The translations under genes were made by a program, and so were the position numbers. DNA of 64,000 nt, taken from contig CAVXPZ010000001.1 in NCBI GenBank assembly GCA_963763775.1, positions 128,001-192,000 on the forward strand, read 5' to 3'. The stretch is from an uncultured Chloroflexia bacterium. GTDB lineage: Bacteria; Chloroflexota; Limnocylindria; Limnocylindrales; CSP1-4. Below are positions 1 through 64,000 of this stretch, piece after piece; position 1 is the stretch's first letter, and the number at the start of each line of letters is the position of its first letter. The notes under the pieces are model-generated. The model was not told where the DNA came from. It saw nothing but the letters and a program-made list of their open reading frames with translations, and searched no databases.

Positions 1-731
1 TGGCCGTGCCGCTCGCGATCGACGGTGCCTGGCGACTCGCGCTGGCCGCGATCTCGGTGGCGTCCTTCCTCGCGGTCGTCGTGTGGCTCGTCCTCGTCCG
101 GCCCGACCCGTCGGTGCCCGCGCCTGGCGCCGCGCGCGCTGCGCCTTCCGTGGCGGAGCCGGACGGGATGGGTGCTCGTCGCTGGTGTTCGGTGTCCAAT
201 CGCTGCTCTACTACGGCGTCGTGTCGTGGCTGGCGAACGTGTTCGTCGAACGTGGCTGGACGCCGGCTGCCGCCGGGTCGCTGCTGGCGGTCGTGAACGC
301 CGTCGGGCTCATCACCACCCTCGGGGTCCCGCTCTTCGCGGACCGACTCGGCGCTCGGCGGCCGCAGCTCGTGGTGTCGTCCGTCGCCGCCACCGTCGGC
401 CTCCTTGGCCTCCTGCTCGCCCCCGACATCGCCGTCGCGTGGGTCGTCGTCATCGGCCTTGCGCTCGGAGCGATCTTCCCGCTCGTGCTGACGCTGCCGC
501 TCGACGTCACCGACGACCCGGCCCAGGTCGGCTCGGTCGCCGCGCTGATGCTGCTCGGCGGATACGTCCTCTCGTCGACGGGTCCCGTCGTGCTCGGCGC
601 GGTCCGTGACGCGACGGGGACCTTCGAGGTCAGCCTCTGGGTCCTGGTCGCTGGTCGCCGTGGTCCTCGACGGCCTGTGCGTGTTGCTGTCGCCGGAACG
701 CCTGCGGCGCGGCATCGGCCGCACGACCTAG
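1..731 (+). CDS. MFS transporter, CynX/cyanate permease-like (5' truncated, frameshifted)
   Basis: Hydrophobic helices with FGVQSLLYYGVVSWL and GYVLSSTGPVVLGAVRDATG, spread over several frames; last frame stops at TAG 729-731. Confidence 0.75.
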
Positions 732-781
732 AGGGACCGAGCCTGCCGAGGCCGGCGATCGGGTTCGCGCCGCGGCCGTGG

Positions 782-1831
782 TCAGGCGATGCTCGACGTC
801 GCCCAGAGGTTGACCTCGCTCTCGACGGCGTGGCGGTCGATCTCGGCGAGTTCCTCGTCGGTGAAGCCCAGGCCGTCGAGCGCCTTCAGGCTGTCCTCGA
901 GCTGCGCGACCGAACTGGCCCCCACGAGCGCCGATGTGACGCGGTCGTCGCGGAGGATCCACGCGAGGGCCATCTGGGCGAGTGACTGGCCACGACGCTT
1001 GGCGATCGCATCCAGCGCCCGCACGCGGGCGAGGTTCTCGTCGGTGAGCATCCCCGGGTCGAGCGACTTCCCGGCGGACGCGCGCGAGCCTTCGGGGATC
1101 CCGCCGAGGTACCGGTCCGTGAGCATGCCCTGGGCCAGGGGAGAGAACGCGATCATCCCGATCCCCTCGGTGCCAAGGACGTCCAGGAGGCCGCCCTCCG
1201 CCCAGCGGTTCAGCATCGAATACGACGGCTGATGGATCAGGAGGGGCGTGCCGAGGTCACGCAGGATGCCCGCGGCGACGGTCGTTCGCTCGGCCGAGTA
1301 CGACGAGATCCCGGCATACCTGGCCTTGCCCTGGCGGACGGCCGTGTCAAGCGCGCCCATCGTCTCCTCGATCGGCGTCAGCGGGTCGACGCGGTGCGAG
1401 TAGAAGATGTCGACGTGGTCGACGCCCATGCGGGCGAGGCTCTGGTCCAGGCTTGCGAGGAGGTACTTGCGCGAGCCGTGGTTCCCGTATGGGCCCGACC
1501 ACATGTCGTAGCCGGCCTTCGTCGAGAGCACGATCTCGTCTCGGTACGCGCCGAGGTCCTTGGCGAAGATGCGTCCGAAGTTCTCCTCGGCCGAGCCGTA
1601 AGGCGGTCCGTAGTTGTTGGCCAGGTCGAAGTGCGTGACGCCCAGGTCGAAGGCGCGACGGACGATCGCGCGCTGCGTCGCGAACGGCTTGTCGTCGCCG
1701 AAGTTGTGCCAGAGGCCGAGCGAGATCGCGGGGAGCTGCAGCCCGCTGCGACCGACGCGGCGATAGGGGATGGCGTCGTATCGGTCGGACGCCGCGACGT
1801 AGGGCGGTCGCTCAGTGGGCGGCAGGGTCAT
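782..1831 (-). CDS. Aldo/keto reductase, L-glyceraldehyde 3-phosphate reductase (YghZ/MgrA-like)
   Basis: SLGLWHNFG, FDLANNYGPPYGSAE and STKAGYDMW signatures; ATG 1831 with GAGGAG RBS. Confidence 0.92.
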   Translation of the reverse strand: MTLPPTERPPYVAASDRYDAIPYRRVGRSGLQLPAISLGLWHNFGDDKPFATQRAIVRRAFDLGVTHFDLANNYGPPYGSAEENFGRIFAKDLGAYRDEIVLSTKAGYDMWSGPYGNHGSRKYLLASLDQSLARMGVDHVDIFYSHRVDPLTPIEETMGALDTAVRQGKARYAGISSYSAERTTVAAGILRDLGTPLLIHQPSYSMLNRWAEGGLLDVLGTEGIGMIAFSPLAQGMLTDRYLGGIPEGSRASAGKSLDPGMLTDENLARVRALDAIAKRRGQSLAQMALAWILRDDRVTSALVGASSVAQLEDSLKALDGLGFTDEELAEIDRHAVESEVNLWATSSIA

Positions 1832-1902
1832 CGGGGTCTCCTCGGATGGTGCGTCGACCCCACGATAGCGCGGCCCGGCCGCGTCGCGCGCGACGCGGGG
1901 CG

Positions 1903-2613
1903 CTATCGCTCCAGCGAGCGGCCGATCGGTGCTCGGCCCGCTCCGGGGGACCCTGCCCGCGTGATCGAGAGCACGACCCGGTAGGTCAGCAGGAAGACGA
2001 CCACCACGGTCGAGCCGACGTAGATCCACCATGCCCATGGCGTCCCGCTGTCCGTCCCGGCGAGCAGGCCGTGCGCCGTCGCGCCGAGGAACGCGAGGAA
2101 GGTCACGTAGTGGAGCGTCCGCCAGGCGCGCTGCCCGATCTGCCGTCGGACATAGAAGCTCCCGACCACGATGGCCATCAGGTAGAACGCCACCTGGCCG
2201 GCCGCGACCCAGAGCGGGGCGTGCGGGGCGAGACCCGGCACGGCGATCTGCGCAAGCGTGAACGGCACGGTCTTGTCGAGCGCGAGGAGCATCCCGTGCA
2301 CGGCCGCCAGGCCGAGCCCGACGCTCGCGAGATCCTGGTGGAGCGCGAACGTGATCGGCCGATGCGCGATGGCGTCGAGGAGCTTGGTCGACAGCAGCAG
2401 GCCATACACGACCGAGCCGGCCATCGCGCCGTACGCGAGGAACGCGAAAAGCCGCTCGAAGACCCACGGGAGCATCGAGCGGTTGGTGTCCCATGTCGCG
2501 ACGAGCGCGCTCGCCGCCTTCGGGCCGGTCGCGCCGATGACGATCCCGGCCGCGATCGCGAGGAGGCCCCAGCGGAGCCAACGCGTGCGCGGGTCCAGGC
2601 CGCGGAAGGTCAT
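1903..2613 (-). CDS. Ferric reductase-like transmembrane diheme cytochrome b (MsrQ-like)
   Basis: About six TM helices with four His (LHQ, VHG, LHY, AHG) and a WRTLHY motif; ATGA overlap with the apbE stop. Confidence 0.8.
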   Translation of the reverse strand: MTFRGLDPRTRWLRWGLLAIAAGIVIGATGPKAASALVATWDTNRSMLPWVFERLFAFLAYGAMAGSVVYGLLLSTKLLDAIAHRPITFALHQDLASVGLGLAAVHGMLLALDKTVPFTLAQIAVPGLAPHAPLWVAAGQVAFYLMAIVVGSFYVRRQIGQRAWRTLHYVTFLAFLGATAHGLLAGTDSGTPWAWWIYVGSTVVVVFLLTYRVVLSITRAGSPGAGRAPIGRSLER

Positions 2614-3658
2614 GCCAGCCACCGCATCGTCGCCGGGTGGATGAGCAGCTCGTGATCGACGGTCAGCAACAGGGCGCCGTCGACGCCGTCACGGTCGAGG
2701 AAGTCGGCCGCGGCGATCGAGCCGAGGATCACGGCCGCCTTGGCGAGAGCCTCCGCCTCCCGCGCGGTCCGCGCCAGGACCGTGGCCTGGACGATATCGG
2801 TGACGGCCGGGCGCCCGGTCCGTGGGTCGATCAGGTGATGGGACGGCCTCGTCGCGTCGCCCCAGCGGTGGACGCTGGTCCCGGATGTGGCCAGCCCGAA
2901 TCGTCCGTCGTCTCCGCGGGCGGCCTCGCCACGACACGTCAGATCGAGGACGGCGACGTCCCGGCCGTCGACGCGGGGATCGGCGATGCCGAACGACCAC
3001 GCCGTCGCGGGCCCGAGACGGATGGCGATATCGCCGTCGGCGTCGACGACCGCACTCGGGTACGAGGCCAGCCGGTCGATGGCGCGGTCGGCGAGCCAGC
3101 CCTTGCCGACACCGTCCAGATCGAACCGGAGACCGACGGGTCGACGGACGTTCGCGCCCCTGGGCTGCCGCTCGAAGGACCACGATCTCGAGGCGGGCGA
3201 AGCGCGGTCCGGGTCTGCCCGCCCGGTCGAAGCGTCCCACTCTCTCGGGCGTTCTGCCGCGAGTCGGGCCTCGAGGAGTCCGATGTCGACGATCCCGCCC
3301 GTCAGGCCCTCGGCATATCGCCCCCAGTCGAGGACCGCCGCGAGGGTCGGACCGACCGGGACCGTGGTGCGCGGGTCGTCGTTGAGCCGGCTGAGCTCGG
3401 ACGCGGCGGAGAAACGCGTCAGGCGGTCGGCCCAGGCGGAGATGCGATGGAGCATCCGATCGGCGTCGGCCGCCGTCGCAGCGGACCTCGGCTGCGGCGT
3501 CCGTCGTGTCGCCGGGCGGCTCGAGATGCACGCCGACGCGACCACCCATCGCTGCGGCGGACCTCGAGACGACGTCGGGCGGCAGCGGCCGCGAGGCCGG
3601 ACGGACAGCCGCGAGATCCGGCTGGTCGGATCGACACGTCCCTCGTCGCGCCGGTCAT
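2610..3658 (-). CDS. apbE: FAD:protein FMN transferase ApbE (frameshifted N-terminus)
   Basis: AMGGRV, SELSRLN, FDLDGVGKGWLAD, DADGDI, ATSG and HHLIDPRTGRP motifs. Confidence 0.88.
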
Positions 3659-4128
3659 GGCTTGCCGGACTGCTTCGTCGTGACGACGACGACCCTCGGC
3701 TTCGGTGCCGGCGCCTGCTTGACCATCGCCTTGGGCGGTGCCGTCTGGCCTGGCTTGAGCTGCACGTACTGGAGCACGTGCCGCACGTGGACGGGGTCGG
3801 GCGTCCCGGCGGGCACGACCGTGACCGTGGTCGTCGCGGCGGTCCCCGCGTCCGCGCCGGTGGCCGGGCCGAGGAATGCCGTCATCAGGGCACTCGCGGT
3901 CGCCAGCCCGGTCACGCCGAGCGCGATCCTGAGCGGTCCCGGATCCGGCCTCGGCTTCCGGGTGGACGGCGCCACGCCGACGCGGTGCGTCGGGAGATCG
4001 CCACGCACGGCCGGGAGCGGCCGGCGACCGGCAGGAGGCGCTGTCGGGCGGGTCGGGAGGGGCCGGGCCATCGGCGCCGCCGTACGCCCGAGCTCCCGCG
4101 GCCGGCCGCCGGATCGAAGGTCGCTCAC
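3655..4128 (-). CDS. Small single-TM protein ending VVTTKQSGKP
   Basis: One hydrophobic helix and a Pro/Thr linker; stop overlaps the apbE start. Confidence 0.65.
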   Translation of the reverse strand: MSDLRSGGRPRELGRTAAPMARPLPTRPTAPPAGRRPLPAVRGDLPTHRVGVAPSTRKPRPDPGPLRIALGVTGLATASALMTAFLGPATGADAGTAATTTVTVVPAGTPDPVHVRHVLQYVQLKPGQTAPPKAMVKQAPAPKPRVVVVTTKQSGKP

Positions 4129-4129
4129 G

Positions 4130-4429
4130 TCAGTCGTCCCCGCCGGACTCGTGCTCGCCGTCGTCGCCGCCGGACGTCTTGACGACCTTGTGGACCGTGA
4201 TCGTCTTCTGCTTCGGCGCGGGCTTGACGTAGATGGTGTCGACCTGGACGGTCGGCATCGCGTCCGGCGCGGCGGCGTCCGCAGCTGCGGGATCGGCGGC
4301 GATCGGGCTTGCCGAGCTGCCGGTGGTGACAGCCGGGGAGCCGGGCGCGAACCCGGCGGCGGCGAGGGCCAGCGCGAGCGTCAGAGCGGCGACGGCCGAG
4401 GCGGCGGTCAGGGCGAGTTTCTGGAGCAT
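4130..4429 (-). CDS. Small secreted low-complexity protein
   Basis: Signal peptide, GGAGGA RBS, acidic C-tail; first gene of the apbE operon. Confidence 0.7.
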   Translation of the reverse strand: MLQKLALTAASAVAALTLALALAAAGFAPGSPAVTTGSSASPIAADPAAADAAAPDAMPTVQVDTIYVKPAPKQKTITVHKVVKTSGGDDGEHESGGDD

Positions 4430-4569
4430 CGGTCCTCCGTTGGGATCGCGGGTGTGTGCTCACAGCCTCGGTCGCACCGGTTGGCCTCCCGTGTGCCCGA
4501 GATGAGAAGCTGCAAAGACAGGCCATCAGGACCTCGACGAGCCACGCCTCGGCGCCCAGACTGCGGCGC

Positions 4570-5244
4570 ATGCGCATCCTCGTGGTCGAAGACGAACCGA
4601 AGATGGCGGGCCTGATCCGGCGCGTCCTGGTCGCCGAGCGGCATGTCGTCGAAGTCGCCCCGGACGGGGTGTCGGCCATCGCCCTGGCCGAAGCGGAGGG
4701 GTTCGACGTGATCGTCCTCGACCGCATGCTGCCCGACGTCGACGGACTGACCGTCCTCCGGTTACTGCGGACGAAGGGCATCAGGACGCCCGTCCTGCTG
4801 CTCACCGCGCTGGGCTCGGTCGAGGAGCGCGTCGCCGGTCTCGACGCCGGTGCCGACGACTACCTGCCCAAGCCGTTCTCCTTCGCCGAACTCGTCGCCC
4901 GCATCCGGGCGCTCGGGCGCCGTCCGGTGAGCGCCGAGGAGCAACGCCTGATCGCGGGCGACCTCGAGCTCGACGAGCTGCGGCATGCCGTGCAAGTCGG
5001 CGACCGTGCCGTGGACCTTTCCGCCCGCGAGTACGCCCTGCTGGGATACCTCATCCGGCATGCCGGCCAGGTGGTCACGCGGCATCAGATCCTCGACGCT
5101 GTCTGGGGTGCCGAGCCCGACGTCTACTCGAACGTGGTCGACCTGTACGTGCACTACCTCCGGCGCAAGCTCGCCGAGCTGGACCGTGCCGACCGGCTGC
5201 GGACGGTGCGCGGCGTGGGGTACACCCTGCGCGCTGGCGCATGA
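4570..5244 (+). CDS. OmpR-family response regulator
   Basis: MRILVVEDE, LDRMLP, GADDYLPKPF and winged-helix RTVRGVGY. Confidence 0.95.
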   Translation: MRILVVEDEPKMAGLIRRVLVAERHVVEVAPDGVSAIALAEAEGFDVIVLDRMLPDVDGLTVLRLLRTKGIRTPVLLLTALGSVEERVAGLDAGADDYLPKPFSFAELVARIRALGRRPVSAEEQRLIAGDLELDELRHAVQVGDRAVDLSAREYALLGYLIRHAGQVVTRHQILDAVWGAEPDVYSNVVDLYVHYLRRKLAELDRADRLRTVRGVGYTLRAGA

Positions 5245-5284
5245 CCGACGGATCGGCCGCGTCCGGGCGGCCGGTGCGAGCGCC

Positions 5285-6598
5285 ATGACCGATCCCACGG
5301 CGCGGCTGCTCTCCCGCACCCGTCGTCGGCTGTTCCTGGTGACGCTCGGCCTCGTGGCGCTCCTCGTCGTGGGCATCGGGGTGGCCTCCGCGGTCGTGAC
5401 CCTCCAGGCCCTCGATACCGCGGTGGATCAATCGTTGGCGGCGAGCGTCGATGGCGCGGTCTCGTCGCTGCACGACGGCCTCCCGTCGCCGGCCGAGGAG
5501 TCGGGCGACGGCGAGGAGGCGAACCTCGCCTCGTCGGATACGTTCCTGCTGGTGCTCGACCCGGGTGGGACCGTTGTGGCCAACCCATCCCGGGTCAACC
5601 TGCCCGGCCTCCCCGACGCCGTGGCGCTGGCTGCCGCGAAGGCGTCGCCGACCGGTCGAGACCTTCGGACCATCGATGCAGGTGGCTTCCCGGTCCGACT
5701 GCTCACGGCACGGATCACGCCCGACGAAAGCGGCGGGGCATCAGTCGGGTTCGTCCAGGGCGGGTTCCGCCTCACCCTGCACGACGAGCAGTCGGCGAGC
5801 ATCGTGGCCGCGGTCACGCTCGTGGGCATCGTGGGTCTGCTCGGGGCCGCGATCGTCACGCTCATCGTGACCGGACGGGCGCTGATCCCGATCCGACGCA
5901 GCTTCGACACCCAGCGCCGCTTCGTCGCCGACGCGTCCCACGAGCTGCGAACCCCGGCCGCGTTGATCCGCGCCAATGCGGACGTGATGGAGCGCGAGGG
6001 TCTCGTGACGCCGGACGGGCGCCCGCTCGTCGGCGACATCATCACCGAGGCGGACCGGCTGGCCAGGCTCGTCGGAGACCTGCTCCAGCTCGCCTCGACC
6101 GACGCCGCCGGGATCGTGATCGAGCGCGCACCGGTCGACGTCAGCGCCATCGCGACCGAGACGGTCCGGCAGGCCCAGGCCCTCGCGGCCGAACGTGGGG
6201 TCCGGCTCGAGGCCTCAGAGCCCGCGTCGGGCGACCCGCTCATCGTGGACGGGGACCGCGATCGTCTCGTGCAGCTCCTCCTCGTGCTCCTCGACAACGC
6301 GTTCGACCATTCGCCGCCGGGAGGGATCGTGACCGTGGGCGTTGCGCGGCATGGCCAGCTGGTGCAGCTGACGGTGGCGGACGCCGGTCCCGGCATCCCC
6401 GCGACCGAACGCGAGCGAGTCTTCGAGCCGTTCACCCGCCTTCCCGGCGTCCGGCGTGACCGGGCCGGAGGGACGGGGCTCGGGCTGGCCATCGCCCGCC
6501 GGATCGCGGCGGCGCACGCCGGGACGATCGTCGTCGACGACGCCCCCGGCGGCGGCGCCATGTTCGTCGTCCGCCTTCCGGCGCGGGTCGGCGCGTAG
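5285..6598 (+). CDS. Sensor histidine kinase
   Basis: Two TM segments, FVADASHELRTP H-box, LLDNA, DAGPGI and GGTGLGLAI. Confidence 0.95.
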   Translation: MTDPTARLLSRTRRRLFLVTLGLVALLVVGIGVASAVVTLQALDTAVDQSLAASVDGAVSSLHDGLPSPAEESGDGEEANLASSDTFLLVLDPGGTVVANPSRVNLPGLPDAVALAAAKASPTGRDLRTIDAGGFPVRLLTARITPDESGGASVGFVQGGFRLTLHDEQSASIVAAVTLVGIVGLLGAAIVTLIVTGRALIPIRRSFDTQRRFVADASHELRTPAALIRANADVMEREGLVTPDGRPLVGDIITEADRLARLVGDLLQLASTDAAGIVIERAPVDVSAIATETVRQAQALAAERGVRLEASEPASGDPLIVDGDRDRLVQLLLVLLDNAFDHSPPGGIVTVGVARHGQLVQLTVADAGPGIPATERERVFEPFTRLPGVRRDRAGGTGLGLAIARRIAAAHAGTIVVDDAPGGGAMFVVRLPARVGA

Positions 6599-6818
6599 GC
6601 TCCAGGCCCCGCCGGACACGGCGGCGACCACCGCGACCACGGCGATTGGCGAAGTCACATCCCCGACACACGACCCCCACATCGAGCGGCGTGACCGTGG
6701 ATGCCAGGACGAAGGTCATCCATCGGCCGCCTGAAGGTCGGGTCCGGTCCACGAAACCTCCCTTCGTCCGACCGCCTCGATGAAAGCATCGGGGTCATCG
6801 ATCAACGGGAGTCCCACC

Positions 6819-7109
6819 ATGGCCTACGTCATCGCGCAGCCCTGCATCGACCACAGCGACCAGACCTGCGTCTCGGTCTGTCCGGTCGACTGCATCAGCG
6901 GCGACCTGCGGGTCGACCGGAAGCTCTACATCGACCCGGACGCCTGCATCGACTGCGGGTCGTGCGAGTCGGCCTGTCCCAACTCGGCGATCTTCCGCGA
7001 GGACCAGCTCCCCACGGCATGGGCCGACTTCGCCTGGATCGACGCCGCCTGGTATCGCGACCCGGACGCCGCCCGCGAGGTCGTCGGCGAGTTCGAGCCC
7101 GCGGCCTGA
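6819..7109 (+). CDS. Ferredoxin (7Fe FdxA-type)
   Basis: MAYVIAQPCID..CVSVCPVDCI and CIDCGSCESACP. Confidence 0.92.
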   Translation: MAYVIAQPCIDHSDQTCVSVCPVDCISGDLRVDRKLYIDPDACIDCGSCESACPNSAIFREDQLPTAWADFAWIDAAWYRDPDAAREVVGEFEPAA

Positions 7110-7188
7110 CGTGGAGATCGACGCCACGCTTCGGCGACCCCTCCCCGGTCGGCGGCCGCTGCCCGATCGGTCCTCGTTCCCCGGCCCC

Positions 7189-7926
7189 GTGACGATCCTC
7201 GCGAATGCCACCATCACGGAGCGCGACGATCTCACGGCCGGGATCGCGCGGTTCCGGATCCGCGCGGACGGCCCGCTGCCGCTCGTGGAGCCCGGCCAGT
7301 ACCTGACCCTCGGGCTCGTCGTCGACGGCCGGCTGATCCAACGGCCGTACTCGACGGCGACCGAAACCCGATCCGCGAGGGACCGCGACCTGGAGTTCCT
7401 GATCCGCCTCGTCCCGGACGGGGCGTTCACGCCGCGCCTCTGGTCCATGGCCGCCGGCGATCGCCTCCGGCTCGGTCCACCGAAAGGGCGGTTCACGCGG
7501 ATCGCGGGTGACCAGCGCACCCACTTGTTCGTCGCCACCGGGACGGGCCTGGCGCCGTTCGTGGCGATGCTGGCGGCGATGCGCCGCGATCCAGCCGCGC
7601 CACCTGCCGTCGTGGTCCACGGCGTCTCGACGACCGCCGAGCTGGCCTATCGCGCGCGCCTGGATCGATGGGCCGCCGATGGTCGCGTCGTCTACGAGCC
7701 GGCGATCTCGCGCCCGGACGACCCGTCGAACGCCGGGTGGTCTGGACGGATCGGTCGGGTCGCCGCGATCCTCGATGACGTCTGGACGACGCACAGGCTG
7801 TCGCCGGCGACCGCCGTGGCCTACTTCTGCGGCAACCCGGAGATGATCTCGGCCGGCGAGCGTCTCCTTCGGGATCGCGGTCTGTCGGAAGCCGCCATCC
7901 GCAGCGAGCACTACTGGCCCGCGTGA
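7189..7926 (+). CDS. Ferredoxin/flavodoxin-NADP+ reductase (FNR/Fpr family)
   Basis: PGQY, RPYS, GAFT, ATGTGLAPF, FCGNPEMI and terminal EHYW. Confidence 0.9.
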   Translation: MTILANATITERDDLTAGIARFRIRADGPLPLVEPGQYLTLGLVVDGRLIQRPYSTATETRSARDRDLEFLIRLVPDGAFTPRLWSMAAGDRLRLGPPKGRFTRIAGDQRTHLFVATGTGLAPFVAMLAAMRRDPAAPPAVVVHGVSTTAELAYRARLDRWAADGRVVYEPAISRPDDPSNAGWSGRIGRVAAILDDVWTTHRLSPATAVAYFCGNPEMISAGERLLRDRGLSEAAIRSEHYWPA

Positions 7927-8034
7927 CCCGTTCCGCCTGCGCTGGTGCGTCGCCCTCGGTCGAGCGCGAACCGCGTCGATAGCCCGTTCGGCCTATTGCG
8001 GCCGCCCTGTGCCTCGCGGCACGCTCGGGTCACC

Positions 8035-9579
8035 GTGAAGACCCTCGACTCGCCATCCGCCGATCACGACGCGGGTCCGTACGGCGTCGCCGTCGCCATC
8101 GAGCGCGCCACCGCGGCCATCCTCGCCGCCGACCCCCGGATGGACCCGCTGTTCCCGGTCGCCATGCTCCGCGGCAATGCCCTCGTCGGCCGCCCGATCG
8201 ACCCCGATGAGATGATCCGCGAGTGGGCCGTCCTCACGCCACGCTCGACCGGGGCGGTCCGCTATCCGTGGGCGCTGAACCCGAAGTTCGCGGGCCCCCG
8301 GCCGCCGTGGATCGGACCGGAGGCGTCGTGGATCCCATGGCGCCCGCGAGAGGCGGAGGTCGCGTCCCAGCCCGGGATGGCCGACCGCCTGGTCGAGTGG
8401 CTGCTCACGCCGATCATCGTGTCCGACAGTCTCGACCTGCTCTCGACCGTGGCGGACCGGGACGACGGCGTCGGCGCGATGGCCCGCGCCATGCTTCGCG
8501 CCGCGATGCCGAAGGCTCGTCGCGACGCGGCGACCTGGGTGCAGGAGACCCACGCCTGGACCGACACGTGGGCGCTGCGCGCGATCGCCCGCCGCCCTCG
8601 GACGATGCGCCTGCTGCATCCCTTCGCGATCGCGATCGCGGAGGCGTACGCGGAATCGGCTCGGGAGAGTGATGGTGTCGTGCTCGGGACCCGGTTCCCG
8701 CTCCATGCGCAGCCGCTGGTCTCCGGGAGCGCCCACCTGGCGGCGGGCCTCACCGCCCTCGGGCTGCATCCCAAGCTCGGCGGCCGCCTCATCGCCTGGG
8801 TCGGCGCCCGTCGCCAGGTCGACGGCGGGTTCGGCGACGCCGACGGACCCTCGGATCCGATGACGAGTCTGGTCGCCGCACAGGTCCTCTCGACGCTCGA
8901 CCCGGATTTCGACCCGCTGCCGACGGCCGAATGGCTCGCCCGCGCCCAGCGTCCGGACGGCTGGTGGTGCGCGTACGGCCCCGAGACGAGCTGGCTGACC
9001 GTCGAGGTCCTGGAGTGGCTTGGGCGTTCCGCCCGGCCGTTCGCCGAGCGCTTCGAGTGGCCGCACGTCGCGCTGACCGATCGCGATCGGCGGACCGGTC
9101 TGCCGTTCTACGGCTACTACGCTGACCTCGAGCGGCTCTTCGCCGAAGTCGATGGCCTGTCCGGTGCCCCGGTGGAGGTGGCGTTCATCGACCTTGCCGG
9201 CTTCGGCACGTTCAACAACGCGTACGGTATGGAGATGGGAGATCGCGTCCTCCGGTCGTTCGCGCAGGCGATCGCGGCCATCGACGGCTCGATCGCCCTC
9301 CGCGACGGAGGTGACGAGTTCATCGTCGTCGGCGCACCGACCGGATCGGGCCTGGCGGACCGCCTGACCGCCTTCCGCGTGGCCTGGCCGGCGCGACTCG
9401 CGGCCGAGTTCGGCGAGACCTCACCGGTCGCGCCACGGGTCTTGACCACGACGACCCTCGGACGCCGTCTGGTGGCCACCCGCACGGCGCTCGGCATCGA
9501 GATCGCCCACCTCAAGGCGGCACATCCGGCCGTCGGGGCGACCGGGATCCAGGTCGCGATGGTGCCGACGAGTGGCTAG
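8035..9579 (+). CDS. Prenyltransferase/squalene-cyclase-repeat protein fused to a C-terminal GGDEF domain
   Basis: QVDGGFG and QRPDGWW repeats; DRRTGLP, FIDLAGF..FNNAYG..GD and RDGGDEF. Confidence 0.7.
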   Translation: MKTLDSPSADHDAGPYGVAVAIERATAAILAADPRMDPLFPVAMLRGNALVGRPIDPDEMIREWAVLTPRSTGAVRYPWALNPKFAGPRPPWIGPEASWIPWRPREAEVASQPGMADRLVEWLLTPIIVSDSLDLLSTVADRDDGVGAMARAMLRAAMPKARRDAATWVQETHAWTDTWALRAIARRPRTMRLLHPFAIAIAEAYAESARESDGVVLGTRFPLHAQPLVSGSAHLAAGLTALGLHPKLGGRLIAWVGARRQVDGGFGDADGPSDPMTSLVAAQVLSTLDPDFDPLPTAEWLARAQRPDGWWCAYGPETSWLTVEVLEWLGRSARPFAERFEWPHVALTDRDRRTGLPFYGYYADLERLFAEVDGLSGAPVEVAFIDLAGFGTFNNAYGMEMGDRVLRSFAQAIAAIDGSIALRDGGDEFIVVGAPTGSGLADRLTAFRVAWPARLAAEFGETSPVAPRVLTTTTLGRRLVATRTALGIEIAHLKAAHPAVGATGIQVAMVPTSG

Positions 9580-9615
9580 GGGTCGTGTCGGTGTCGACGC
9601 CTGGGTCGTGATCCG

Positions 9616-10081
9616 CTAGTCGAGGCGGAGCGTCGGCGCCACGATCGAGCGCCATGGCCGGATCAGGATCTCGGCGATCTCGGGGTCGAGCTTCCGGGGA
9701 TCCACGAGGGCGCAGGCCGCGAACCGTGCGGCCCTGGCTGCCCCCCAGCCTGTCCCGGTCGCGCTCCGCCAGTACGCCCTCGTCCGCGAGCGGTTCGAGT
9801 CCGAGCGCCACCAACGACGTGTTGACCGCCGCCCACGAGCGAGCCCGCGCCGTGAGGCGGAGGTGGTAGGCCTCGCCGGTGGCGAGTTGCCCCCGGAGCA
9901 GGTCCCAGGCGATGAGCTGGACCGTGGCTCGCGGTCGCTCCGCGGTGTCGAGCCGAGCGATCTCGTCGGCGGTCAGGCGACCCGCGCGGACGATGACCTC
10001 CTCGGCCTCGGCCGACAGCCGGCCCACGGGTCGCGCGGGCGCTTGTTCGATCCAACCGTCCTTGATGGCCATGGCCGACAT
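9616..10081 (-). CDS. Hypothetical protein (one frameshift near 9775)
   Basis: Protein-like composition continuing across two frames to TAG at 9616. Confidence 0.5.
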
Positions 10082-10146
10082 CGTCGGACGCGCGGCGCCG
10101 ATCCTCAGCATCCCCCAGAGGTACCACCGGCTCTTGGCGCTCGACG

Positions 10147-10167
10147 TTTCAGCCGAAAGAGCTGATG
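10147..10167 (+). promoter_or_regulatory. Island operator copy 1 (TTTCAGCC-GAAAG-AGCTGATG)
   Basis: Matches four other copies; -10-like CAATGT at 10188; upstream of the SulP gene. Confidence 0.6.
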
Positions 10168-10248
10168 TCTCCTCGAGCACGCTCGCGCAATGTCGCCCTA
10201 CGTCTGCGGACGGACTGACCCCAGCCCGAACACGAGGAGAGGGACCCG

Positions 10249-11985
10249 ATGACGGCCACGGCAGGCACCCGCGCCGCGAAGACGAAGAAGCGCTTTCCGA
10301 TCCTCGAGGGCGTCCTGCCGATCGACATGCCGCGCCTGCCGACCGAGGTCATCGCGGGGCTGACCCTGGCCGCGCTGGCGATGCCCGAGGTGATGGGCTA
10401 CGCCAAGATCGCCGAGATGCCCGTGGTCCTGGGCCTGTACACGCTGGTCCTGCCGCTGGCTGCCTTCGCGATCTTCGGCTCGTCCCGACACCTCGTGGTC
10501 GGAGCGGACTCGGCGACCGCCGCGGTCCTTGCGACCGGGCTGGCCGGGATCGCCGCCGCCGGAGCACCGGCATCCGCCAGCTGGGTGGCGATGGGGAGCC
10601 TGGCAGCACTCATGTGCGCGGTGTTCATGATCGTGGGCCGGGTCATCCGGCTCGGGTTCATCGCCAACTTCCTGTCGCATAGCGTCCTCATCGGCTTCCT
10701 GACCGGCGTCGGCATCCAGGTGGCGATGGGCCAGGTGGCCGGGATGTTCGGGGTGAGCGACGGCAGCGGTACCACGCTCGAGAAGTTCGGCAACACACTC
10801 AGGGCCATCGGCGCCGGCGACACGAGCGTCCCGACCCTCCTCGTGTCCATCGCGGTCCTCGTGACGATCGTCGGGCTGGAACGGGTGAACAAGAAGATCC
10901 CCGGTGCGCTCATCGCGGTGGTGGGGGCCATCGTCCTGAGCTACGCCTTCGATTTCGCTGCCCGAGGGATCACCACCGTCGGCACCGTCCCAGCCGGCCT
11001 GCCGCCGATCGGCCTGCCGGCCATCTCGGCGGACCAGCTGGTCAGCGACATGACGGCGCTCCTGCCGATCGTCGCCTCGATGTTCGTCCTGATCCTGGCC
11101 CAGAGTGCGGCGACGTCGCGCGCCTACGCCATGAAGTACGGCGACAGTTTCAACGAGAACGTCGATCTCATCGGCCTTGGGCTGGCCAACGCCGCGGCCG
11201 GTATCAGCGGCACGTTCGTCGTGAACGGCTCACCCACCAAGACCGAGATGGTCGACAACGCCGGCGGTCGGAGTCAGCTGGCGACGCTGACCACCGGTGT
11301 CGTCGTGGTGGTCGTGCTGCTCTTCCTCACCTACTGGCTGTCGTTCATGCCGAACGCCGTCCTCGCGGCGGTCGTCTTCCTGATCGGGATCAAACTCGTC
11401 GACTACCTTGGGATGCGCGGCATCTATGGGCTGCGCAGGGATGAGTTCGTCGTGGCGGCGATCACCGCAGCGGTCGTGGTCGTGGTCGGGGTGGAGCAGG
11501 GGATCATCCTCGCGATCATCCTCTCGCTGGTGCTCGTCCTGATGCATGTCTACAGGCCACATGACCACGTCCTGGCATTCAGTCCCGACAGCCAGCCCAC
11601 GATGTCCTCCGTGGCAAAGCCGATCCAGGCTGCCCCAGGACTGATCATCTACGACTTCGGCGCGGAGCTGTTCTACGCGAACGCCACGCGGTTCACCGAA
11701 GAGATCATGGACATCGTCGAGAGCGCCGACCCGCCGATCCGTTGGCTGGCCATCAACGCGGCCGCGATCGGCGACGTGGACTTCTCGGGCGCCGACTCCG
11801 TCCGCCAGATCCAGAACGAGCTCGTTCACCAGAATGCGGCGCTGGTGCTGTGTGCGGTCGATCCTGCTGTTCGCAAGCTGCTTGACGCCTACGGGCTGAC
11901 CGACACGATCGGCGCCGACCACATCTTCGAGCGGCCGATCGACGTGGTGGCGGCGTATTCGAAGCTGGCCCCGGCAGCGGGGTAG
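10249..11985 (+). CDS. SulP/SLC26 anion transporter with STAS domain
   Basis: AGLTLAALAMPEVMGYAKIA, GSSRHLVVGAD and C-terminal STAS (LFYANA, DFSG). Confidence 0.93.
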   Translation: MTATAGTRAAKTKKRFPILEGVLPIDMPRLPTEVIAGLTLAALAMPEVMGYAKIAEMPVVLGLYTLVLPLAAFAIFGSSRHLVVGADSATAAVLATGLAGIAAAGAPASASWVAMGSLAALMCAVFMIVGRVIRLGFIANFLSHSVLIGFLTGVGIQVAMGQVAGMFGVSDGSGTTLEKFGNTLRAIGAGDTSVPTLLVSIAVLVTIVGLERVNKKIPGALIAVVGAIVLSYAFDFAARGITTVGTVPAGLPPIGLPAISADQLVSDMTALLPIVASMFVLILAQSAATSRAYAMKYGDSFNENVDLIGLGLANAAAGISGTFVVNGSPTKTEMVDNAGGRSQLATLTTGVVVVVVLLFLTYWLSFMPNAVLAAVVFLIGIKLVDYLGMRGIYGLRRDEFVVAAITAAVVVVVGVEQGIILAIILSLVLVLMHVYRPHDHVLAFSPDSQPTMSSVAKPIQAAPGLIIYDFGAELFYANATRFTEEIMDIVESADPPIRWLAINAAAIGDVDFSGADSVRQIQNELVHQNAALVLCAVDPAVRKLLDAYGLTDTIGADHIFERPIDVVAAYSKLAPAAG

Positions 11986-12013
11986 CGCCGGTCGTCTTCG
12001 ATGGAGGATCCCG

Positions 12014-13363
12014 ATGGCCATGCTACTGACCCGTGAGGAGCGCGCCAAGCTGGGACAAGCCGCCCGAACCCGGGTCCCGGCCGCCGAGCACCGGACCTGG
12101 GCGCCGGCTCCCGGCCGAGCCGATCCGATCGCCCTCCTTGAGGAGCAGGCCAAGACCCGTGTGCCGGAGCTGGTCCCGATCCGCTACGGTCGGATGGCCG
12201 ACTCGCCCTTCACGTTCTTCCGTGGTGCCGCGCTGCCGATGGCCGCCGACCTGTCGGTGACACCGGTGAGCGGCCTGACCGTCCAGGCCTGTGGCGACGC
12301 GCACCTTTCGAACTTCGGGCTGTTCGCCTCGCCCGAGCGGAACCTGCTGTTCGACATCAACGACTTCGACGAGACGCTGCCCGGCCCGTGGGAGTGGGAT
12401 CTCAAACGGCTCGCCGCAAGCTTGGTGGTCGCCGGGCGCCAACTCGGCTTCGACGCGGTCACGAACGCCCACACCGTCCATGCGGCTGTTCACAGTTATC
12501 GCGCGCGGATGGCCGCGTTCGCCGAGATGTCCGCGCTCGAGGTCTTCTACGCACGCGTCGATGTCGAAGCGATCACCGGATTCGTCAACAAGCGCGCGCG
12601 GCCGTTCCTCGAGTCGACCGTCCGCTCGTCATCCAGGCACGACAGCCTGCACGAGCTTCCCAAGCTGACGGAGATCGGGCCGGATGGCCAGCGGCGGATC
12701 CGCGATCGGCCGCCGGTCCTCGTCCATCGACCCGACATGACCGATCAGGCGATGAAGCTCGGGCTGGCGGCCTACCGCGAGTCGCTCCTGATGGACCGAC
12801 GGGCGTTGTTCGACCGCTACCAATTCGTCGATCTCGCGCTCAAGGTGGTCGGCGTCGGGAGCGTCGGTCTGGCAGCGATCGTGGTGCTGCTCGACGAGGG
12901 CGCCGACGAGGACCCCGTCTTCCTCCAGATCAAGGAGGCCGAGGCGTCCGTCCTGGAGCGGTTCCTGGGCTCGAGCGCGTATCCCACGAGCGGCGAGCGC
13001 GTGGTGTCCGGCCAGCGGCTCCTCCAGGCGGCCGGTGATGTCCTCCTCGGCTGGGCCGTCGGACCGGGGGGACGGCACTTCTACATCCGACAGCTCCAGG
13101 ACCAGAAGGGGAGCGCGGTCGTCGAGGCGATGACGCATCACGACCTGGTCGCGTGGGGTCGTCTGTGCGGCTGGGCGCTGGCTCGAGGTCACGCGCGGTC
13201 CGGGGATCCGGTGGCCATCGCCGGCTACCTGGGCGACGACAACGCGGTCGACCATGCCCTGGCCGACTTCGCCGCGGCCTACGCGGATCAGAACGAGAAG
13301 GACCATGCGGCGTTGGTCGCCGCCATCAAGTCAGGCCGGATCACGGCCACGACCGGCACCTAG
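12014..13363 (+). CDS. DUF2252 family protein (kinase-like fold)
   Basis: RYGRM..SPFTFFRGAA, CGDAHLSNFG, FDINDFDET, KVVGVGSVG and LARGHARSGD. Confidence 0.9.
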   Translation: MAMLLTREERAKLGQAARTRVPAAEHRTWAPAPGRADPIALLEEQAKTRVPELVPIRYGRMADSPFTFFRGAALPMAADLSVTPVSGLTVQACGDAHLSNFGLFASPERNLLFDINDFDETLPGPWEWDLKRLAASLVVAGRQLGFDAVTNAHTVHAAVHSYRARMAAFAEMSALEVFYARVDVEAITGFVNKRARPFLESTVRSSSRHDSLHELPKLTEIGPDGQRRIRDRPPVLVHRPDMTDQAMKLGLAAYRESLLMDRRALFDRYQFVDLALKVVGVGSVGLAAIVVLLDEGADEDPVFLQIKEAEASVLERFLGSSAYPTSGERVVSGQRLLQAAGDVLLGWAVGPGGRHFYIRQLQDQKGSAVVEAMTHHDLVAWGRLCGWALARGHARSGDPVAIAGYLGDDNAVDHALADFAAAYADQNEKDHAALVAAIKSGRITATTGT

Positions 13364-13442
13364 GTCCCGCCGTGACCGTTCATCGCCCGGTGTCCGTGGC
13401 TCGCGCGTCACCGTCTGCCTCTCGTGCCGTACCGTGACCTCG

Positions 13443-14858
13443 ATGGACCTCGCTGACTCGTCCACCCCGGTCGCGACGACGACCGACGGCCCGCCCGCGT
13501 TCCACCTGCTGGCCAAGCCGACGGGGGCGACCTGCAACCTCGACTGCGAGTACTGCTTCTTCCTGTCGAAGGAGATGCTCTATCCGGGCAGCCGGTTCAG
13601 GATGGCCGACGAGCTGCTCGAGACCTACATCCGCCAGCTCATCGAGGCGCAGCGGGCGCCGTACGTCGCGATCGCCTGGCAGGGCGGCGAGCCGACCCTC
13701 ATGGGCGCCGATTTCTTCCGACGCGCCCACGCGTACGTCGAGAAGCACCGACGACCCGGCATGCAGGTCGAGTACACGATCCAGACCAACGGCACGCTCA
13801 TCGACGACGAGCTGGCGGCATTGTTCAAGGAGCACGACTACCTCGTCGGGATCAGCATCGACGGACCACCTGCGATGCACGATGCGTACCGCGTCGACCG
13901 CGGCGGTGCTCCGACGTCGGAGCGAGTCCTGCGCGGGCTCGCGATGCTGGAGAAGCACGGCGTCGAGTTCAACACCCTGACCACGCTCCATCGGGCGAAC
14001 GCCGACCACCCGCTCGAGGTCTATCGGTATCTGCGAGACGAGCTCGGCTCACGCTACCTCCAGTTCATCCCGATCATCGAGCGGCTGCCGACACCACGGA
14101 TCGACGTGACCCTCGACCAGATCGAGCTCTCGCCCGGACTCGCCCGCGAGGCGCCGTGGCGGTCCTGGCGCGACCGTCCGCTCTATCGCCAGGAGGGGAC
14201 GCTCGTCACCGATCGCTCGGTCACTGCCGACCAGTACGGCACGTTCCTCAACACGGTCTTCGACGAGTGGGTCCGCCGCGACATCGGCACCGTCTACGTC
14301 CAGATGTTCGACGTCGCGCTGGCCAATTGGCACGGCGAGCCGGGCGGGCTGTGCGTCTTCCAGCCGACGTGCGGCGGCGCGCTGGCGATGGAGCACAACG
14401 GCGACGTGTACTCGTGCGACCACTTCGTCGAAGAGGGCCACATGCTCGGCAACATCACCGAGACGCCGATGGCCGACCTGGTCGCGTCACCCGCCCAGCG
14501 CAGGTTCGGTCAGGACAAGCTCGACGCGCTGCCGCAGTTCTGCCTCGACTGTGACGTCCGCTTCGCGTGCCACGGCGCCTGCCCCAAGGACCGCTTCATC
14601 CGGACGCCGGATGGCGAGCCCGGGCTCAACTACCTGTGCCGCGGCTACAAGGCCTTCTTCCACCACGTCGACGAGCCGATGCGGGCGATGTCGGCGCTCC
14701 TCCGACAGGGCCGGGCGCCCTCGGAGCTGATGGCCGTCTACGCCGCGCGCGACGCGGATCTCCGGGCCGCCGTCGTGCGAGCCGGGCGGAACGATCCATG
14801 CCCCTGCGGCAGCGGCCGCAAAGTCAAGCACTGCCACGGGGCGAGCAACGTCGGCTGA
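13443..14858 (+). CDS. Anaerobic sulfatase maturase (radical SAM/SPASM) with C-terminal SEC-C motif
   Basis: CNLDCEYCF, QGGEPTL, YSCDHFV, SPASM cysteines and GRNDPCPCGSGRKVKHCHG. Confidence 0.93.
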   Translation: MDLADSSTPVATTTDGPPAFHLLAKPTGATCNLDCEYCFFLSKEMLYPGSRFRMADELLETYIRQLIEAQRAPYVAIAWQGGEPTLMGADFFRRAHAYVEKHRRPGMQVEYTIQTNGTLIDDELAALFKEHDYLVGISIDGPPAMHDAYRVDRGGAPTSERVLRGLAMLEKHGVEFNTLTTLHRANADHPLEVYRYLRDELGSRYLQFIPIIERLPTPRIDVTLDQIELSPGLAREAPWRSWRDRPLYRQEGTLVTDRSVTADQYGTFLNTVFDEWVRRDIGTVYVQMFDVALANWHGEPGGLCVFQPTCGGALAMEHNGDVYSCDHFVEEGHMLGNITETPMADLVASPAQRRFGQDKLDALPQFCLDCDVRFACHGACPKDRFIRTPDGEPGLNYLCRGYKAFFHHVDEPMRAMSALLRQGRAPSELMAVYAARDADLRAAVVRAGRNDPCPCGSGRKVKHCHGASNVG

Positions 14859-14974
14859 GGGCGTTCGGAGGCCGCACGTCGACGCCTGCGGGCGGCTCGA
14901 GGTGGAGCCGATCGGCCGGGTGGTGGTCGCCCCGGGTCCGGTGGGGGACCCGGGGCGGCTGGGTACTGGTTCGG

Positions 14975-15478
14975 TCAGGCGACCGGTGCGGGAGCCTCGG
15001 CCTCGGGGGTCGCCTCGGCCACGGCGGCCAGGGCCTCATCGGAGACGTCGTGGGCTTCCACGTCGCCACCGAGTTCGGTGAGCTTGCCGGCGACGGCGCC
15101 GGCTTCACCGGTCGGGACGAGGACGCCGACGGCCGCCTTGCCGCCGGTCAGTTCCGCACCGATCCGGGTGCTGTCCTCGTCGGTGAGGCCGAGTCCCTTG
15201 TGATGGAAGGCGCCGAGGATGCCGCCACCGACCACGCCGGCGAGCAAGGTCGGCGGGGCGACGACGGCCAGCACGAGGCCGATGCCGGCGCCCTTCTTGG
15301 TGCTCCGCTGGCCCATCTTGTGCGTCTTGAGCGATCCGTTGTCGTCGAGCACGAGGACGCCGATCGCGCCGAGCTTGACGTCATTGCTCGCCTGGTCCCA
15401 CGTCTTGAGGGCGTCGACCGCCGCGTCGGCGGCCGCCTCGTCCGCGAAGATCCCGAGGACCATCTGATTCTCAGCCAT
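14975..15478 (-). CDS. DUF1269-like glycine-zipper membrane protein
   Basis: GAGIGLVLAVV..GVVGGGILGA; GGGAGA RBS. Confidence 0.7.
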   Translation of the reverse strand: MAENQMVLGIFADEAAADAAVDALKTWDQASNDVKLGAIGVLVLDDNGSLKTHKMGQRSTKKGAGIGLVLAVVAPPTLLAGVVGGGILGAFHHKGLGLTDEDSTRIGAELTGGKAAVGVLVPTGEAGAVAGKLTELGGDVEAHDVSDEALAAVAEATPEAEAPAPVA

Positions 15479-15535
15479 GTCGTGTCTCCCTCGATGCTCG
15501 ATGGGTACGCGCTCCCGACCAGCGGTCGGAGGCGC

Positions 15536-15691
15536 TCAGATCCGGCGGCGACCGGGCGTGACGGCAGCACCGACGACGGCGGCCTTGGCGACCGGCGACG
15601 GGCCGGGCTTGACGGCCGCGGTCACGACGGCGGCCTTGGCGACGGGAGCGCCGATGACGCCGACTCCCCGGCGACCTGGTCCGAGCGGCAT
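15536..15691 (-). CDS. 51-aa microprotein with a duplicated PVAKAAVV motif (absent from the ORF track)
   Basis: AGGAG RBS just upstream of ATG 15691; MPLGPGRRGVGVIGAPVAKAAVVTAAVKPGPSPVAKAAVVGAAVTPGRRRI; fills the gap between two co-oriented genes. Confidence 0.7.
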   Translation of the reverse strand: MPLGPGRRGVGVIGAPVAKAAVVTAAVKPGPSPVAKAAVVGAAVTPGRRRI

Positions 15692-16161
15692 GTCAGACTC
15701 CTGACTGGTTCGAGCGCCGCGTCAGCCTCGTCGGCCTCGATGGCGGCGATGAGGGCCTGGACGGGGATGCGACCGTTGGCGATGAGCTGACCGCCGGCCC
15801 GGCGCATGGCCGATGCGAATGGCGCGGCCCACAGGTTCTCGTACACGAGAACGCCGGCAGCACTACCTGGATCCATCGCTGCGGCGAGGTGCACGACGTC
15901 GTCCTCGGCCAAGGTCTGGGCGAGTTCGGCCTCGATCCGTTGGATCGCTCCGAGCTCGGGCAGATCGGAGAGTTCCATCGCCTCGACCGAGCCATCCGCG
16001 TCCTTGATCAGGACGAGGATGTCCATGATCCGGATGATCCCGGCGTCATGGAGGCGCAGCAGTTCATCCGCGCCCTCGCCGGTGAAGTCCTGCTGCCCTG
16101 CGGGGAACTCGACGATCAGGTAGTCGACGGGCCCAAGCTCGTCGAGCGATCGATCTTCCAT
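15622..16161 (-). CDS. DUF6325 family protein (true stop may be near 15693)
   Basis: LGPVDYLIVEFP, G.IRIMDILVLIKD.DG and LVYENLWAAPF. Confidence 0.8.
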   Translation of the reverse strand: MEDRSLDELGPVDYLIVEFPAGQQDFTGEGADELLRLHDAGIIRIMDILVLIKDADGSVEAMELSDLPELGAIQRIEAELAQTLAEDDVVHLAAAMDPGSAAGVLVYENLWAAPFASAMRRAGGQLIANGRIPVQALIAAIEADEADAALEPVRSLTCRSDQVAGESASSALPSPRPPS

Positions 16162-16208
16162 GGTGCGACTCCGATTCGCTTCTCGGCCGTTGTGCCAGTG
16201 CCCGCTGG

Positions 16209-16592
16209 TCACTCCTCGACGAGGCCGAACGCCTTCTTGACCGAGGCGCGGTTCAGGTACCAGAGGAGGAGGAACGGGAAGACCGTGGATGCCAGGGCGT
16301 AGCTCAGGTTGCCGGTCCCCAGGAGCGCGAAGATCGCCTCGATGATCCCGAGGATCGCCAGGAAGTGGCCGAGCATCCAGCCCCACGGCTCGAGGCGCCA
16401 GGCGGCAAAGCCACCGGCCCAGAAGGCCAGACCGGTCAGCACGATCAGCCAACCCCAGAGCCAGGTGCCCTGACCGCTTGGCAGCGGTCCGAAGGTGACG
16501 GCGGTCGTCATCTGGAAGCCGAGCATCATGTAGCTGAGCCCGGCCGCCGCGAAGATGATCGCGAGCACGGTGATGCCGATGGGTCGTTTCAC
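16209..16592 (-). CDS. Small four-TM membrane protein
   Basis: KRPIGITVLAII start, W.L.PWGW and YLNR..VKKAF; AGGAGAGGG RBS. Confidence 0.75.
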   Translation of the reverse strand: MKRPIGITVLAIIFAAAGLSYMMLGFQMTTAVTFGPLPSGQGTWLWGWLIVLTGLAFWAGGFAAWRLEPWGWMLGHFLAILGIIEAIFALLGTGNLSYALASTVFPFLLLWYLNRASVKKAFGLVEE

Positions 16593-16678
16593 GTTCCCTC
16601 TCCTCCTACAGGTCTGCCGCAGTCGAGCCGGAGCGGACATTCCCTTGGCAAGACCGTAGCGGCGACGTCGGGGCACGG

Positions 16679-16699
16679 CATCAGCCGCCTCGGGTGATA
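16679..16699 (-). promoter_or_regulatory. Island operator copy 2
   Basis: TATCACCC-GAGGC-GGCTGATG on the minus strand; TACGGT -10 at 16658-16653. Confidence 0.6.
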
Positions 16700-16733
16700 A
16701 GTGCTCCCCGCGACGTCCCATGCACGCCCGGCG

Positions 16734-16754
16734 TTTCAGGTCGATAGGGTGATG
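16734..16754 (+). promoter_or_regulatory. Island operator copy 3
   Basis: TTTCAGGT-CGATA-GGGTGATG; GATACT -10 at 16774; upstream of the arylsulfatase. Confidence 0.6.
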
Positions 16755-16935
16755 TCCGACGCCGGGTGAGCCGGATACTCGTCCTATCGATCCCATGCGC
16801 AGATCGAAGGGCGCACGGCATCCGGGTCAGCCGTCGCCGCCGACGGGAACCCCGGCTCCTGCCGATGCCGCTTCGTCGAGACTGGCACCGGCGACGCGGT
16901 CCCGGGTCCAGACGACCAAGGAGGAGATCGCAGTC

Positions 16936-19341
16936 ATGCCCGTCGTCGATCGCAGTCACCTGCCCATCCGGCGCCCGTCGTTCGCGGGAGTCGTCAATCG
17001 GACGCTTGCTGGATCGCAGCCAGACTGGAACCTCATCGGGCACCCGTCGCCGCCCGACGGCGCGCCGAACGTCCTGCTCGTCCTGATCGACGACGCCGGC
17101 TTCGGGAACCCCAGCACCTTCGGCGGCCCGATCCAGACACCGAACTACACGCGGATGGCCGAGGGAGGCGTCCGGTACAACCGCTTCCATGTGACGGCGA
17201 TCTGCTCCCCCACACGGGCGGCGCTGCTCACGGGTCGCAACAGTCACGCGGTCGGCTTCGGGTCCGTGGGCGAGTTCGCGGGAGGCTACCCGGGCTATTC
17301 CGCCACCCTGCCCCGTGATTGCGCGCCGCTGCCGCGGATCCTGCGGGACAACGGCTACAACACGGCCGCGTTCGGCAAGTGGCATCTGACGCCTGACGGG
17401 CAGCAGGGACCAGGGGGACCGTTCGACCGGTGGCCGACGGGATGGGGCTTCGAGTACTTCTACGGCTTCCTCGGCGGTGGCGCCGGGCAGTGGGACACCG
17501 TCCTCGCCGAGAACCAGAAGATCATCGGGGTCGACCCCGCCTACGGCGACGAGGAGCACCCGTACTACCTGCCCGATGCCATGGCCGACAAGACCATCGA
17601 GTGGCTGCACGGGATCCGGGCACAGGACGCCAAGAAGCCGTTCTTCGCCTTCTTCTCGACCGGCTGTAGCCATGCCCCCCACCATGTCGCCGAGTCATGG
17701 GCGGCCAAGTACAAGGGCAAGTTCGATCAGGGCTGGGACCGCCTGCGTGAGGAGACGTTCGCCCGACAGCAGGCGCTCGGCGTGGTGCCCCCCGATGCGG
17801 AGCTGACGCCGCGCAACGAAGCGTTCCCGGCCTGGGACAGCGTTCCAGACCAGCTCAAGGCGTTCTACTCCCGCCAGATGGAGGTCTACGCCGGCTTCTC
17901 CGAGAACGCCGACCACAACGTCGGACGGGTGATCGATGCCATCGATGAGCTGGGCGAGCTCGACAACACCCTGGTCATCTGGATCTGGGGCGACAACGGC
18001 GCCAGCATGGAGGGCACCGTCACCGGCTCATTCAACGAGCTGACGATGCAGAACGGCATCCCCTTGACCGACGAGATGCAGCTCCAGCTGTCCGAGCGGT
18101 ATGGCGGCACGGACGCCTGGGGTGCCGAGATCATGGCACCGCACTACGGCGCGGCCTGGGCATGGGCCGGCAACACCCCCTTCCAGTGGGGCAAGCAGGT
18201 CGGCTCGCACCTGGGCGGGACCCGCAACCCGATGGTCATCCATTGGCCGGACAGCGTCCCCTCGGGTGGCGGGCTCAGAACGCAGTTCACCCACGTCATC
18301 GACATCGCGCCGACCATCCTCGACATCGCCGGGATCCCGGCGCCGACGACCGTCGACGGCATCGACCAGCGACCGCTCCACGGGGTCGCCTTCACGGACA
18401 GCCTGACGATGCCAGACGCGCCGGAGCGGCACACGCAGCAGTACTTCGAGTCGGTCGGCAACCGGTCCATGTACAAGGACGGTTGGTGGCTGTCCATGCG
18501 GACGGCGCGCATCCCGTGGGTCCTCACACCACAGGCGATCATGCCCTACGCGCCCGGCGTCTGGGATCCGGACAAGGACCCGACCGAGCTGTACTACCTG
18601 CCCGACGACTTCAGCCAGGCGCACGACCTGGCGGCCGAGCGCCCAGAGAAGGTGGCTGAGCTCAGGGAGCTGTTCTGGCAGGAGGCCGAGCAGTACCAGG
18701 TGCTCCCGCTCCTGGCCACCCTCTCGTCGTTCTTCGGTCAGCTGCCCCCGATGCCCGAGACCACCAAGCTCGAGTTCCGGGGCGATGTCCAGAACGTGCT
18801 GTCGGGCATGATCCCGCGCGTCTACAACCACTCCTACACGATCAGCGCGGACCTCGTCGTCCCCGCGGACGGCGTCGAGGGCGTGATCGTCGCCGAGGCC
18901 GACCACCTCGGCGGGTTCTCACTCTTCGTCCAGGACGGGAAGCTGACGCACACCTACTCGATGATGGGCGTCTTCATCTTCCGCCAGCAGGCCACCGAGC
19001 CGCTGCCGACAGGTGACGTCAACGTGCGGATGGAGTTCGCGGCCGACGCGCCAAAGCCGGCGACCGGCGGCCAGGTGACCCTCTACGTCAATGACCAGGA
19101 GGTCGGCGGAGGTCGGATGGACCACACCGTCCCGATGCGCTTCTCCGGCTACGCCGGCATGGACATCGGCCGCGACAACGGTGGCGTGGTGGACCGGAGC
19201 TACGCCGCGAAGGCGCCGTTCCCCTTCACGGGCACCGTCAAGAAGGTCGTCTTCGACATCAAGCCACACCTCGATCACGAGGAGGCCGAGTTGCACGAGG
19301 CCACGAAGAACGCCGACGTCGCCCACGCGCTGAGCGCCTGA
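16936..19341 (+). CDS. Arylsulfatase, Cys-type, cytoplasmic, with C-terminal LamG-like domain
   Basis: PNVLLVLIDD, CSPTRAALLTGRN, FGKWHL, HAPHH and GDNGAS; no signal peptide; AAGGAGG RBS. Confidence 0.95.
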   Translation: MPVVDRSHLPIRRPSFAGVVNRTLAGSQPDWNLIGHPSPPDGAPNVLLVLIDDAGFGNPSTFGGPIQTPNYTRMAEGGVRYNRFHVTAICSPTRAALLTGRNSHAVGFGSVGEFAGGYPGYSATLPRDCAPLPRILRDNGYNTAAFGKWHLTPDGQQGPGGPFDRWPTGWGFEYFYGFLGGGAGQWDTVLAENQKIIGVDPAYGDEEHPYYLPDAMADKTIEWLHGIRAQDAKKPFFAFFSTGCSHAPHHVAESWAAKYKGKFDQGWDRLREETFARQQALGVVPPDAELTPRNEAFPAWDSVPDQLKAFYSRQMEVYAGFSENADHNVGRVIDAIDELGELDNTLVIWIWGDNGASMEGTVTGSFNELTMQNGIPLTDEMQLQLSERYGGTDAWGAEIMAPHYGAAWAWAGNTPFQWGKQVGSHLGGTRNPMVIHWPDSVPSGGGLRTQFTHVIDIAPTILDIAGIPAPTTVDGIDQRPLHGVAFTDSLTMPDAPERHTQQYFESVGNRSMYKDGWWLSMRTARIPWVLTPQAIMPYAPGVWDPDKDPTELYYLPDDFSQAHDLAAERPEKVAELRELFWQEAEQYQVLPLLATLSSFFGQLPPMPETTKLEFRGDVQNVLSGMIPRVYNHSYTISADLVVPADGVEGVIVAEADHLGGFSLFVQDGKLTHTYSMMGVFIFRQQATEPLPTGDVNVRMEFAADAPKPATGGQVTLYVNDQEVGGGRMDHTVPMRFSGYAGMDIGRDNGGVVDRSYAAKAPFPFTGTVKKVVFDIKPHLDHEEAELHEATKNADVAHALSA

Positions 19342-19367
19342 TCCGAATCACCAGTGGAGACAGTGGC

Positions 19368-19874
19368 ATGAGCAAGGAAGAGACCATCGACGTCCTGATG
19401 GCCGGGTACCTCTCGAAGGACGCGGCGCAGGATGACTTCGACGCGGTCAACGCGTCAGGCGCGGACCTGATCGGTCTGGTCATCCTCGACAAGGACCTCG
19501 AAGGCACCGTTTCGATCGATGTCGAGGACCACGCGGTCCGCACGGGCGCGAAGAAGCTCGGAGGCGTCGGCTTCATCGTCGGCCTGTTCGCGCCACCGCT
19601 CCTCGCCGCGACGGCAGCCGGCGCCGTGATCGGAGCCGGGGTCGGCAAGGTCGCGCATCGCAAGATCGAGGCCGGGATCAAAGCGTCGGCTGAGGGGTCG
19701 ATCCCGATCGGCGGCGCCGCGCTCATCGCGGTGTACCACCCCGGCTCGTCCGCGGCCATCGAGGCGGCCGTCACACGGGCGATCAAGCGCAGCAACGGCG
19801 AGGCCACCGGCCCGCACAAGACCGCGTTGAAGGCGGCGATGGCGGACGCCCAGGCGAAGATGAACGCCGGGTGA
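19368..19874 (+). CDS. DUF1269-like glycine-zipper membrane protein
   Basis: GGVGFIVGLFAPPLLAATAAGAVIGAGVG. Confidence 0.75.
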   Translation: MSKEETIDVLMAGYLSKDAAQDDFDAVNASGADLIGLVILDKDLEGTVSIDVEDHAVRTGAKKLGGVGFIVGLFAPPLLAATAAGAVIGAGVGKVAHRKIEAGIKASAEGSIPIGGAALIAVYHPGSSAAIEAAVTRAIKRSNGEATGPHKTALKAAMADAQAKMNAG

Positions 19875-19934
19875 GGTCGACCTCGCTGGAGGCGGCGGCA
19901 CCGTAGGACCCGGACGCGCGCGGCGCCCGGGAGG

Positions 19935-20660
19935 ATGAGGGTGGAGATGCAGCCGAAGCCCCGGGTGCTCGTCGTGTACTACACGTTCAGCAAGCAGACC
20001 GAGCGCGTCGCCGAGGTCATCGCGACGACGCTCGAAGGCCGTGGCGCCGACGTGACCAGGGCACGCATCGAGCTCACGGACAAGCGCTGGGCGAAGCGGT
20101 TCGAACGGGTCCCGATGCGGTTCCCGCTGCTCAAGATCGTGGGCATGCTCCCGGCCCAGATCCGGCAGGCGACGGGTGAGATCGCCGTCCCGCCCGAAGC
20201 GCAGGAGGGCGACTACGACCTCGTCATCGTCGGGTCTCCGACCTGGTGGTTCCGGGTGAGCCTGCCGATCCGGTCCTATCTCAAGTCACCGGCCACGAGG
20301 AAGGTCCTCGACGGGAAGCCGTTCGCCGCCTTTTCCACATCCCGCCGGTACTGGCACTCGAACGTCGGCGACATCCGGCGGTTCGGCGAAGCCGCTGGCG
20401 GCAGGTGGATCGACGAAACGCATTTCGTGGCCAAGGGCAACCAGGTCCAGTCGATGCTCTCCTGGCTCAGCTTCATGTCCGGGTTCACCTACTTCAACAA
20501 GCTGCTGCGTCTGCCGCCGACCAACCTTCAGCCCGGCTTCGAGTCGCAGGCGCGCCAGTTCGCTGAGGGCCTGGCCGACCAGACCCTCGGTGCGTTCGCG
20601 GCAGCATCTTCCGAGCGCACCGAGCATCGCGGAACGCGACCACCGGAGGCACAAGAGTGA
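19935..20660 (+). CDS. Flavodoxin-like protein
   Basis: LVVYYTFSKQTERVA and YDLVIVGSPTWW. Confidence 0.8.
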   Translation: MRVEMQPKPRVLVVYYTFSKQTERVAEVIATTLEGRGADVTRARIELTDKRWAKRFERVPMRFPLLKIVGMLPAQIRQATGEIAVPPEAQEGDYDLVIVGSPTWWFRVSLPIRSYLKSPATRKVLDGKPFAAFSTSRRYWHSNVGDIRRFGEAAGGRWIDETHFVAKGNQVQSMLSWLSFMSGFTYFNKLLRLPPTNLQPGFESQARQFAEGLADQTLGAFAAASSERTEHRGTRPPEAQE

Positions 20661-21532
20661 CCAAGGATCAGGCGGACCGGGGCCCTGTGGTCATCACGGG
20701 CACGTCCACGGGCATCGGCGCTGCGACCGCGTTGCACCTTGCGGAGAACGGCTTCCGCGTGTTCGCCGGCGTTCGTCGGGCGGCCGACGGAGCGGCACTG
20801 AAGTCGCGCACCAAGGGTGAGCTCACCGTCCTGCTGTTCGACATCACCGACGCCGCGGCGATCGCGCGCGCGGTCGAGTCGGTGACGGTCGCCGTCGGCG
20901 AGCGAGGCCTGGCCGGTCTCGTCAACAACGCCGGCATCGTCAAGCCGGGACCGCTCGAGTTCCAGTCGCTGGCCGACTTCCGGGAGCAGCTGGAGGTCAA
21001 CCTCGTCGGCCAGCTGGCCGTGACCCAGGCGTTCCTGCCGTTGATCCGGTTGGGACGTGGGCGGATCGTCAACGTCGGGTCGATCGGCGGACGCCTGGTC
21101 CTGCCCATCCACGGCGCCTACCACGCGTCCAAGTTCGGCATCGAGGCGCTCAGTGACGCCCTGCGCCTCGAGTTGCGTCAGTGGCGCATCCCCGTGTCGC
21201 TCGTGGACCCTGGTGCGACCGAGACCGCCATCTTCGGCAAGACGCTCGCGGCACTCGATTCCGTGCTGACGTCACTCGACGAGGACGACCGGCACGAGTA
21301 CGACGCGCAGCTGGCGGCGATCCGCCGAACGGTCGAGAAGACGGCCGCCGACGCGGCCCCGGCGGTCGATCTGGCGAAGGCCATCGCCGAAGCCCTGACG
21401 GCCGACAAGCCGAAGGCCCGCTACCTGGCGGGCAAGGGAGCCAAAGCGGCTGCGGCACTGGCTCGGACGCCGTCGGACCGCGTCAAGGATCTGGCAATCG
21501 CCAGGGACGTCGGGCTGCCTGACCCGGAGTAG
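20657..21532 (+). CDS. Short-chain dehydrogenase/reductase
   Basis: TGTSTGIG, NNAG and YHASK. Confidence 0.93.
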   Translation: MTKDQADRGPVVITGTSTGIGAATALHLAENGFRVFAGVRRAADGAALKSRTKGELTVLLFDITDAAAIARAVESVTVAVGERGLAGLVNNAGIVKPGPLEFQSLADFREQLEVNLVGQLAVTQAFLPLIRLGRGRIVNVGSIGGRLVLPIHGAYHASKFGIEALSDALRLELRQWRIPVSLVDPGATETAIFGKTLAALDSVLTSLDEDDRHEYDAQLAAIRRTVEKTAADAAPAVDLAKAIAEALTADKPKARYLAGKGAKAAAALARTPSDRVKDLAIARDVGLPDPE

Positions 21533-21640
21533 TCACCGAGCGCGCACTGATGTCGATCCCCACGGCGAGCGGGAGGATCTGACCGATGACCTGTTGCACG
21601 ATGGTTCTCCCTTGACGAGACCGGCGTGAACGTCCGTCGG

Positions 21641-22005
21641 CTACGTCTCACCTTCGCGCGAACTCGGTCGTTCTCCATCCCGTCGTCGACGTCGTAGCCC
21701 ATGGCCAGGGCCAGCTTGGGCGCAGCGGACATCACGAGTGCAGAACCCGCGATGCGTGCGATGACGACCAGGACGTCCGTGATCTGCTCCGGCGATGCGC
21801 CAGCGGAGATCGCGGCGGTCACCTCGCACTGGTAGGCAGGCGCGTCCGCATCCACGGCGATGAGGACGGCAAGCCGGACAAGTGCCGCAGTCCGATCGTC
21901 GAGCACATCCGACGTGCGATCGGCCGTCGAGAACAAGGTGGTCATCAGCGAGACGTCGCCGAGGGTCAGCCTCCGGTAGAGCGCGGCCTGCGACGGCGAC
22001 AGCAT
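21641..22005 (-). CDS. Carboxymuconolactone decarboxylase/AhpD-like protein (3' end uncertain)
   Basis: LDDRTAALVRLAVLIAVDA..AISAGASPEQI. Confidence 0.7.
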
Positions 22006-22077
22006 TCCGGCACTCCTGACTTGCAGATGCACGTCTGCGACGCGCCGGTCAAGTGAACGTTCGCCGGAGACGAGGCG

Positions 22078-22098
22078 CATCAGCCCGAGCGGGTGAAA
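22078..22098 (-). promoter_or_regulatory. Island operator copy 4
   Basis: TTTCACCC-GCTCG-GGCTGATG on the minus strand, upstream of the CMD gene. Confidence 0.6.
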
Positions 22099-22126
22099 TC
22101 CTGCACATCGGCCGTCCGTCGACGGC

Positions 22127-23113
22127 TCAGTCGTCGACCTCCACCCAGATCGCCTGCTCGTCGTGATGTTCCCAGTCGGCACCCGGCATCGCGATCGACC
22201 AGCGCGTCCACGTCCCGACGGGCCGAGCCGGTGCCGTCCGGACCCGGGCACGGACGACCATGCCGGGCGCCAGCTCCACCGGCGAACGCAGCGGAGCCGT
22301 GGTCATCCCCCAATGCGTCTCGGGATCGCCGGGACCGTCGGAGAGCGAGATGCCGGGCGCGAGCTCGGCGCTGAACCAGAGTGCGAGCGCGTTAGCCGTC
22401 CCGTGGTCGTGGATCGAGAGCGCCACCTCGGTTTCGAATGGCGAGCTCGCCTCGTCGAGCGGGATGTCGTGCGCGTCGGTCGTCCACAGCCGCCCCGGCG
22501 ACGAGCGAGTATCGCCCGTCGCAAGGTGGCGAAAGGTGCCCGCGTAGGAGATCTCGTTCACCGTCTTCTCGATCAGGTCCTCGAAGTCGAGGCCATACGG
22601 GTTGGTCCGCAGGAACTCGACCGTGTCTTCGAGATAGCGGTCATGCACCAGCGCGGTCCACGCCGTGACCGAGCCGGGGATCATGATCCCGCCGGGCTTG
22701 AGCCATCGGTCACGGGCCGCGATGACCGGGACGAGCATCCCTTCGTCGATCCCGAAGCCCCCGAGCCACTCGGAGACGATCACATCCACCCGCCCCGGCG
22801 GCTCGATGTCCAGGACGTCTCCCTGGATCACCTCGATGACGTCGGAGAGTCGGTTTGCCGCGACGAGCTCCTGAGCCAGGACCGCGATGGATGTCTGCTC
22901 GACCGCATAGACGCGGGCGGCACCCGCCCGGGCCGCGAACATGCTCAGGACACCGCTACCTGCTCCGACGTCGAGGACGATGTCGCCCGGGCGCACGACC
23001 GCCTCGATCGCCCGCTTGAAGGCCTCCGTGCGGACCTCGTCGCGGATCATCGTCCGATGGACCTCGAACTCCGCATACATCGGGTCCGGCGAGATCCTGA
23101 TCGGCGTCCGCAT
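22127..23113 (-). CDS. Protein arginine N-methyltransferase-like (PRMT1-type) SAM-dependent methyltransferase
   Basis: H..M..DEVRT, VLDVGAGSG, double-E loop SEWLG..DEGM, ARDRWLKPGG and THW loop; TATAGT -10 six nt before ATG (leaderless). Confidence 0.85.
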   Translation of the reverse strand: MRTPIRISPDPMYAEFEVHRTMIRDEVRTEAFKRAIEAVVRPGDIVLDVGAGSGVLSMFAARAGAARVYAVEQTSIAVLAQELVAANRLSDVIEVIQGDVLDIEPPGRVDVIVSEWLGGFGIDEGMLVPVIAARDRWLKPGGIMIPGSVTAWTALVHDRYLEDTVEFLRTNPYGLDFEDLIEKTVNEISYAGTFRHLATGDTRSSPGRLWTTDAHDIPLDEASSPFETEVALSIHDHGTANALALWFSAELAPGISLSDGPGDPETHWGMTTAPLRSPVELAPGMVVRARVRTAPARPVGTWTRWSIAMPGADWEHHDEQAIWVEVDD

Positions 23114-23191
23114 CTGACGACTATAGGGAGTACGCCGGCGCCGCACGCCCTCGGACGGCACGGTCGCCGTCATCGACCGGCACCCACCGAG

Positions 23192-23212
23192 TTTCAGCCC
23201 TTCGGGGTGATG
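23192..23212 (+). promoter_or_regulatory. Island operator copy 5
   Basis: TTTCAGCC-CTTCG-GGGTGATG; GATGAT at 23233. Confidence 0.6.
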
Positions 23213-23269
23213 CCGGGCCTCTGGAAGGCCGGGATGATCACCGAAAGCCCACAGGCTAAGGAGATCTCC

Positions 23270-23564
23270 ATGGGAATGAGACGACGAACACGACGCCGTG
23301 CGCTCGTGGCCGGAGCAGCGGTCGCGCACCATCGCAGCAACATGGCTGCGGAGCAGCAGCAGGCCGGCTATGACCAGGGAGCGTCCGACGCCCAGCAAGC
23401 GGCTCCCGCGCCGCAGTATCAAGCGCCCGCGGCGCCAGTCGCTCGCCGCGCCCCCCCCGCCGGACCCCTACGACCAGATCGAGCATCTCGCCCAGCTCCA
23501 TGCCTCGGGTGCCTTGACCGACCAGGAGTTCGCGGCCGAGAAGGCGAAGGTCCTCGGGTCGTGA
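23270..23564 (+). CDS. SHOCT-domain protein with Arg-rich N-terminus (frameshift near the C run at about 23450)
   Basis: TAAGGAG RBS; MGMRRRTRRRA; LAQLHASGALTDQEFAAEKAKVL. Confidence 0.8.
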
Positions 23565-23624
23565 GCGCGACATGTGACGCCAGCGACTTCGGCCCGATCT
23601 TCACGATGGGAGCGGAGGCCCACA

Positions 23625-24041
23625 ATGACTAGATCGCGCAAGGACACCCTCGCCAGGGCGCTCGAGGCGGAGGTCGGTGGCGAGACGGTTGATCCCGCGA
23701 CGCTGTTCACCGACGATGTCGTCGGCTGGTCGCCGTACGCGTCTGTCTCCGGATTGAAGGCGCTCAGTGCGTTGGAGGTCATCCACCAGCTCGCGTTCTC
23801 CAACGTGGTGATCCTGTTCCGGGGACTCGATGAAGTCGGCAACAAGGCGTTCGCCGAATGGGTCATCGAAGCCGATCACACCGGACCACTCGTCCTCGGC
23901 GAGGACGCCGTCGTGGAGGCGACGGGGCGGCACATCCAGCTGGCGGGCGCCACCGTGGCCGACTTCCGCGACGGCAAGATCCGGTCGTTCCGGACGTACT
24001 TCGACGACATCTCGCTCATCGAGCAGGTCGTCGGCGCCTGA
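23625..24041 (+). CDS. SnoaL/NTF2-like protein
   Basis: AEW....HTGP and FRDGKIRSFRTYFD. Confidence 0.8.
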   Translation: MTRSRKDTLARALEAEVGGETVDPATLFTDDVVGWSPYASVSGLKALSALEVIHQLAFSNVVILFRGLDEVGNKAFAEWVIEADHTGPLVLGEDAVVEATGRHIQLAGATVADFRDGKIRSFRTYFDDISLIEQVVGA

Positions 24042-24055
24042 CCACGACGCAAGCG

Positions 24056-24478
24056 ATGGAATTCCACGTCGAGCGCGACCCTGATCCGCTCGACGTGGGG
24101 TTCCTTGAGATGCAGATCCGCCGTGAGGCCAGTCTCGCCATGCGCCTCGGCGACGAGGTCGAACTGGCGATCTTCGTGCGAGTCGGCGACAGGATCGTCG
24201 CCGGCATCAGCGGCTGGACCTGGGGCGATTGCTGCGAGTTGTCGAGCCTCTGGGTCGACTCGAGTCTGAAAGGTCGATGGCTCGCGCCCAGGCTGATCGC
24301 TGCCGCCGAAGCCGAAGCGGTCGCTCGCGGATGTACGCAGACCATCCACTTCTCGTACGGGTTCCAGGCTCGGCGCCTCTACGAACGGGCCGGATACGAA
24401 GTCGTCGGGCGCGTCGAGGACTTTCCGGCAGGGACGGACGCCTTCTGGTTTCGCAAGCGTCTTCGCCACGGCCCATGA
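24056..24478 (+). CDS. GNAT N-acetyltransferase
   Basis: LWVD...GR..L...AE.EA..RGC and FQARRLYERAGY. Confidence 0.85.
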   Translation: MEFHVERDPDPLDVGFLEMQIRREASLAMRLGDEVELAIFVRVGDRIVAGISGWTWGDCCELSSLWVDSSLKGRWLAPRLIAAAEAEAVARGCTQTIHFSYGFQARRLYERAGYEVVGRVEDFPAGTDAFWFRKRLRHGP

Positions 24479-24572
24479 AACGGACCGCCTGGCTTCATCG
24501 GCAGATCGCGTAGCCTCGCCGACGCCAGGACGGCCACGAGGGGTCGTCAGCGGGTCGGCGCCGTGTCTATGC

Positions 24573-26885
24573 TTGGGCGATGGCGACACGGATCGGGGGG
24601 GAGGACGATCGAGCGGCCGCGAACGCCACTGGCGCGAGCGCCGGCCCTCAGCTCCAAGTTCGCGCTTGCCGGCCGCGCCGGCGGCGGTGATGCCCCGCCC
24701 CAGGCTCACCGACCTCCTCGTGGCGGCCGATGGCCCCGCCGTCGTGTCGATCGTGGCCCCAGCCGGCTATGGCAAGACCACGCTGCTCCGCCAGTGGGCC
24801 GACCACCTGTCGAACGTCGGGTATGTCGCCCTCGACGTCAGCGACAACGACCCCGTCGTGCTGATCTCGGCGATCGCGACCGCCCTCGATCGAGTGGAGC
24901 CGCTCGATCCGGCCTTGCTGCGGCTGCTCGGGTCGCCCGGGCGATCCCTCGAATTGACGCTCCTACCGGGACTCGTGGAAGCGATCTGGGCACGGCACAC
25001 GCCCACGGTGTTGATGCTCGATGACGCGCATCAGCTCGACCAGGCTGTGGCACTCGACGTCGTGGCCTTCCTCATGCTCCGCTTGCCCACGACCCTGCGA
25101 CTGGTATTCACCGCGCGTCGGATGCTGCCACTCCCCTACGCACGCCTCCGCCCTACCGGTCACTTGCTGGAGCTGGGTCCACGCGAACTGGCATTGGACG
25201 AGGCGGACGCGCAGGCGCTGGCGACCGCGATCGGTGTCCGGGTCCCGCCAAGCCAGCTCGCCGGCCTTCTGGCGAGGACCGAGGGATGGCCGGCGGCCAC
25301 CTATCTTGGTCTCCGCCTGGCGGGATCTGCCCGCTCACAGGACAACGGGGCCGATGGACTGACGGGGACGGAGGCGTCCATCGCGGACTACATGCAGTCG
25401 GAACTGCTCGAGCCGCTGGACGCCGGAACGCGGACGTGGTTGCGCCGAACATCGGTGCTGGACGCCATGAGCGGACCGCTCTGCGACGCCACACTCGGCA
25501 CGACAGGTTCGATGACGGTGCTGCGGCGCCTGGAGCGAGACAACCTCTTCGTGGTGGCGCTCGATGCGAATTGCGGTTCGTACCGCTACCACCGGCTCTT
25601 CCGCGACCTCCTCCGCGACGAGCTCGACGAGCATGAATCTGGCGCGGCCGTCGAGCTGTGTACGCGCGCGGCCGCCTGGTGCGCCGAACACGGGGAGCGG
25701 GAGCGCGCGGTCGAATACGCCCTCGCCTCTGGTGACATGGACCTCGTCGCGCGGTTCGTTCTCGCGTACACCTTCCCCCTGCACTGGTCGGGCCGCATCG
25801 CGACCGTCGGACGGTGGCTCGACTTGTTCGACCGCGACGGAGAGCGGGAGCGCCGCGCCGCCCTGGCAGTGTTCGCGGGCTGGGTCCACGCGATGGAAGG
25901 ACGGACGCGAGAGGCGAGACGGTGGCTCACGAGCGCGGAGCTCTCGGCCGATGTCAGCCCGATGCCGGACGGAGCAACCAAGGCGTCGTGGGTCGCGGTG
26001 CTCCGCGGGTACATGGCCCCGGATGGACTGGACACGCTCGCGTCGGATGCGCGCACCGCGCTCGCCGGGATCCCGGACGAGAGCCCATTTCGTCAGGGTG
26101 CATTGATCCTCGGGGGGTTCGCCGCGATCGCCGCTCGCACACCGCTGGCAGCCGACGTGCTGTTCGCCGAGGCTGTCGCGGTGGCCGAGGCCCGGCGTGC
26201 GATCCCTGGCATCTCACTCGCGCTCGGCGAGCGTGCGCTCCTCGCGCTCGGCCGTGGCGATGTCGCGGCCGCGACCAGGCATGTCGAGTCGGGCCTCGCG
26301 GTCGTTCATGAGGCGGGGATGGACGAGTTCGTCGCGAGCATGACCCTCCATGCCGCCGCGGCCAGGGTCGCGCTGGCGAACGGCTCCCCGTCGGAGGCAC
26401 GCCTGGCGATCGCCCGTGTGAACCGGATGCGACCGATCGCGACCGCTGCCCTCCCGATTCCCGCCCTGCAGATGCGCTTCGAGACGATCCGTGCCTGCAT
26501 CGTGCTCAACGAGGCCTCGGCGGCGAGGACGCTGCTGCTGGAGGTCAGGGACATCCTTCGCCAGTGCCCGGATCTGGGAGCGTTGGTCGACGAGGCCGTC
26601 GAGTTGGAGCGAGCGGTGGGATCCCTTCGCGCGACGTCTGCCGGGCCGTGGGCCTTGACGACGGCGGAGCTGCGGTTGCTCGCCTACCTGCCGACGCATC
26701 TCACATTCCGCGAGATCGCCGCCCGGCTCTTCGTCTCGACGCACACCGTCAAGACCCAGGCCATGGCGATCTACGGCAAGCTGGGCGTGTCGTCGCGCCG
26801 TGGCGCTATCGAGCAGGCCGTCCAGGCCGGCCTTCTGGATGCGGCCGTCATCAGGATGCCCGGGATCCCGGAAGGGATCGGCTGA
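24573..26885 (+). CDS. MalT-like ATP-dependent LuxR-family transcriptional regulator
   Basis: APAGYGKTT, LMLDDAH, RTEGWPA, YRYHRLF and C-terminal LuxR HTH. Confidence 0.93.
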   Translation: MGDGDTDRGGGRSSGRERHWRERRPSAPSSRLPAAPAAVMPRPRLTDLLVAADGPAVVSIVAPAGYGKTTLLRQWADHLSNVGYVALDVSDNDPVVLISAIATALDRVEPLDPALLRLLGSPGRSLELTLLPGLVEAIWARHTPTVLMLDDAHQLDQAVALDVVAFLMLRLPTTLRLVFTARRMLPLPYARLRPTGHLLELGPRELALDEADAQALATAIGVRVPPSQLAGLLARTEGWPAATYLGLRLAGSARSQDNGADGLTGTEASIADYMQSELLEPLDAGTRTWLRRTSVLDAMSGPLCDATLGTTGSMTVLRRLERDNLFVVALDANCGSYRYHRLFRDLLRDELDEHESGAAVELCTRAAAWCAEHGERERAVEYALASGDMDLVARFVLAYTFPLHWSGRIATVGRWLDLFDRDGERERRAALAVFAGWVHAMEGRTREARRWLTSAELSADVSPMPDGATKASWVAVLRGYMAPDGLDTLASDARTALAGIPDESPFRQGALILGGFAAIAARTPLAADVLFAEAVAVAEARRAIPGISLALGERALLALGRGDVAAATRHVESGLAVVHEAGMDEFVASMTLHAAAARVALANGSPSEARLAIARVNRMRPIATAALPIPALQMRFETIRACIVLNEASAARTLLLEVRDILRQCPDLGALVDEAVELERAVGSLRATSAGPWALTTAELRLLAYLPTHLTFREIAARLFVSTHTVKTQAMAIYGKLGVSSRRGAIEQAVQAGLLDAAVIRMPGIPEGIG

Positions 26886-26931
26886 GCGTCCAGCGCTCAT
26901 GCAGATACACCCAGGGAGTATTGACAAGGTC

Positions 26932-26960
26932 TTGACAAACGGGCCATCGAGGCGCATCAT
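26932..26960 (+). promoter_or_regulatory. Sigma70 promoter of dnaG-rpoD
   Basis: TTGACA(26932)-N17-CATCAT(26955). Confidence 0.6.
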
Positions 26961-26971
26961 CCCCATCGATA

Positions 26972-26996
26972 GGGCTTGTCAAGACTTGACAGGCCC
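26972..26996. promoter_or_regulatory. 25-bp inverted repeat GGGCTTGTCAAGACTTGACAGGCCC
   Basis: Near-perfect palindrome just downstream of the predicted transcription start. Confidence 0.55.
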
Positions 26997-27049
26997 ACAG
27001 TCATGTCCGGGTCCTTGGCGGGAAGCCGGGCGAGCGCAGGAGGCGCCAT

Positions 27050-28964
27050 TTGGCGGTCGGCGTCGCAGCCGAAGTCAAGAGCAAGCTGTCGGTCGTCGAG
27101 GTCGTCGGCGAGACCGTGTCGCTCAAGAAGGCGGGCACCAGCTACAAGGGCCTGTGCCCGTTCCACGGTGAGAAGACACCGTCGTTCGTGGTCACCCCGG
27201 CCCGGGAGTCCTGGCACTGCTTCGGCTGTGGGCTGGGCGGGGACATCTTCAGTTTCGTCATGCAGCGCGACGGCGTCGCGTTCCCGGAGGCCCTCCGGAC
27301 GCTGGCGCAGCGGGCCGGCGTCGAGATCGACGAGCGCACCAAGCGCGAGGACGCGCACAAGGCCCGGCTCCGCCAGGTCCTCGACCACGCCATCGCCTTC
27401 TACCACGCGGTCCTGACCGGCTCGAAGACCGGCGGCGCATGCCCTGACCTATCTGCACGAGCGCGGGTTCACCGACGAGACCATCGAGACCCACCAGCTC
27501 GGCTGGGCGCCCGGCGGCTGGGACACGATGACCCGGATGCTCGCGAACAAGCGCGACGTCCGGCCCGAGGAGCTCGTCGAGGTGGGGCTCGCATCGCCGC
27601 GGACCAACGGCCGTGGCGGTGTCTACGACAAGTTCCGCGCGCGCGTCCTGTTCCCGATCCGGGACCAGAACGGCAACGCGGTCGGGCTCGGCGGGCGGCT
27701 CCTGGAGGGCGAGGGTCCCAAGTACCTCAACACGGCCGCGACCGTGCTCTTCGACAAGAGCCGGACGCTCTATCTCATCGACAAGGCCAAAGGCCCGATC
27801 CGCCGCTCGAAGCAGGCGGTCATCGTCGAGGGCTACACCGACGCCCTGATGGCGCACCAGGCCGGCTTCGACAACGTCGTCGCGAGCCTCGGGACCGCGC
27901 TCACGCCCGGCCAGGTGGCGCTCCTGACGCGTTACGCCGAACGGATCGTCCTCGCGTACGACGTCGACTCGGCGGGGGAGAAGGCCGGCACGCTCGGCGT
28001 CACCGCGCTGGCCGGGCTGATCGGGCAGCTCCAGGCCGACGACTCGGGCGTGAAGCTCGAGGACGTGCGGGTCGCCCGGCTGCCCGACGGCAAGGATCCC
28101 GACGAGGTCGTCCGCGAGTCGCCGGACGCCTGGTCGGCCGCGATCGCGGCCGCCAAGCCACTCGTGGAGTACCTCATCGGTCACCACGCGGCGCGGTTCG
28201 ACCTCAAGACCTCGTCCGGGCGCATCGGCTTCGTGGAGGCGGTGATGCCGTCGATCCGCGACATCGCGGACCCGCTCCGTCGCGACGAGGCGCTCCAGGA
28301 GGTCCGCCAGGTCTCTGGCGTGGAGGAACGCGTGCTCCGACAGGTGCTGGAACGCCGGCTGGCCGCGGCGGGACCCGGCCGCGCCGGCGACTCGCAGGGC
28401 CGGATCACGGCGGACTCGGTGCTCGCCTCGCCCGACGCGCTCCCGATCCACGACATCCTGCGCGCGATCACGCCGGTCGAGTCCGAGCTCCTGCGCTTGC
28501 TGCTCCTGGTCCCCGACCTGCAACTGCGGGTCGTGGACGAGCTGGGGCCGGACCAGCTGCCGTCGACGGTGGCCCGCGAGCTGTTCCGGGCGATCGTGCT
28601 CCAGCGGGCGCCGGACGACCACGGCGTCCACCCGCCGTTCGACGGGGCGGCGCTGCTGCTCGCCCTCGACGACGAAACGGCGGCGCTCGCTCGAGCGTTG
28701 TATGCGAAGGCGGGGCCGGATCCCCGCACGCTCGATGCGCATCAACTCGAGTACGAGGTCTCCCGGCTGCTCCTGGAGCTGGAGGACGACCAGCTGCGCG
28801 AGCGCAGCGACTACAACGAGGCCGCCCAGGGGGAGGCCGAACGGGCCGGCGACGCCGAGGCGATCGACCGACTGATGAACGAACGACGACAGATCAACGA
28901 AGCGCGCCGGTCGCTCGACCGACGTCGAGACCAGACCCGGCTGCTGACCAGCCCTCGGAGGTGA
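27050..28964 (+). CDS. dnaG: DNA primase (frameshift near 27435)
   Basis: CPFHGEKTPSF zinc finger, PKYLN and TOPRIM VEGYTD/YDVDSAG/KDPD. Confidence 0.95.
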
Positions 28965-28967
28965 CCC

Positions 28968-30704
<1,737 letters not shown>

Positions 30705-30777
30705 TCCCGGCGAGGGCTGAGGGCGCGGCCCGGGGAAGGGCCGGGACCTTCGAGTCCTTGCCTCGTCCATCAGCGAC

Positions 30778-31563
30778 GTGTTCGCTTCGGACATGCGCTG
30801 GACTCGGGTCGCACTGACGGCGGTCGCCGGCCTCGTCCTGGGGGTCGGCATCTACTCGGTCGTGGGCGCCGCGACCCAGCCGCGCCGCACGACGGCCGTC
30901 TACGACCCGCCCGTCGTCGCCGGGCAGCAGCTCTGGGGCTACTGCGCGGGCGGGTTCTACGCTCGGCATGGGCAGACGATCGTGTTGACGTCGACCGGTC
31001 ACTGCACCACCGAGGGCACGGTCGCCAACGATCCCGACGGTGTCGGCGTTCGCGGGGTCTTCGGTCCTCGTGCGCAAGATGCCACGTGCCCGTACCCGGG
31101 CCACAAGTGCGCGGCGTCGGACCTCAACTACCTCGTCGTCGCGTCGGACCGCATCCCGTGGGGGCATCTCAACGTGGTCGACCTCGGGACGGCCGGATAC
31201 CGGATCATCCCGCCCGGGACGCGGCCGCTCGGCTGCGCGGACGTCGCGATCGGCGACCCGGTGGAGATCGACGGTCGCGATACCTACCGCAGGGGCACGG
31301 TCCTCGAGAAGGGTGACTACCTTCACGCCGAGGACGGCGACTACTTCCCATGCATGATCGCCGCCGGTGTCCAGGTCGCGCCCGGCGACTCGGGCGGTGC
31401 GGTCCTCGTTCGCGGCATCCCGGCGGGCGTGACGAGTCGCAGCTTCGGCGGCAATCTCGGGTTCACGCCGTTGGCCGAAGGGCTCGCAGAGCTCGGTCTC
31501 GAGCTCTGCACGACCCCCGACTGCGGCCTCGAGCCGCCGACGGCCGGAGACCCGCCCGCATGA
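30778..31563 (+). CDS. Secreted chymotrypsin-like (S1) serine protease
   Basis: Signal/TM segment, STGHC and GDSGG. Confidence 0.75.
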   Translation: MFASDMRWTRVALTAVAGLVLGVGIYSVVGAATQPRRTTAVYDPPVVAGQQLWGYCAGGFYARHGQTIVLTSTGHCTTEGTVANDPDGVGVRGVFGPRAQDATCPYPGHKCAASDLNYLVVASDRIPWGHLNVVDLGTAGYRIIPPGTRPLGCADVAIGDPVEIDGRDTYRRGTVLEKGDYLHAEDGDYFPCMIAAGVQVAPGDSGGAVLVRGIPAGVTSRSFGGNLGFTPLAEGLAELGLELCTTPDCGLEPPTAGDPPA

Positions 31564-31736
31564 CCGACTTCGGTCCGCGGCATGCGCAGGTGCACGCCTT
31601 CATCAATTCTCTGGCCGGACTCGATGACGACGGGCTGTGGCAGCTCGAGCAATCGGTGCGCCAGCCGGTCCGGTCCTACCCCCTCGTCGACACGCGAGCA
31701 CTCGCGGAGGCCTCAGGACGCTTGCTGGCGGGATGA
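31560..31736 (+). CDS. Small hypothetical protein (58 aa)
   Basis: ATGA overlap with the protease stop; GGAGA upstream. Confidence 0.4.
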   Translation: MTDFGPRHAQVHAFINSLAGLDDDGLWQLEQSVRQPVRSYPLVDTRALAEASGRLLAG

Positions 31737-32009
31737 CGACCTGGGACGGGAGCGAGCCGCCGGCGCCGGGGTCGTCTGGTGACTACGCGAGAAGGACGGT
31801 CCCGTGGCCTGCCAGACACCCGGCCGAGGATTCGCGTCGGCGCACGTCCATGCCCGGTGACGGCCCCGACCGCGGATGACCTGCAGGGTCAGTCATGCGT
31901 GTCCGCGGCGCCACTCCCCCGGTTCCCGAAAGCACCGTATTCGGGCGCGCGTCGTTGAGGCGGCGGTAGCCCAGAGGTACTATCGCGGACCTCCAAGGGG
32001 GTAGGACTT

Positions 32010-32846
32010 ATGGACCAGACATCGTCCGATCAGGCGCCATCGACGGCCGTGCCCACGGCCGCGACATCCGCCAGCGCCGCACACATGAACCCGGCGACCG
32101 CGCCGAACCTGAGCGAGCCGGCCCGCGGCTTCCTCATCGAGCTGACACATGCGATGCAGCATGCGGCCGAGCAGCAGCGCGAGGCGACCAATACCGAGGT
32201 CGAGGCCATGACGGCCGCCCACCTCGAGCGGGTTCGCGCCCGAGCGGCTGCCGAGGCCGAAGAGCTTCGGCGCATGGCGCAGACCGACATCGACGGCATC
32301 CACGCGTGGCAGCAGACGGAGGCCGAGCGCATCCGCGCGGAAGCCGAGCGCCGGATCGTGGCCCGCGGCGAGGAGCTCGACAGCTACCTCGTCCGGCACG
32401 CCGCGATCATCGACGGCGAAGTCGAGCAGATCGAGGGCGCGGTGGCCACCTACCAGATGCGACTCGATGAGTACTTCGACACGCTGACGACCGAGAGCAG
32501 TCCCGCGGAGATCGCCCGGCTCGCCGACGAGATCCCCGAGCCGCCGGACCTCGCGAAGGTCGCCGGTGCCGCCCGTGCCCAGGCGGTGGCCGCGATCGTC
32601 GCCGAGGACGACGACGACTCGTTCAGTCCGACGGCCCCGGGGCCCCAGCTCGTCCCGGTGATGGCATCGAACGGCGCCAATGGCAACGGCGGCAATGGGG
32701 CCAACGGCGAGCACTCGAACCCGGCGATCCGCCTGCTTCGCTCGCTCGCGACGCTCGCGACGCCCGTCGACGCGAAGGTGGAAGGGAACGGCGAGACCGC
32801 GAAGGTCGAGCCGGTCGTCGCGCCCGCCGAGGCCGCGAAGGACTGA
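32010..32846 (+). CDS. Coiled-coil hypothetical protein
   Basis: Ala/Glu/Arg heptads; RBS; TACTAT -10 at about 31978. Confidence 0.7.
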   Translation: MDQTSSDQAPSTAVPTAATSASAAHMNPATAPNLSEPARGFLIELTHAMQHAAEQQREATNTEVEAMTAAHLERVRARAAAEAEELRRMAQTDIDGIHAWQQTEAERIRAEAERRIVARGEELDSYLVRHAAIIDGEVEQIEGAVATYQMRLDEYFDTLTTESSPAEIARLADEIPEPPDLAKVAGAARAQAVAAIVAEDDDDSFSPTAPGPQLVPVMASNGANGNGGNGANGEHSNPAIRLLRSLATLATPVDAKVEGNGETAKVEPVVAPAEAAKD

Positions 32847-32894
32847 CCGAGGCCGCGGAGCCCCGACCGACCGGGCCGCGCCCCGGACCGACGG

Positions 32895-33668
32895 TCAGCG
32901 ACCCCGTCGGGCCCAGCGTTCCGACGTGAGCCCGATCGGCCCGGAAGCGCGCGCTGGGCCGATGGGCCGCAACCGGCCCGTCATCCAGTCCCGATACCAG
33001 GGCGACCAGGTCCGCGCGGGCGCCCGTCCCGTGCCTCGCCCGTCGTGATAGTCCGCGTACGAGCGGCCGAACGGCGGCTCGTCGGCCGAACGTGTCGACG
33101 TGAAGTCCCCGGCATCGTGCAGGCTCGGCAGCATCGTTTCGTCGACCCCGAGCGACCGGTACACGGACTCGACCTGGTGCAACCACTCGTGGACGTACCC
33201 CTGCGCCGGATCGGGGTCGGTCGCCAGCGTCGGCCAGTGGTCCGTGGAGATCGAGCTGAACCCGGCCCCGAACGTCGCCTCACCCGGACCGAGCGTGCAG
33301 CCCCAGCCGCACTGCGGCACGGCGGGATCGCCCGGCCACAGCGCATAGATCGAGTCGTAGCGGTCCGGCGCGACGTAGGTCTCGATCTCCTCGCGGCACT
33401 CGCGCGGGCCGACCCACCAGCGCCCGCCGCCGCTCGAGGACAGCGACCGGATCGGCCGGCGGACCTCGATCACGTCGAGCGGGGTCATCGTCGCCAGCCC
33501 CTCGCTCCAGGCCTCGACGGTCGCCGGCAGCCCTTCGAGGACACGCTCCACCGCGGCTCGCTCATCGCGCGCCATGACCCGCCGCGCGTGGCCGCGCCGG
33601 AGGCCCGATCCGTACTTGGCGTCCATCACCGGGTACAGGAGGACGAGCGTGCGCCAGGTCGACGTCAT
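32895..33668 (-). CDS. Hypothetical protein with HEXXH (putative zinc metallopeptidase)
   Basis: GYVHEWLHQVE followed by SLHD; leaderless TACCCT -10. Confidence 0.6.
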   Translation of the reverse strand: MTSTWRTLVLLYPVMDAKYGSGLRRGHARRVMARDERAAVERVLEGLPATVEAWSEGLATMTPLDVIEVRRPIRSLSSSGGGRWWVGPRECREEIETYVAPDRYDSIYALWPGDPAVPQCGWGCTLGPGEATFGAGFSSISTDHWPTLATDPDPAQGYVHEWLHQVESVYRSLGVDETMLPSLHDAGDFTSTRSADEPPFGRSYADYHDGRGTGRAPARTWSPWYRDWMTGRLRPIGPARASGPIGLTSERWARRGR

Positions 33669-33698
33669 CGGCTCAGGGTAGCCTGCTAGCATCGGGCG

Positions 33699-34639
33699 AT
33701 GCCCACCTCGAAGCCCCGGACGAAGGCGACGACCGCGGCGAGCACCAAGGGGACCGACGCCCCGGGGCCGCTCGTCAGCGTCGACTGGCTGGCAGCCCAT
33801 CTCGAGGACCCGGACGTCCGACTGGTCCACGTCTCGCCCGACCGGCGCGTCTACAACAAGCGCCACATCGCCGGTGCCGCCTACAGCGACCTCCACAAGG
33901 AGCTGGCCCTCAAGGGCACGGCGCCCGAGACCGGCGATGCCGAGCGTGAGTGGCTGGTTCCCGCGGCCGACCTGGTCGCCAACGTCCTTCGGCGATGGCG
34001 CGTGGGCGATGGCGACCGGATCGTCTTCTACGACGACGTCGGGCTCAACCGCCAGGCGATCCGCGGCTACTGGCTGTTGCGGCTCTACCGCTTCCCGGCG
34101 GATCGGCTGCACATCCTCGACGGCGGCATCGACGCCTGGCGGCGCGCCGGCCACGCGACCACCACCGATGTGCCCGAGGCGGATCTCGCGGACGGCCTCC
34201 GCCGACCGGCGACGCTCGGCGAGCGCGACGACTCGCTGATCGCGACCTACGACGAGGTCCTGGCGTGGAGTGACGAAGCCGCTGCCGGGCCGGATGCCCC
34301 GACGCAGGCTCCTCGACGTGCGGACCGCGGGCGAGTACGTGGGCACGGATCTGCGAGCCCGTCGAGGCGGGCACATCCCGGGCGCGCGGCAGCGGCTCTT
34401 CTCGGATCTGCTGACCGACGAGGGCACGTTCCGTCCCGTCGACGAGATGCTGTCGCTGGTGCGTGCCTCCGGCGCCGATCCGGCGCAGATCCGCGCGACC
34501 TACTGCCAGGGTGGCGTCCGCGCCGCGCTCGTGTGGTTCGTGCTCCACGAGCTGGCCGGCTTCGACGGCCGTGCGGAGCTACGCGGGCTCGTGGGAGGAG
34601 TGGGGCAACCGCCCCGACAGCCCGATCGAGGCGCCCTAG
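33699..34639 (+). CDS. Tandem rhodanese sulfurtransferase (SseA/TST-like; two frameshifts)
   Basis: LVSVDWL, HIAGA, LDGG, GHIPGA, YCQGGVRA and Y.GSWEEW. Confidence 0.88.
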
Positions 34640-34691
34640 CCTGGCGCCCCTCACGGAACGGTCGGCTCACTCCGGCCGAGCGGTCGCCTCG

Positions 34692-34700
34692 TGCTATCCT
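34692..34700 (+). promoter_or_regulatory. Extended -10 promoter for tRNA-Asn
   Basis: TG-C-TATCCT about 70 nt upstream of the tRNA. Confidence 0.45.
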
Positions 34701-34771
34701 GTCGCGCGGCGCCGACTCGGCGCCCATCACGCGAGCGATCCCGGCCACGCGCCCGGGGTCCCGCGTCTCGC

Positions 34772-34846
34772 TCCGGCGTAGCTCAGTGGTAGAGCGGGCG
34801 GCTGTTAACCGCTTGGTCGTAGGTTCGAGTCCTACCGCCGGAGCCA
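34772..34846 (+). tRNA. tRNA-Asn (GTT)
   Basis: Acceptor TCCGGCG/CGCCGGA, D arm TAGCTCAGTGGTAGAGC, anticodon loop CTGTTAA, GGTTCGAGTCC and encoded CCA. Confidence 0.97.
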
Positions 34847-35689
34847 TTCCCCTTCTGGCTGGCGATCGAGGGCACCTGGCGTGGGTGCCTCGTGGCGCAG
34901 GCCACCAAGCGCCACGAGTGTGACGGCGATGCACGCCGCAAGTACGTTCCGGATGATCCAGGAGTTGTCGGTGTCGACGCCGGCCATGATCGGGGCCACC
35001 CCGTTGAGCGCGGCGTGGAACAGGGCGGTCATGAGGACGCTGCCGCCCGTCCCGACATAGATCCAGGTCAGCAGGATCGAATACGAGAAGATGCTCAGCA
35101 CCATGGGCCAGGCCGCGAGGTCGCCATACCACTGGCCGGGCAGGAACAGGAACCCGTGGATGAGGGCCCACGGGATCGCGAGGAGGAGCCCTGCCCGCAG
35201 CGGCGACATCGAAGACATGAGCCTGGGCAAGGCGAACCCGCGCCAGGCAAGTTCCTCAGCGAAGGCCGGGATCAGCACGACGATCGGGACGATCAGGACC
35301 GCCGGAAAGGCGGCATCGAACAGCCCGCCGGAGGGTTCGCCGAGCCCGACCGCGACCGCGACAGTGGCGAGGCTCCAGAGGAGCGGTATCGCCAGGACGA
35401 GATACCAGCGGCGATCGGACGGCCGGATCACCAGTGAGTGAAGGAGCGTTGGCAGGGCGCCATGTCCCTCGCGCCATGCAAGGGTCAGCGCGATGACGAG
35501 GGGGCCGATCGCGAGGATGAACGGAAGGAACGCGGTCGGAACGCCGACGACGACGGCCCCGCCGCCAAGGGCGAGGCTGAGTCCGACGAACCAGGCGACC
35601 TCTATCGATCCCTCCTGGCGCGTGGCATCGGATGGGACCGGGGGGTCGATGGTCGTGTCTGGACGGGCGCGCGCGCTGGTGATCGTCAT
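34832..35689 (-). CDS. CPBP/Abi intramembrane glutamic endopeptidase
   Basis: AEELAWRG, WALIH and ALFHAALN. Confidence 0.88.
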   Translation of the reverse strand: MTITSARARPDTTIDPPVPSDATRQEGSIEVAWFVGLSLALGGGAVVVGVPTAFLPFILAIGPLVIALTLAWREGHGALPTLLHSLVIRPSDRRWYLVLAIPLLWSLATVAVAVGLGEPSGGLFDAAFPAVLIVPIVVLIPAFAEELAWRGFALPRLMSSMSPLRAGLLLAIPWALIHGFLFLPGQWYGDLAAWPMVLSIFSYSILLTWIYVGTGGSVLMTALFHAALNGVAPIMAGVDTDNSWIIRNVLAACIAVTLVALGGLRHEAPTPGALDRQPEGEWLRR

Positions 35690-35812
35690 GGCTGGGTCTC
35701 CGAGTCCGTCGGGCTGTCCGACGCTGAGGCCAGCCTGCTCGCCGAACCCATGTGGCCCAACGGGGCTCCCCCTCGGATGAGGCTCAGGGCTCACCCGGAG
35801 CGGGTCGGCACC

Positions 35813-36337
35813 TCACCCTCGCTGGCCGTCGACCGTCATCTCGTACGCCTCGATCGGGATCCATGACTCGCCGTCGAGGGTGTACTCGTTCCGCCACGTC
35901 GCGTGGGTCGGATCGCGGAGGATCCAGGTAAGTCGGATCCGCGGGAGCGTTGCCGAAATGGACTCGTAGATGAGCCGGTCGCCCTCGATGCGGCCGCGGT
36001 AGAGCGCCATGTTCGGGCCGTTGTTGTCGGCGCTGGTCGCGCGGTACTCCCCGGCGCCGCGGTCCCAACCCGTGACCCAGTGGAGCTGCCAGCGCAGCAC
36101 GAACGTGCCGTCGGTCAGCGCCTGGTCCTGCTCGAAGTCGCCGGCGATCCAGAGGCCGCCCTGGATCGGCCGACACGTGGCGCGACCCGTCCCGACCATC
36201 TCGGGGGAGCCGGGTCCCATGCCGCCCGCCTGGATCGTGCCGCTCCAGACCCAGTCGCGATAGAAGGGGGCGAGGGCCGACATCTCTGGGCCGGGCTCGG
36301 CCGAGCGGGGCAGGGCCGCCATCGTCTCGGTGGTCAT
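35813..36337 (-). CDS. DUF1579-like protein
   Basis: W.W.G, GGLWI and GWD....Y....DN beta-barrel pattern; AAGGAG RBS. Confidence 0.65.
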   Translation of the reverse strand: MTTETMAALPRSAEPGPEMSALAPFYRDWVWSGTIQAGGMGPGSPEMVGTGRATCRPIQGGLWIAGDFEQDQALTDGTFVLRWQLHWVTGWDRGAGEYRATSADNNGPNMALYRGRIEGDRLIYESISATLPRIRLTWILRDPTHATWRNEYTLDGESWIPIEAYEMTVDGQRG

Positions 36338-36492
36338 CACGGTCTCCTTGCGCATGGATCGTCACCGTGAATCCAACGACGCGGAGCCCGTCGCCGACAT
36401 GAGCCGTTCGGCCTCGATGGACGGGCAGGTCGGCCTCCCGGAGGTCCGCCTGGACCGACCCGGGATCAGCAGCGCAGCGACACATCCCTGCC

Positions 36493-36540
36493 GATATCTG
36501 ACGACACTCCTAGACATCAGCGCCATGAGTGACGGATACT
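36493..36540 (+). promoter_or_regulatory. mod operon promoter with an inverted repeat over the -35
   Basis: TAGACA(36511)-N18-GATACT(36535), 7 nt before ATG; GATATCT-N12-AGACATC repeat. Confidence 0.45.
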
Positions 36541-36547
36541 CCGCGGT

Positions 36548-36985
36548 ATGGTCCACGTCCCCGAGCTCGTCCCCACGCGTCTTCGCGTCGGCCAGGCTGC
36601 CGAGATGCTCGGCGTCTCCGTCGAGACGCTCCGTCGGTGGGAGACCGACGGCCGACTCACGATGGAGCGGTCCGATGGCGGTCAGCGACTCGTCTCGATC
36701 GACGAAGTCTCGAGATTGCTCGCGGAGCGGCGGAAGGCGGCGACCGACCGCCCGATCGTCGCGCAGTCGGCGCGCAACCGCTTCCCTGGGATCGTCACGA
36801 GGATCGAGGCGGACCGAGTCGCCGCGGTCGTGGAGGTCATCGCGGGACCACATCGGATGGTCAGCCTCATGACGGCAGAGGCCGTCGAGGAGATGGGCCT
36901 GAAGGTCGGCGACGAAGCCGTCTGCGTCGTCAAGGCGACGAACGTCATCGTCGAGGTCCCGTCGTCCAAGGAGTCCCGAGGATGA
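36548..36985 (+). CDS. MerR/excisionase-like HTH plus TOBE molybdate-binding regulator
   Basis: VGQAAEMLGVSVETLRRW, SARNRFPG and VKATNV. Confidence 0.9.
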   Translation: MVHVPELVPTRLRVGQAAEMLGVSVETLRRWETDGRLTMERSDGGQRLVSIDEVSRLLAERRKAATDRPIVAQSARNRFPGIVTRIEADRVAAVVEVIAGPHRMVSLMTAEAVEEMGLKVGDEAVCVVKATNVIVEVPSSKESRG

Positions 36986-37850
36986 GATCCCGCCTCGTCG
37001 TCCTCATCGGCGTCCTGCTGCTCGTCCTCGCCGCGTGTTCGAGCAGCGGCTCGACGTCCGCGCCGAGCAGTGCGGCTTCCGCGGCTGGGCCGACCACCGC
37101 CCCGTCGGTCGCGCCCGCCTCGCCGTCGGCGGCGGCCGTCGACCTGACGGTCTTCGGGGCCGCCTCGCTCAAGGGCGCCCTCGCGGACGCCAAGACCGCC
37201 TACGAGGCAGCGAACCCCGGCGTGACGCTCACGGTCTCGACGGACGCCTCGTCGGCGCTCGCGGCGCAGATCGAGCAGGCCGCGCCCGCCGACGTCTTCC
37301 TCTCGGCCGACACGAAGAACCCGCAGGCACTGGTCGACAAGGGCCTGGCCAACGGGCCGATCACGCCGTTCGCCGACAACATGCTGATCGTCATCGTGCC
37401 GACCAACGACCCCGCCGGCATCACGTCGCCGAAGGACCTCGCCAAGAAGGGCGTCAAGATCATCGCGGCCGGCGACGAGGTGCCGATCACGAAGTACGCG
37501 AACCAGCTGGTCGACAACCTCGCGAAGCAGCCCGGCTACCCGGCCGACTTCGCGGCGTCCTATCACGCCAACATCGTGTCCAAGGAGGACAACGTGAAGG
37601 CGGTCGTCGCGAAGCTCGAGCTCGGCGAGGGCGATGCCGGCGATCGTGTACGTCACCGATGCGAACGCGTCCGGCAAGGTCGGCACGGTCCCGGTGCCCG
37701 ATGACGCGAACGTCCTCGCGACCTACGCGGGCGCGGTGGTCACGGCGTCCAAGGAGCAGGACGCGGCGAACGCGTTCCTCACGTGGTTCGCCGGGCCCGT
37801 GGGCCAGGCGATCCTCAAGACCTACGGATTCCTCCCAGACGTCGCGATGA
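36982..37850 (+). CDS. modA: Molybdate ABC transporter substrate-binding lipoprotein (frameshifted)
   Basis: Lipobox LAAC, GAASL, APADVFLSAD, GEGDA/IVYVTD and YGF. Confidence 0.88.
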
Positions 37851-38728
37851 GCATGGGTGCGGCCGACGATCGGACCGGATCGCCGGCGGTGCCAGCCCGG
37901 TCGAAGGCCGTCGCGTGGCATCCCGGGCGATGGGGCGAACGCACGGTCACGACGGTGGCCGTGCTGTTCGCCCTGTTCCTCGGCCTGCCGGTGCTCACGC
38001 TGGTGGTCCGGGCGGTCTTCAACGGGTCGCTGGCCGTCGCCCTCGCGTCGCCGGCCGTCCTGGATGCGTTGTGGCTGAGCCTCCTCACGACGTCGATCAG
38101 CCTCGTGATCACGGTCGTGTTGGGCCTGCCGTTGGCCTTCACCCTGGCCCGCCGGGAGTTCCGGGGGAAGGGGATCATGGAGACGGTCGTCGACCTGCCG
38201 ATCGTGCTCCCGCCGTCGGTCGCGGGGCTCGCCCTCCTCCTGGTGTTCGGGCGTCGAGGCCTGCTGTCGGCCCCGTTCGAGTTCCTCGGCATCTCCGTGC
38301 CGTTCACGACGATCGCGGTCATCCTCGCGATGGTCTTCGTGTCGGCGCCGTTCTTCATCCGTTCGGCCCGGACCGGGATCGCCGGGGTGGAGCGTGACCT
38401 CGAGGACGCGGCACGCGTCGACGGCGCCTCGGAACGACAGCTGTTCCGGTCGATCACATTGCCGCTGGCGGGCACGGCTCTCGCTGCCGGGCTCGTCATG
38501 ACCTGGGCCCGGTCGCTCGGGGAGTTCGGGGCGACGATCATGTTCGCGGGCAACGTCCAGGGCCGGACGCAGACACTGCCGCTCGTCGTGTACAGCGAGT
38601 TCCAGGGCGGGGGACTGGATGCCTCGATCGCGGCGGCCGCCATCCTCGTCCTCGCGGCCTTCGGCGTGCTCCTGGCCGTCCGCGTCTTCCACTGGGGCCG
38701 CGCGGTCGACATGCGGGGGATCGCCTGA
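37847..38728 (+). CDS. modB: Molybdate ABC transporter permease
   Basis: DLPIVLPPSVAGLALL, EAA loop LEDAARVDGA and RSLGEFGATIMFAGN. Confidence 0.92.
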   Translation: MSMGAADDRTGSPAVPARSKAVAWHPGRWGERTVTTVAVLFALFLGLPVLTLVVRAVFNGSLAVALASPAVLDALWLSLLTTSISLVITVVLGLPLAFTLARREFRGKGIMETVVDLPIVLPPSVAGLALLLVFGRRGLLSAPFEFLGISVPFTTIAVILAMVFVSAPFFIRSARTGIAGVERDLEDAARVDGASERQLFRSITLPLAGTALAAGLVMTWARSLGEFGATIMFAGNVQGRTQTLPLVVYSEFQGGGLDASIAAAAILVLAAFGVLLAVRVFHWGRAVDMRGIA

Positions 38729-38757
38729 CGGCAAATGGAGCCGCTGCGGTGCGGCCC

Positions 38758-39428
38758 CTAGGCGAAGACGTTCACCGCGCGGGCGATGACGAGGCCGACG
38801 AGGACGAACGAGATGAGCGCCTGCGACGCCATCGCGATCTTCGCCCACGGCGCGAGCGGGAGCGTGTCCGTCGGGCTGAAGGCGTTGGCCGTCGTGAACC
38901 CGATGTAGAGGTAGTCGATGAACTGCGGCCGCCAGTCGGGCGGCGCCAGCTCCGGGTTCATGAGCTGCGGGAACGCGAAGTCGGGGTGCTCGGGCAGCCC
39001 GTAGGCGCGCGCCGCCGGTCCGCCGCCGTCGAATTGCCAGTACAGCAGGGCGAAGGCCACGTTGTTGGTCAACCAGACCTTGGCACCGGCCATCAAGCAG
39101 CGGTACGGCCTCGTTGGTGATCGCCCCGCCCGTCACGAGGTTGTAGCCGAGGACCGCCGTCCCGAGCAGGGCGCCGCCGACGAGGACCGCCACGAGCATG
39201 GCGCCGAGGATGGTCAACCGCCGCGACCGGCGATCGATCCGGCCTGGGTCGCCGATGATCAGGGCCGCCAGCAGCACGGCCTCCAGGATGGCGATGCCCT
39301 CGACGATGCAGGACGTACTCGCGGTTCGGCGCCGCGGCCGTGGCGAGGATGAGCAGCGAGACCGCGGTCGCCATCGGCCATCGCGGCTCGGCGATCACAT
39401 GTTGAGGCAGGCGAGTGTCGTCGGTCAC
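38758..39428 (-). CDS. DUF1345-like membrane protein (frameshifted)
   Basis: EPRWP, DPGRIDRRS, FALLYW.FDGGG, WRPQFIDYLY and AFSPTD. Confidence 0.75.
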
Positions 39429-39479
39429 GCGGCCATTCTGCGACCTGGCGACCCGCCGGGTCGGGCCGTCGCGGCTCCG

Positions 39480-40562
39480 CTAGCGCTGGCCGCGAGCGAA
39501 GAGGCCCGTGCGTGACCGGCGCACGACCGCCGTCGGAGCAGCGCCGAACGACGCGCTGACCGCCGGGACCTGGACCGGGCGGCCGGGAAGGAGGCCGCCG
39601 ACCATGGCGATGGCACCACCGAAGCCGACGGCGACGGCGCCGGGCCCGACGGCACCGATCGCAGGCGGGATCAGCTGGGCCATGTCCAGCCTGATGGCAC
39701 CGATCAGCCAGACCGACAGTGTCGCCAGACCCATCCCAGCCGCGATCGCCAAACCGCGCCGCCAACCGGCCGGACCGCGGGCGCCCAGCCGGGCCATACC
39801 CGCGACGGCGAGGATCGTTCCCATGACGAGTGTCACCCCGCCGTCGGTCAGCATGTGATCCTGGCCGTACAGGCCATCGAGATCCACCGTTCCATATGTC
39901 GGCAACGTGACTGTCGCCCACGGGACGAACGTCGCGACAACCACCATCGCGGCGCCGATGAGCGTGATGATCGACGGCGAGACATTGGTCAGTCTCCTGC
40001 TCGACGGACGGCCTGCCTCGGACGAGGGCCCGTTCGTACCGGGTCTGACGACGAAGGACGGTTCGGTCGCCGGGAACGGCGTTCCGGTCCACGCCGGCCC
40101 CGCCGGGCCGACGACGGCGATGAAGGGGCCAGCAGGCGACGCGGGAGATGCCGGCGGGATCCCCATGAGCAACGGGATCAGGAGGCCGATGACCGCCCCG
40201 GCCGCCCCGGTATCGCCCGCGGTCTCTGCGGCCAGCACCACCGGATGCAGCAGCGACAGCGGGGCAGCGGAGACCGCGAAGATGGCGAGCCACGGGTTGC
40301 GCCGGAAAGCCGCGAGCAGTCGCTTGATCGAACCTGGTGTCACCCGCTCGAGCCACCCCGGGAGCGACCAGAGGAAGAGGAGGAGGGCCGTCCAGGCCGC
40401 GCCACCCCATGCGTCGAACGCGAGGAGGAAGCCGACGATCAGCCCGATCTGCACGCCGACCGGGGTCGCAGACCATCGCCGGATCCCACGCGCGCCGGCA
40501 CGCTCGATCGCACCGATGCCGCGGGCGATGCGTCGGACCATGGCCCTCATGGCTCCGACCAT
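39480..40562 (-). CDS. Hypothetical membrane protein
   Basis: Multiple TM segments including ATFVPWATV; start uncertain. Confidence 0.5.
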   Translation of the reverse strand: MVGAMRAMVRRIARGIGAIERAGARGIRRWSATPVGVQIGLIVGFLLAFDAWGGAAWTALLLFLWSLPGWLERVTPGSIKRLLAAFRRNPWLAIFAVSAAPLSLLHPVVLAAETAGDTGAAGAVIGLLIPLLMGIPPASPASPAGPFIAVVGPAGPAWTGTPFPATEPSFVVRPGTNGPSSEAGRPSSRRLTNVSPSIITLIGAAMVVVATFVPWATVTLPTYGTVDLDGLYGQDHMLTDGGVTLVMGTILAVAGMARLGARGPAGWRRGLAIAAGMGLATLSVWLIGAIRLDMAQLIPPAIGAVGPGAVAVGFGGAIAMVGGLLPGRPVQVPAVSASFGAAPTAVVRRSRTGLFARGQR

Positions 40563-40614
40563 CTCACGCCGGCCGGCACCGGCAAGTCCTACGTTGGTAC
40601 CACCTCGCCTGGCT

Positions 40615-41628
40615 TCACGCGCGCGGGTCCACGTGGATCTTGGGTCCCGGACCGGCGGTCGTCGGTCGTCTGCCTGCCAGCACGTCCGTGACCTGGTCCA
40701 GGCCGACGGTCGCGGCGACCAGCGGGCGTGGGTCCACGGCGCCCGACGCGTAGCGCTCGATCGTGCCGTCGAGTCCCGGTGAGCCACTCAGGATGCCGAC
40801 GACGGTCACATCCTTGAGCGCCACGATCCGCGTGTCGATCTGGCTGGGCGTCCCGGCGAGGCCGATGTAGACCACCCGCTTGCCAGGCTCGACCAGGTCG
40901 AGCGCCAGGGCCGGGAGAGACGGGTCGTTCGAGGCGTCGATGACCGCGTCGAAGGCGAGGTCGGGCACCGTATCCGCGGACCAGACGCCGCCGAGCCCGA
41001 GCGACCGCGCGAAGGCCAGCGACCGAGCCGAACGACCCATGACGTGGACGTCGGCGCCGGCCGCGACCGCGAACCACGCGGCCAGCAACCCGATGGCCCC
41101 CGCGCCGAGGATCAGGACGCGGTCTCCGGCTGCGAGATCGGCGGCAAGGACGGCCCGGAGGGCATTCGCTCCCGGCTCGACCAGCGCCCCGGCTGCGTCA
41201 TCCACGGCGTCCGGCAGGGGATGCAGGGCGGTCACGGGCACGGCGAGCTGCTCCGCGAGCGCCCCGGGGCGGCCCCCCCGGATGCCGATCTCGGACCGGT
41301 CCGCGCACAGGTGGCCCCGGCCGTCGCGGCACCGGGCGCACCGATGACAGGGGAGCATCGTGTCGCCGGTCGTCCGCCGACCGATCCATGCCGGGTCCAC
41401 GCCGCCGCCGACCGCGCTCACGGTCCCGCTCCATTCGTGGCCGAGCCGCATGGGGTACGAGGCATGTCCCTGGTGGAGGTACGCCATGTCGCCGGTGAAG
41501 AACTCGACGTCGGTCCCGCACAGGCCGACTCGCGCGACGTCGATGACGACCTCGCCGGGGTTCGCCGCCGGCGGATCGACCTCCTCCACACCGGCACGAC
41601 CCGGCCCCGTGACGACGAACGCGCGCAC
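40615..41628 (-). CDS. Zinc-binding alcohol dehydrogenase (MDR)
   Basis: GLCGTD, GHEWSG, CxxCxxC-x7-C and GAGAIG. Confidence 0.92.
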   Translation of the reverse strand: MRAFVVTGPGRAGVEEVDPPAANPGEVVIDVARVGLCGTDVEFFTGDMAYLHQGHASYPMRLGHEWSGTVSAVGGGVDPAWIGRRTTGDTMLPCHRCARCRDGRGHLCADRSEIGIRGGRPGALAEQLAVPVTALHPLPDAVDDAAGALVEPGANALRAVLAADLAAGDRVLILGAGAIGLLAAWFAVAAGADVHVMGRSARSLAFARSLGLGGVWSADTVPDLAFDAVIDASNDPSLPALALDLVEPGKRVVYIGLAGTPSQIDTRIVALKDVTVVGILSGSPGLDGTIERYASGAVDPRPLVAATVGLDQVTDVLAGRRPTTAGPGPKIHVDPRA

Positions 41629-41728
41629 GACCCCTCGGACCTTCGGCGCAGGCGCCCGACATCGACGATGCCCGGCGCGCGATGATGTCCGCGAGGATAG
41701 CCGGTCGGTCGGACAGGAAGACGGTGGC

Positions 41729-43447
41729 ATGGCAAAGGCACGACGCAGCGCGCAGTGGTACGGCGGTCAGGACCGCAACTCGTACATCCATCGGGCGTGG
41801 ATGCGTCGCGGCCTTCCGGCCGACGCGTTCGACGGCCGGCCGCACATCGCGATCGCGAACACGGCGTCGGACCTGAGTCCGTGCAACGCGCACCTCGACG
41901 AGGTGGCCGAGCACGTGAAGCTCGGGATCTGGGAGGCCGGCGGCGTCGCCCTCGACCTGCCGGTCATGTCGCTGGGCGAGACGCAGGTCCGGCCCACCGC
42001 GATGCTGTGGCGGAACCTCGCCGCGATGTCGATCGAGGAGATGCTCCGGGCGAACCCGATCGATGGGGTGGTCCTGCTCGGCGGCTGTGACAAGACGATC
42101 CCCGCACTCCTGATGGCCGCCGCCTCGGTCGACCTGCCCGCGTTGGTGATCCCCGGAGGGCCGATGCTGACCGGCACCTTCAAGGGGCAGGCGCTCGGGT
42201 GCGGGACCGACGTCTGGCGCCTGAGCGAGGAGGTCCGCGCGGGCACGCTGTCCGAGACGGCGTTCCTGGCCTCGGAGTCGTCGATGATCCGGAGCCGCGG
42301 CCACTGCAACACCATGGGCACGGCCTCGACGATGGCCTGCATGGCCGAGGCGCTCGGCATGACCGTGCCCGGGATCGCCGGGACGCCGGCCCCGGACAGC
42401 CGGCTCCTCCAGCATGCGCACGAGGCGGGTCGACTCGCGATCGAGCTCGTCGAGGCCGACCGACGACCCAGCACGATCCTGGGTCGCGGCTCGTTCCGGA
42501 ACGCGATCGTCGCGCTGGCGGCGATCGGCGGGTCGACCAACGCGGTCGTCCACCTGCTCGCGATCGCGGGCCGGCTCGGGGTCGAGCTCACGATCGACGA
42601 CTTCGACGCGATCGGCAGCGACGTGCCGTTGCTCGTCGACCTGGAACCGGCGGGGCGATGGCTGATGGAGGACTTCCATCGGGCGGGTGGGCTGCTCGCC
42701 GTGCTTCGCGAGGTCGAGGACCGGTTGGACCGCGACGCGCTCACCGTGACCGGCCGTCCGCTCGTCGAGTCGCTCGCCGACGCCCGGATCGAGGACGAGA
42801 CGGTGATCCGCCCCCGAACGGCCCCGCTCCAGGAGGCCGCCGGGATCGCCGTCCTGCGTGGGACCCTGGCGCCGGACGGAGCGGTGATCAAACCGTCCGC
42901 CGCGACGCCGTCGCTCCTCCAGCATCGGGGCAGGGCGCTCGTCTTCGACAGCATCGAGGACTTCAAGGCCAGGATCGACGACCCGGCGCTCGACGTCGAC
43001 GCCGACAGCGTCCTGGTCCTGCGCGGTTGCGGGCCGCGGGGCTACCCGGGGATGCCCGAGGTCGCGAACCTGCCGCTTCCCGCGAAGCTCCTGGCCCAGG
43101 GCGTCCGGGACATGGTGCGAGTCTGCGATGGCCGGATGAGCGGCACCGCGTACGGCACGGTCGTCCTCCATGTCGCGCCCGAGGCGGCCGCGGGCGGTCC
43201 GCTCGCGCGCGTCGAGACCGGCGACATCATCGTCCTCGACGTGCCGGCCCGGCGTCTGGAGGTCGACGTCGAGCCGGCGGTGCTCGCGGCACGAACGCCG
43301 TCGATGTCGACGGTCGGCGGGTTCGCGACGCCGGCCCGCGGCTGGGAGCGCCTCTACGTCGACCACGTCCTTGGCGCCGATCGCGGCGCGGACCTCGACT
43401 TCCTGGTCGGTGCGAGCGGCTCCGAGGTCTCGCGAGAGTCCCACTAG
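41729..43447 (+). CDS. IlvD/Edd-family sugar-acid dehydratase (L-arabinonate/xylonate type)
   Basis: SPCNAHL, GGCDKT, GHCNTMGTAS, DGRMSGT and C-terminal RESH. Confidence 0.9.
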   Translation: MAKARRSAQWYGGQDRNSYIHRAWMRRGLPADAFDGRPHIAIANTASDLSPCNAHLDEVAEHVKLGIWEAGGVALDLPVMSLGETQVRPTAMLWRNLAAMSIEEMLRANPIDGVVLLGGCDKTIPALLMAAASVDLPALVIPGGPMLTGTFKGQALGCGTDVWRLSEEVRAGTLSETAFLASESSMIRSRGHCNTMGTASTMACMAEALGMTVPGIAGTPAPDSRLLQHAHEAGRLAIELVEADRRPSTILGRGSFRNAIVALAAIGGSTNAVVHLLAIAGRLGVELTIDDFDAIGSDVPLLVDLEPAGRWLMEDFHRAGGLLAVLREVEDRLDRDALTVTGRPLVESLADARIEDETVIRPRTAPLQEAAGIAVLRGTLAPDGAVIKPSAATPSLLQHRGRALVFDSIEDFKARIDDPALDVDADSVLVLRGCGPRGYPGMPEVANLPLPAKLLAQGVRDMVRVCDGRMSGTAYGTVVLHVAPEAAAGGPLARVETGDIIVLDVPARRLEVDVEPAVLAARTPSMSTVGGFATPARGWERLYVDHVLGADRGADLDFLVGASGSEVSRESH

Positions 43448-43456
43448 GGGCACCCA

Positions 43457-43481
43457 CGCACCACTCGGCCGGGGTGGTGCG
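43457..43481 (+). terminator. GC-rich hairpin after the dehydratase gene
   Basis: CGCACCACTC/GGGTGGTGCG stem; no U tail. Confidence 0.35.
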
Positions 43482-43805
43482 GCCGAACCTTCACGGCGGG
43501 ACCCCTTTTGGCCGAGGCCTCTGTGCGGATGGACCAGTCCGCCGATCGTGTCAGAGCGGTGTGGAGCAGACCCCCGTGGTGCCCTGCCGCATCCCGATGG
43601 TCACGGGGTTCCGACAGGACCCGACCGACCGCTGTCGCCAGTACGGAAGAGGTGCGGCGGTGCACATAGGCCCCCGATGACCATGAGGTCGGTTCCGCCG
43701 AGGCCGATCGCGCGGGTATGAATGCGCTGTCTTCATCCCGCCCTGATCTCCAGGGCAACCGCCTCGACGGATCCCACCCGTGAGGCCTTACGAGCAACGA
43801 ACCGT

Positions 43806-45193
43806 ATGTCGAACTCGAGCCGCCGACGGGCCGCGAGTCGGTCGATCGCCGCTGTCTGGCTGTCCGCAGCCATGGTCATCGTCCCCGCCATCGGGCTGGC
43901 GACGGCCGCGCCGGTGGTCGCCCACGGTGCGACGGGCCCGGCGGCGCTCGACGTGGATCCCGAGGCCGCCTCCGGGCCGGCGGGGACCACCTTCACCCTG
44001 ACCGCCACCCTGTACGACGCGGACGGGGACGTCTACGCGGGCGCGGGTACCGATACGCACATCCGCTTCTACTTCGTCCCCGGCAGCCCGAATGACCCGC
44101 ACAGCGGGCTGAGCCCCGACCTCAGCTGCGATACCGGCACCGACGGCACCTGCCAGGTGAGCTACACCGCCGACGAGACCGGCACCGACTACATCTGCGG
44201 CCTCGGCACGCCGGACTGGTGGGAGTGCTTCGAGTCGGTCGGCGCGCCGGAGCGCGACGACCTTGCGGACCTGGTCAAGCGAACGGTCACGCTTGCCGAC
44301 CCCGATCCGACCCCGACCCCGACGCCCACGCCGACACCCGCCCCGACGCCCGACTCCGACCCCGACGCCCGACGCCCGACCCCGACGCCCACGCCGACCC
44401 CGACGCCCACACCGACGCCCACGCCGACCCCACGCCGACCCCGACCCCGACGCCCACGCCTGCCCCGACGCCAACACCGACACCGACACCTGCGCCCACG
44501 CCCACGCCTGCCCCGACGCCCACGCCCACGCCCACACCGACACCTGCGCCGACGCCGACCCCGACGCCCACGCCGACCCCGACGCCCACGCCCACACCGA
44601 CACCTGCGCCGACCCCGACGCCGACCCCGACGCCCACGCCGACACCAGCCCCCACGCCGAAGCCCACCCCGACACCGGCGCCCACACCGACGCCGGTCCC
44701 GACAGCGAACGCGACCCCGACCCCCGAGCCCATCCCGACCGCCACGCCGGCCACCACGCCGCCGCCGGTCTTGACAGTCGTCCCACCGGTCATCGCGGGC
44801 ACGATCGACCCGCCGACCGGGTCGTCGGGAGATGGAGGATCGACGGGCGGTAGCTCGGCCCCCGCAGGCTCGACGCGTGGCGTGACGCCCGACCCCGGCC
44901 CGCCGCCGGCCGTCGCGGTCAACCCGTCGCCCGCTGACGATCCGGCGGACTACGTCCGTACGGTCATCACCGACGTGGGCGGTCGTGTCGCCGACACCGT
45001 CGACATCGTCGTCAAGCCGCGGGCCGCGGCCGCCGTCGCGACGACGTTCACGTTCCCGCTCGCCCTGATGGTCCTCGTGGTCATCTTCCTGGTCGTCCAG
45101 CCGAGGGTCGACCGCATGGATCCGAAGTTGCGCGCTGCTCCGGAAAGCACGGCCGAGGCGATGCTCGGTTTCCTCGAGGAAGACGCGCTGTGA
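43806..45193 (+). CDS. Secreted Ig-like domain protein with Pro/Thr stalk and C-terminal TM anchor (frameshifts in the repeat)
   Basis: Signal peptide, Cys-containing beta domain, (PT)n and [26 protein letters not shown]. Confidence 0.8.
44302..44760 (+). repeat. Coding hexamer repeat (Pro-Thr)n
   Basis: Runs of CCGACC/CCCACG/CCGACA. Confidence 0.9.
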
Positions 45194-47766
45194 CCGCTGC
45201 CGCCACACCCCGACCGCACGCCGTGACGCCCGCGCTCGACGCCGACCAGGTCGTTCGAGCTCTGCGCCCGAGCTCGACGAGCAAGGCCGAGTTCTCGTCG
45301 CTCTCGGACCGGATGTCGTATCTGCTGGTCCTGCGCATCGCGATGGGCGTGATCATCGTGACATGGGGCGTCCTTCGGCCCGAGGCCCTCATCGTCCCGT
45401 ACAGCACGCTCGGGATCGTCACCGCGGCCTACCTCGGCGTCGCGGTCCTCGGCGAGGTCGTGCGTCGCCGCTCCGGCCGACTCGCGTACGCGACGATGAC
45501 GGCGCTCCTCCTGATCGACGGCCTCTACCTCGCGGCCGCCATGTATGCCACGGGCGGCGCGCAGAGCCCGATCCGCTTCATGCTGTACCTCCAGCTCGTG
45601 GCGGTCTCCCTGCTCGCGTCCTACCGCACGGGCCTGAAGATGGCCCTGTGGGACTCGCTCCTGCTCATCGTCCTGCTGTACGCGCAGGCGGCTCGCCTGA
45701 TGCCCGCTGTCGACGTGAAGCCGGGTGTCGCGATCGAGTTCGAGCAGATGCCGGTCCTGAACGTCACCGCGTTCTGGCTGTTCGCCATCGCCACGTCGTT
45801 CTTCTCCGCGCTCAACGAACGCGAACTCCGTCAGCGCCGTGCCGATCTCCAGGCCCTGGTCGAGGTCGGCGCGCGGCTCGATGCCGTCGCCGACGCCATC
45901 CAGCAGGCGGACATCGTCGTCAGCTCGCTCGTGAGCCGCTTCGGGTTCGAGCGGGTGGCGCTGCTCGGCGAGTCCGACGGGCGCGTCGTCGCCCTCGCGA
46001 CCCACGGCACGACCGAGGCCCCGACGACCCCGACCGACCCCGACTGGATCCTGCAGCGCGCGTGGGAGCGGCGGGAGACCCTGCCGGTCAAGCGTCTGGA
46101 CGTGGCGCGCGACCCGTTCCTTGTCGCCCTGATGCCCGACGCCCGAAACATCCTGGTCGCACCGATGATCGTGGAAGGCAAGACGGTCGGCGCCATCGTC
46201 GTCGAGCATCGCGCGCGCCGTCGGACCGGTGTCGAGCGTCGAGTCGCCGCCATGCTCGGCCAGTTCGCCTCGATCGCCGCCCTGAACCTGCGCAACGCCG
46301 TCCTGCTCCAGCACGTCCAGGATCTCGCCGAGCGCGACTCGCTCACGGGCGCCGCCAACCGGCGCATGTTCACGCTCGCCCTCGAACGGATCCTGCACAG
46401 CCACTCCTCGAAGCCACGCGCCGACAAGGTCACGGCCGTCCTGTTCCTCGATCTCGACGACTTCAAGGTCATCAACGACTCGCTCGGCCACGCGGCCGGC
46501 GACGAGCTCCTCGTGGCGGTGACGGAGCGCATCTCGAGCCTCGTGCGTGATGGGGACCTGGTCGCCCGGCTCGGGGGCGACGAGTTCGCCATCCTCACCG
46601 AGGACGAGCCGATGCTCAGCCGCGCTCGGTCGATGGCCGCCAGGCTCGTCTACGAGCTCCGCGCGCCGTATGTGCTCGGCGAGAAGCACGTGGTCGTGAC
46701 CGCCTCGGTCGGGATCGCCAGTGCCCGGGACGCCGTGACCGGTGCCGCCGACCTCGTCCGCAACGCCGACGTCGCGATGTACATGGCCAAGGCCAACGGG
46801 AAGTCCGGCTTCGCGATCTTCGATCCCGGCATGCACGAGGCGATGCGCGAACGCCATGAGCTGAGCGTCGACCTCCAGCGTGCCGTCGACCTCGACCAGC
46901 TCGTGCTGCTCTACCAGCCGATCATCGACCTCACGACGGGCGGGCTGGCCGGCGTGGAGGCGCTGGTCCGCTGGTCGCACCCGGGCCACGGGACGATCAT
47001 GCCCGACCAGTTCATCGAGATCGCCGAGGAGACCGGTGCCATCCTCCCGATCGGCCACTGGGTCCTGCGCGAGGCGTGCCGGGAAGCCGCCGCGTGGCTG
47101 GGGGACGGCCGGGTTCCCGCCGAGACCTTCGTGAGCGTGAACGTGTCGGCCCGGGAGATCCAGTCCCTCGGCTTCGTCGACGGCATCAAGGCCGTCCTTG
47201 CCGAGTCCGGCCTCGACCCGACGAGGCTCGTCCTCGAGATCACCGAGACCGCGCTCCTTAAGGCCAACCCGACCACCGTCGCGACACTCGAGGCCGTTCG
47301 AGCCCTTGGTGTTCGGACCGTCATCGACGACTTCGGGACCGGCTACTTCTCGCTCAGCCACCTGCGCCAGTTCCCGGTCGACGCGCTGAAGGTCGCCAAG
47401 GAGTTCGTCCAGGAGACCGACAGCACGTCGAAGTCCGCCGCCCTCGCCGGCGCCATCGTGGCGATGAGCCGCTCGCTCGGCATCGAGACCGTGGCCGAGG
47501 GCATCGAGACCCTCGAGCAGGCCGAGCGCATGCGACAGCTCGGCTGCCGGTTCGGCCAGGGCTACGTCTTCGCCCGGCCGATGCTCGAGGCGGACCTCCT
47601 CGGGACCTTCGGGAACCCCACGTCCATCGCCGAAGCGACGACCACTGCGGTCGTCGCTTCGGCGGCCACCTCCGCCCGCCCGTCGACGCGTGCGGTCGCC
47701 GCGAAGATCGTGTCGCCGGCGAAGGCGACCATCACCCGCCGACCAGTGCCGAGGACTGCCGCCTAG
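45190..47766 (+). CDS. Membrane GAF-GGDEF-EAL diguanylate cyclase/phosphodiesterase
   Basis: N-terminal TMs, GAF, DSLTG.ANR, RLGGDEF, YQP, EALVRW, DDFGTG and VAEGIE. Confidence 0.93.
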
Positions 47767-48440
47767 CCTCGTGCCCGGGCGCGCTCCGGGCCGGCGTCCT
47801 CGTCCGTCTCGTTCCAGAGTTCGACGACGGGCGTCTCCTTGTCCCAGCCGAGGATGGAGCGGCTGGCCGTCCCAAGCGCGAACAGGCTTCCGGAACCGGC
47901 CGGCAAGCCGAGCCAGCGGGCCGCCAGGACGCGCAACAGATGGCCGTGGCCGAACAGGAGGACGTCGTCATCACCGTCCAGCGCGAGCGCTCGCGCGATG
48001 ACCCGGTCCACGCGGGCGCTGACCTGGGTCGCCGTCTCGCCCCCCGGCCACGGGCCGTGCCAGATCGACCAGCCCGGGTGCGCGGCTCGGATCTCGGAGG
48101 TGCGCAACCCCTCGAGCACGCCGTAGTCCCACTCGGTGAGGTCGGGGTCCACGACGGCCGTCGATCCGAACCCGGCGAGACGGGCCGTCTCGGTCGCCCG
48201 CGACAGGGGACTCGTCAGCACCAAGGAGAAGGCCTGGCCCCGGAGGCGGGCACCCAGGGACTCGGCCTGGGCGATGCCGACATCGGTGAGCGGCACATCG
48301 GTGTGGCTGGTGTGCCGGAGCTCGCGGGCCCACTCGGTCTCGCCATGCCGCACCAGCCACAGTCGACGCCGTTCGGACACCTCGGGCGGCTCCAGCGGTT
48401 CGGACATCTCGGGCGTCTTGCTGACGCCCTTCCCGGCCAT
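47763..48440 (-). CDS. Histidine phosphatase family protein
   Basis: RHGET, SPLSRA, EWDYG and GHG. Confidence 0.9.
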   Translation of the reverse strand: MAGKGVSKTPEMSEPLEPPEVSERRRLWLVRHGETEWARELRHTSHTDVPLTDVGIAQAESLGARLRGQAFSLVLTSPLSRATETARLAGFGSTAVVDPDLTEWDYGVLEGLRTSEIRAAHPGWSIWHGPWPGGETATQVSARVDRVIARALALDGDDDVLLFGHGHLLRVLAARWLGLPAGSGSLFALGTASRSILGWDKETPVVELWNETDEDAGPERARARG

Positions 48441-49027
48441 CAGCCGGGCGGCCGGGTCGTGTCGAGCGACACGTCGGGCCGCACGATGTCGCCGGGCTCG
48501 GCCTTGAAGTACTCGCGCGGCGTCCAGCCGAACAGCGCGGCCATCGCGTTGACCGGGAACTGCGAGATCTTGGTGTCGTACCGGTAGACCTGGTCGTTGT
48601 AGAGCTCGCGGCGGTCCGCGATCATCCCCTCGATCCGTTCGATCTCCTCCTGGAGGTCGGCGACGTTCTCGCCGGCCTTGATGTCCGGATACCGCTCGAC
48701 GACCGCGAAGAGCGACCGCACCGCGGCCGTCGTCGCTTCCGACGTGACCGCCTGATCGTGGATCGGCTGCGTGGGGGAGTAGGCCGCCCGAGCTCGGGTG
48801 ACCTCGGTGAGGACGTCCTGCTCGTACGCCATCAGGCCGCGGACGGCGGAGACGAGGGCCGGCAGCTGGTCATGCCGCTGCTTGAGGATGACGTCGATGT
48901 TCGCCCACGCCTTGTCGATCCGTCGCTGGAGGGCGATGACGGCGTTGTAGTTCGAGATCACGATGAATCCCGCGACCACGAGCACGAGCCCGACCGCGAA
49001 CGCGGCGGCATATCCCGAGGCGTTCAC
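48440..49027 (-). CDS. lemA: LemA family protein
   Basis: TM then YN, AWANIDV.LKQR.D, VERYPDIKA, YNDQV and FP. Confidence 0.92.
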   Translation of the reverse strand: MNASGYAAAFAVGLVLVVAGFIVISNYNAVIALQRRIDKAWANIDVILKQRHDQLPALVSAVRGLMAYEQDVLTEVTRARAAYSPTQPIHDQAVTSEATTAAVRSLFAVVERYPDIKAGENVADLQEEIERIEGMIADRRELYNDQVYRYDTKISQFPVNAMAALFGWTPREYFKAEPGDIVRPDVSLDTTRPPG

Positions 49028-50094
49028 GAACCCGACCCTCCACTGACGATGACGGCGAGGACCACGGCGGCGACGATCGAGACGACCGCGCCGAGGAGGC
49101 CGACCAGGAACCGCGACGACTGGCGGGCCGCGGCCTCGGCCGGCAGTCCGTAGGTGACGAGCAGCGGCGACTCCGAGGTCGAGGCTAGGACCAGCGTCTC
49201 CGGCGCGATCGTGAAGGTCCGCTCCACGCGCTGCGCCTCCGCCTCGGACGCGATGGGCATGGCGTGCGCGTCGGGGTCGAGGTCCGGCGGGCGGGTGGGC
49301 CGCCCGATCCCGAACCCCGGGATGGCCGCATTCCCCCACGCGTCCTCGGGGTCGTCGACGAGCGTCCCGGCGGCCCGAGCGTCGGCGATGTCGGCGGCGA
49401 CCTCCGGGTCGGCCCCGGAGACGGACGGATCGCCGCTGCCGATGTCGGCTTGCGCCGGGTCGCGGAGGTCACCGAACGGGAGCGCCTGGCCCAGGATGGT
49501 CACGGCATCCCCGATCTCCAGGCGGCGCTCCCGGTACTGGCGGGAGCCGCGGTCCGCGGCCATCGTCCACGGTCCGCCGGACGCGTCCGGGGTATGGACC
49601 CGGAGGAGGTCGGCGATCGCGGCGTCCCGGTCTGGCTGGGCCACCGCGAAGGCGCTCTCGGTCCGCCATCGCAACCCCATCGGCTCATCCCCGAGCGAGC
49701 CCGTCCGGTCCTCCCAACGGACCGGGGCATCGATCCGCGCCTCGCGCGGGAACACGCGGACCACACCCGAGGGATCGCGCACCTGGAACCCGACGGCGCG
49801 CTCCTCGACGAGGTCGTGCTGGGCCCCGACGCCGTCGCCTTCGGCGTCGACGCTCGATCGGTAGTACACGCATCGCTCGCTCTGGAGGAGCGAGACCAGG
49901 GCGAGCTCGGCCGGCTCGATGACCCCGCTGATTCGGACGTCGCCGGCCGCGAGCGCGCTGATCGTCGACGTGGCGGTGTCGCTGATCCGCCCAGCCATCC
50001 GATACCCGCCGAATCCGCGGGCGAGGAGCCACAGGCCACCGACAAGGCCGATGATCGCGATGGCGGCCACGACCGGCCCGTCGGATGGGTCCAC
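49024..50094 (-). CDS. GIDE/BAM-domain membrane protein (MAPL-like domain without RING)
   Basis: TM, I.DT.TS.I, V.ISG, CVYY, F.VRD.SG.VRV, Y.E..L..GD.V.ILG and terminal TM; coupled to lemA. Confidence 0.7.
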   Translation of the reverse strand: MDPSDGPVVAAIAIIGLVGGLWLLARGFGGYRMAGRISDTATSTISALAAGDVRISGVIEPAELALVSLLQSERCVYYRSSVDAEGDGVGAQHDLVEERAVGFQVRDPSGVVRVFPREARIDAPVRWEDRTGSLGDEPMGLRWRTESAFAVAQPDRDAAIADLLRVHTPDASGGPWTMAADRGSRQYRERRLEIGDAVTILGQALPFGDLRDPAQADIGSGDPSVSGADPEVAADIADARAAGTLVDDPEDAWGNAAIPGFGIGRPTRPPDLDPDAHAMPIASEAEAQRVERTFTIAPETLVLASTSESPLLVTYGLPAEAAARQSSRFLVGLLGAVVSIVAAVVLAVIVSGGSGS

Positions 50095-50118
50095 GGGCCC
50101 ATCGTACGGGACGCTGGG

Positions 50119-50388
50119 TCAGTCGTGACGAGGGCGAAACGCCAGGATCACGAGGACCACGCCGAGGATGACCGAGGCGATCGGCCAAGCCAGGGACGCG
50201 TCGAACGCCGGGAAGAGCTCGCGCAGCAGGAACAGGCCACCGAGCCCGACCAGGATGAGGCCGGCGATGATCGCGCCGCGGCGACCACCGTCACTCGGAC
50301 GGGCCGTCGGCGCGGGGGCAGCCTGGGGGACGACGGAACCGTCGGGGGCACGCCAGCCGCCCGGCGGGATCGGGGGTTCAGCCACCAC
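50119..50388 (-). CDS. Small two-TM protein (LiaI/DUF5668-like)
   Basis: G.ILVGLG.LFLL...WP....LG. Confidence 0.65.
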   Translation of the reverse strand: MVAEPPIPPGGWRAPDGSVVPQAAPAPTARPSDGGRRGAIIAGLILVGLGGLFLLRELFPAFDASLAWPIASVILGVVLVILAFRPRHD

Positions 50389-51373
50389 AGCCCTCCGCTG
50401 GATCGAGTTCGAACGACGCGAGATTGCCGGTCGTTCGGAGGTCGATGCGCACCGCCGCCGTGTCGTAGCCCGGCGTCGCCCAGGTCGACCCCTGCTGCAC
50501 CAGCCCGTGGCCGGCGTAGTCGTAGGAGCTCAGGACGCTGTCGTCGGTCTCCAGGCGGAGCGCCACGCCGGGTGGTGTGCAGAGCTTGACGGACCCCGCA
50601 TTGGCCTCGATGGAGCCGGTGGTCCCCGTCGCCGGAAGGGTCAGGCCGAGCGACCCCGCGTTGAGCTGGACGTCGACGTCCGTGACGGCGTGGGCCTGCC
50701 CGAGGTCCACCGACGAGCTGGCCGCATTGAGCTGCAGCCCGAGCGTGCCGATCCGCGCGCCGCGGAGGTCCATCCGCGACGTGCCGGCGTTGACCTGGGC
50801 ATCGAGGTCGATCTGCGGGGCGTTCGGGAGTGTCACGACCCAGTCCTCGCGGCCACCGCCCCAGTCGAACAGCCCCTGCACCGCATCCGAGGACTCGACG
50901 GACAGGCTCGAGCCGTCGGCGTCGATCCTGGGACCCGCGCCGGAACCGCCGTCGCCGGTCACCCGCCAGCCGGCGCCGTCGTCGCTCGCGACCGTCAGGT
51001 CGCCGCAGTCGAGGCGGATGTCGACGCTCGCGGTCGACGAGGTGAAGGTGCCGTCTCGGGCGGCGAACGGGGTGGCGTTCTCGAGCGGGCCGCAGACGTG
51101 GCCGGGAAACCCGCCGATCCCGGCGGCGCCGGTGCTCGCCGCCGCCCCGACCATGAGGCCGAAGGTCGCGGCCACGACGAGTCCGCCGATCGCGTCGAAC
51201 GAGGTCCGTCGGAGCAGGAGACCAAGGCCGATCCCGATCAGGATCAGCGGCCAGAAGCGCCACCAGTCCGCGACCTGCGCGGCGGTGAGGACACCCGCCT
51301 GGACCGCGAGCGGGACGGCCCCGAGCAGGATGAAGAAGACGCCCCAGCCAAGGAAGCCACGATGGATGTGCAT
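50378..51373 (-). CDS. LiaF/toast-rack-like membrane protein
   Basis: N-terminal WRFWPLILIGIG TM module and repeated NAG/xDLx beta-helix motifs. Confidence 0.7.
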   Translation of the reverse strand: MHIHRGFLGWGVFFILLGAVPLAVQAGVLTAAQVADWWRFWPLILIGIGLGLLLRRTSFDAIGGLVVAATFGLMVGAAASTGAAGIGGFPGHVCGPLENATPFAARDGTFTSSTASVDIRLDCGDLTVASDDGAGWRVTGDGGSGAGPRIDADGSSLSVESSDAVQGLFDWGGGREDWVVTLPNAPQIDLDAQVNAGTSRMDLRGARIGTLGLQLNAASSSVDLGQAHAVTDVDVQLNAGSLGLTLPATGTTGSIEANAGSVKLCTPPGVALRLETDDSVLSSYDYAGHGLVQQGSTWATPGYDTAAVRIDLRTTGNLASFELDPAEGCGG

Positions 51374-51507
51374 GGGGCTCATCGTGTCCGGCTGTGTGTC
51401 GCCGGGCAACGGCCGAATGTCATGAATCGGGCACGACATCGGTGTGCTAGCCTCGGCGCAGGACCGGACGTGGCAGCGGCATCGCCGGAGCAACGCGGGA
51501 GGGGCGG

Positions 51508-52035
51508 ATGCGCTTGAGGGAGTGGCGTGATGTCGCGCCGCGCAAGGACTCGATGGGTCCCAAGGTCGTCTCGGTCATCGATGAGGCCCTCGATCTCCTC
51601 GGTTCGGAGCCCAACCCCGACTGCTGGGTGGTCTGGGGCGACGATCCCGCCGTCCGGTATGTGCTGCTGGTGCCCATCGACGCGGGCCTGCTCACGGTGA
51701 ACGTGCGCGTCAACGTCCCAGGCGAGGGACCACGCGCCCAGGGAAAGCTGATCCGCTGGAACCGCGTCCAGACCGGCGAGCTGGCGGTGGAGATCCAGGG
51801 CGGGCATCGGTTGATCAATTTCCAGATCGAGAACAACGTCCTGCGCGGCAAGGACGACGAGGCGGGGGTCCTCTCGGACTTCGTCCTGGTCGTGTACGAC
51901 GCGATCGACGGCCGGTCCGCAGCCCCGAGGGTCGTCGCGATGGCACCGTCGGCGAAAGGGCCGATCGTGACGCCCGTGCGGACGTCGAAGGCGCCGGTCC
52001 CACAGCTCCCGGCGCCAGGGGAGACCGGCAGCTGA
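51508..52035 (+). CDS. Hypothetical protein
   Basis: GGGAGG RBS, coherent ORF, first gene of the operon. Confidence 0.65.
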   Translation: MRLREWRDVAPRKDSMGPKVVSVIDEALDLLGSEPNPDCWVVWGDDPAVRYVLLVPIDAGLLTVNVRVNVPGEGPRAQGKLIRWNRVQTGELAVEIQGGHRLINFQIENNVLRGKDDEAGVLSDFVLVVYDAIDGRSAAPRVVAMAPSAKGPIVTPVRTSKAPVPQLPAPGETGS

Positions 52036-52040
52036 TCGAC

Positions 52041-52682
52041 GTGGTCATCTTCGACCTCGATGGAGTGCTCGTGGACTCGGAGATCTGGTGGGATGAGGTC
52101 CGTCACACGTTCGCGGCCGAGCACGACCGGACCTGGACCGCGGCGGACCAGGCGGCCGTCATGGGCGCGAATTCGCGGGGCTGGTCGCGGATCATGCGCG
52201 AGCGGCTCGACCTGCCGATGCCCGATGTCGACATCGAACGGGCCATCGTCGAGGGCGTCGTCGCGCGCTACGAGCACGAGGGCGCGCCGCGCATCGAGGG
52301 GGCCGTGGAGGCGGTCCGCCGGATCGCCGCGGACCGGCCGGTGGCGATCGCGTCGTCGGCCCATCGCGCCGTCATCGACGCGACGCTCGCGGCGACCGGC
52401 CTGACCGACGTGTTCGAGGTCGTCGTCTCGTCCGACGATGTCGAGCATGGGAAGCCGGCGCCGGACGTCTATCTCGAGGTCGCCAGGCGGCTCGGCGTGG
52501 CCCCGGAACGGGCGCTGGTCGTCGAGGACTCGCGCAACGGCGTCCTGGCCGGGAAGGCCGCCGGGATGACGGTGGTGCTGGTCCCGAATGGGGCCGTGCC
52601 GCCGGCCGCTGGCGCGGCTCAGGCCGCGGACCTCGTCCTCGAGCGCCTCGCCGACCTCGATCCAGACGCATTCGGGCCGTGA
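52041..52682 (+). CDS. HAD family phosphatase
   Basis: FDLDGVLVDS, ASS, KPAPD and VEDS. Confidence 0.92.
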   Translation: MVIFDLDGVLVDSEIWWDEVRHTFAAEHDRTWTAADQAAVMGANSRGWSRIMRERLDLPMPDVDIERAIVEGVVARYEHEGAPRIEGAVEAVRRIAADRPVAIASSAHRAVIDATLAATGLTDVFEVVVSSDDVEHGKPAPDVYLEVARRLGVAPERALVVEDSRNGVLAGKAAGMTVVLVPNGAVPPAAGAAQAADLVLERLADLDPDAFGP

Positions 52683-53491
52683 CGGCCGTGGCCGCCGAGC
52701 GACCCGAGCGAGGGATCAGCCCGTGGCGTCGGACGGTCCGCTACTACCTGTCCCGGATCGTCGTCTCGATCCTGGTGCGAGCGTGGGTTCGCGTCCGACT
52801 GGATGGCCGTGACCGGCTGCCCCAGGGTCCGGCCATCTACTGTTTCAACCACCTGAGCTGGACCGACCCGTTCATGCTGATGGCCGTCCTGCCGCTCCGG
52901 CCCCGACTCTTCTTCTTCGGCCCGAAGGAGGAGGACATGGCGATCGGGGGCCGGAACCGGCTGATGATCTGGACCGGGACCGCCATCCCGTACAAGCCCG
53001 GCAAGAACGACCTGCTCGACGCCACGCGGCGCGTCGGGGCGGTGGTCCGCGACGGCGGGGTCGTGGCGATCGCCGGAGAGGGGAGGATCCACCCGAGGGA
53101 ATCCGAGTTGCTCCCGCTCAGCGAGGGGGCGGCGTACTTCGCCATCCGCTCCGGTATCCCGCTCGTGCCCATCGCGATCAATGGCACGAGCTGGCTGTCG
53201 TTCGGCGGCCACGTCCGTGTGCACGTCGGCGAGCCGCAGGTCCGACCGGGCCGGCCGACCCGGGCCGCCGTCGAGGCCCTCACCTCCGAGACCTGGATCG
53301 CGCTCCATGCGATGGTCGCCGACGCGCCTGAGATGCCGATCCCGGGACGGATCGGTCGATGGCTCACCGAGCGCTTCAACGACTGGCCGGAAGGCTCGCG
53401 CGACGCGGCGATGGCCGTGCCACCGGGGGGCGTGGTGGGCCCGACGGCGGACGAGGCCGCAGCAGCCGACGGGGCCGCCGCGGACGACTGA
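52679..53491 (+). CDS. Lysophospholipid acyltransferase (PlsC-like)
   Basis: NHLSWTD, AGEGR and IPLVP. Confidence 0.85.
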   Translation: MTAVAAERPERGISPWRRTVRYYLSRIVVSILVRAWVRVRLDGRDRLPQGPAIYCFNHLSWTDPFMLMAVLPLRPRLFFFGPKEEDMAIGGRNRLMIWTGTAIPYKPGKNDLLDATRRVGAVVRDGGVVAIAGEGRIHPRESELLPLSEGAAYFAIRSGIPLVPIAINGTSWLSFGGHVRVHVGEPQVRPGRPTRAAVEALTSETWIALHAMVADAPEMPIPGRIGRWLTERFNDWPEGSRDAAMAVPPGGVVGPTADEAAAADGAAADD

Positions 53492-53539
53492 CCGGCTCTG
53501 GCATACTTCCGGGCGTCGACACAGCGTGCAGGAGGGACC

Positions 53540-53905
53540 GTGGGAGCCACCGGGCTTTCGGCCGACCCCAAGGAGTATCGGAGCCGCCTCGGCGATCAGG
53601 AGGACGCCCAGATCGACGCCTGGAGCGCCGAGCTGATGCGGGACGTGGCGATCCGCCGCGGCGTGGTCAAGGTGGTCGAGGACTTCCGTCGCGCGGCGAA
53701 GCTCGACGAGGCCGGTTTCGAACGCGTGTTCGCTTCTGGTGGCGGCCCGCCCGCGGTCATCGGCCGCGACCGCGACGGCCACCTGATGGTGCCGGCGATC
53801 ACGCTCCACGCGCTCGTCCCGGGCATCCACGCCCAGGTCCCGGACGGCCGGGACCGGCTCATCGCCTACCTGGTGGCGAACTTCGGGGAGATCGTCTACG
53901 TCTGA
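53540..53905 (+). CDS. Hypothetical protein
   Basis: AGGAGGG RBS; coherent ORF. Confidence 0.7.
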   Translation: MGATGLSADPKEYRSRLGDQEDAQIDAWSAELMRDVAIRRGVVKVVEDFRRAAKLDEAGFERVFASGGGPPAVIGRDRDGHLMVPAITLHALVPGIHAQVPDGRDRLIAYLVANFGEIVYV

Positions 53906-54795
53906 GGCGACCGACGCCCCGGCGTCGGTCTCGCCCGCGCCCGCGCCCCGGCGGGGCGGACGTCTCTGGGCCAGGATCCGCCTGACCCACCCGTTCCCCT
54001 CGATCCTCGACGGCCTCGTCACCGGCTTCGTCGCGTTCATCGCGTCCCTGGACCCGCTGAGTGCCGTGCGCCTCGCCGTCTCGATGACGCTCCTCCAGGT
54101 GTCGATCGGGATCCTGAACGACGTCATCGACGCGCCGAGGGACGGCGACCGGGTGCCGCCGAAGCCCATCCCCGCCGGGCTGGTGTCGGCACGGACCGCC
54201 ATGGGCGGCGTCGTCGCGGCAGCCGTCGCTGGGACTGGCCCTGGCGGCCCCATCCGGCCTCCCGACGGTCGGGCTCGCGGTCGTCGTCCTGGCGATCGGC
54301 TATGGCTACGACCGGTTCGCCAAGGGCACGGCCTGGTCCTGGGTGCCGTTCGCCCTCGGGATCCCGCTCCTGCCGGTCTACGGCTGGCTCGGCGCGGCAG
54401 GAGAGCTCCCCTCGTTCTTCGCGCTGCTGGTCCCGGTCGCGATGCTGGCGGGCGCCGCCCTGGCGATCGCCAACGCCCTGGCCGACCTCGAGCGCGACAC
54501 CTCGAGCGGCACCGACTCCATCGCCCGCCGCCTGGGCCGCGAGCGGGCGTGGCGCGTCCACGCCTGGCTCCTGTGGGTGACGCTCATCCTGGCCTATGCC
54601 GCGCTCATCGGGCTCGGAGCGCACTCGTTGGCCATCGGCGGGGCCACGGTCGGCAGCGTGGTCGTCGCGTATGCGGCGAGCATGGGCCGTGAGGGCGGCC
54701 CGGAGCGTCGCAAACGGATGTGGGAACTGGAGGCGGTCGGCCTCGCGATCCTCGCCATCGCCTGGGTCGCCGGGATGGTGACCGCGCCCGCGTGA
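53898..54795 (+). CDS. UbiA-family prenyltransferase (frameshift near 54230; start codon unclear)
   Basis: LTHPFPS, NDVIDAPRD..KPIPAG, ANALADLERD and many TM helices. Confidence 0.8.
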
Positions 54796-54819
54796 ACCGC
54801 GGGCGCGGGCCGACCGGGT

Positions 54820-55881
54820 TCAGGCGGGCGGGTCGTCGCTCCGGACCATCGCGATCGCATTCTCGAGCTTGAGCTTCGCGATCGTCAGGTACTTCGCGAG
54901 GTTGGCTCGATCGACCGAGCCGATCCCATGGCGGACATCGGGGTCGCGCAGGACGTCGATGAGGTCCTCGACCGCGTCGCCCAGTTGCTGCTTGGCGTTG
55001 ACCAGGGAGTCGTCGGTGACCCGGACGGGGGACCGACTGCCTGCCCAGTCATCGGCTTCGGGGGTGCGCGCCTCGACCACCGCGACAGCGGGGGCCACCG
55101 TGGTCTCGACCTCGTCGACCTCGTCGACGTCGTCGATCGCCATGTCCGCTCGGTCGACGCCGGCCCCGCGGGTCGGCCGCGTCCGACGTCCCTCGATCTT
55201 GTCGCGCAACTTGACGAGGGTCAGCTCGCCCCTGGCCACCTGCTCCGCGAGCCGGCGACGCTTCTTCGGGTCCTCGACCTTCATCAGCTCGTAGGCGTGC
55301 GAGAGCGTGTCTTTGCGCAAGGACACGAGCTCGCGGACTTCGGCGGGGGCGTCGGCGAGGCGCAGCCGGTTCTCGAGATAGCCCTTGTCCTTGCCGAGCT
55401 TGTCGGCAAGCTTGCGGATGCTGTAGCCGTGCTCCCGGACCATCCGGTCGTACATCGCCGCTTCATCGAGCGGGGAGAGGTCCTCTCGCTGGAGGTTCTC
55501 GATGATCGCGATCTCCAGCGCCGTGTCGTCGTCGATGTCCTCGATGAGGGCGGGGATCGTCGTGAGACCGGCGATGGTCGACGCACGCCAGCGACGCTCG
55601 CCCGCGATCAACTGATACCGCAGGGCGTCGAGCGGTCGTACGAGGATGGGCTGGAGGACACCGTGCTCGCGGATCGACGCGGCCAATTCGTTGAGGCTGG
55701 ACTCGTCGAAGGCGAGGCGCGGCTGTTCCGGGTTCGCCTCGATGCGATCGATGGCGATGATGCGGACGCCGACCGAGCGGATCGGACCGTCCGACGACAG
55801 CAGGCTGACGATGGCAGGGGAGAGTTCGCGATCCTCGGACAGCCGACGGGCGGCTGCCGCGCGGAAGTCAGGCCGGGACAA
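54820..55881 (-). CDS. parB: ParB/Spo0J-family CTPase
   Basis: GVLQPILVR, LIAGERRWRA, IIENLQREDL and HTH; TTG start overlapping the parA end. Confidence 0.9.
   Translation of the reverse strand: MSRPDFRAAAARRLSEDRELSPAIVSLLSSDGPIRSVGVRIIAIDRIEANPEQPRLAFDESSLNELAASIREHGVLQPILVRPLDALRYQLIAGERRWRASTIAGLTTIPALIEDIDDDTALEIAIIENLQREDLSPLDEAAMYDRMVREHGYSIRKLADKLGKDKGYLENRLRLADAPAEVRELVSLRKDTLSHAYELMKVEDPKKRRRLAEQVARGELTLVKLRDKIEGRRTRPTRGAGVDRADMAIDDVDEVDEVETTVAPAVAVVEARTPEADDWAGSRSPVRVTDDSLVNAKQQLGDAVEDLIDVLRDPDVRHGIGSVDRANLAKYLTIAKLKLENAIAMVRSDDPPA
55306..55327. promoter_or_regulatory. Candidate parS-like palindrome, copy 1 (inside parB)
   Basis: CGTGTCTTTGCGCAAGGACACG. Confidence 0.65.
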
Positions 55882-56638
55882 GGTCCACCACCTCCCGGGC
55901 AAGCTCGCGGTACGTGCGGGCCGCCTCGCTGTTTCCGGCGTACGAGGTGATCGGCCGACCGACGAGCGGTGCCTCACCCAGTTTCACCGTGTTGCGAACG
56001 ATGCTGTTGAAGACGTGATGATCGCCGACCACACGCAGCTCATCGAGCATGTCGCGCGCAAGGTTGGTCCTGGCGTCGAAGAACGTCGGCAGCAGCCCGA
56101 GGATCCGCAGGTCTCGGTTCAACTTCACGCGGATGGCGTTGATGACCTTCACCAGATTGTTGAGGCCCTTCATCGCGTAGTACTGCGTCTGGACCGGGAT
56201 GATCACGCCGTTCGCGGCGACAAGCCCGTTGACGGTCAGCAGTCCCAGGTTGGGCGGGCAGTCGATGAGGATGTAGGCGTAGTCGTCGACGTGACCCTCG
56301 AGGGCCTCGCGCAGGATCTGCTCGCGGCCGAGCGCCGTGAAGAGTTCACCTTCGGTCGAGGCAAGGTCGATGTGCGCGGGCGCGACATCGATGCCGGCGA
56401 TCTCCGTCGGCAGGATGATGTCGGCGAGGGATGACCGGCCGTCCGCGAGGACGTCCGCCATCGAACGCTCGACGGTGTTCAGGTTGATCCCGAGGCCAGC
56501 CGTCAGGTTCGCCTGCGGATCCATGTCGATGCACAGGACGCGGTGACCTTCCTCGGCCAGGGCACCCGCGAGATTGATCGCGGTGGTCGTCTTGCCGACG
56601 CCGCCCTTCTGATTCGCGATCGCGATCACGTTCGTCAC
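55868..56638 (-). CDS. parA: ParA/Soj ATPase
   Basis: NQKGGVGKTT, IDMDPQAN and IDCPPNLG. Confidence 0.95.
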   Translation of the reverse strand: MTNVIAIANQKGGVGKTTTAINLAGALAEEGHRVLCIDMDPQANLTAGLGINLNTVERSMADVLADGRSSLADIILPTEIAGIDVAPAHIDLASTEGELFTALGREQILREALEGHVDDYAYILIDCPPNLGLLTVNGLVAANGVIIPVQTQYYAMKGLNNLVKVINAIRVKLNRDLRILGLLPTFFDARTNLARDMLDELRVVGDHHVFNSIVRNTVKLGEAPLVGRPITSYAGNSEAARTYRELAREVVDLVPA

Positions 56639-56742
56639 CGGGGCATCACCTCGAATCCGTGTCGATGGGCTCCCGCGGGCGGCGGGAAGGGGAGCGCGTC
56701 GCGACATGCTACACCCGCGCGTGCGCTCAGCGGATACCCCGG

Positions 56743-56785
56743 TTATCCACACCAACCGGGACTTGTTCACCGAATTTGTGGATAT
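56743..56785. promoter_or_regulatory. DnaA-box cluster
   Basis: Perfect TTATCCACA at 56743, TGTGGATAT at 56777 and degenerate TTGTTCACC at 56763. Confidence 0.65.
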
Positions 56786-56883
56786 CCCGCACCACGGATG
56801 CCGGGACGGCGATGTCACCTTCGGCCCGCCCGGACGTGCCGCGGAGCCCTTGGAGCGCCGTCGGCCGCGACTATGATGGTGGC

Positions 56884-56900
56884 TGTCCTTGCGCAAAGAC
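56884..56900. promoter_or_regulatory. Candidate parS-like palindrome, copy 2, at the predicted start of the carboxylase transcript
   Basis: TGTCCTTGCGCAAAGAC directly after a TATGAT -10 (56872-56877). Confidence 0.65.
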
Positions 56901-56921
56901 GCCCAGCCGGAGGACCGACGG

Positions 56922-58476
56922 TTGCCCACCAACGACGAGCGCATCGCTCGACTCGAGCGGATGCGCGAGGAATTGCGACAGGGCGGAGGCCCGGTCCGCA
57001 TCGAGCGTCAACACACCTGGGGAAAGCTCACCGCTCGCGAGCGACTCGACCTGTTGCTGGATCCCGACTCCTTCGTCGAAGTGGATGCATTCGTGACGCA
57101 TCGGTCGATGGGCTTCGGTCTCGGGGACCAGCACATCCTCGGTGACGGCGTGGTGACCGGGCACGGCACCATCGACGGTCGGCTGGTCTTCGTCTTCAGC
57201 CAGGACTTCACGGTCTTCGGCGGGTCGCTGTCGGAGGCGTACGCGGAGAAGATCTGCAAGGTCATGGATCTGGCGATGAAGGTCGGGGCGCCGATCATCG
57301 GCCTCAACGATTCCGGGGGCGCCCGGATCCAGGAAGGTGTCGCGTCGCTCGGCGGGTACGCCGACATCTTCCTGCGCAATGTGATGGCGTCCGGAGTCGT
57401 GCCGCAGATCTCGGTGATCATGGGGCCGTGCGCCGGTGGGGCGGTGTACTCGCCCGCGATGACCGACTTCACCGTGATGGTGGAGCGAACGAGCTACATG
57501 TTCGTCACCGGCCCCAACGTCGTCCGCACCGTGACCCATGAAGAGGTCGATTCCGAATTCCTCGGCGGCGCGCAGACGCACACGACCAGGAGCGGTGTCG
57601 CCCATCTGGCGGCGAGCGATGAGTCCGAGGCGCTCGATGCCGTGCGGCGAATCCTCGGCCACCTTCCGCAGAACAATCTCGCCGATGCACCTCGTGGCGC
57701 CGACGCGCGACGCGAAGGACCGGATGGATCCGGAGCTGGACTCCGTCGTGCCGGACGATCCGTCGCGTCCATACGACATGCACGACGTCCTGCGGCGCGT
57801 CGTCGACGATGGCGCATTCCTGGAGATCCAGCCCGGTTGGGCGTCGAACATCCTCATCGGTTTCGCGCGACTCGGCGGTCGAAGTGTCGGGATCGTCGCG
57901 CAGCAACCGGCCGTGCTGGCGGGCGCCCTCGACATCGATGCCTCCAACAAGGCGGCGCGATTCGTCCGCACCTGCGATTGCTTCAACGTCCCGATCGTCA
58001 CGTTCGTCGATGTGCCGGGGTTCCTGCCAGGTGTCGGCCAGGAACATGGCGGGATCATCAAGCACGGCGCGAAGTTGCTCTACGCGTATTGCGAGGCGAC
58101 GGTCCCGAAGGTGACCGTCATCACGCGCAAGGCGTATGGCGGCGCCTACGACGTCATGAGCAGCAAGCATGTCCGCGGCGACATGAACTTCGCGTGGCCG
58201 ACCGCGGAGATCGCCGTCATGGGCGCGGAGGGCGCCGTCAGCATCATCTTCAAGGATGCGATCGCGGCGGCCGACGACCCGGTCGCGGAGCGGCAGAGGC
58301 TCGTCGCGGAGTACGAAGAAGAGTTTGCCAACCCGTACATCGCCGCGTCCCGCGGATACGTCGATGAGGTGATCCGACCGTCGGAGACGAGGCCACGCCT
58401 CATCCGCTCCCTCGAGGTCCTGCAGGACAAGCGCGACACCAACCCCAGGAAGAAGCATGGCAACATCCCGCTCTGA
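56922..58476 (+). CDS. pccB: Acyl-CoA carboxylase carboxyltransferase (propionyl-CoA carboxylase beta; frameshift near 57690)
   Basis: [45 protein letters not shown] and KKHGNIPL; GGAGGA RBS before TTG. Confidence 0.9.
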
Positions 58477-58483
58477 TCGACCG

Positions 58484-58504
58484 GTGTCCTTGCGCAAAGA
58501 CACG
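58484..58504. promoter_or_regulatory. Candidate parS-like palindrome, copy 3
   Basis: GTGTCCTTGCGCAAAGACACG, the exact reverse complement of 55306-55326. Confidence 0.65.
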
Positions 58505-60092
58505 GACCCGCCGTTCCGCCGCGTCCTCGTCGCCAACCGGGGCGAGATCGCGGTCCGCATCATCCGGGCGTGCCATGAGTTGGGCATGGAGGCCGTGGCG
58601 GTCTACTCGGATGTCGACGCCGAAGCGATGCACGTCCGGCTAGCCGACGTCGCCGTCCGGATCGGTCCGGCGTCGCCGACGGAGAGCTACCTCGACGTCG
58701 ACGCGGTCATGGCGGCCGTCGATGCGACCGGGTCGGACGCCGTCCATCCCGGGTACGGGTTCCTGGCCGAGCGAGCCAGCTTCGCTCGCGCTGTCGAGGC
58801 GGCGGGCGTGACCTTCGTCGGCCCGCCGTCGGCGGCCATCGATGCGCTCGGGGACAAGCTCCACGCGCGGCGGACCGCTCGTTCCGTCGGCGTGGAAGCG
58901 GTGCCCGGGACCCTCGAGCCGGCGCCGGTCGACCAGCCGTCGCAGGTCGAGTCGATCATCGCGGCAGCCGAGGCGATCGGGTTCCCCCTCCTGGTCAAGG
59001 CCGCCGCGGGCGGCGGTGGCCGAGGGATGCGCCGCGTCGAGCGGGCGATCGACCTGCCGGCCGCCCTGGTCGCGGGATCCTCGGAGGCGGCGTCCGCGTT
59101 CGGCGACGGCTCGGTCTACCTCGAGCGCGAGGTCGTGCCGGCCCGCCACATCGAAGTCCAGCTCCTGGGTGACGCCTCCGGCCGGGTCGTGGCGATCGGG
59201 GAGCGGGACTGCTCGCTCCAGCGACGCCACCAGAAGCTCGTGGAGGAGGCGCCGGCGCCGGGGCTGACCACCGATGAGCGCCGTGCCCTGCACGACATGG
59301 CCGTCCGTGTGGCGACGGCGGCGGGCCTGCGGAACGCGGCGACGGCCGAGTTCCTCCGAGCCCCGGACGGAGCGTTCTACTTCCTCGAGGTGAACACGCG
59401 GCTGCAGGTCGAGCACGGGGTGACCGAGCTCGTCGCCGGACTCGATATCGTCCGGGAGCAGTTCTGGCTGGCGGCCGGCGCGTCCCTCTCGGTCGCGGCG
59501 ATCGCGGCATCGGAACGGGCCGCCCAGCCCGAGAGCCATGCGATCGAGGTCCGCCTGTCGGCCGAAGACCCGTCCCGCGACTTCGCGCCGACCCCGGGAC
59601 GGGTCCGCCGCTGGGTCATGCCATCGGGTCCGGGGATCCGCGTCGACACCGCGATCCAGGCAGGTGACCGAGTGCCGGCGGAGTACGACAACCTGATCGC
59701 GAAGGTCATGGTCCATGCCGGCGACCGCCCAGCGGCGATCGCCCGGTTGCGGCGCGCCCTCGACGAGACCGAGGTCAGCGGCATCCAGACGACCTTGCCG
59801 TTCCACCGGCACGTCGCGAGGCACGCAGGGTTCGCCGCGGGGGACCTCTCCACGGGTTGGGTGGGGGAGCACTGGGATGGTCCGGCCGAGGTCCGGGCGG
59901 CGGCTCGGACCGCCCAGCTCGCCGCTGGCCTTGACGCGCTTGGCCCGTCGGATCCATCACGGTTCGGCTCGGCCGGCCCGATCGGGCCGGCGCGGACCAC
60001 CCACACCGTCTCAGGCTGCGGACGAGGCCGGGTCCGACGGCGGCTGGCGCGGCGCGGCTCGGGCCGCGGCGACGGACCGGTGGCCAGGGTGA
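58484..60092 (+). CDS. Biotin carboxylase subunit
   Basis: VLVANRGEIA, HPGYGFLAE, GGGGRGMR, CSLQRRHQK and LEVNTRLQVEH; probable true end ..RWPG at 60092 via a frameshift. Confidence 0.88.
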
Positions 60093-60840
60093 CCCCGATC
60101 GACGAGCCCGCGATCGAAACCACGTCCGCCGAGCGCGTCGTCGACCCCCGCGCCGTTCGGGTCACGCTCGGGCCGGCGTTCGGCCACATCGACGCCCCGG
60201 CCATGGTGGTGGAGCCGCCGGCCACGCCGGTGGCTCCGACGGCTGCGGTCACGGGCGTGGGCATCCTCGGAGGGACCGTCGACGTCCCGCCTCGCGGCCC
60301 TGCCGAGTCGTCGACGCCACGCGGGTCCGGCCGGACCCAGGCGGGTCCCGTCCTCGTCGATGGTGAGCTTCTCGCGGTCTCACTGGTCCATCACGACGGC
60401 GCGCACGCGACCCTGCGGGTCGATCCCGGACTCGATGCCGGTCGTGGGGACCTTCCGATGGGCGAGCAGCGCGTCCTCATGGAGCCGGCCGAGGCCGAGG
60501 ACGGTCGAGGCGGCGTTCGGCGGGAGATCGTGGTCGACGGCTGGCGGATCGAGGTCGAGGTCGGATCCGAGCGCCGGGCCGCGCTTCGCGACCGGGCGCG
60601 ACGGGGCCGGGAGGAGACGGCCCGTGGCGGACCCACCGAGGTCCGTGCCATCATCCCGGGGCGCGTGGTGAGCGTGTCGGTGGCGGCGGGCGACCCCGTG
60701 GTGGCCAGCCAGCAGCTGCTCGTGGTGGAGGCGATGAAGATGCAGAACGAGCTGCGGGCGCCGCGCGACGGGACGATCTCGATGGTCGGCGTCTCGCCGG
60801 GGGCCACGATCGAGGTCGGCGACCTGCTCCTGGTCCTCGA

Positions 60841-60844
<4 letters not shown>
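60089..60844 (+). CDS. Biotin carboxyl carrier protein
   Basis: VEAMKMQNE; GTGA overlap at 60089. Confidence 0.85.
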
Positions 60845-62526
<1,682 letters not shown>

Positions 62527-62532
62527 CGATCG

Positions 62533-62958
62533 TTGCGGCGCAAGCGACTCCTGAGGCGCGACCCTGCAACGCCCGCGTCTTCGCTACGACCACTCGCCCT
62601 GCTCGGCTCGTCGCATCACGACGTCGCGAGCGTCCATCAGGCCCTTGCGCGGATGCGGGCGCGGGGCTGGCTGGCGCTCGGTACCGACGGGACCCATGTC
62701 GGCTGGATCCAGCGTCGGCCGCAACACGGGTTGATCGTGCTGCTTGCCCTCCTCAGCGCCTTCGGCGGCGGGTGGAATGCCCAGGACCCAGAACGGAACG
62801 CCGACGGGTATCTCAACATCGTGGTGCGACCCGATGGCGCCGGCTCGACCATCGAGGTTCGAGGTCTCCTCGAGGGGCACATGGACCGAGCGGTGCGGTC
62901 GATCCTCGTCGAGCTCGACGTCAGGATCCTGCGGACGTGGGATCCAACGGAGGATTAG
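62533..62958 (+). CDS. Hypothetical protein
   Basis: ORF inside the operon; start uncertain. Confidence 0.45.
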   Translation: MRRKRLLRRDPATPASSLRPLALLGSSHHDVASVHQALARMRARGWLALGTDGTHVGWIQRRPQHGLIVLLALLSAFGGGWNAQDPERNADGYLNIVVRPDGAGSTIEVRGLLEGHMDRAVRSILVELDVRILRTWDPTED

Positions 62959-63069
62959 CGCCCTGGTCTGGGTCGGGACGACGCTCGCCCGAGCGATCAG
63001 GTCATCACTGAAGAGCGTACCCTGCGACCTGAGAGCGATGGCACGGCGATGTGCCGCCGGAGAGGGACG

Positions 63070-63564
63070 ATGGAGGCAACGATGCCGAACGCGCGCCGCG
63101 CCGACGCCGTCCCCGCCCGGATCGGCAAGCTCGGCAAGGTCCACCACGTCGCGCTGATCGTCGCGTCGATCGAGACGTCGCTCGCCTTCTGGCGCGACGC
63201 GCTCGGCCTGGGACTCGAGACGGTCATGGACATCCCGCAGGATCGCGTGCGGATCGCGTTCCTCACGGTCGGGGAGTCCAAGGTCGAGCTGGTGGAGCCC
63301 ACGGACGACACCACGGGCGTGGCGCGGTTCCTCGCGAACAAGGGCGAGGGCTTCCATCACGTCTGCTTCGAGGTGCCCAACCTCGCCGAGACGCTGCTCC
63401 ACCTCGAGATCGAGGGCATGGAGCTCATCGACACGTCCCCGCGTCGGGGGGCAGAGGGCCCGGTGGCCTTCATCCACCCCCGGTCATGTCACGGCGTGCT
63501 CGTGGAGCTCATCGAGGCGCCGGGGGGCCCGGCGTGGGCGAGCCTCGGGTTCAAGCCCGGCTGA
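63070..63564 (+). CDS. mce: Methylmalonyl-CoA epimerase (VOC family)
   Basis: HHVALIV, VELVEP, GEGFHHVCFEV and FIHP...GVLVEL. Confidence 0.92.
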   Translation: MEATMPNARRADAVPARIGKLGKVHHVALIVASIETSLAFWRDALGLGLETVMDIPQDRVRIAFLTVGESKVELVEPTDDTTGVARFLANKGEGFHHVCFEVPNLAETLLHLEIEGMELIDTSPRRGAEGPVAFIHPRSCHGVLVELIEAPGGPAWASLGFKPG

Positions 63565-63607
63565 GCAGGGTCCGGCGCCTCGTCCCGGCCGCGAGAGCCG
63601 GGCCAGA

Positions 63608-63871
63608 TCAGTCGCGGCGCGGGCGTCCGCGCGGGTCGTCCTTGGGGATCTTGGGCTCGTGGCCCGGGCGCGGAGGGTTCGGCAGGGTGCCAGGGGCCAT
63701 GTCGGGCCGGCGCGCCTCGGGTCCGCGGGCGCGGGCCGCCTCGACGGCGAGCGTGAACTGCTTGGCCGTCGCCGCCGGCACGCTGCCCATCCACGCCGCC
63801 TCGATCTCGGCGACACGCACGGACTCGGCGGCGCGGCGCTCGCGCTCGGACTTGGAGTGCTTGGTCATCAT
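63608..63871 (-). CDS. Small hypothetical protein
   Basis: AAGGGA RBS; coherent 87-aa ORF. Confidence 0.55.
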   Translation of the reverse strand: MMTKHSKSERERRAAESVRVAEIEAAWMGSVPAATAKQFTLAVEAARARGPEARRPDMAPGTLPNPPRPGHEPKIPKDDPRGRPRRD

Positions 63872-64000
63872 CCATCCCTTCGGGCGTCGAGCGCGGACAG
63901 GGACTTGGCCCGTCCTCGGCGGCGCGACGACCGCCAGTCTACCCGCCCGGGCGGCGTCGGTCAGCGCAGCGACCAGGCGAACAGGACGTCGGCGGACCGG

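Follow-up and report, generated by a model that had tools for sequence, protein, structure and literature searches.

A type I PRMT-fold methyltransferase predicted to act within a four-gene bacterial module with SHOCT, SnoaL-like and GNAT partners

We analyzed a 64,000-nucleotide stretch of bacterial DNA (the window) and found a gene for a full-length enzyme of the type I protein arginine methyltransferase (PRMT) fold, catalytically complete by its motifs and its structural model and with a predicted methyltransferase activity. Comparison of related loci indicates that the functional unit consists of four genes, encoding the PRMT, a small SHOCT-domain protein, a SnoaL-like protein and a GNAT-family N-acetyltransferase, the last three forming a recurrent trio. 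We established the fold and catalytic motifs of the enzyme, its gene linkage and its distribution, and propose, tentatively and with somewhat less than even confidence, that it is a guanidino-N-methyltransferase whose target is encoded within the module, the likeliest being the SHOCT protein at its polybasic N-terminus. The almost constant set of three partner genes gives a concrete route to the role of PRMT-like enzymes in bacteria. The family is a simple test case, with an apparently catalytically complete PRMT, no extra domains and fixed partners, and the partner set offers an obvious candidate substrate of ~90 residues, the SHOCT protein.

A bacterial enzyme of the PRMT fold

The PRMT gene occupies positions 22127 to 23113 on the minus strand and encodes 328 aa beginning MRTPIRISP; an in-frame ATG upstream at 23173 would give a protein of 348 aa, and homologues are usually 328 and 317 aa long. 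An earlier reading of the DNA from sequence only had claimed a full-length PRMT with every hallmark in order, and both claims held. The N-terminal helix motif YAEFEVHRTMIRDEVRT (residues 13–29, Y..F..H..M..D..R), motif I (VLDVGAGSG, 46–54), the double-E loop SEWLGGFGIDEGM (114–126), ARDRWL (133–138), YGLDF (173–177) and THW (266–268) are all present and follow in that order. Searching the Protein Data Bank (PDB) with phmmer, we obtained full-length matches to PRMT8, 6, 2 and 1 with E-values of 1e-39 to 1e-37 across query residues 32–313 of the 348-aa form; the four scored nearly alike (130–140 bits), and the best 60 of the 77 chains at E ≤ 0.001 were all PRMTs. In these alignments, YAEFEVHRTMIRDEVRT is placed against YAHFGIHEEMLKDEVRT of PRMT8, E115 and E124 of SEWLGGFGIDEGM have a spacing identical to that in PRMT8 SEWMGYCLFYESM, and T266-H267-W268 falls on the PRMT8 THW loop, so both double-E glutamates and the THW loop lie inside the aligned region. 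The Pfam profile PRMT_C (PF22528) matched residues 172–316 of the 348-aa form with 36.5 bits (cut-off 27).

The AF2 model of the protein (pLDDT 93.3, pTM 0.91) superposes on known PRMTs. The Foldseek comparison proposed in the earlier reading returned PRMT6, PRMT2 and PRMT3 as the nearest structures, with TM 0.80–0.89 over 318–335 columns. What had been described as an arm remnant is a complete dimerisation arm, gapless against PRMT8 and with helices at 159–169 and 178–185 in the model; the barrel strands span 207–318. All 29 close relatives compared keep residues Y13, H19, M22, D25 and R28, motif I, E72, E115, E124, M126 and T266-H267-W268 without change. Among 72 distant relatives, VLDVGAGSG and E72 are kept in at least 61, and the double-E glutamates in 69 (E115) and 61 (E124). 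M22 and M126 correspond to two methionines that flank the PRMT active site and are said to set asymmetric dimethylation. The dN/dS ratio against relatives is 0.18–0.28, and the protein is acidic (50 D+E vs 27 K+R, pI 4.7).

Eukaryotic type I PRMTs (PRMT1/8, PRMT6, PRMT2, PRMT3 and CARM1) have the same N-terminal helix, Rossmann domain, dimerisation arm and beta-barrel, and share with the bacterial protein motif I, the post-I Glu, the double-E loop, the THW loop and both active-site methionines, at 26–32% identity and TM 0.80–0.89. The bacterial enzyme lacks the N-terminal targeting domains found in the eukaryotic proteins (SH3, zinc finger, PH), and these in turn have no counterpart of the four-gene module with SHOCT, SnoaL-like and GNAT genes. 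Unlike them, it is patchily distributed and appears to have spread horizontally.

The earlier forecast that automated annotation would call the protein PrmA-like was accurate: a homologue with 76% identity is listed at NCBI as '50S ribosomal protein L11 methyltransferase'. Pfam PrmA also matches the protein at 3.4e-12 (46.9 bits, cut-off 22). An identity as PrmA, the lysine methyltransferase of ribosomal protein L11, or as a generic SAM-dependent methyltransferase has nevertheless a nearly negligible probability, and at the sequence level the PrmA identity is already refuted. The Pfam match is confined to the Rossmann core (profile 153–235 of 296), the NCBIfam prmA profile (TIGR00406), whose cut-off is 183.15 bits, gives only 40.1 bits and is matched at positions 153–235 alone, and the source genome holds a true, full-length prmA elsewhere (C4:491405-492295, 187.8 bits, profile 1–288). 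PrmA and the PRMT have a class I Rossmann SAM-binding core in common, which accounts for the automatic name, while the N-terminal L11-binding part of PrmA is absent from the PRMT. The PrmA label is routinely wrong for bacterial PRMT homologues, and these are discussed mostly in the context of peptide natural products.

Far from being an isolated acquisition from eukaryotes, the PRMT belongs to a tight bacterial family, with 70–90% identity among the best 120 database matches, and among the matches listed its members were encountered only in uncultured soil genomes. Beyond it, we counted 1057 representative clusters matching the PRMT at E ≤ 1e-30, and each of the 150 best outscores the best solved eukaryotic PRMT. 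In the Atlas, bacterial PrmA+PRMT_C clusters rank first and eukaryotic type I PRMT clusters follow; second-tier relatives (40–49% identity) carry the cluster name 'SAM-dependent methyltransferase' or none. The sequence-only view of PRMTs as mainly eukaryotic thus understates the bacterial radiation. A published account (PMC3417536) describes such a large bacterial radiation, PRMT homologues already revealed in bacteria by comparative genomics and bacterial relatives within secondary-metabolite operons. Our literature searches turned up no characterised bacterial PRMT of the module type, and among the papers listed none concerned the combination of SHOCT, methyltransferase and SnoaL.

A role in anti-phage defence was considered and rejected. 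The only PADLOC match of the PRMT was mad2 of MADS (4.3e-22), through the Rossmann part alone (residues 38–213), and the SnoaL-like, GNAT and SHOCT proteins had zero matches to PADLOC defence proteins.

The partner genes and the SHOCT reading frame

We surveyed the best 80 of ~190 related loci, all 80 from MAGs. The complete trio lies beside the PRMT gene in 75 of them, in four arrangements (54 divergent, 14 with the trio followed by the PRMT, four with the PRMT followed by the trio and three convergent), and three of the five loci without a full trio are cut by a contig end. SHOCT is the best-kept partner, present at 79 of the 80 loci; because it is retained across all four gene arrangements, its link with the PRMT is conserved and not accidental, and the pairing noted in the earlier reading is well founded. 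At six more distant actinobacterial PRMT-like loci, none of the trio genes was found (0/6).

This linkage bears on the possibility that the enzyme is a general protein arginine methyltransferase with several cellular targets, such as ribosomal, nucleoid or division proteins, and that nothing more than co-regulation or co-transfer ties it to the trio. Eukaryotic type I PRMTs do act on many substrates, and the bacterial enzyme has no additional targeting domain. Methylarginine proteins are reported in actinobacteria, and a preprint on Mycobacterium smegmatis (bioRxiv 10.1101/2021.10.06.463415) notes that mycobacteria have no characterised protein arginine methyltransferase and that the physiological roles are barely studied, leaving room for such a writer. 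A pleiotropic writer would, however, not be expected to hold one neighbour block at 75 of 80 loci through four rearrangements, nor to have so rare and patchy a distribution, and we regard this explanation as improbable.

In the window, the SnoaL/NTF2-like gene (23625 to 24041, plus strand) encodes 138 aa and matches SnoaL_2 at 8.8e-10. The protein sequence had no match in the PDB; the best PDB neighbours of its model (pLDDT 91.6) are polyketide cyclases, hydroxylases and epoxide hydrolases with 14–25% identity. The GNAT gene (24056 to 24478, plus strand, 140 aa) matches Acetyltransf_1 at 2.3e-10 and, by sequence, three PDB chains that carry a name but no described function, 1y9w and 2g3a ('acetyltransferase') and 2pdo ('ypeA'). 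The PRMT, SnoaL-like and GNAT reading frames are unbroken.

Neighbourhood comparison identified a 770-aa LuxR/MalT-type STAND regulator at 24573 to 26885 on the plus strand. It is a close neighbour (67–86% identity) only in five Chloroflexia-labelled loci and therefore probably lies outside the core module. The only 51-aa ORF nearby (25388–25543, minus strand) is antisense within this gene and is an uncertain candidate for the 51-aa peptide named in the earlier reading. Downstream of the PRMT, a carboxymuconolactone-decarboxylase (AhpD-like) family gene (21421 to 22017, minus strand) neighbours the PRMT in the closest loci only. A sulfatase (848 aa) and a DUF1269 protein (168 aa), at 16795 to 19874 on the plus strand, form a pair that recurs by the module at varying positions (about 26–29 and 19 of the 80 loci, respectively), and a cluster of 465-aa ORFs, which we provisionally take to be DUF2252, occurs near the module in 22 loci. 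A greedy longest-ORF annotation of the flanks, unreliable at 70% G+C, served for passing remarks only.

The PRMT and SHOCT genes diverge from a 156-bp spacer (23114 to 23269), with an AAGGAG ribosome-binding site ahead of the SHOCT start. The earlier reading had placed an island operator here, which our analysis does not bear out: the spacer contains no inverted repeat and no promoter-like or terminator-like site, and 49 aligned spacers of 78–607 bp have nothing in common but the ribosome-binding and start regions. An Rfam search across 21000–25000 gave nothing near the gathering score, the one match being mir-2320 (E 0.64, 22.5 bits vs 90).

The SHOCT gene lies at 23270 to 23564 on the plus strand. 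The divergent orientation and the start at 23270 are as described earlier for a protein beginning MGMRRRTRRR, but its frame is broken by one base in the window. The N-terminus MGMRRRTRRRALVAGAAVAHH begins at 23270, the SHOCT domain lies in the frame of 23298–23564, and one extra base at about 23445–23458 parts the two. Intact relatives measure 80–103 aa, and Pfam SHOCT matches the copy at locus L011 at 9.3e-8. The N-terminus follows the pattern MG[FM]RRR[TV]RRR and continues into a short hydrophobic stretch. We collected 71 intact copies with the arginine cluster, chosen by that pattern; an unbiased listing finds the cluster in nearly all module-linked SHOCT copies.

One reading of the break is that the module is decaying in the source genome, with SHOCT truly frameshifted and the local system non-functional although the PRMT is intact. 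The window has one base too many compared with the four closest loci and with the contig of one relative, and the PRMT is degraded elsewhere, as a remnant in one genome (G596) and through an in-frame TAG in another (G548). The break falls, however, in a low-complexity linker rich in C, next to eight consecutive C, where assembly indels typically arise, and comparable frame breaks occur in four other MAG loci (L016, L041, L062 and L101). The other three genes of the module are intact in the window. The sequencing runs found contain at most 0.15 of the stretch and no same-strain read over the break; the lone contig covering it comes from the relative, differs at 16 of 178 letters and has one base fewer at 23445. 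We consider genuine decay less likely than not.

Distribution and probable horizontal spread

The module is patchy at every level that we sampled. The PRMT gene occurs in one of 24 other congeners, and among 30 congeners the module DNA was found in a single genome (G010). Within a sample of 400 genomes of its own phylum we detected no close and three distant PRMT matches, and one close match in 400 genomes of Actinomycetota. Between the source genome and four Actinomycetota genomes, protein identity is 76–77% for the PRMT, 71–75% for EF-Tu and 52–58% for RpoB, with dN of 0.14, 0.19–0.23 (tuf) and 0.30–0.34 (rpoB). In the PRMT tree the classes are interleaved, and eight Chloroflexia rows group with Acidimicrobiia, inside the Actinomycetota rows. 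The patchiness of the module, and the fact that its copies in Chloroflexota- and Actinomycetota-labelled records differ less than EF-Tu does, point to horizontal spread. The module is probably an accessory unit that was passed between Actinomycetota of soil and also reached Chloroflexota.

We rejected dS as a clock for a recent transfer. The control genes tuf and rpoB have the same apparent dS as the module genes (0.45–0.69), since third positions are 97–100% G+C, and the module dS is therefore uninformative on age. A search of plasmids and phages found no close PRMT copy, with two distant matches (35–42% identity) on plasmids and zero in phages, and no integrase was seen.

The trio also occurs on its own. 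Among 400 other Actinomycetota genomes, with G436 added to the sample, four had a close trio; two of the four lack an intact PRMT, G716 having none and G596 only a remnant of residues 238–298. The trio thus occurs without the PRMT and the PRMT almost never without the trio, as would be expected of a PRMT whose substrate is encoded by the trio. Persistence of the trio in such genomes also indicates that methylation would be dispensable for it, and the SHOCT proteins of genomes with no PRMT or a broken one keep MGMRRRSRRR. Arg-rich N-termini are also found in SHOCT paralogues paired with SnoaL-like genes and no PRMT (L032, L048, L105), which implies an independent role for the basic N-terminus. 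The trio-only genomes provide natural 'controls' without the enzyme.

Candidate substrates

According to the reading that we prefer, the PRMT would move a methyl group from SAM onto a guanidino nitrogen of arginine, the putative acceptor, in a protein of the module itself, for which the hexa-arginine N-terminus of SHOCT is the best candidate. Several observations count against it. The trio survives without the PRMT, Arg-rich N-termini exist in paralogues lacking any PRMT, and the SHOCT frame is broken in the window. PRMT1 favours the RGG/GAR motif, from which the RRRTRRR of SHOCT differs. The fold of the SnoaL-like protein is that of small-molecule enzymes and, together with the GNAT, fits a small-molecule pathway equally well. 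The predicted complex of the PRMT with SAM and the SHOCT protein (from an alignment headed by the L010 SHOCT copy) scored 0.02, against a mark of 0.32, and gives no indication of binding either way. Should the SHOCT N-terminus prove to be the substrate, the two proteins would form a minimal writer–substrate pair in which to examine what makes PRMTs specific and how the eukaryotic enzymes arose.

The GNAT may be a second modifier of the SHOCT protein, its possible sites being the N-terminal glycine exposed by removal of the methionine or a conserved lysine in the SHOCT domain. An extension of the preferred reading, which we regard as distinctly speculative, is that the PRMT and the GNAT jointly write on the glycine-plus-hexa-arginine N-terminus (MG-F/M-RRR-T/V-RRR) and so switch charge-driven binding within a self-contained mobile module. 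Such a switch would act on binding to a membrane, a nucleic acid or the NTF2-like partner. It would parallel, in a bacterium, the polybasic/N-terminal-acyl switches of eukaryotes, and would be the first bacterial case of a dedicated writer–substrate pair for arginine methylation.

The serious rival is a small-molecule substrate, to which we assign a lower but still substantial probability than to SHOCT methylation. The PRMT would then methylate free arginine, or a metabolite derived from it, at the guanidino group, the GNAT and SnoaL-like proteins would act on the same molecule, and SHOCT would be accessory or regulatory. Three enzyme-like genes are tightly packed in the module, and the SnoaL-like model is similar in fold to cyclases and hydrolases of small molecules. 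Precedents are known for bacterial SAM-dependent methylation of guanidino nitrogens, the activity predicted here: SznE/StzE of streptozotocin biosynthesis act on L-arginine (PMC11705231), BlsL of blasticidin S is reported to be 35% identical to PRMT (PMC5572114), and the secondary-metabolite operons mentioned above hold further relatives (PMC3417536). Unlike the PRMT module, SznE/StzE and BlsL, which we compared by description only, belong to recognised biosynthetic clusters. Around the module, NRPS, PKS, oxygenase and transporter genes are never recurrent, the next most frequent clusters being the sulfatase and the 465-aa ORF, and the best-kept partner, SHOCT (79 of 80 loci), is small and non-enzymatic. 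The peptide-binding architecture of the PRMT (beta-barrel, arm and THW loop) is also whole in the predicted model, which may count against this rival. With a small-molecule substrate, the module would define a new pathway of guanidine modification that is common among uncultured Actinomycetota of soil.

The PRMT-fold methyltransferases of peptide natural products (Aravind et al., cited in PMC3417536) belong to the same bacterial PRMT-like radiation. Their partners are a RiPP precursor and maturation enzymes, whereas the PRMT here is paired with a SHOCT protein, keeps every arginine-binding residue and is not fused to an RRE or a borosin-binding tail. One distant homologue, L007 (33% identity), does lie in a lasso-peptide-like cluster, where its neighbours are an asparagine-synthase-like gene, a small ORF and a transporter-like gene, and lends some weight to a small-molecule context.

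The methyltransferase gene and its bacterial relatives

The window has a G+C content of ~70%, and its minus strand at 22127–23113 holds a 328-aa ORF with the N terminus MRTPIRISP. An in-frame ATG further upstream would give a 348-aa product; homologues are mainly 328 or 317 aa long, so the coordinates proposed by the sequence-only reading are likely those of the gene. The observation of a PRMT gene at this position was real, and all six PRMT motifs that had been named were recovered in the right order (residues 13–29, 46–54, 114–126, 133–138, 173–177, and 266–268).

The assignment to the PRMT family was likewise right. A phmmer search of the PDB returned 77 chains at E ≤ 0.001, and the best 60 of these, which were listed, were PRMTs only. 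PRMT8, PRMT6, PRMT2, and PRMT1 matched at E values of 1e-39 to 7e-37 over query residues ~32–313, PRMT3 and CARM1 at 1e-27 to 1e-33, and PRMT7 and PRMT9 at 1e-15 to 1e-19. The alignment with PRMT8 was gap-free across the N-terminal helix, motif I, the double-E loop, motif III, and the dimerization arm, and the THW loop was aligned. An AlphaFold2 model built from a 101-row alignment (pLDDT 93.3, pTM 0.91) placed arm helices at residues 159–169 and 178–185, and the arm of which YGLDF had been thought a remnant is thus complete. In a Foldseek comparison of the model with the PDB, the matches were PRMT6, PRMT2, and PRMT3 (TM 0.80–0.89 over 318–335 columns). The catalytic and SAM-binding residues were invariant in all 29 close relatives and kept in most of the 72 distant ones, and dN/dS against eight relatives was 0.18–0.28. 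Pfam PRMT_C scored 36.5 bits (cut-off 27). From these matches, the NCBIfam results, the model, and the conservation, we therefore consider the gene to be intact and constrained and its predicted product to be a type I PRMT-fold enzyme.

A PrmA identity was considered and rejected. Pfam PrmA matched at 46.9 bits on the Rossmann core only, the NCBIfam prmA score of 40.1 bits fell far short of the 183-bit cut-off, and a true full-length prmA (187.8 bits) lies elsewhere in the genome. In PADLOC, the Rossmann part (residues 38–213) also matched mad2 (4.3e-22), a model belonging to the MADS defence system; the genes neighbouring PRMT matched no PADLOC defence model.

The gene does not stand alone as a eukaryote-like oddity; the representative and Atlas searches place it in a widespread, mislabelled bacterial radiation. 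Of 1.84 billion representatives, 13922 proteins matched at E ≤ 1e-3. For 1057 of these the E value was 1e-30 or lower, and each of the top 150 scored at least 161 bits, more than the 139.7 bits of the highest-scoring solved eukaryotic PRMT. In the ESM Atlas, whose results served as leads only, the top clusters were bacterial (Myxococcota, Actinomycetota, Acidobacteriota, and Pseudomonadota), followed by eukaryotic type I PRMT clusters; the bacterial ones carried PrmA and PRMT_C and the automatic name "putative 50S ribosomal protein L11 methyltransferase." Of 8000 candidates scored in a word-index search, 2172 were matches. The top 120 all had 70–90% identity, and their names included one L11 methyltransferase (NCBI) and various JGI designations, among them "type I protein arginine methyltransferase."

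A four-gene module and its surroundings

Taking one genome per species, we collected 190 stretches encoding a PRMT relative. The best 80 (73–88% identity) all came from MAGs, labelled in their records as Actinomycetota (71), Chloroflexia (8), and Gemmatimonadales (1, on a 2.5-kb contig); the Actinomycetota labels comprised 29 Actinomycetes, 28 Thermoleophilia, 8 Acidimicrobiia, and 6 without class. Using tblastn with the window neighbours, we found SHOCT (23270–23564, +) near the PRMT gene in 79 of the 80 loci, and SnoaL-like (23625–24041, +; 138 aa) and GNAT (24056–24478, +; 140 aa) genes in 76 each. The proposed link between the PRMT and SHOCT genes was therefore right, while the island operator placed between them was not real. 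Classified by position, 75 of the 80 loci had all three partners, always on one strand in the order SHOCT, SnoaL, GNAT. The trio was divergent from PRMT, as in the window, in 54 loci; it preceded PRMT in the same direction in 14, followed it in the same direction in 4, and was convergent with it in 3. Contig ends cut three of the five incomplete loci (L024, L042, and L067), and two were truly incomplete (L026 with SHOCT only, L071 without SnoaL). At six loci with more distant actinobacterial PRMT-like genes (29–33% identity), not one of the three partners was found.

All-against-all ORF clustering of the 80 loci found no gene beyond the module in more than ~26 loci, the sulfatase cluster coming next; others were a 465-aa cluster in 22 loci, presumably DUF2252, a 555-aa cluster in 12, which we take to be SulP, and DUF1269, to which Pfam assigns the 168-aa gene in the window. 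New here are the constancy of the four-gene module and its spread across phyla among uncultured soil bacteria; literature searches, with supplementary files outside their scope, found no paper on the combination of PRMT, SHOCT, SnoaL-like, and GNAT.

Some genomes carry two PRMT copies (L019/L026, L040/L063, and L041/L082), as does L053 (PRMT genes at 6022–7005 and 9370–10353), where two complete modules of differing arrangement are separated by 3 kb. In the window, a sulfatase gene (848 aa) followed by the DUF1269 gene occupies 16795–19874, and both recur near the module at variable distance and orientation (by tblastn in 29 and 19 of the 80 loci; among the loci concerned are L011, L020, L029, L030, L044, L045, L053, L062, L073, L075, L077, L081, L086, and L087). 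The pair also occurs in two module-free genomes of the genus (G005 and G017). Two further ORFs on the left side of the sulfatase gene were recognized by eye, one resembling SulP-type sulfate permeases (10249–11985, +) and the other a second DUF1269-like ORF (14975–15478, –).

Distribution and probable transfer

Of 24 other genomes of the genus, one was found to have the PRMT gene; of 16 genomes from a second family of the order, none was. By DNA search of 30 congeners, the region 22125–26891, comprising the module and a LuxR-type regulator (24573–26885, +), was found only in G010, while 26904–27999 was present in nearly all. A sample of 400 further genomes from the phylum of the window gave three PRMT matches, all at 29–33% identity; 400 others from the phylum of a Solirubrobacteraceae-labelled genome gave eight distant matches and a close one that contains an in-frame TAG.

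Between the window genome and four Actinomycetota-labelled genomes, identity was 76–77% for PRMT, 71–75% for EF-Tu, and 52–58% for RpoB, and dN was 0.14, 0.19–0.23 (tuf), and 0.30–0.34 (rpoB), respectively. A quick maximum-likelihood PRMT tree of 82 rows, unrooted and with submitters' taxon labels, was shallow with classes interleaved; its well-supported branches required a minimum of 6 label changes for Actinomycetes, of 5 for Thermoleophilia, and of 3 for Acidimicrobiia. The window, all 8 Chloroflexia rows, and 3 Acidimicrobiia formed one group (SH-aLRT 94) inside the Actinomycetota rows. Judged from these comparisons, horizontal transfer best explains the distribution of this accessory gene, which occurs in fewer than 1 in 100 species but shows less divergence between phyla than EF-Tu does. 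No close copies were found on plasmids or phages, and a control showed apparent dS to be unable to date transfers.

The sole tRNA/Rfam match in the window is a tRNA-Asn (GTT; 34772–34846, +), ~8 kb beyond the right-hand boundary of the variable region (~26900). Outside the window, two full-length EF-Tu genes are present in the genome (C1:37344–38537 and C1:20717–21907); GC3 was 1.0 in the copy examined, 0.88 in PRMT, and 0.80 in GNAT. G438, the genome of L048, gave three full-length rpoB matches on three contigs, which suggests a mixed or duplicated bin and a label to be treated with care.

The trio, the SHOCT protein, and a putative target

Close SnoaL-like copies (79–80% identity) occurred in four genomes of the Actinomycetota sample, each adjoined by SHOCT and GNAT; the SnoaL-like tally of 11 includes one unpublished genome (G528), which is not used for any conclusion. 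The trio accompanied PRMT in G436. In G548, its contig ended inside a PRMT copy (residues 1–122), and a second, full-length copy elsewhere had an in-frame TAG. G596 had only a PRMT remnant (residues 238–298) and a search of G716 found none; the SHOCT genes of both kept MGMRRRSRRR. Distant SnoaL-like genes (35–44% identity) also adjoin SHOCT genes without any PRMT, so SHOCT and SnoaL-like together look like an older and more widely distributed unit. Such paralogous or distant pairs were seen at L032:7078–7782, L048:10198–11014, L105, L106, L110, and L111, and their SHOCT proteins, too, have a basic N-terminal segment (e.g., MGLMFRRRRP). The trio can live alone, and PRMT almost never occurs without it.

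In intact SHOCT copies, which are 80–103 aa long, the N terminus MG[FM]RRR[TV]RRR[AG]L[VIL]AGA is joined by an acidic linker rich in Gln, Pro, and Ala to the SHOCT domain at the C terminus (Pfam SHOCT 9.3e-8 for the L011 copy). The Arg pattern was a filter in the count of 71 copies, making their N-terminal invariance partly one of construction; among copies picked by the SHOCT motif only, nearly all module-linked ones showed the same Arg N terminus. In the window copy, the reading frame shifts between the N-terminal part (from 23270) and the SHOCT domain (to 23564). The alignment with L010, L011, L012, and L014 revealed one extra base at ~23445–23458, and a relative's contig from a public run also had one base fewer at 23445. 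The site is C-rich and adjoins a run of eight C. Similar linker breaks in independent MAG loci (L016, L041, L062, and L101:1131–1432) may have arisen as indels during the assembly of homopolymer runs, and the break in the window may be either an assembly error or a real lesion.

Fold, active-site residues, linkage, and distribution are what the analysis showed; beyond them, the chemistry established for the PRMT family suggests SAM-dependent methylation of the arginine guanidino nitrogen. The products would probably be MMA and ADMA, because the enzyme keeps both of the Met residues that characterize type I PRMTs and are described as setting asymmetric dimethylation. Given the gene context, the target would be encoded in the module and most likely be the hexa-arginine N terminus of SHOCT; the acidity of the enzyme (net charge ~–23) is compatible with this target, though not specific to it. 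Speculatively, GNAT could act on the same protein; its similarity to RimI-type N-terminal acetyltransferases is weak (E 0.0027, far below cut-off). The main rival is that the enzyme works in a small-molecule pathway. The SnoaL-like model (pLDDT 91.6) resembles polyketide cyclases, hydroxylases, and epoxide hydrolases, and small-molecule guanidino methyltransferases have bacterial precedent, such enzymes having been described for free arginine (PMC11705231) and for blasticidin intermediates (PMC5572114). The asymmetry between trio and PRMT suits an enzyme that modifies a trio product. A 51-aa ORF starting MSRSRRRS, at most a putative gene, lies antisense within the LuxR-type gene (25388–25543, –) and is possibly the 51-aa peptide mentioned in the sequence-only reading.
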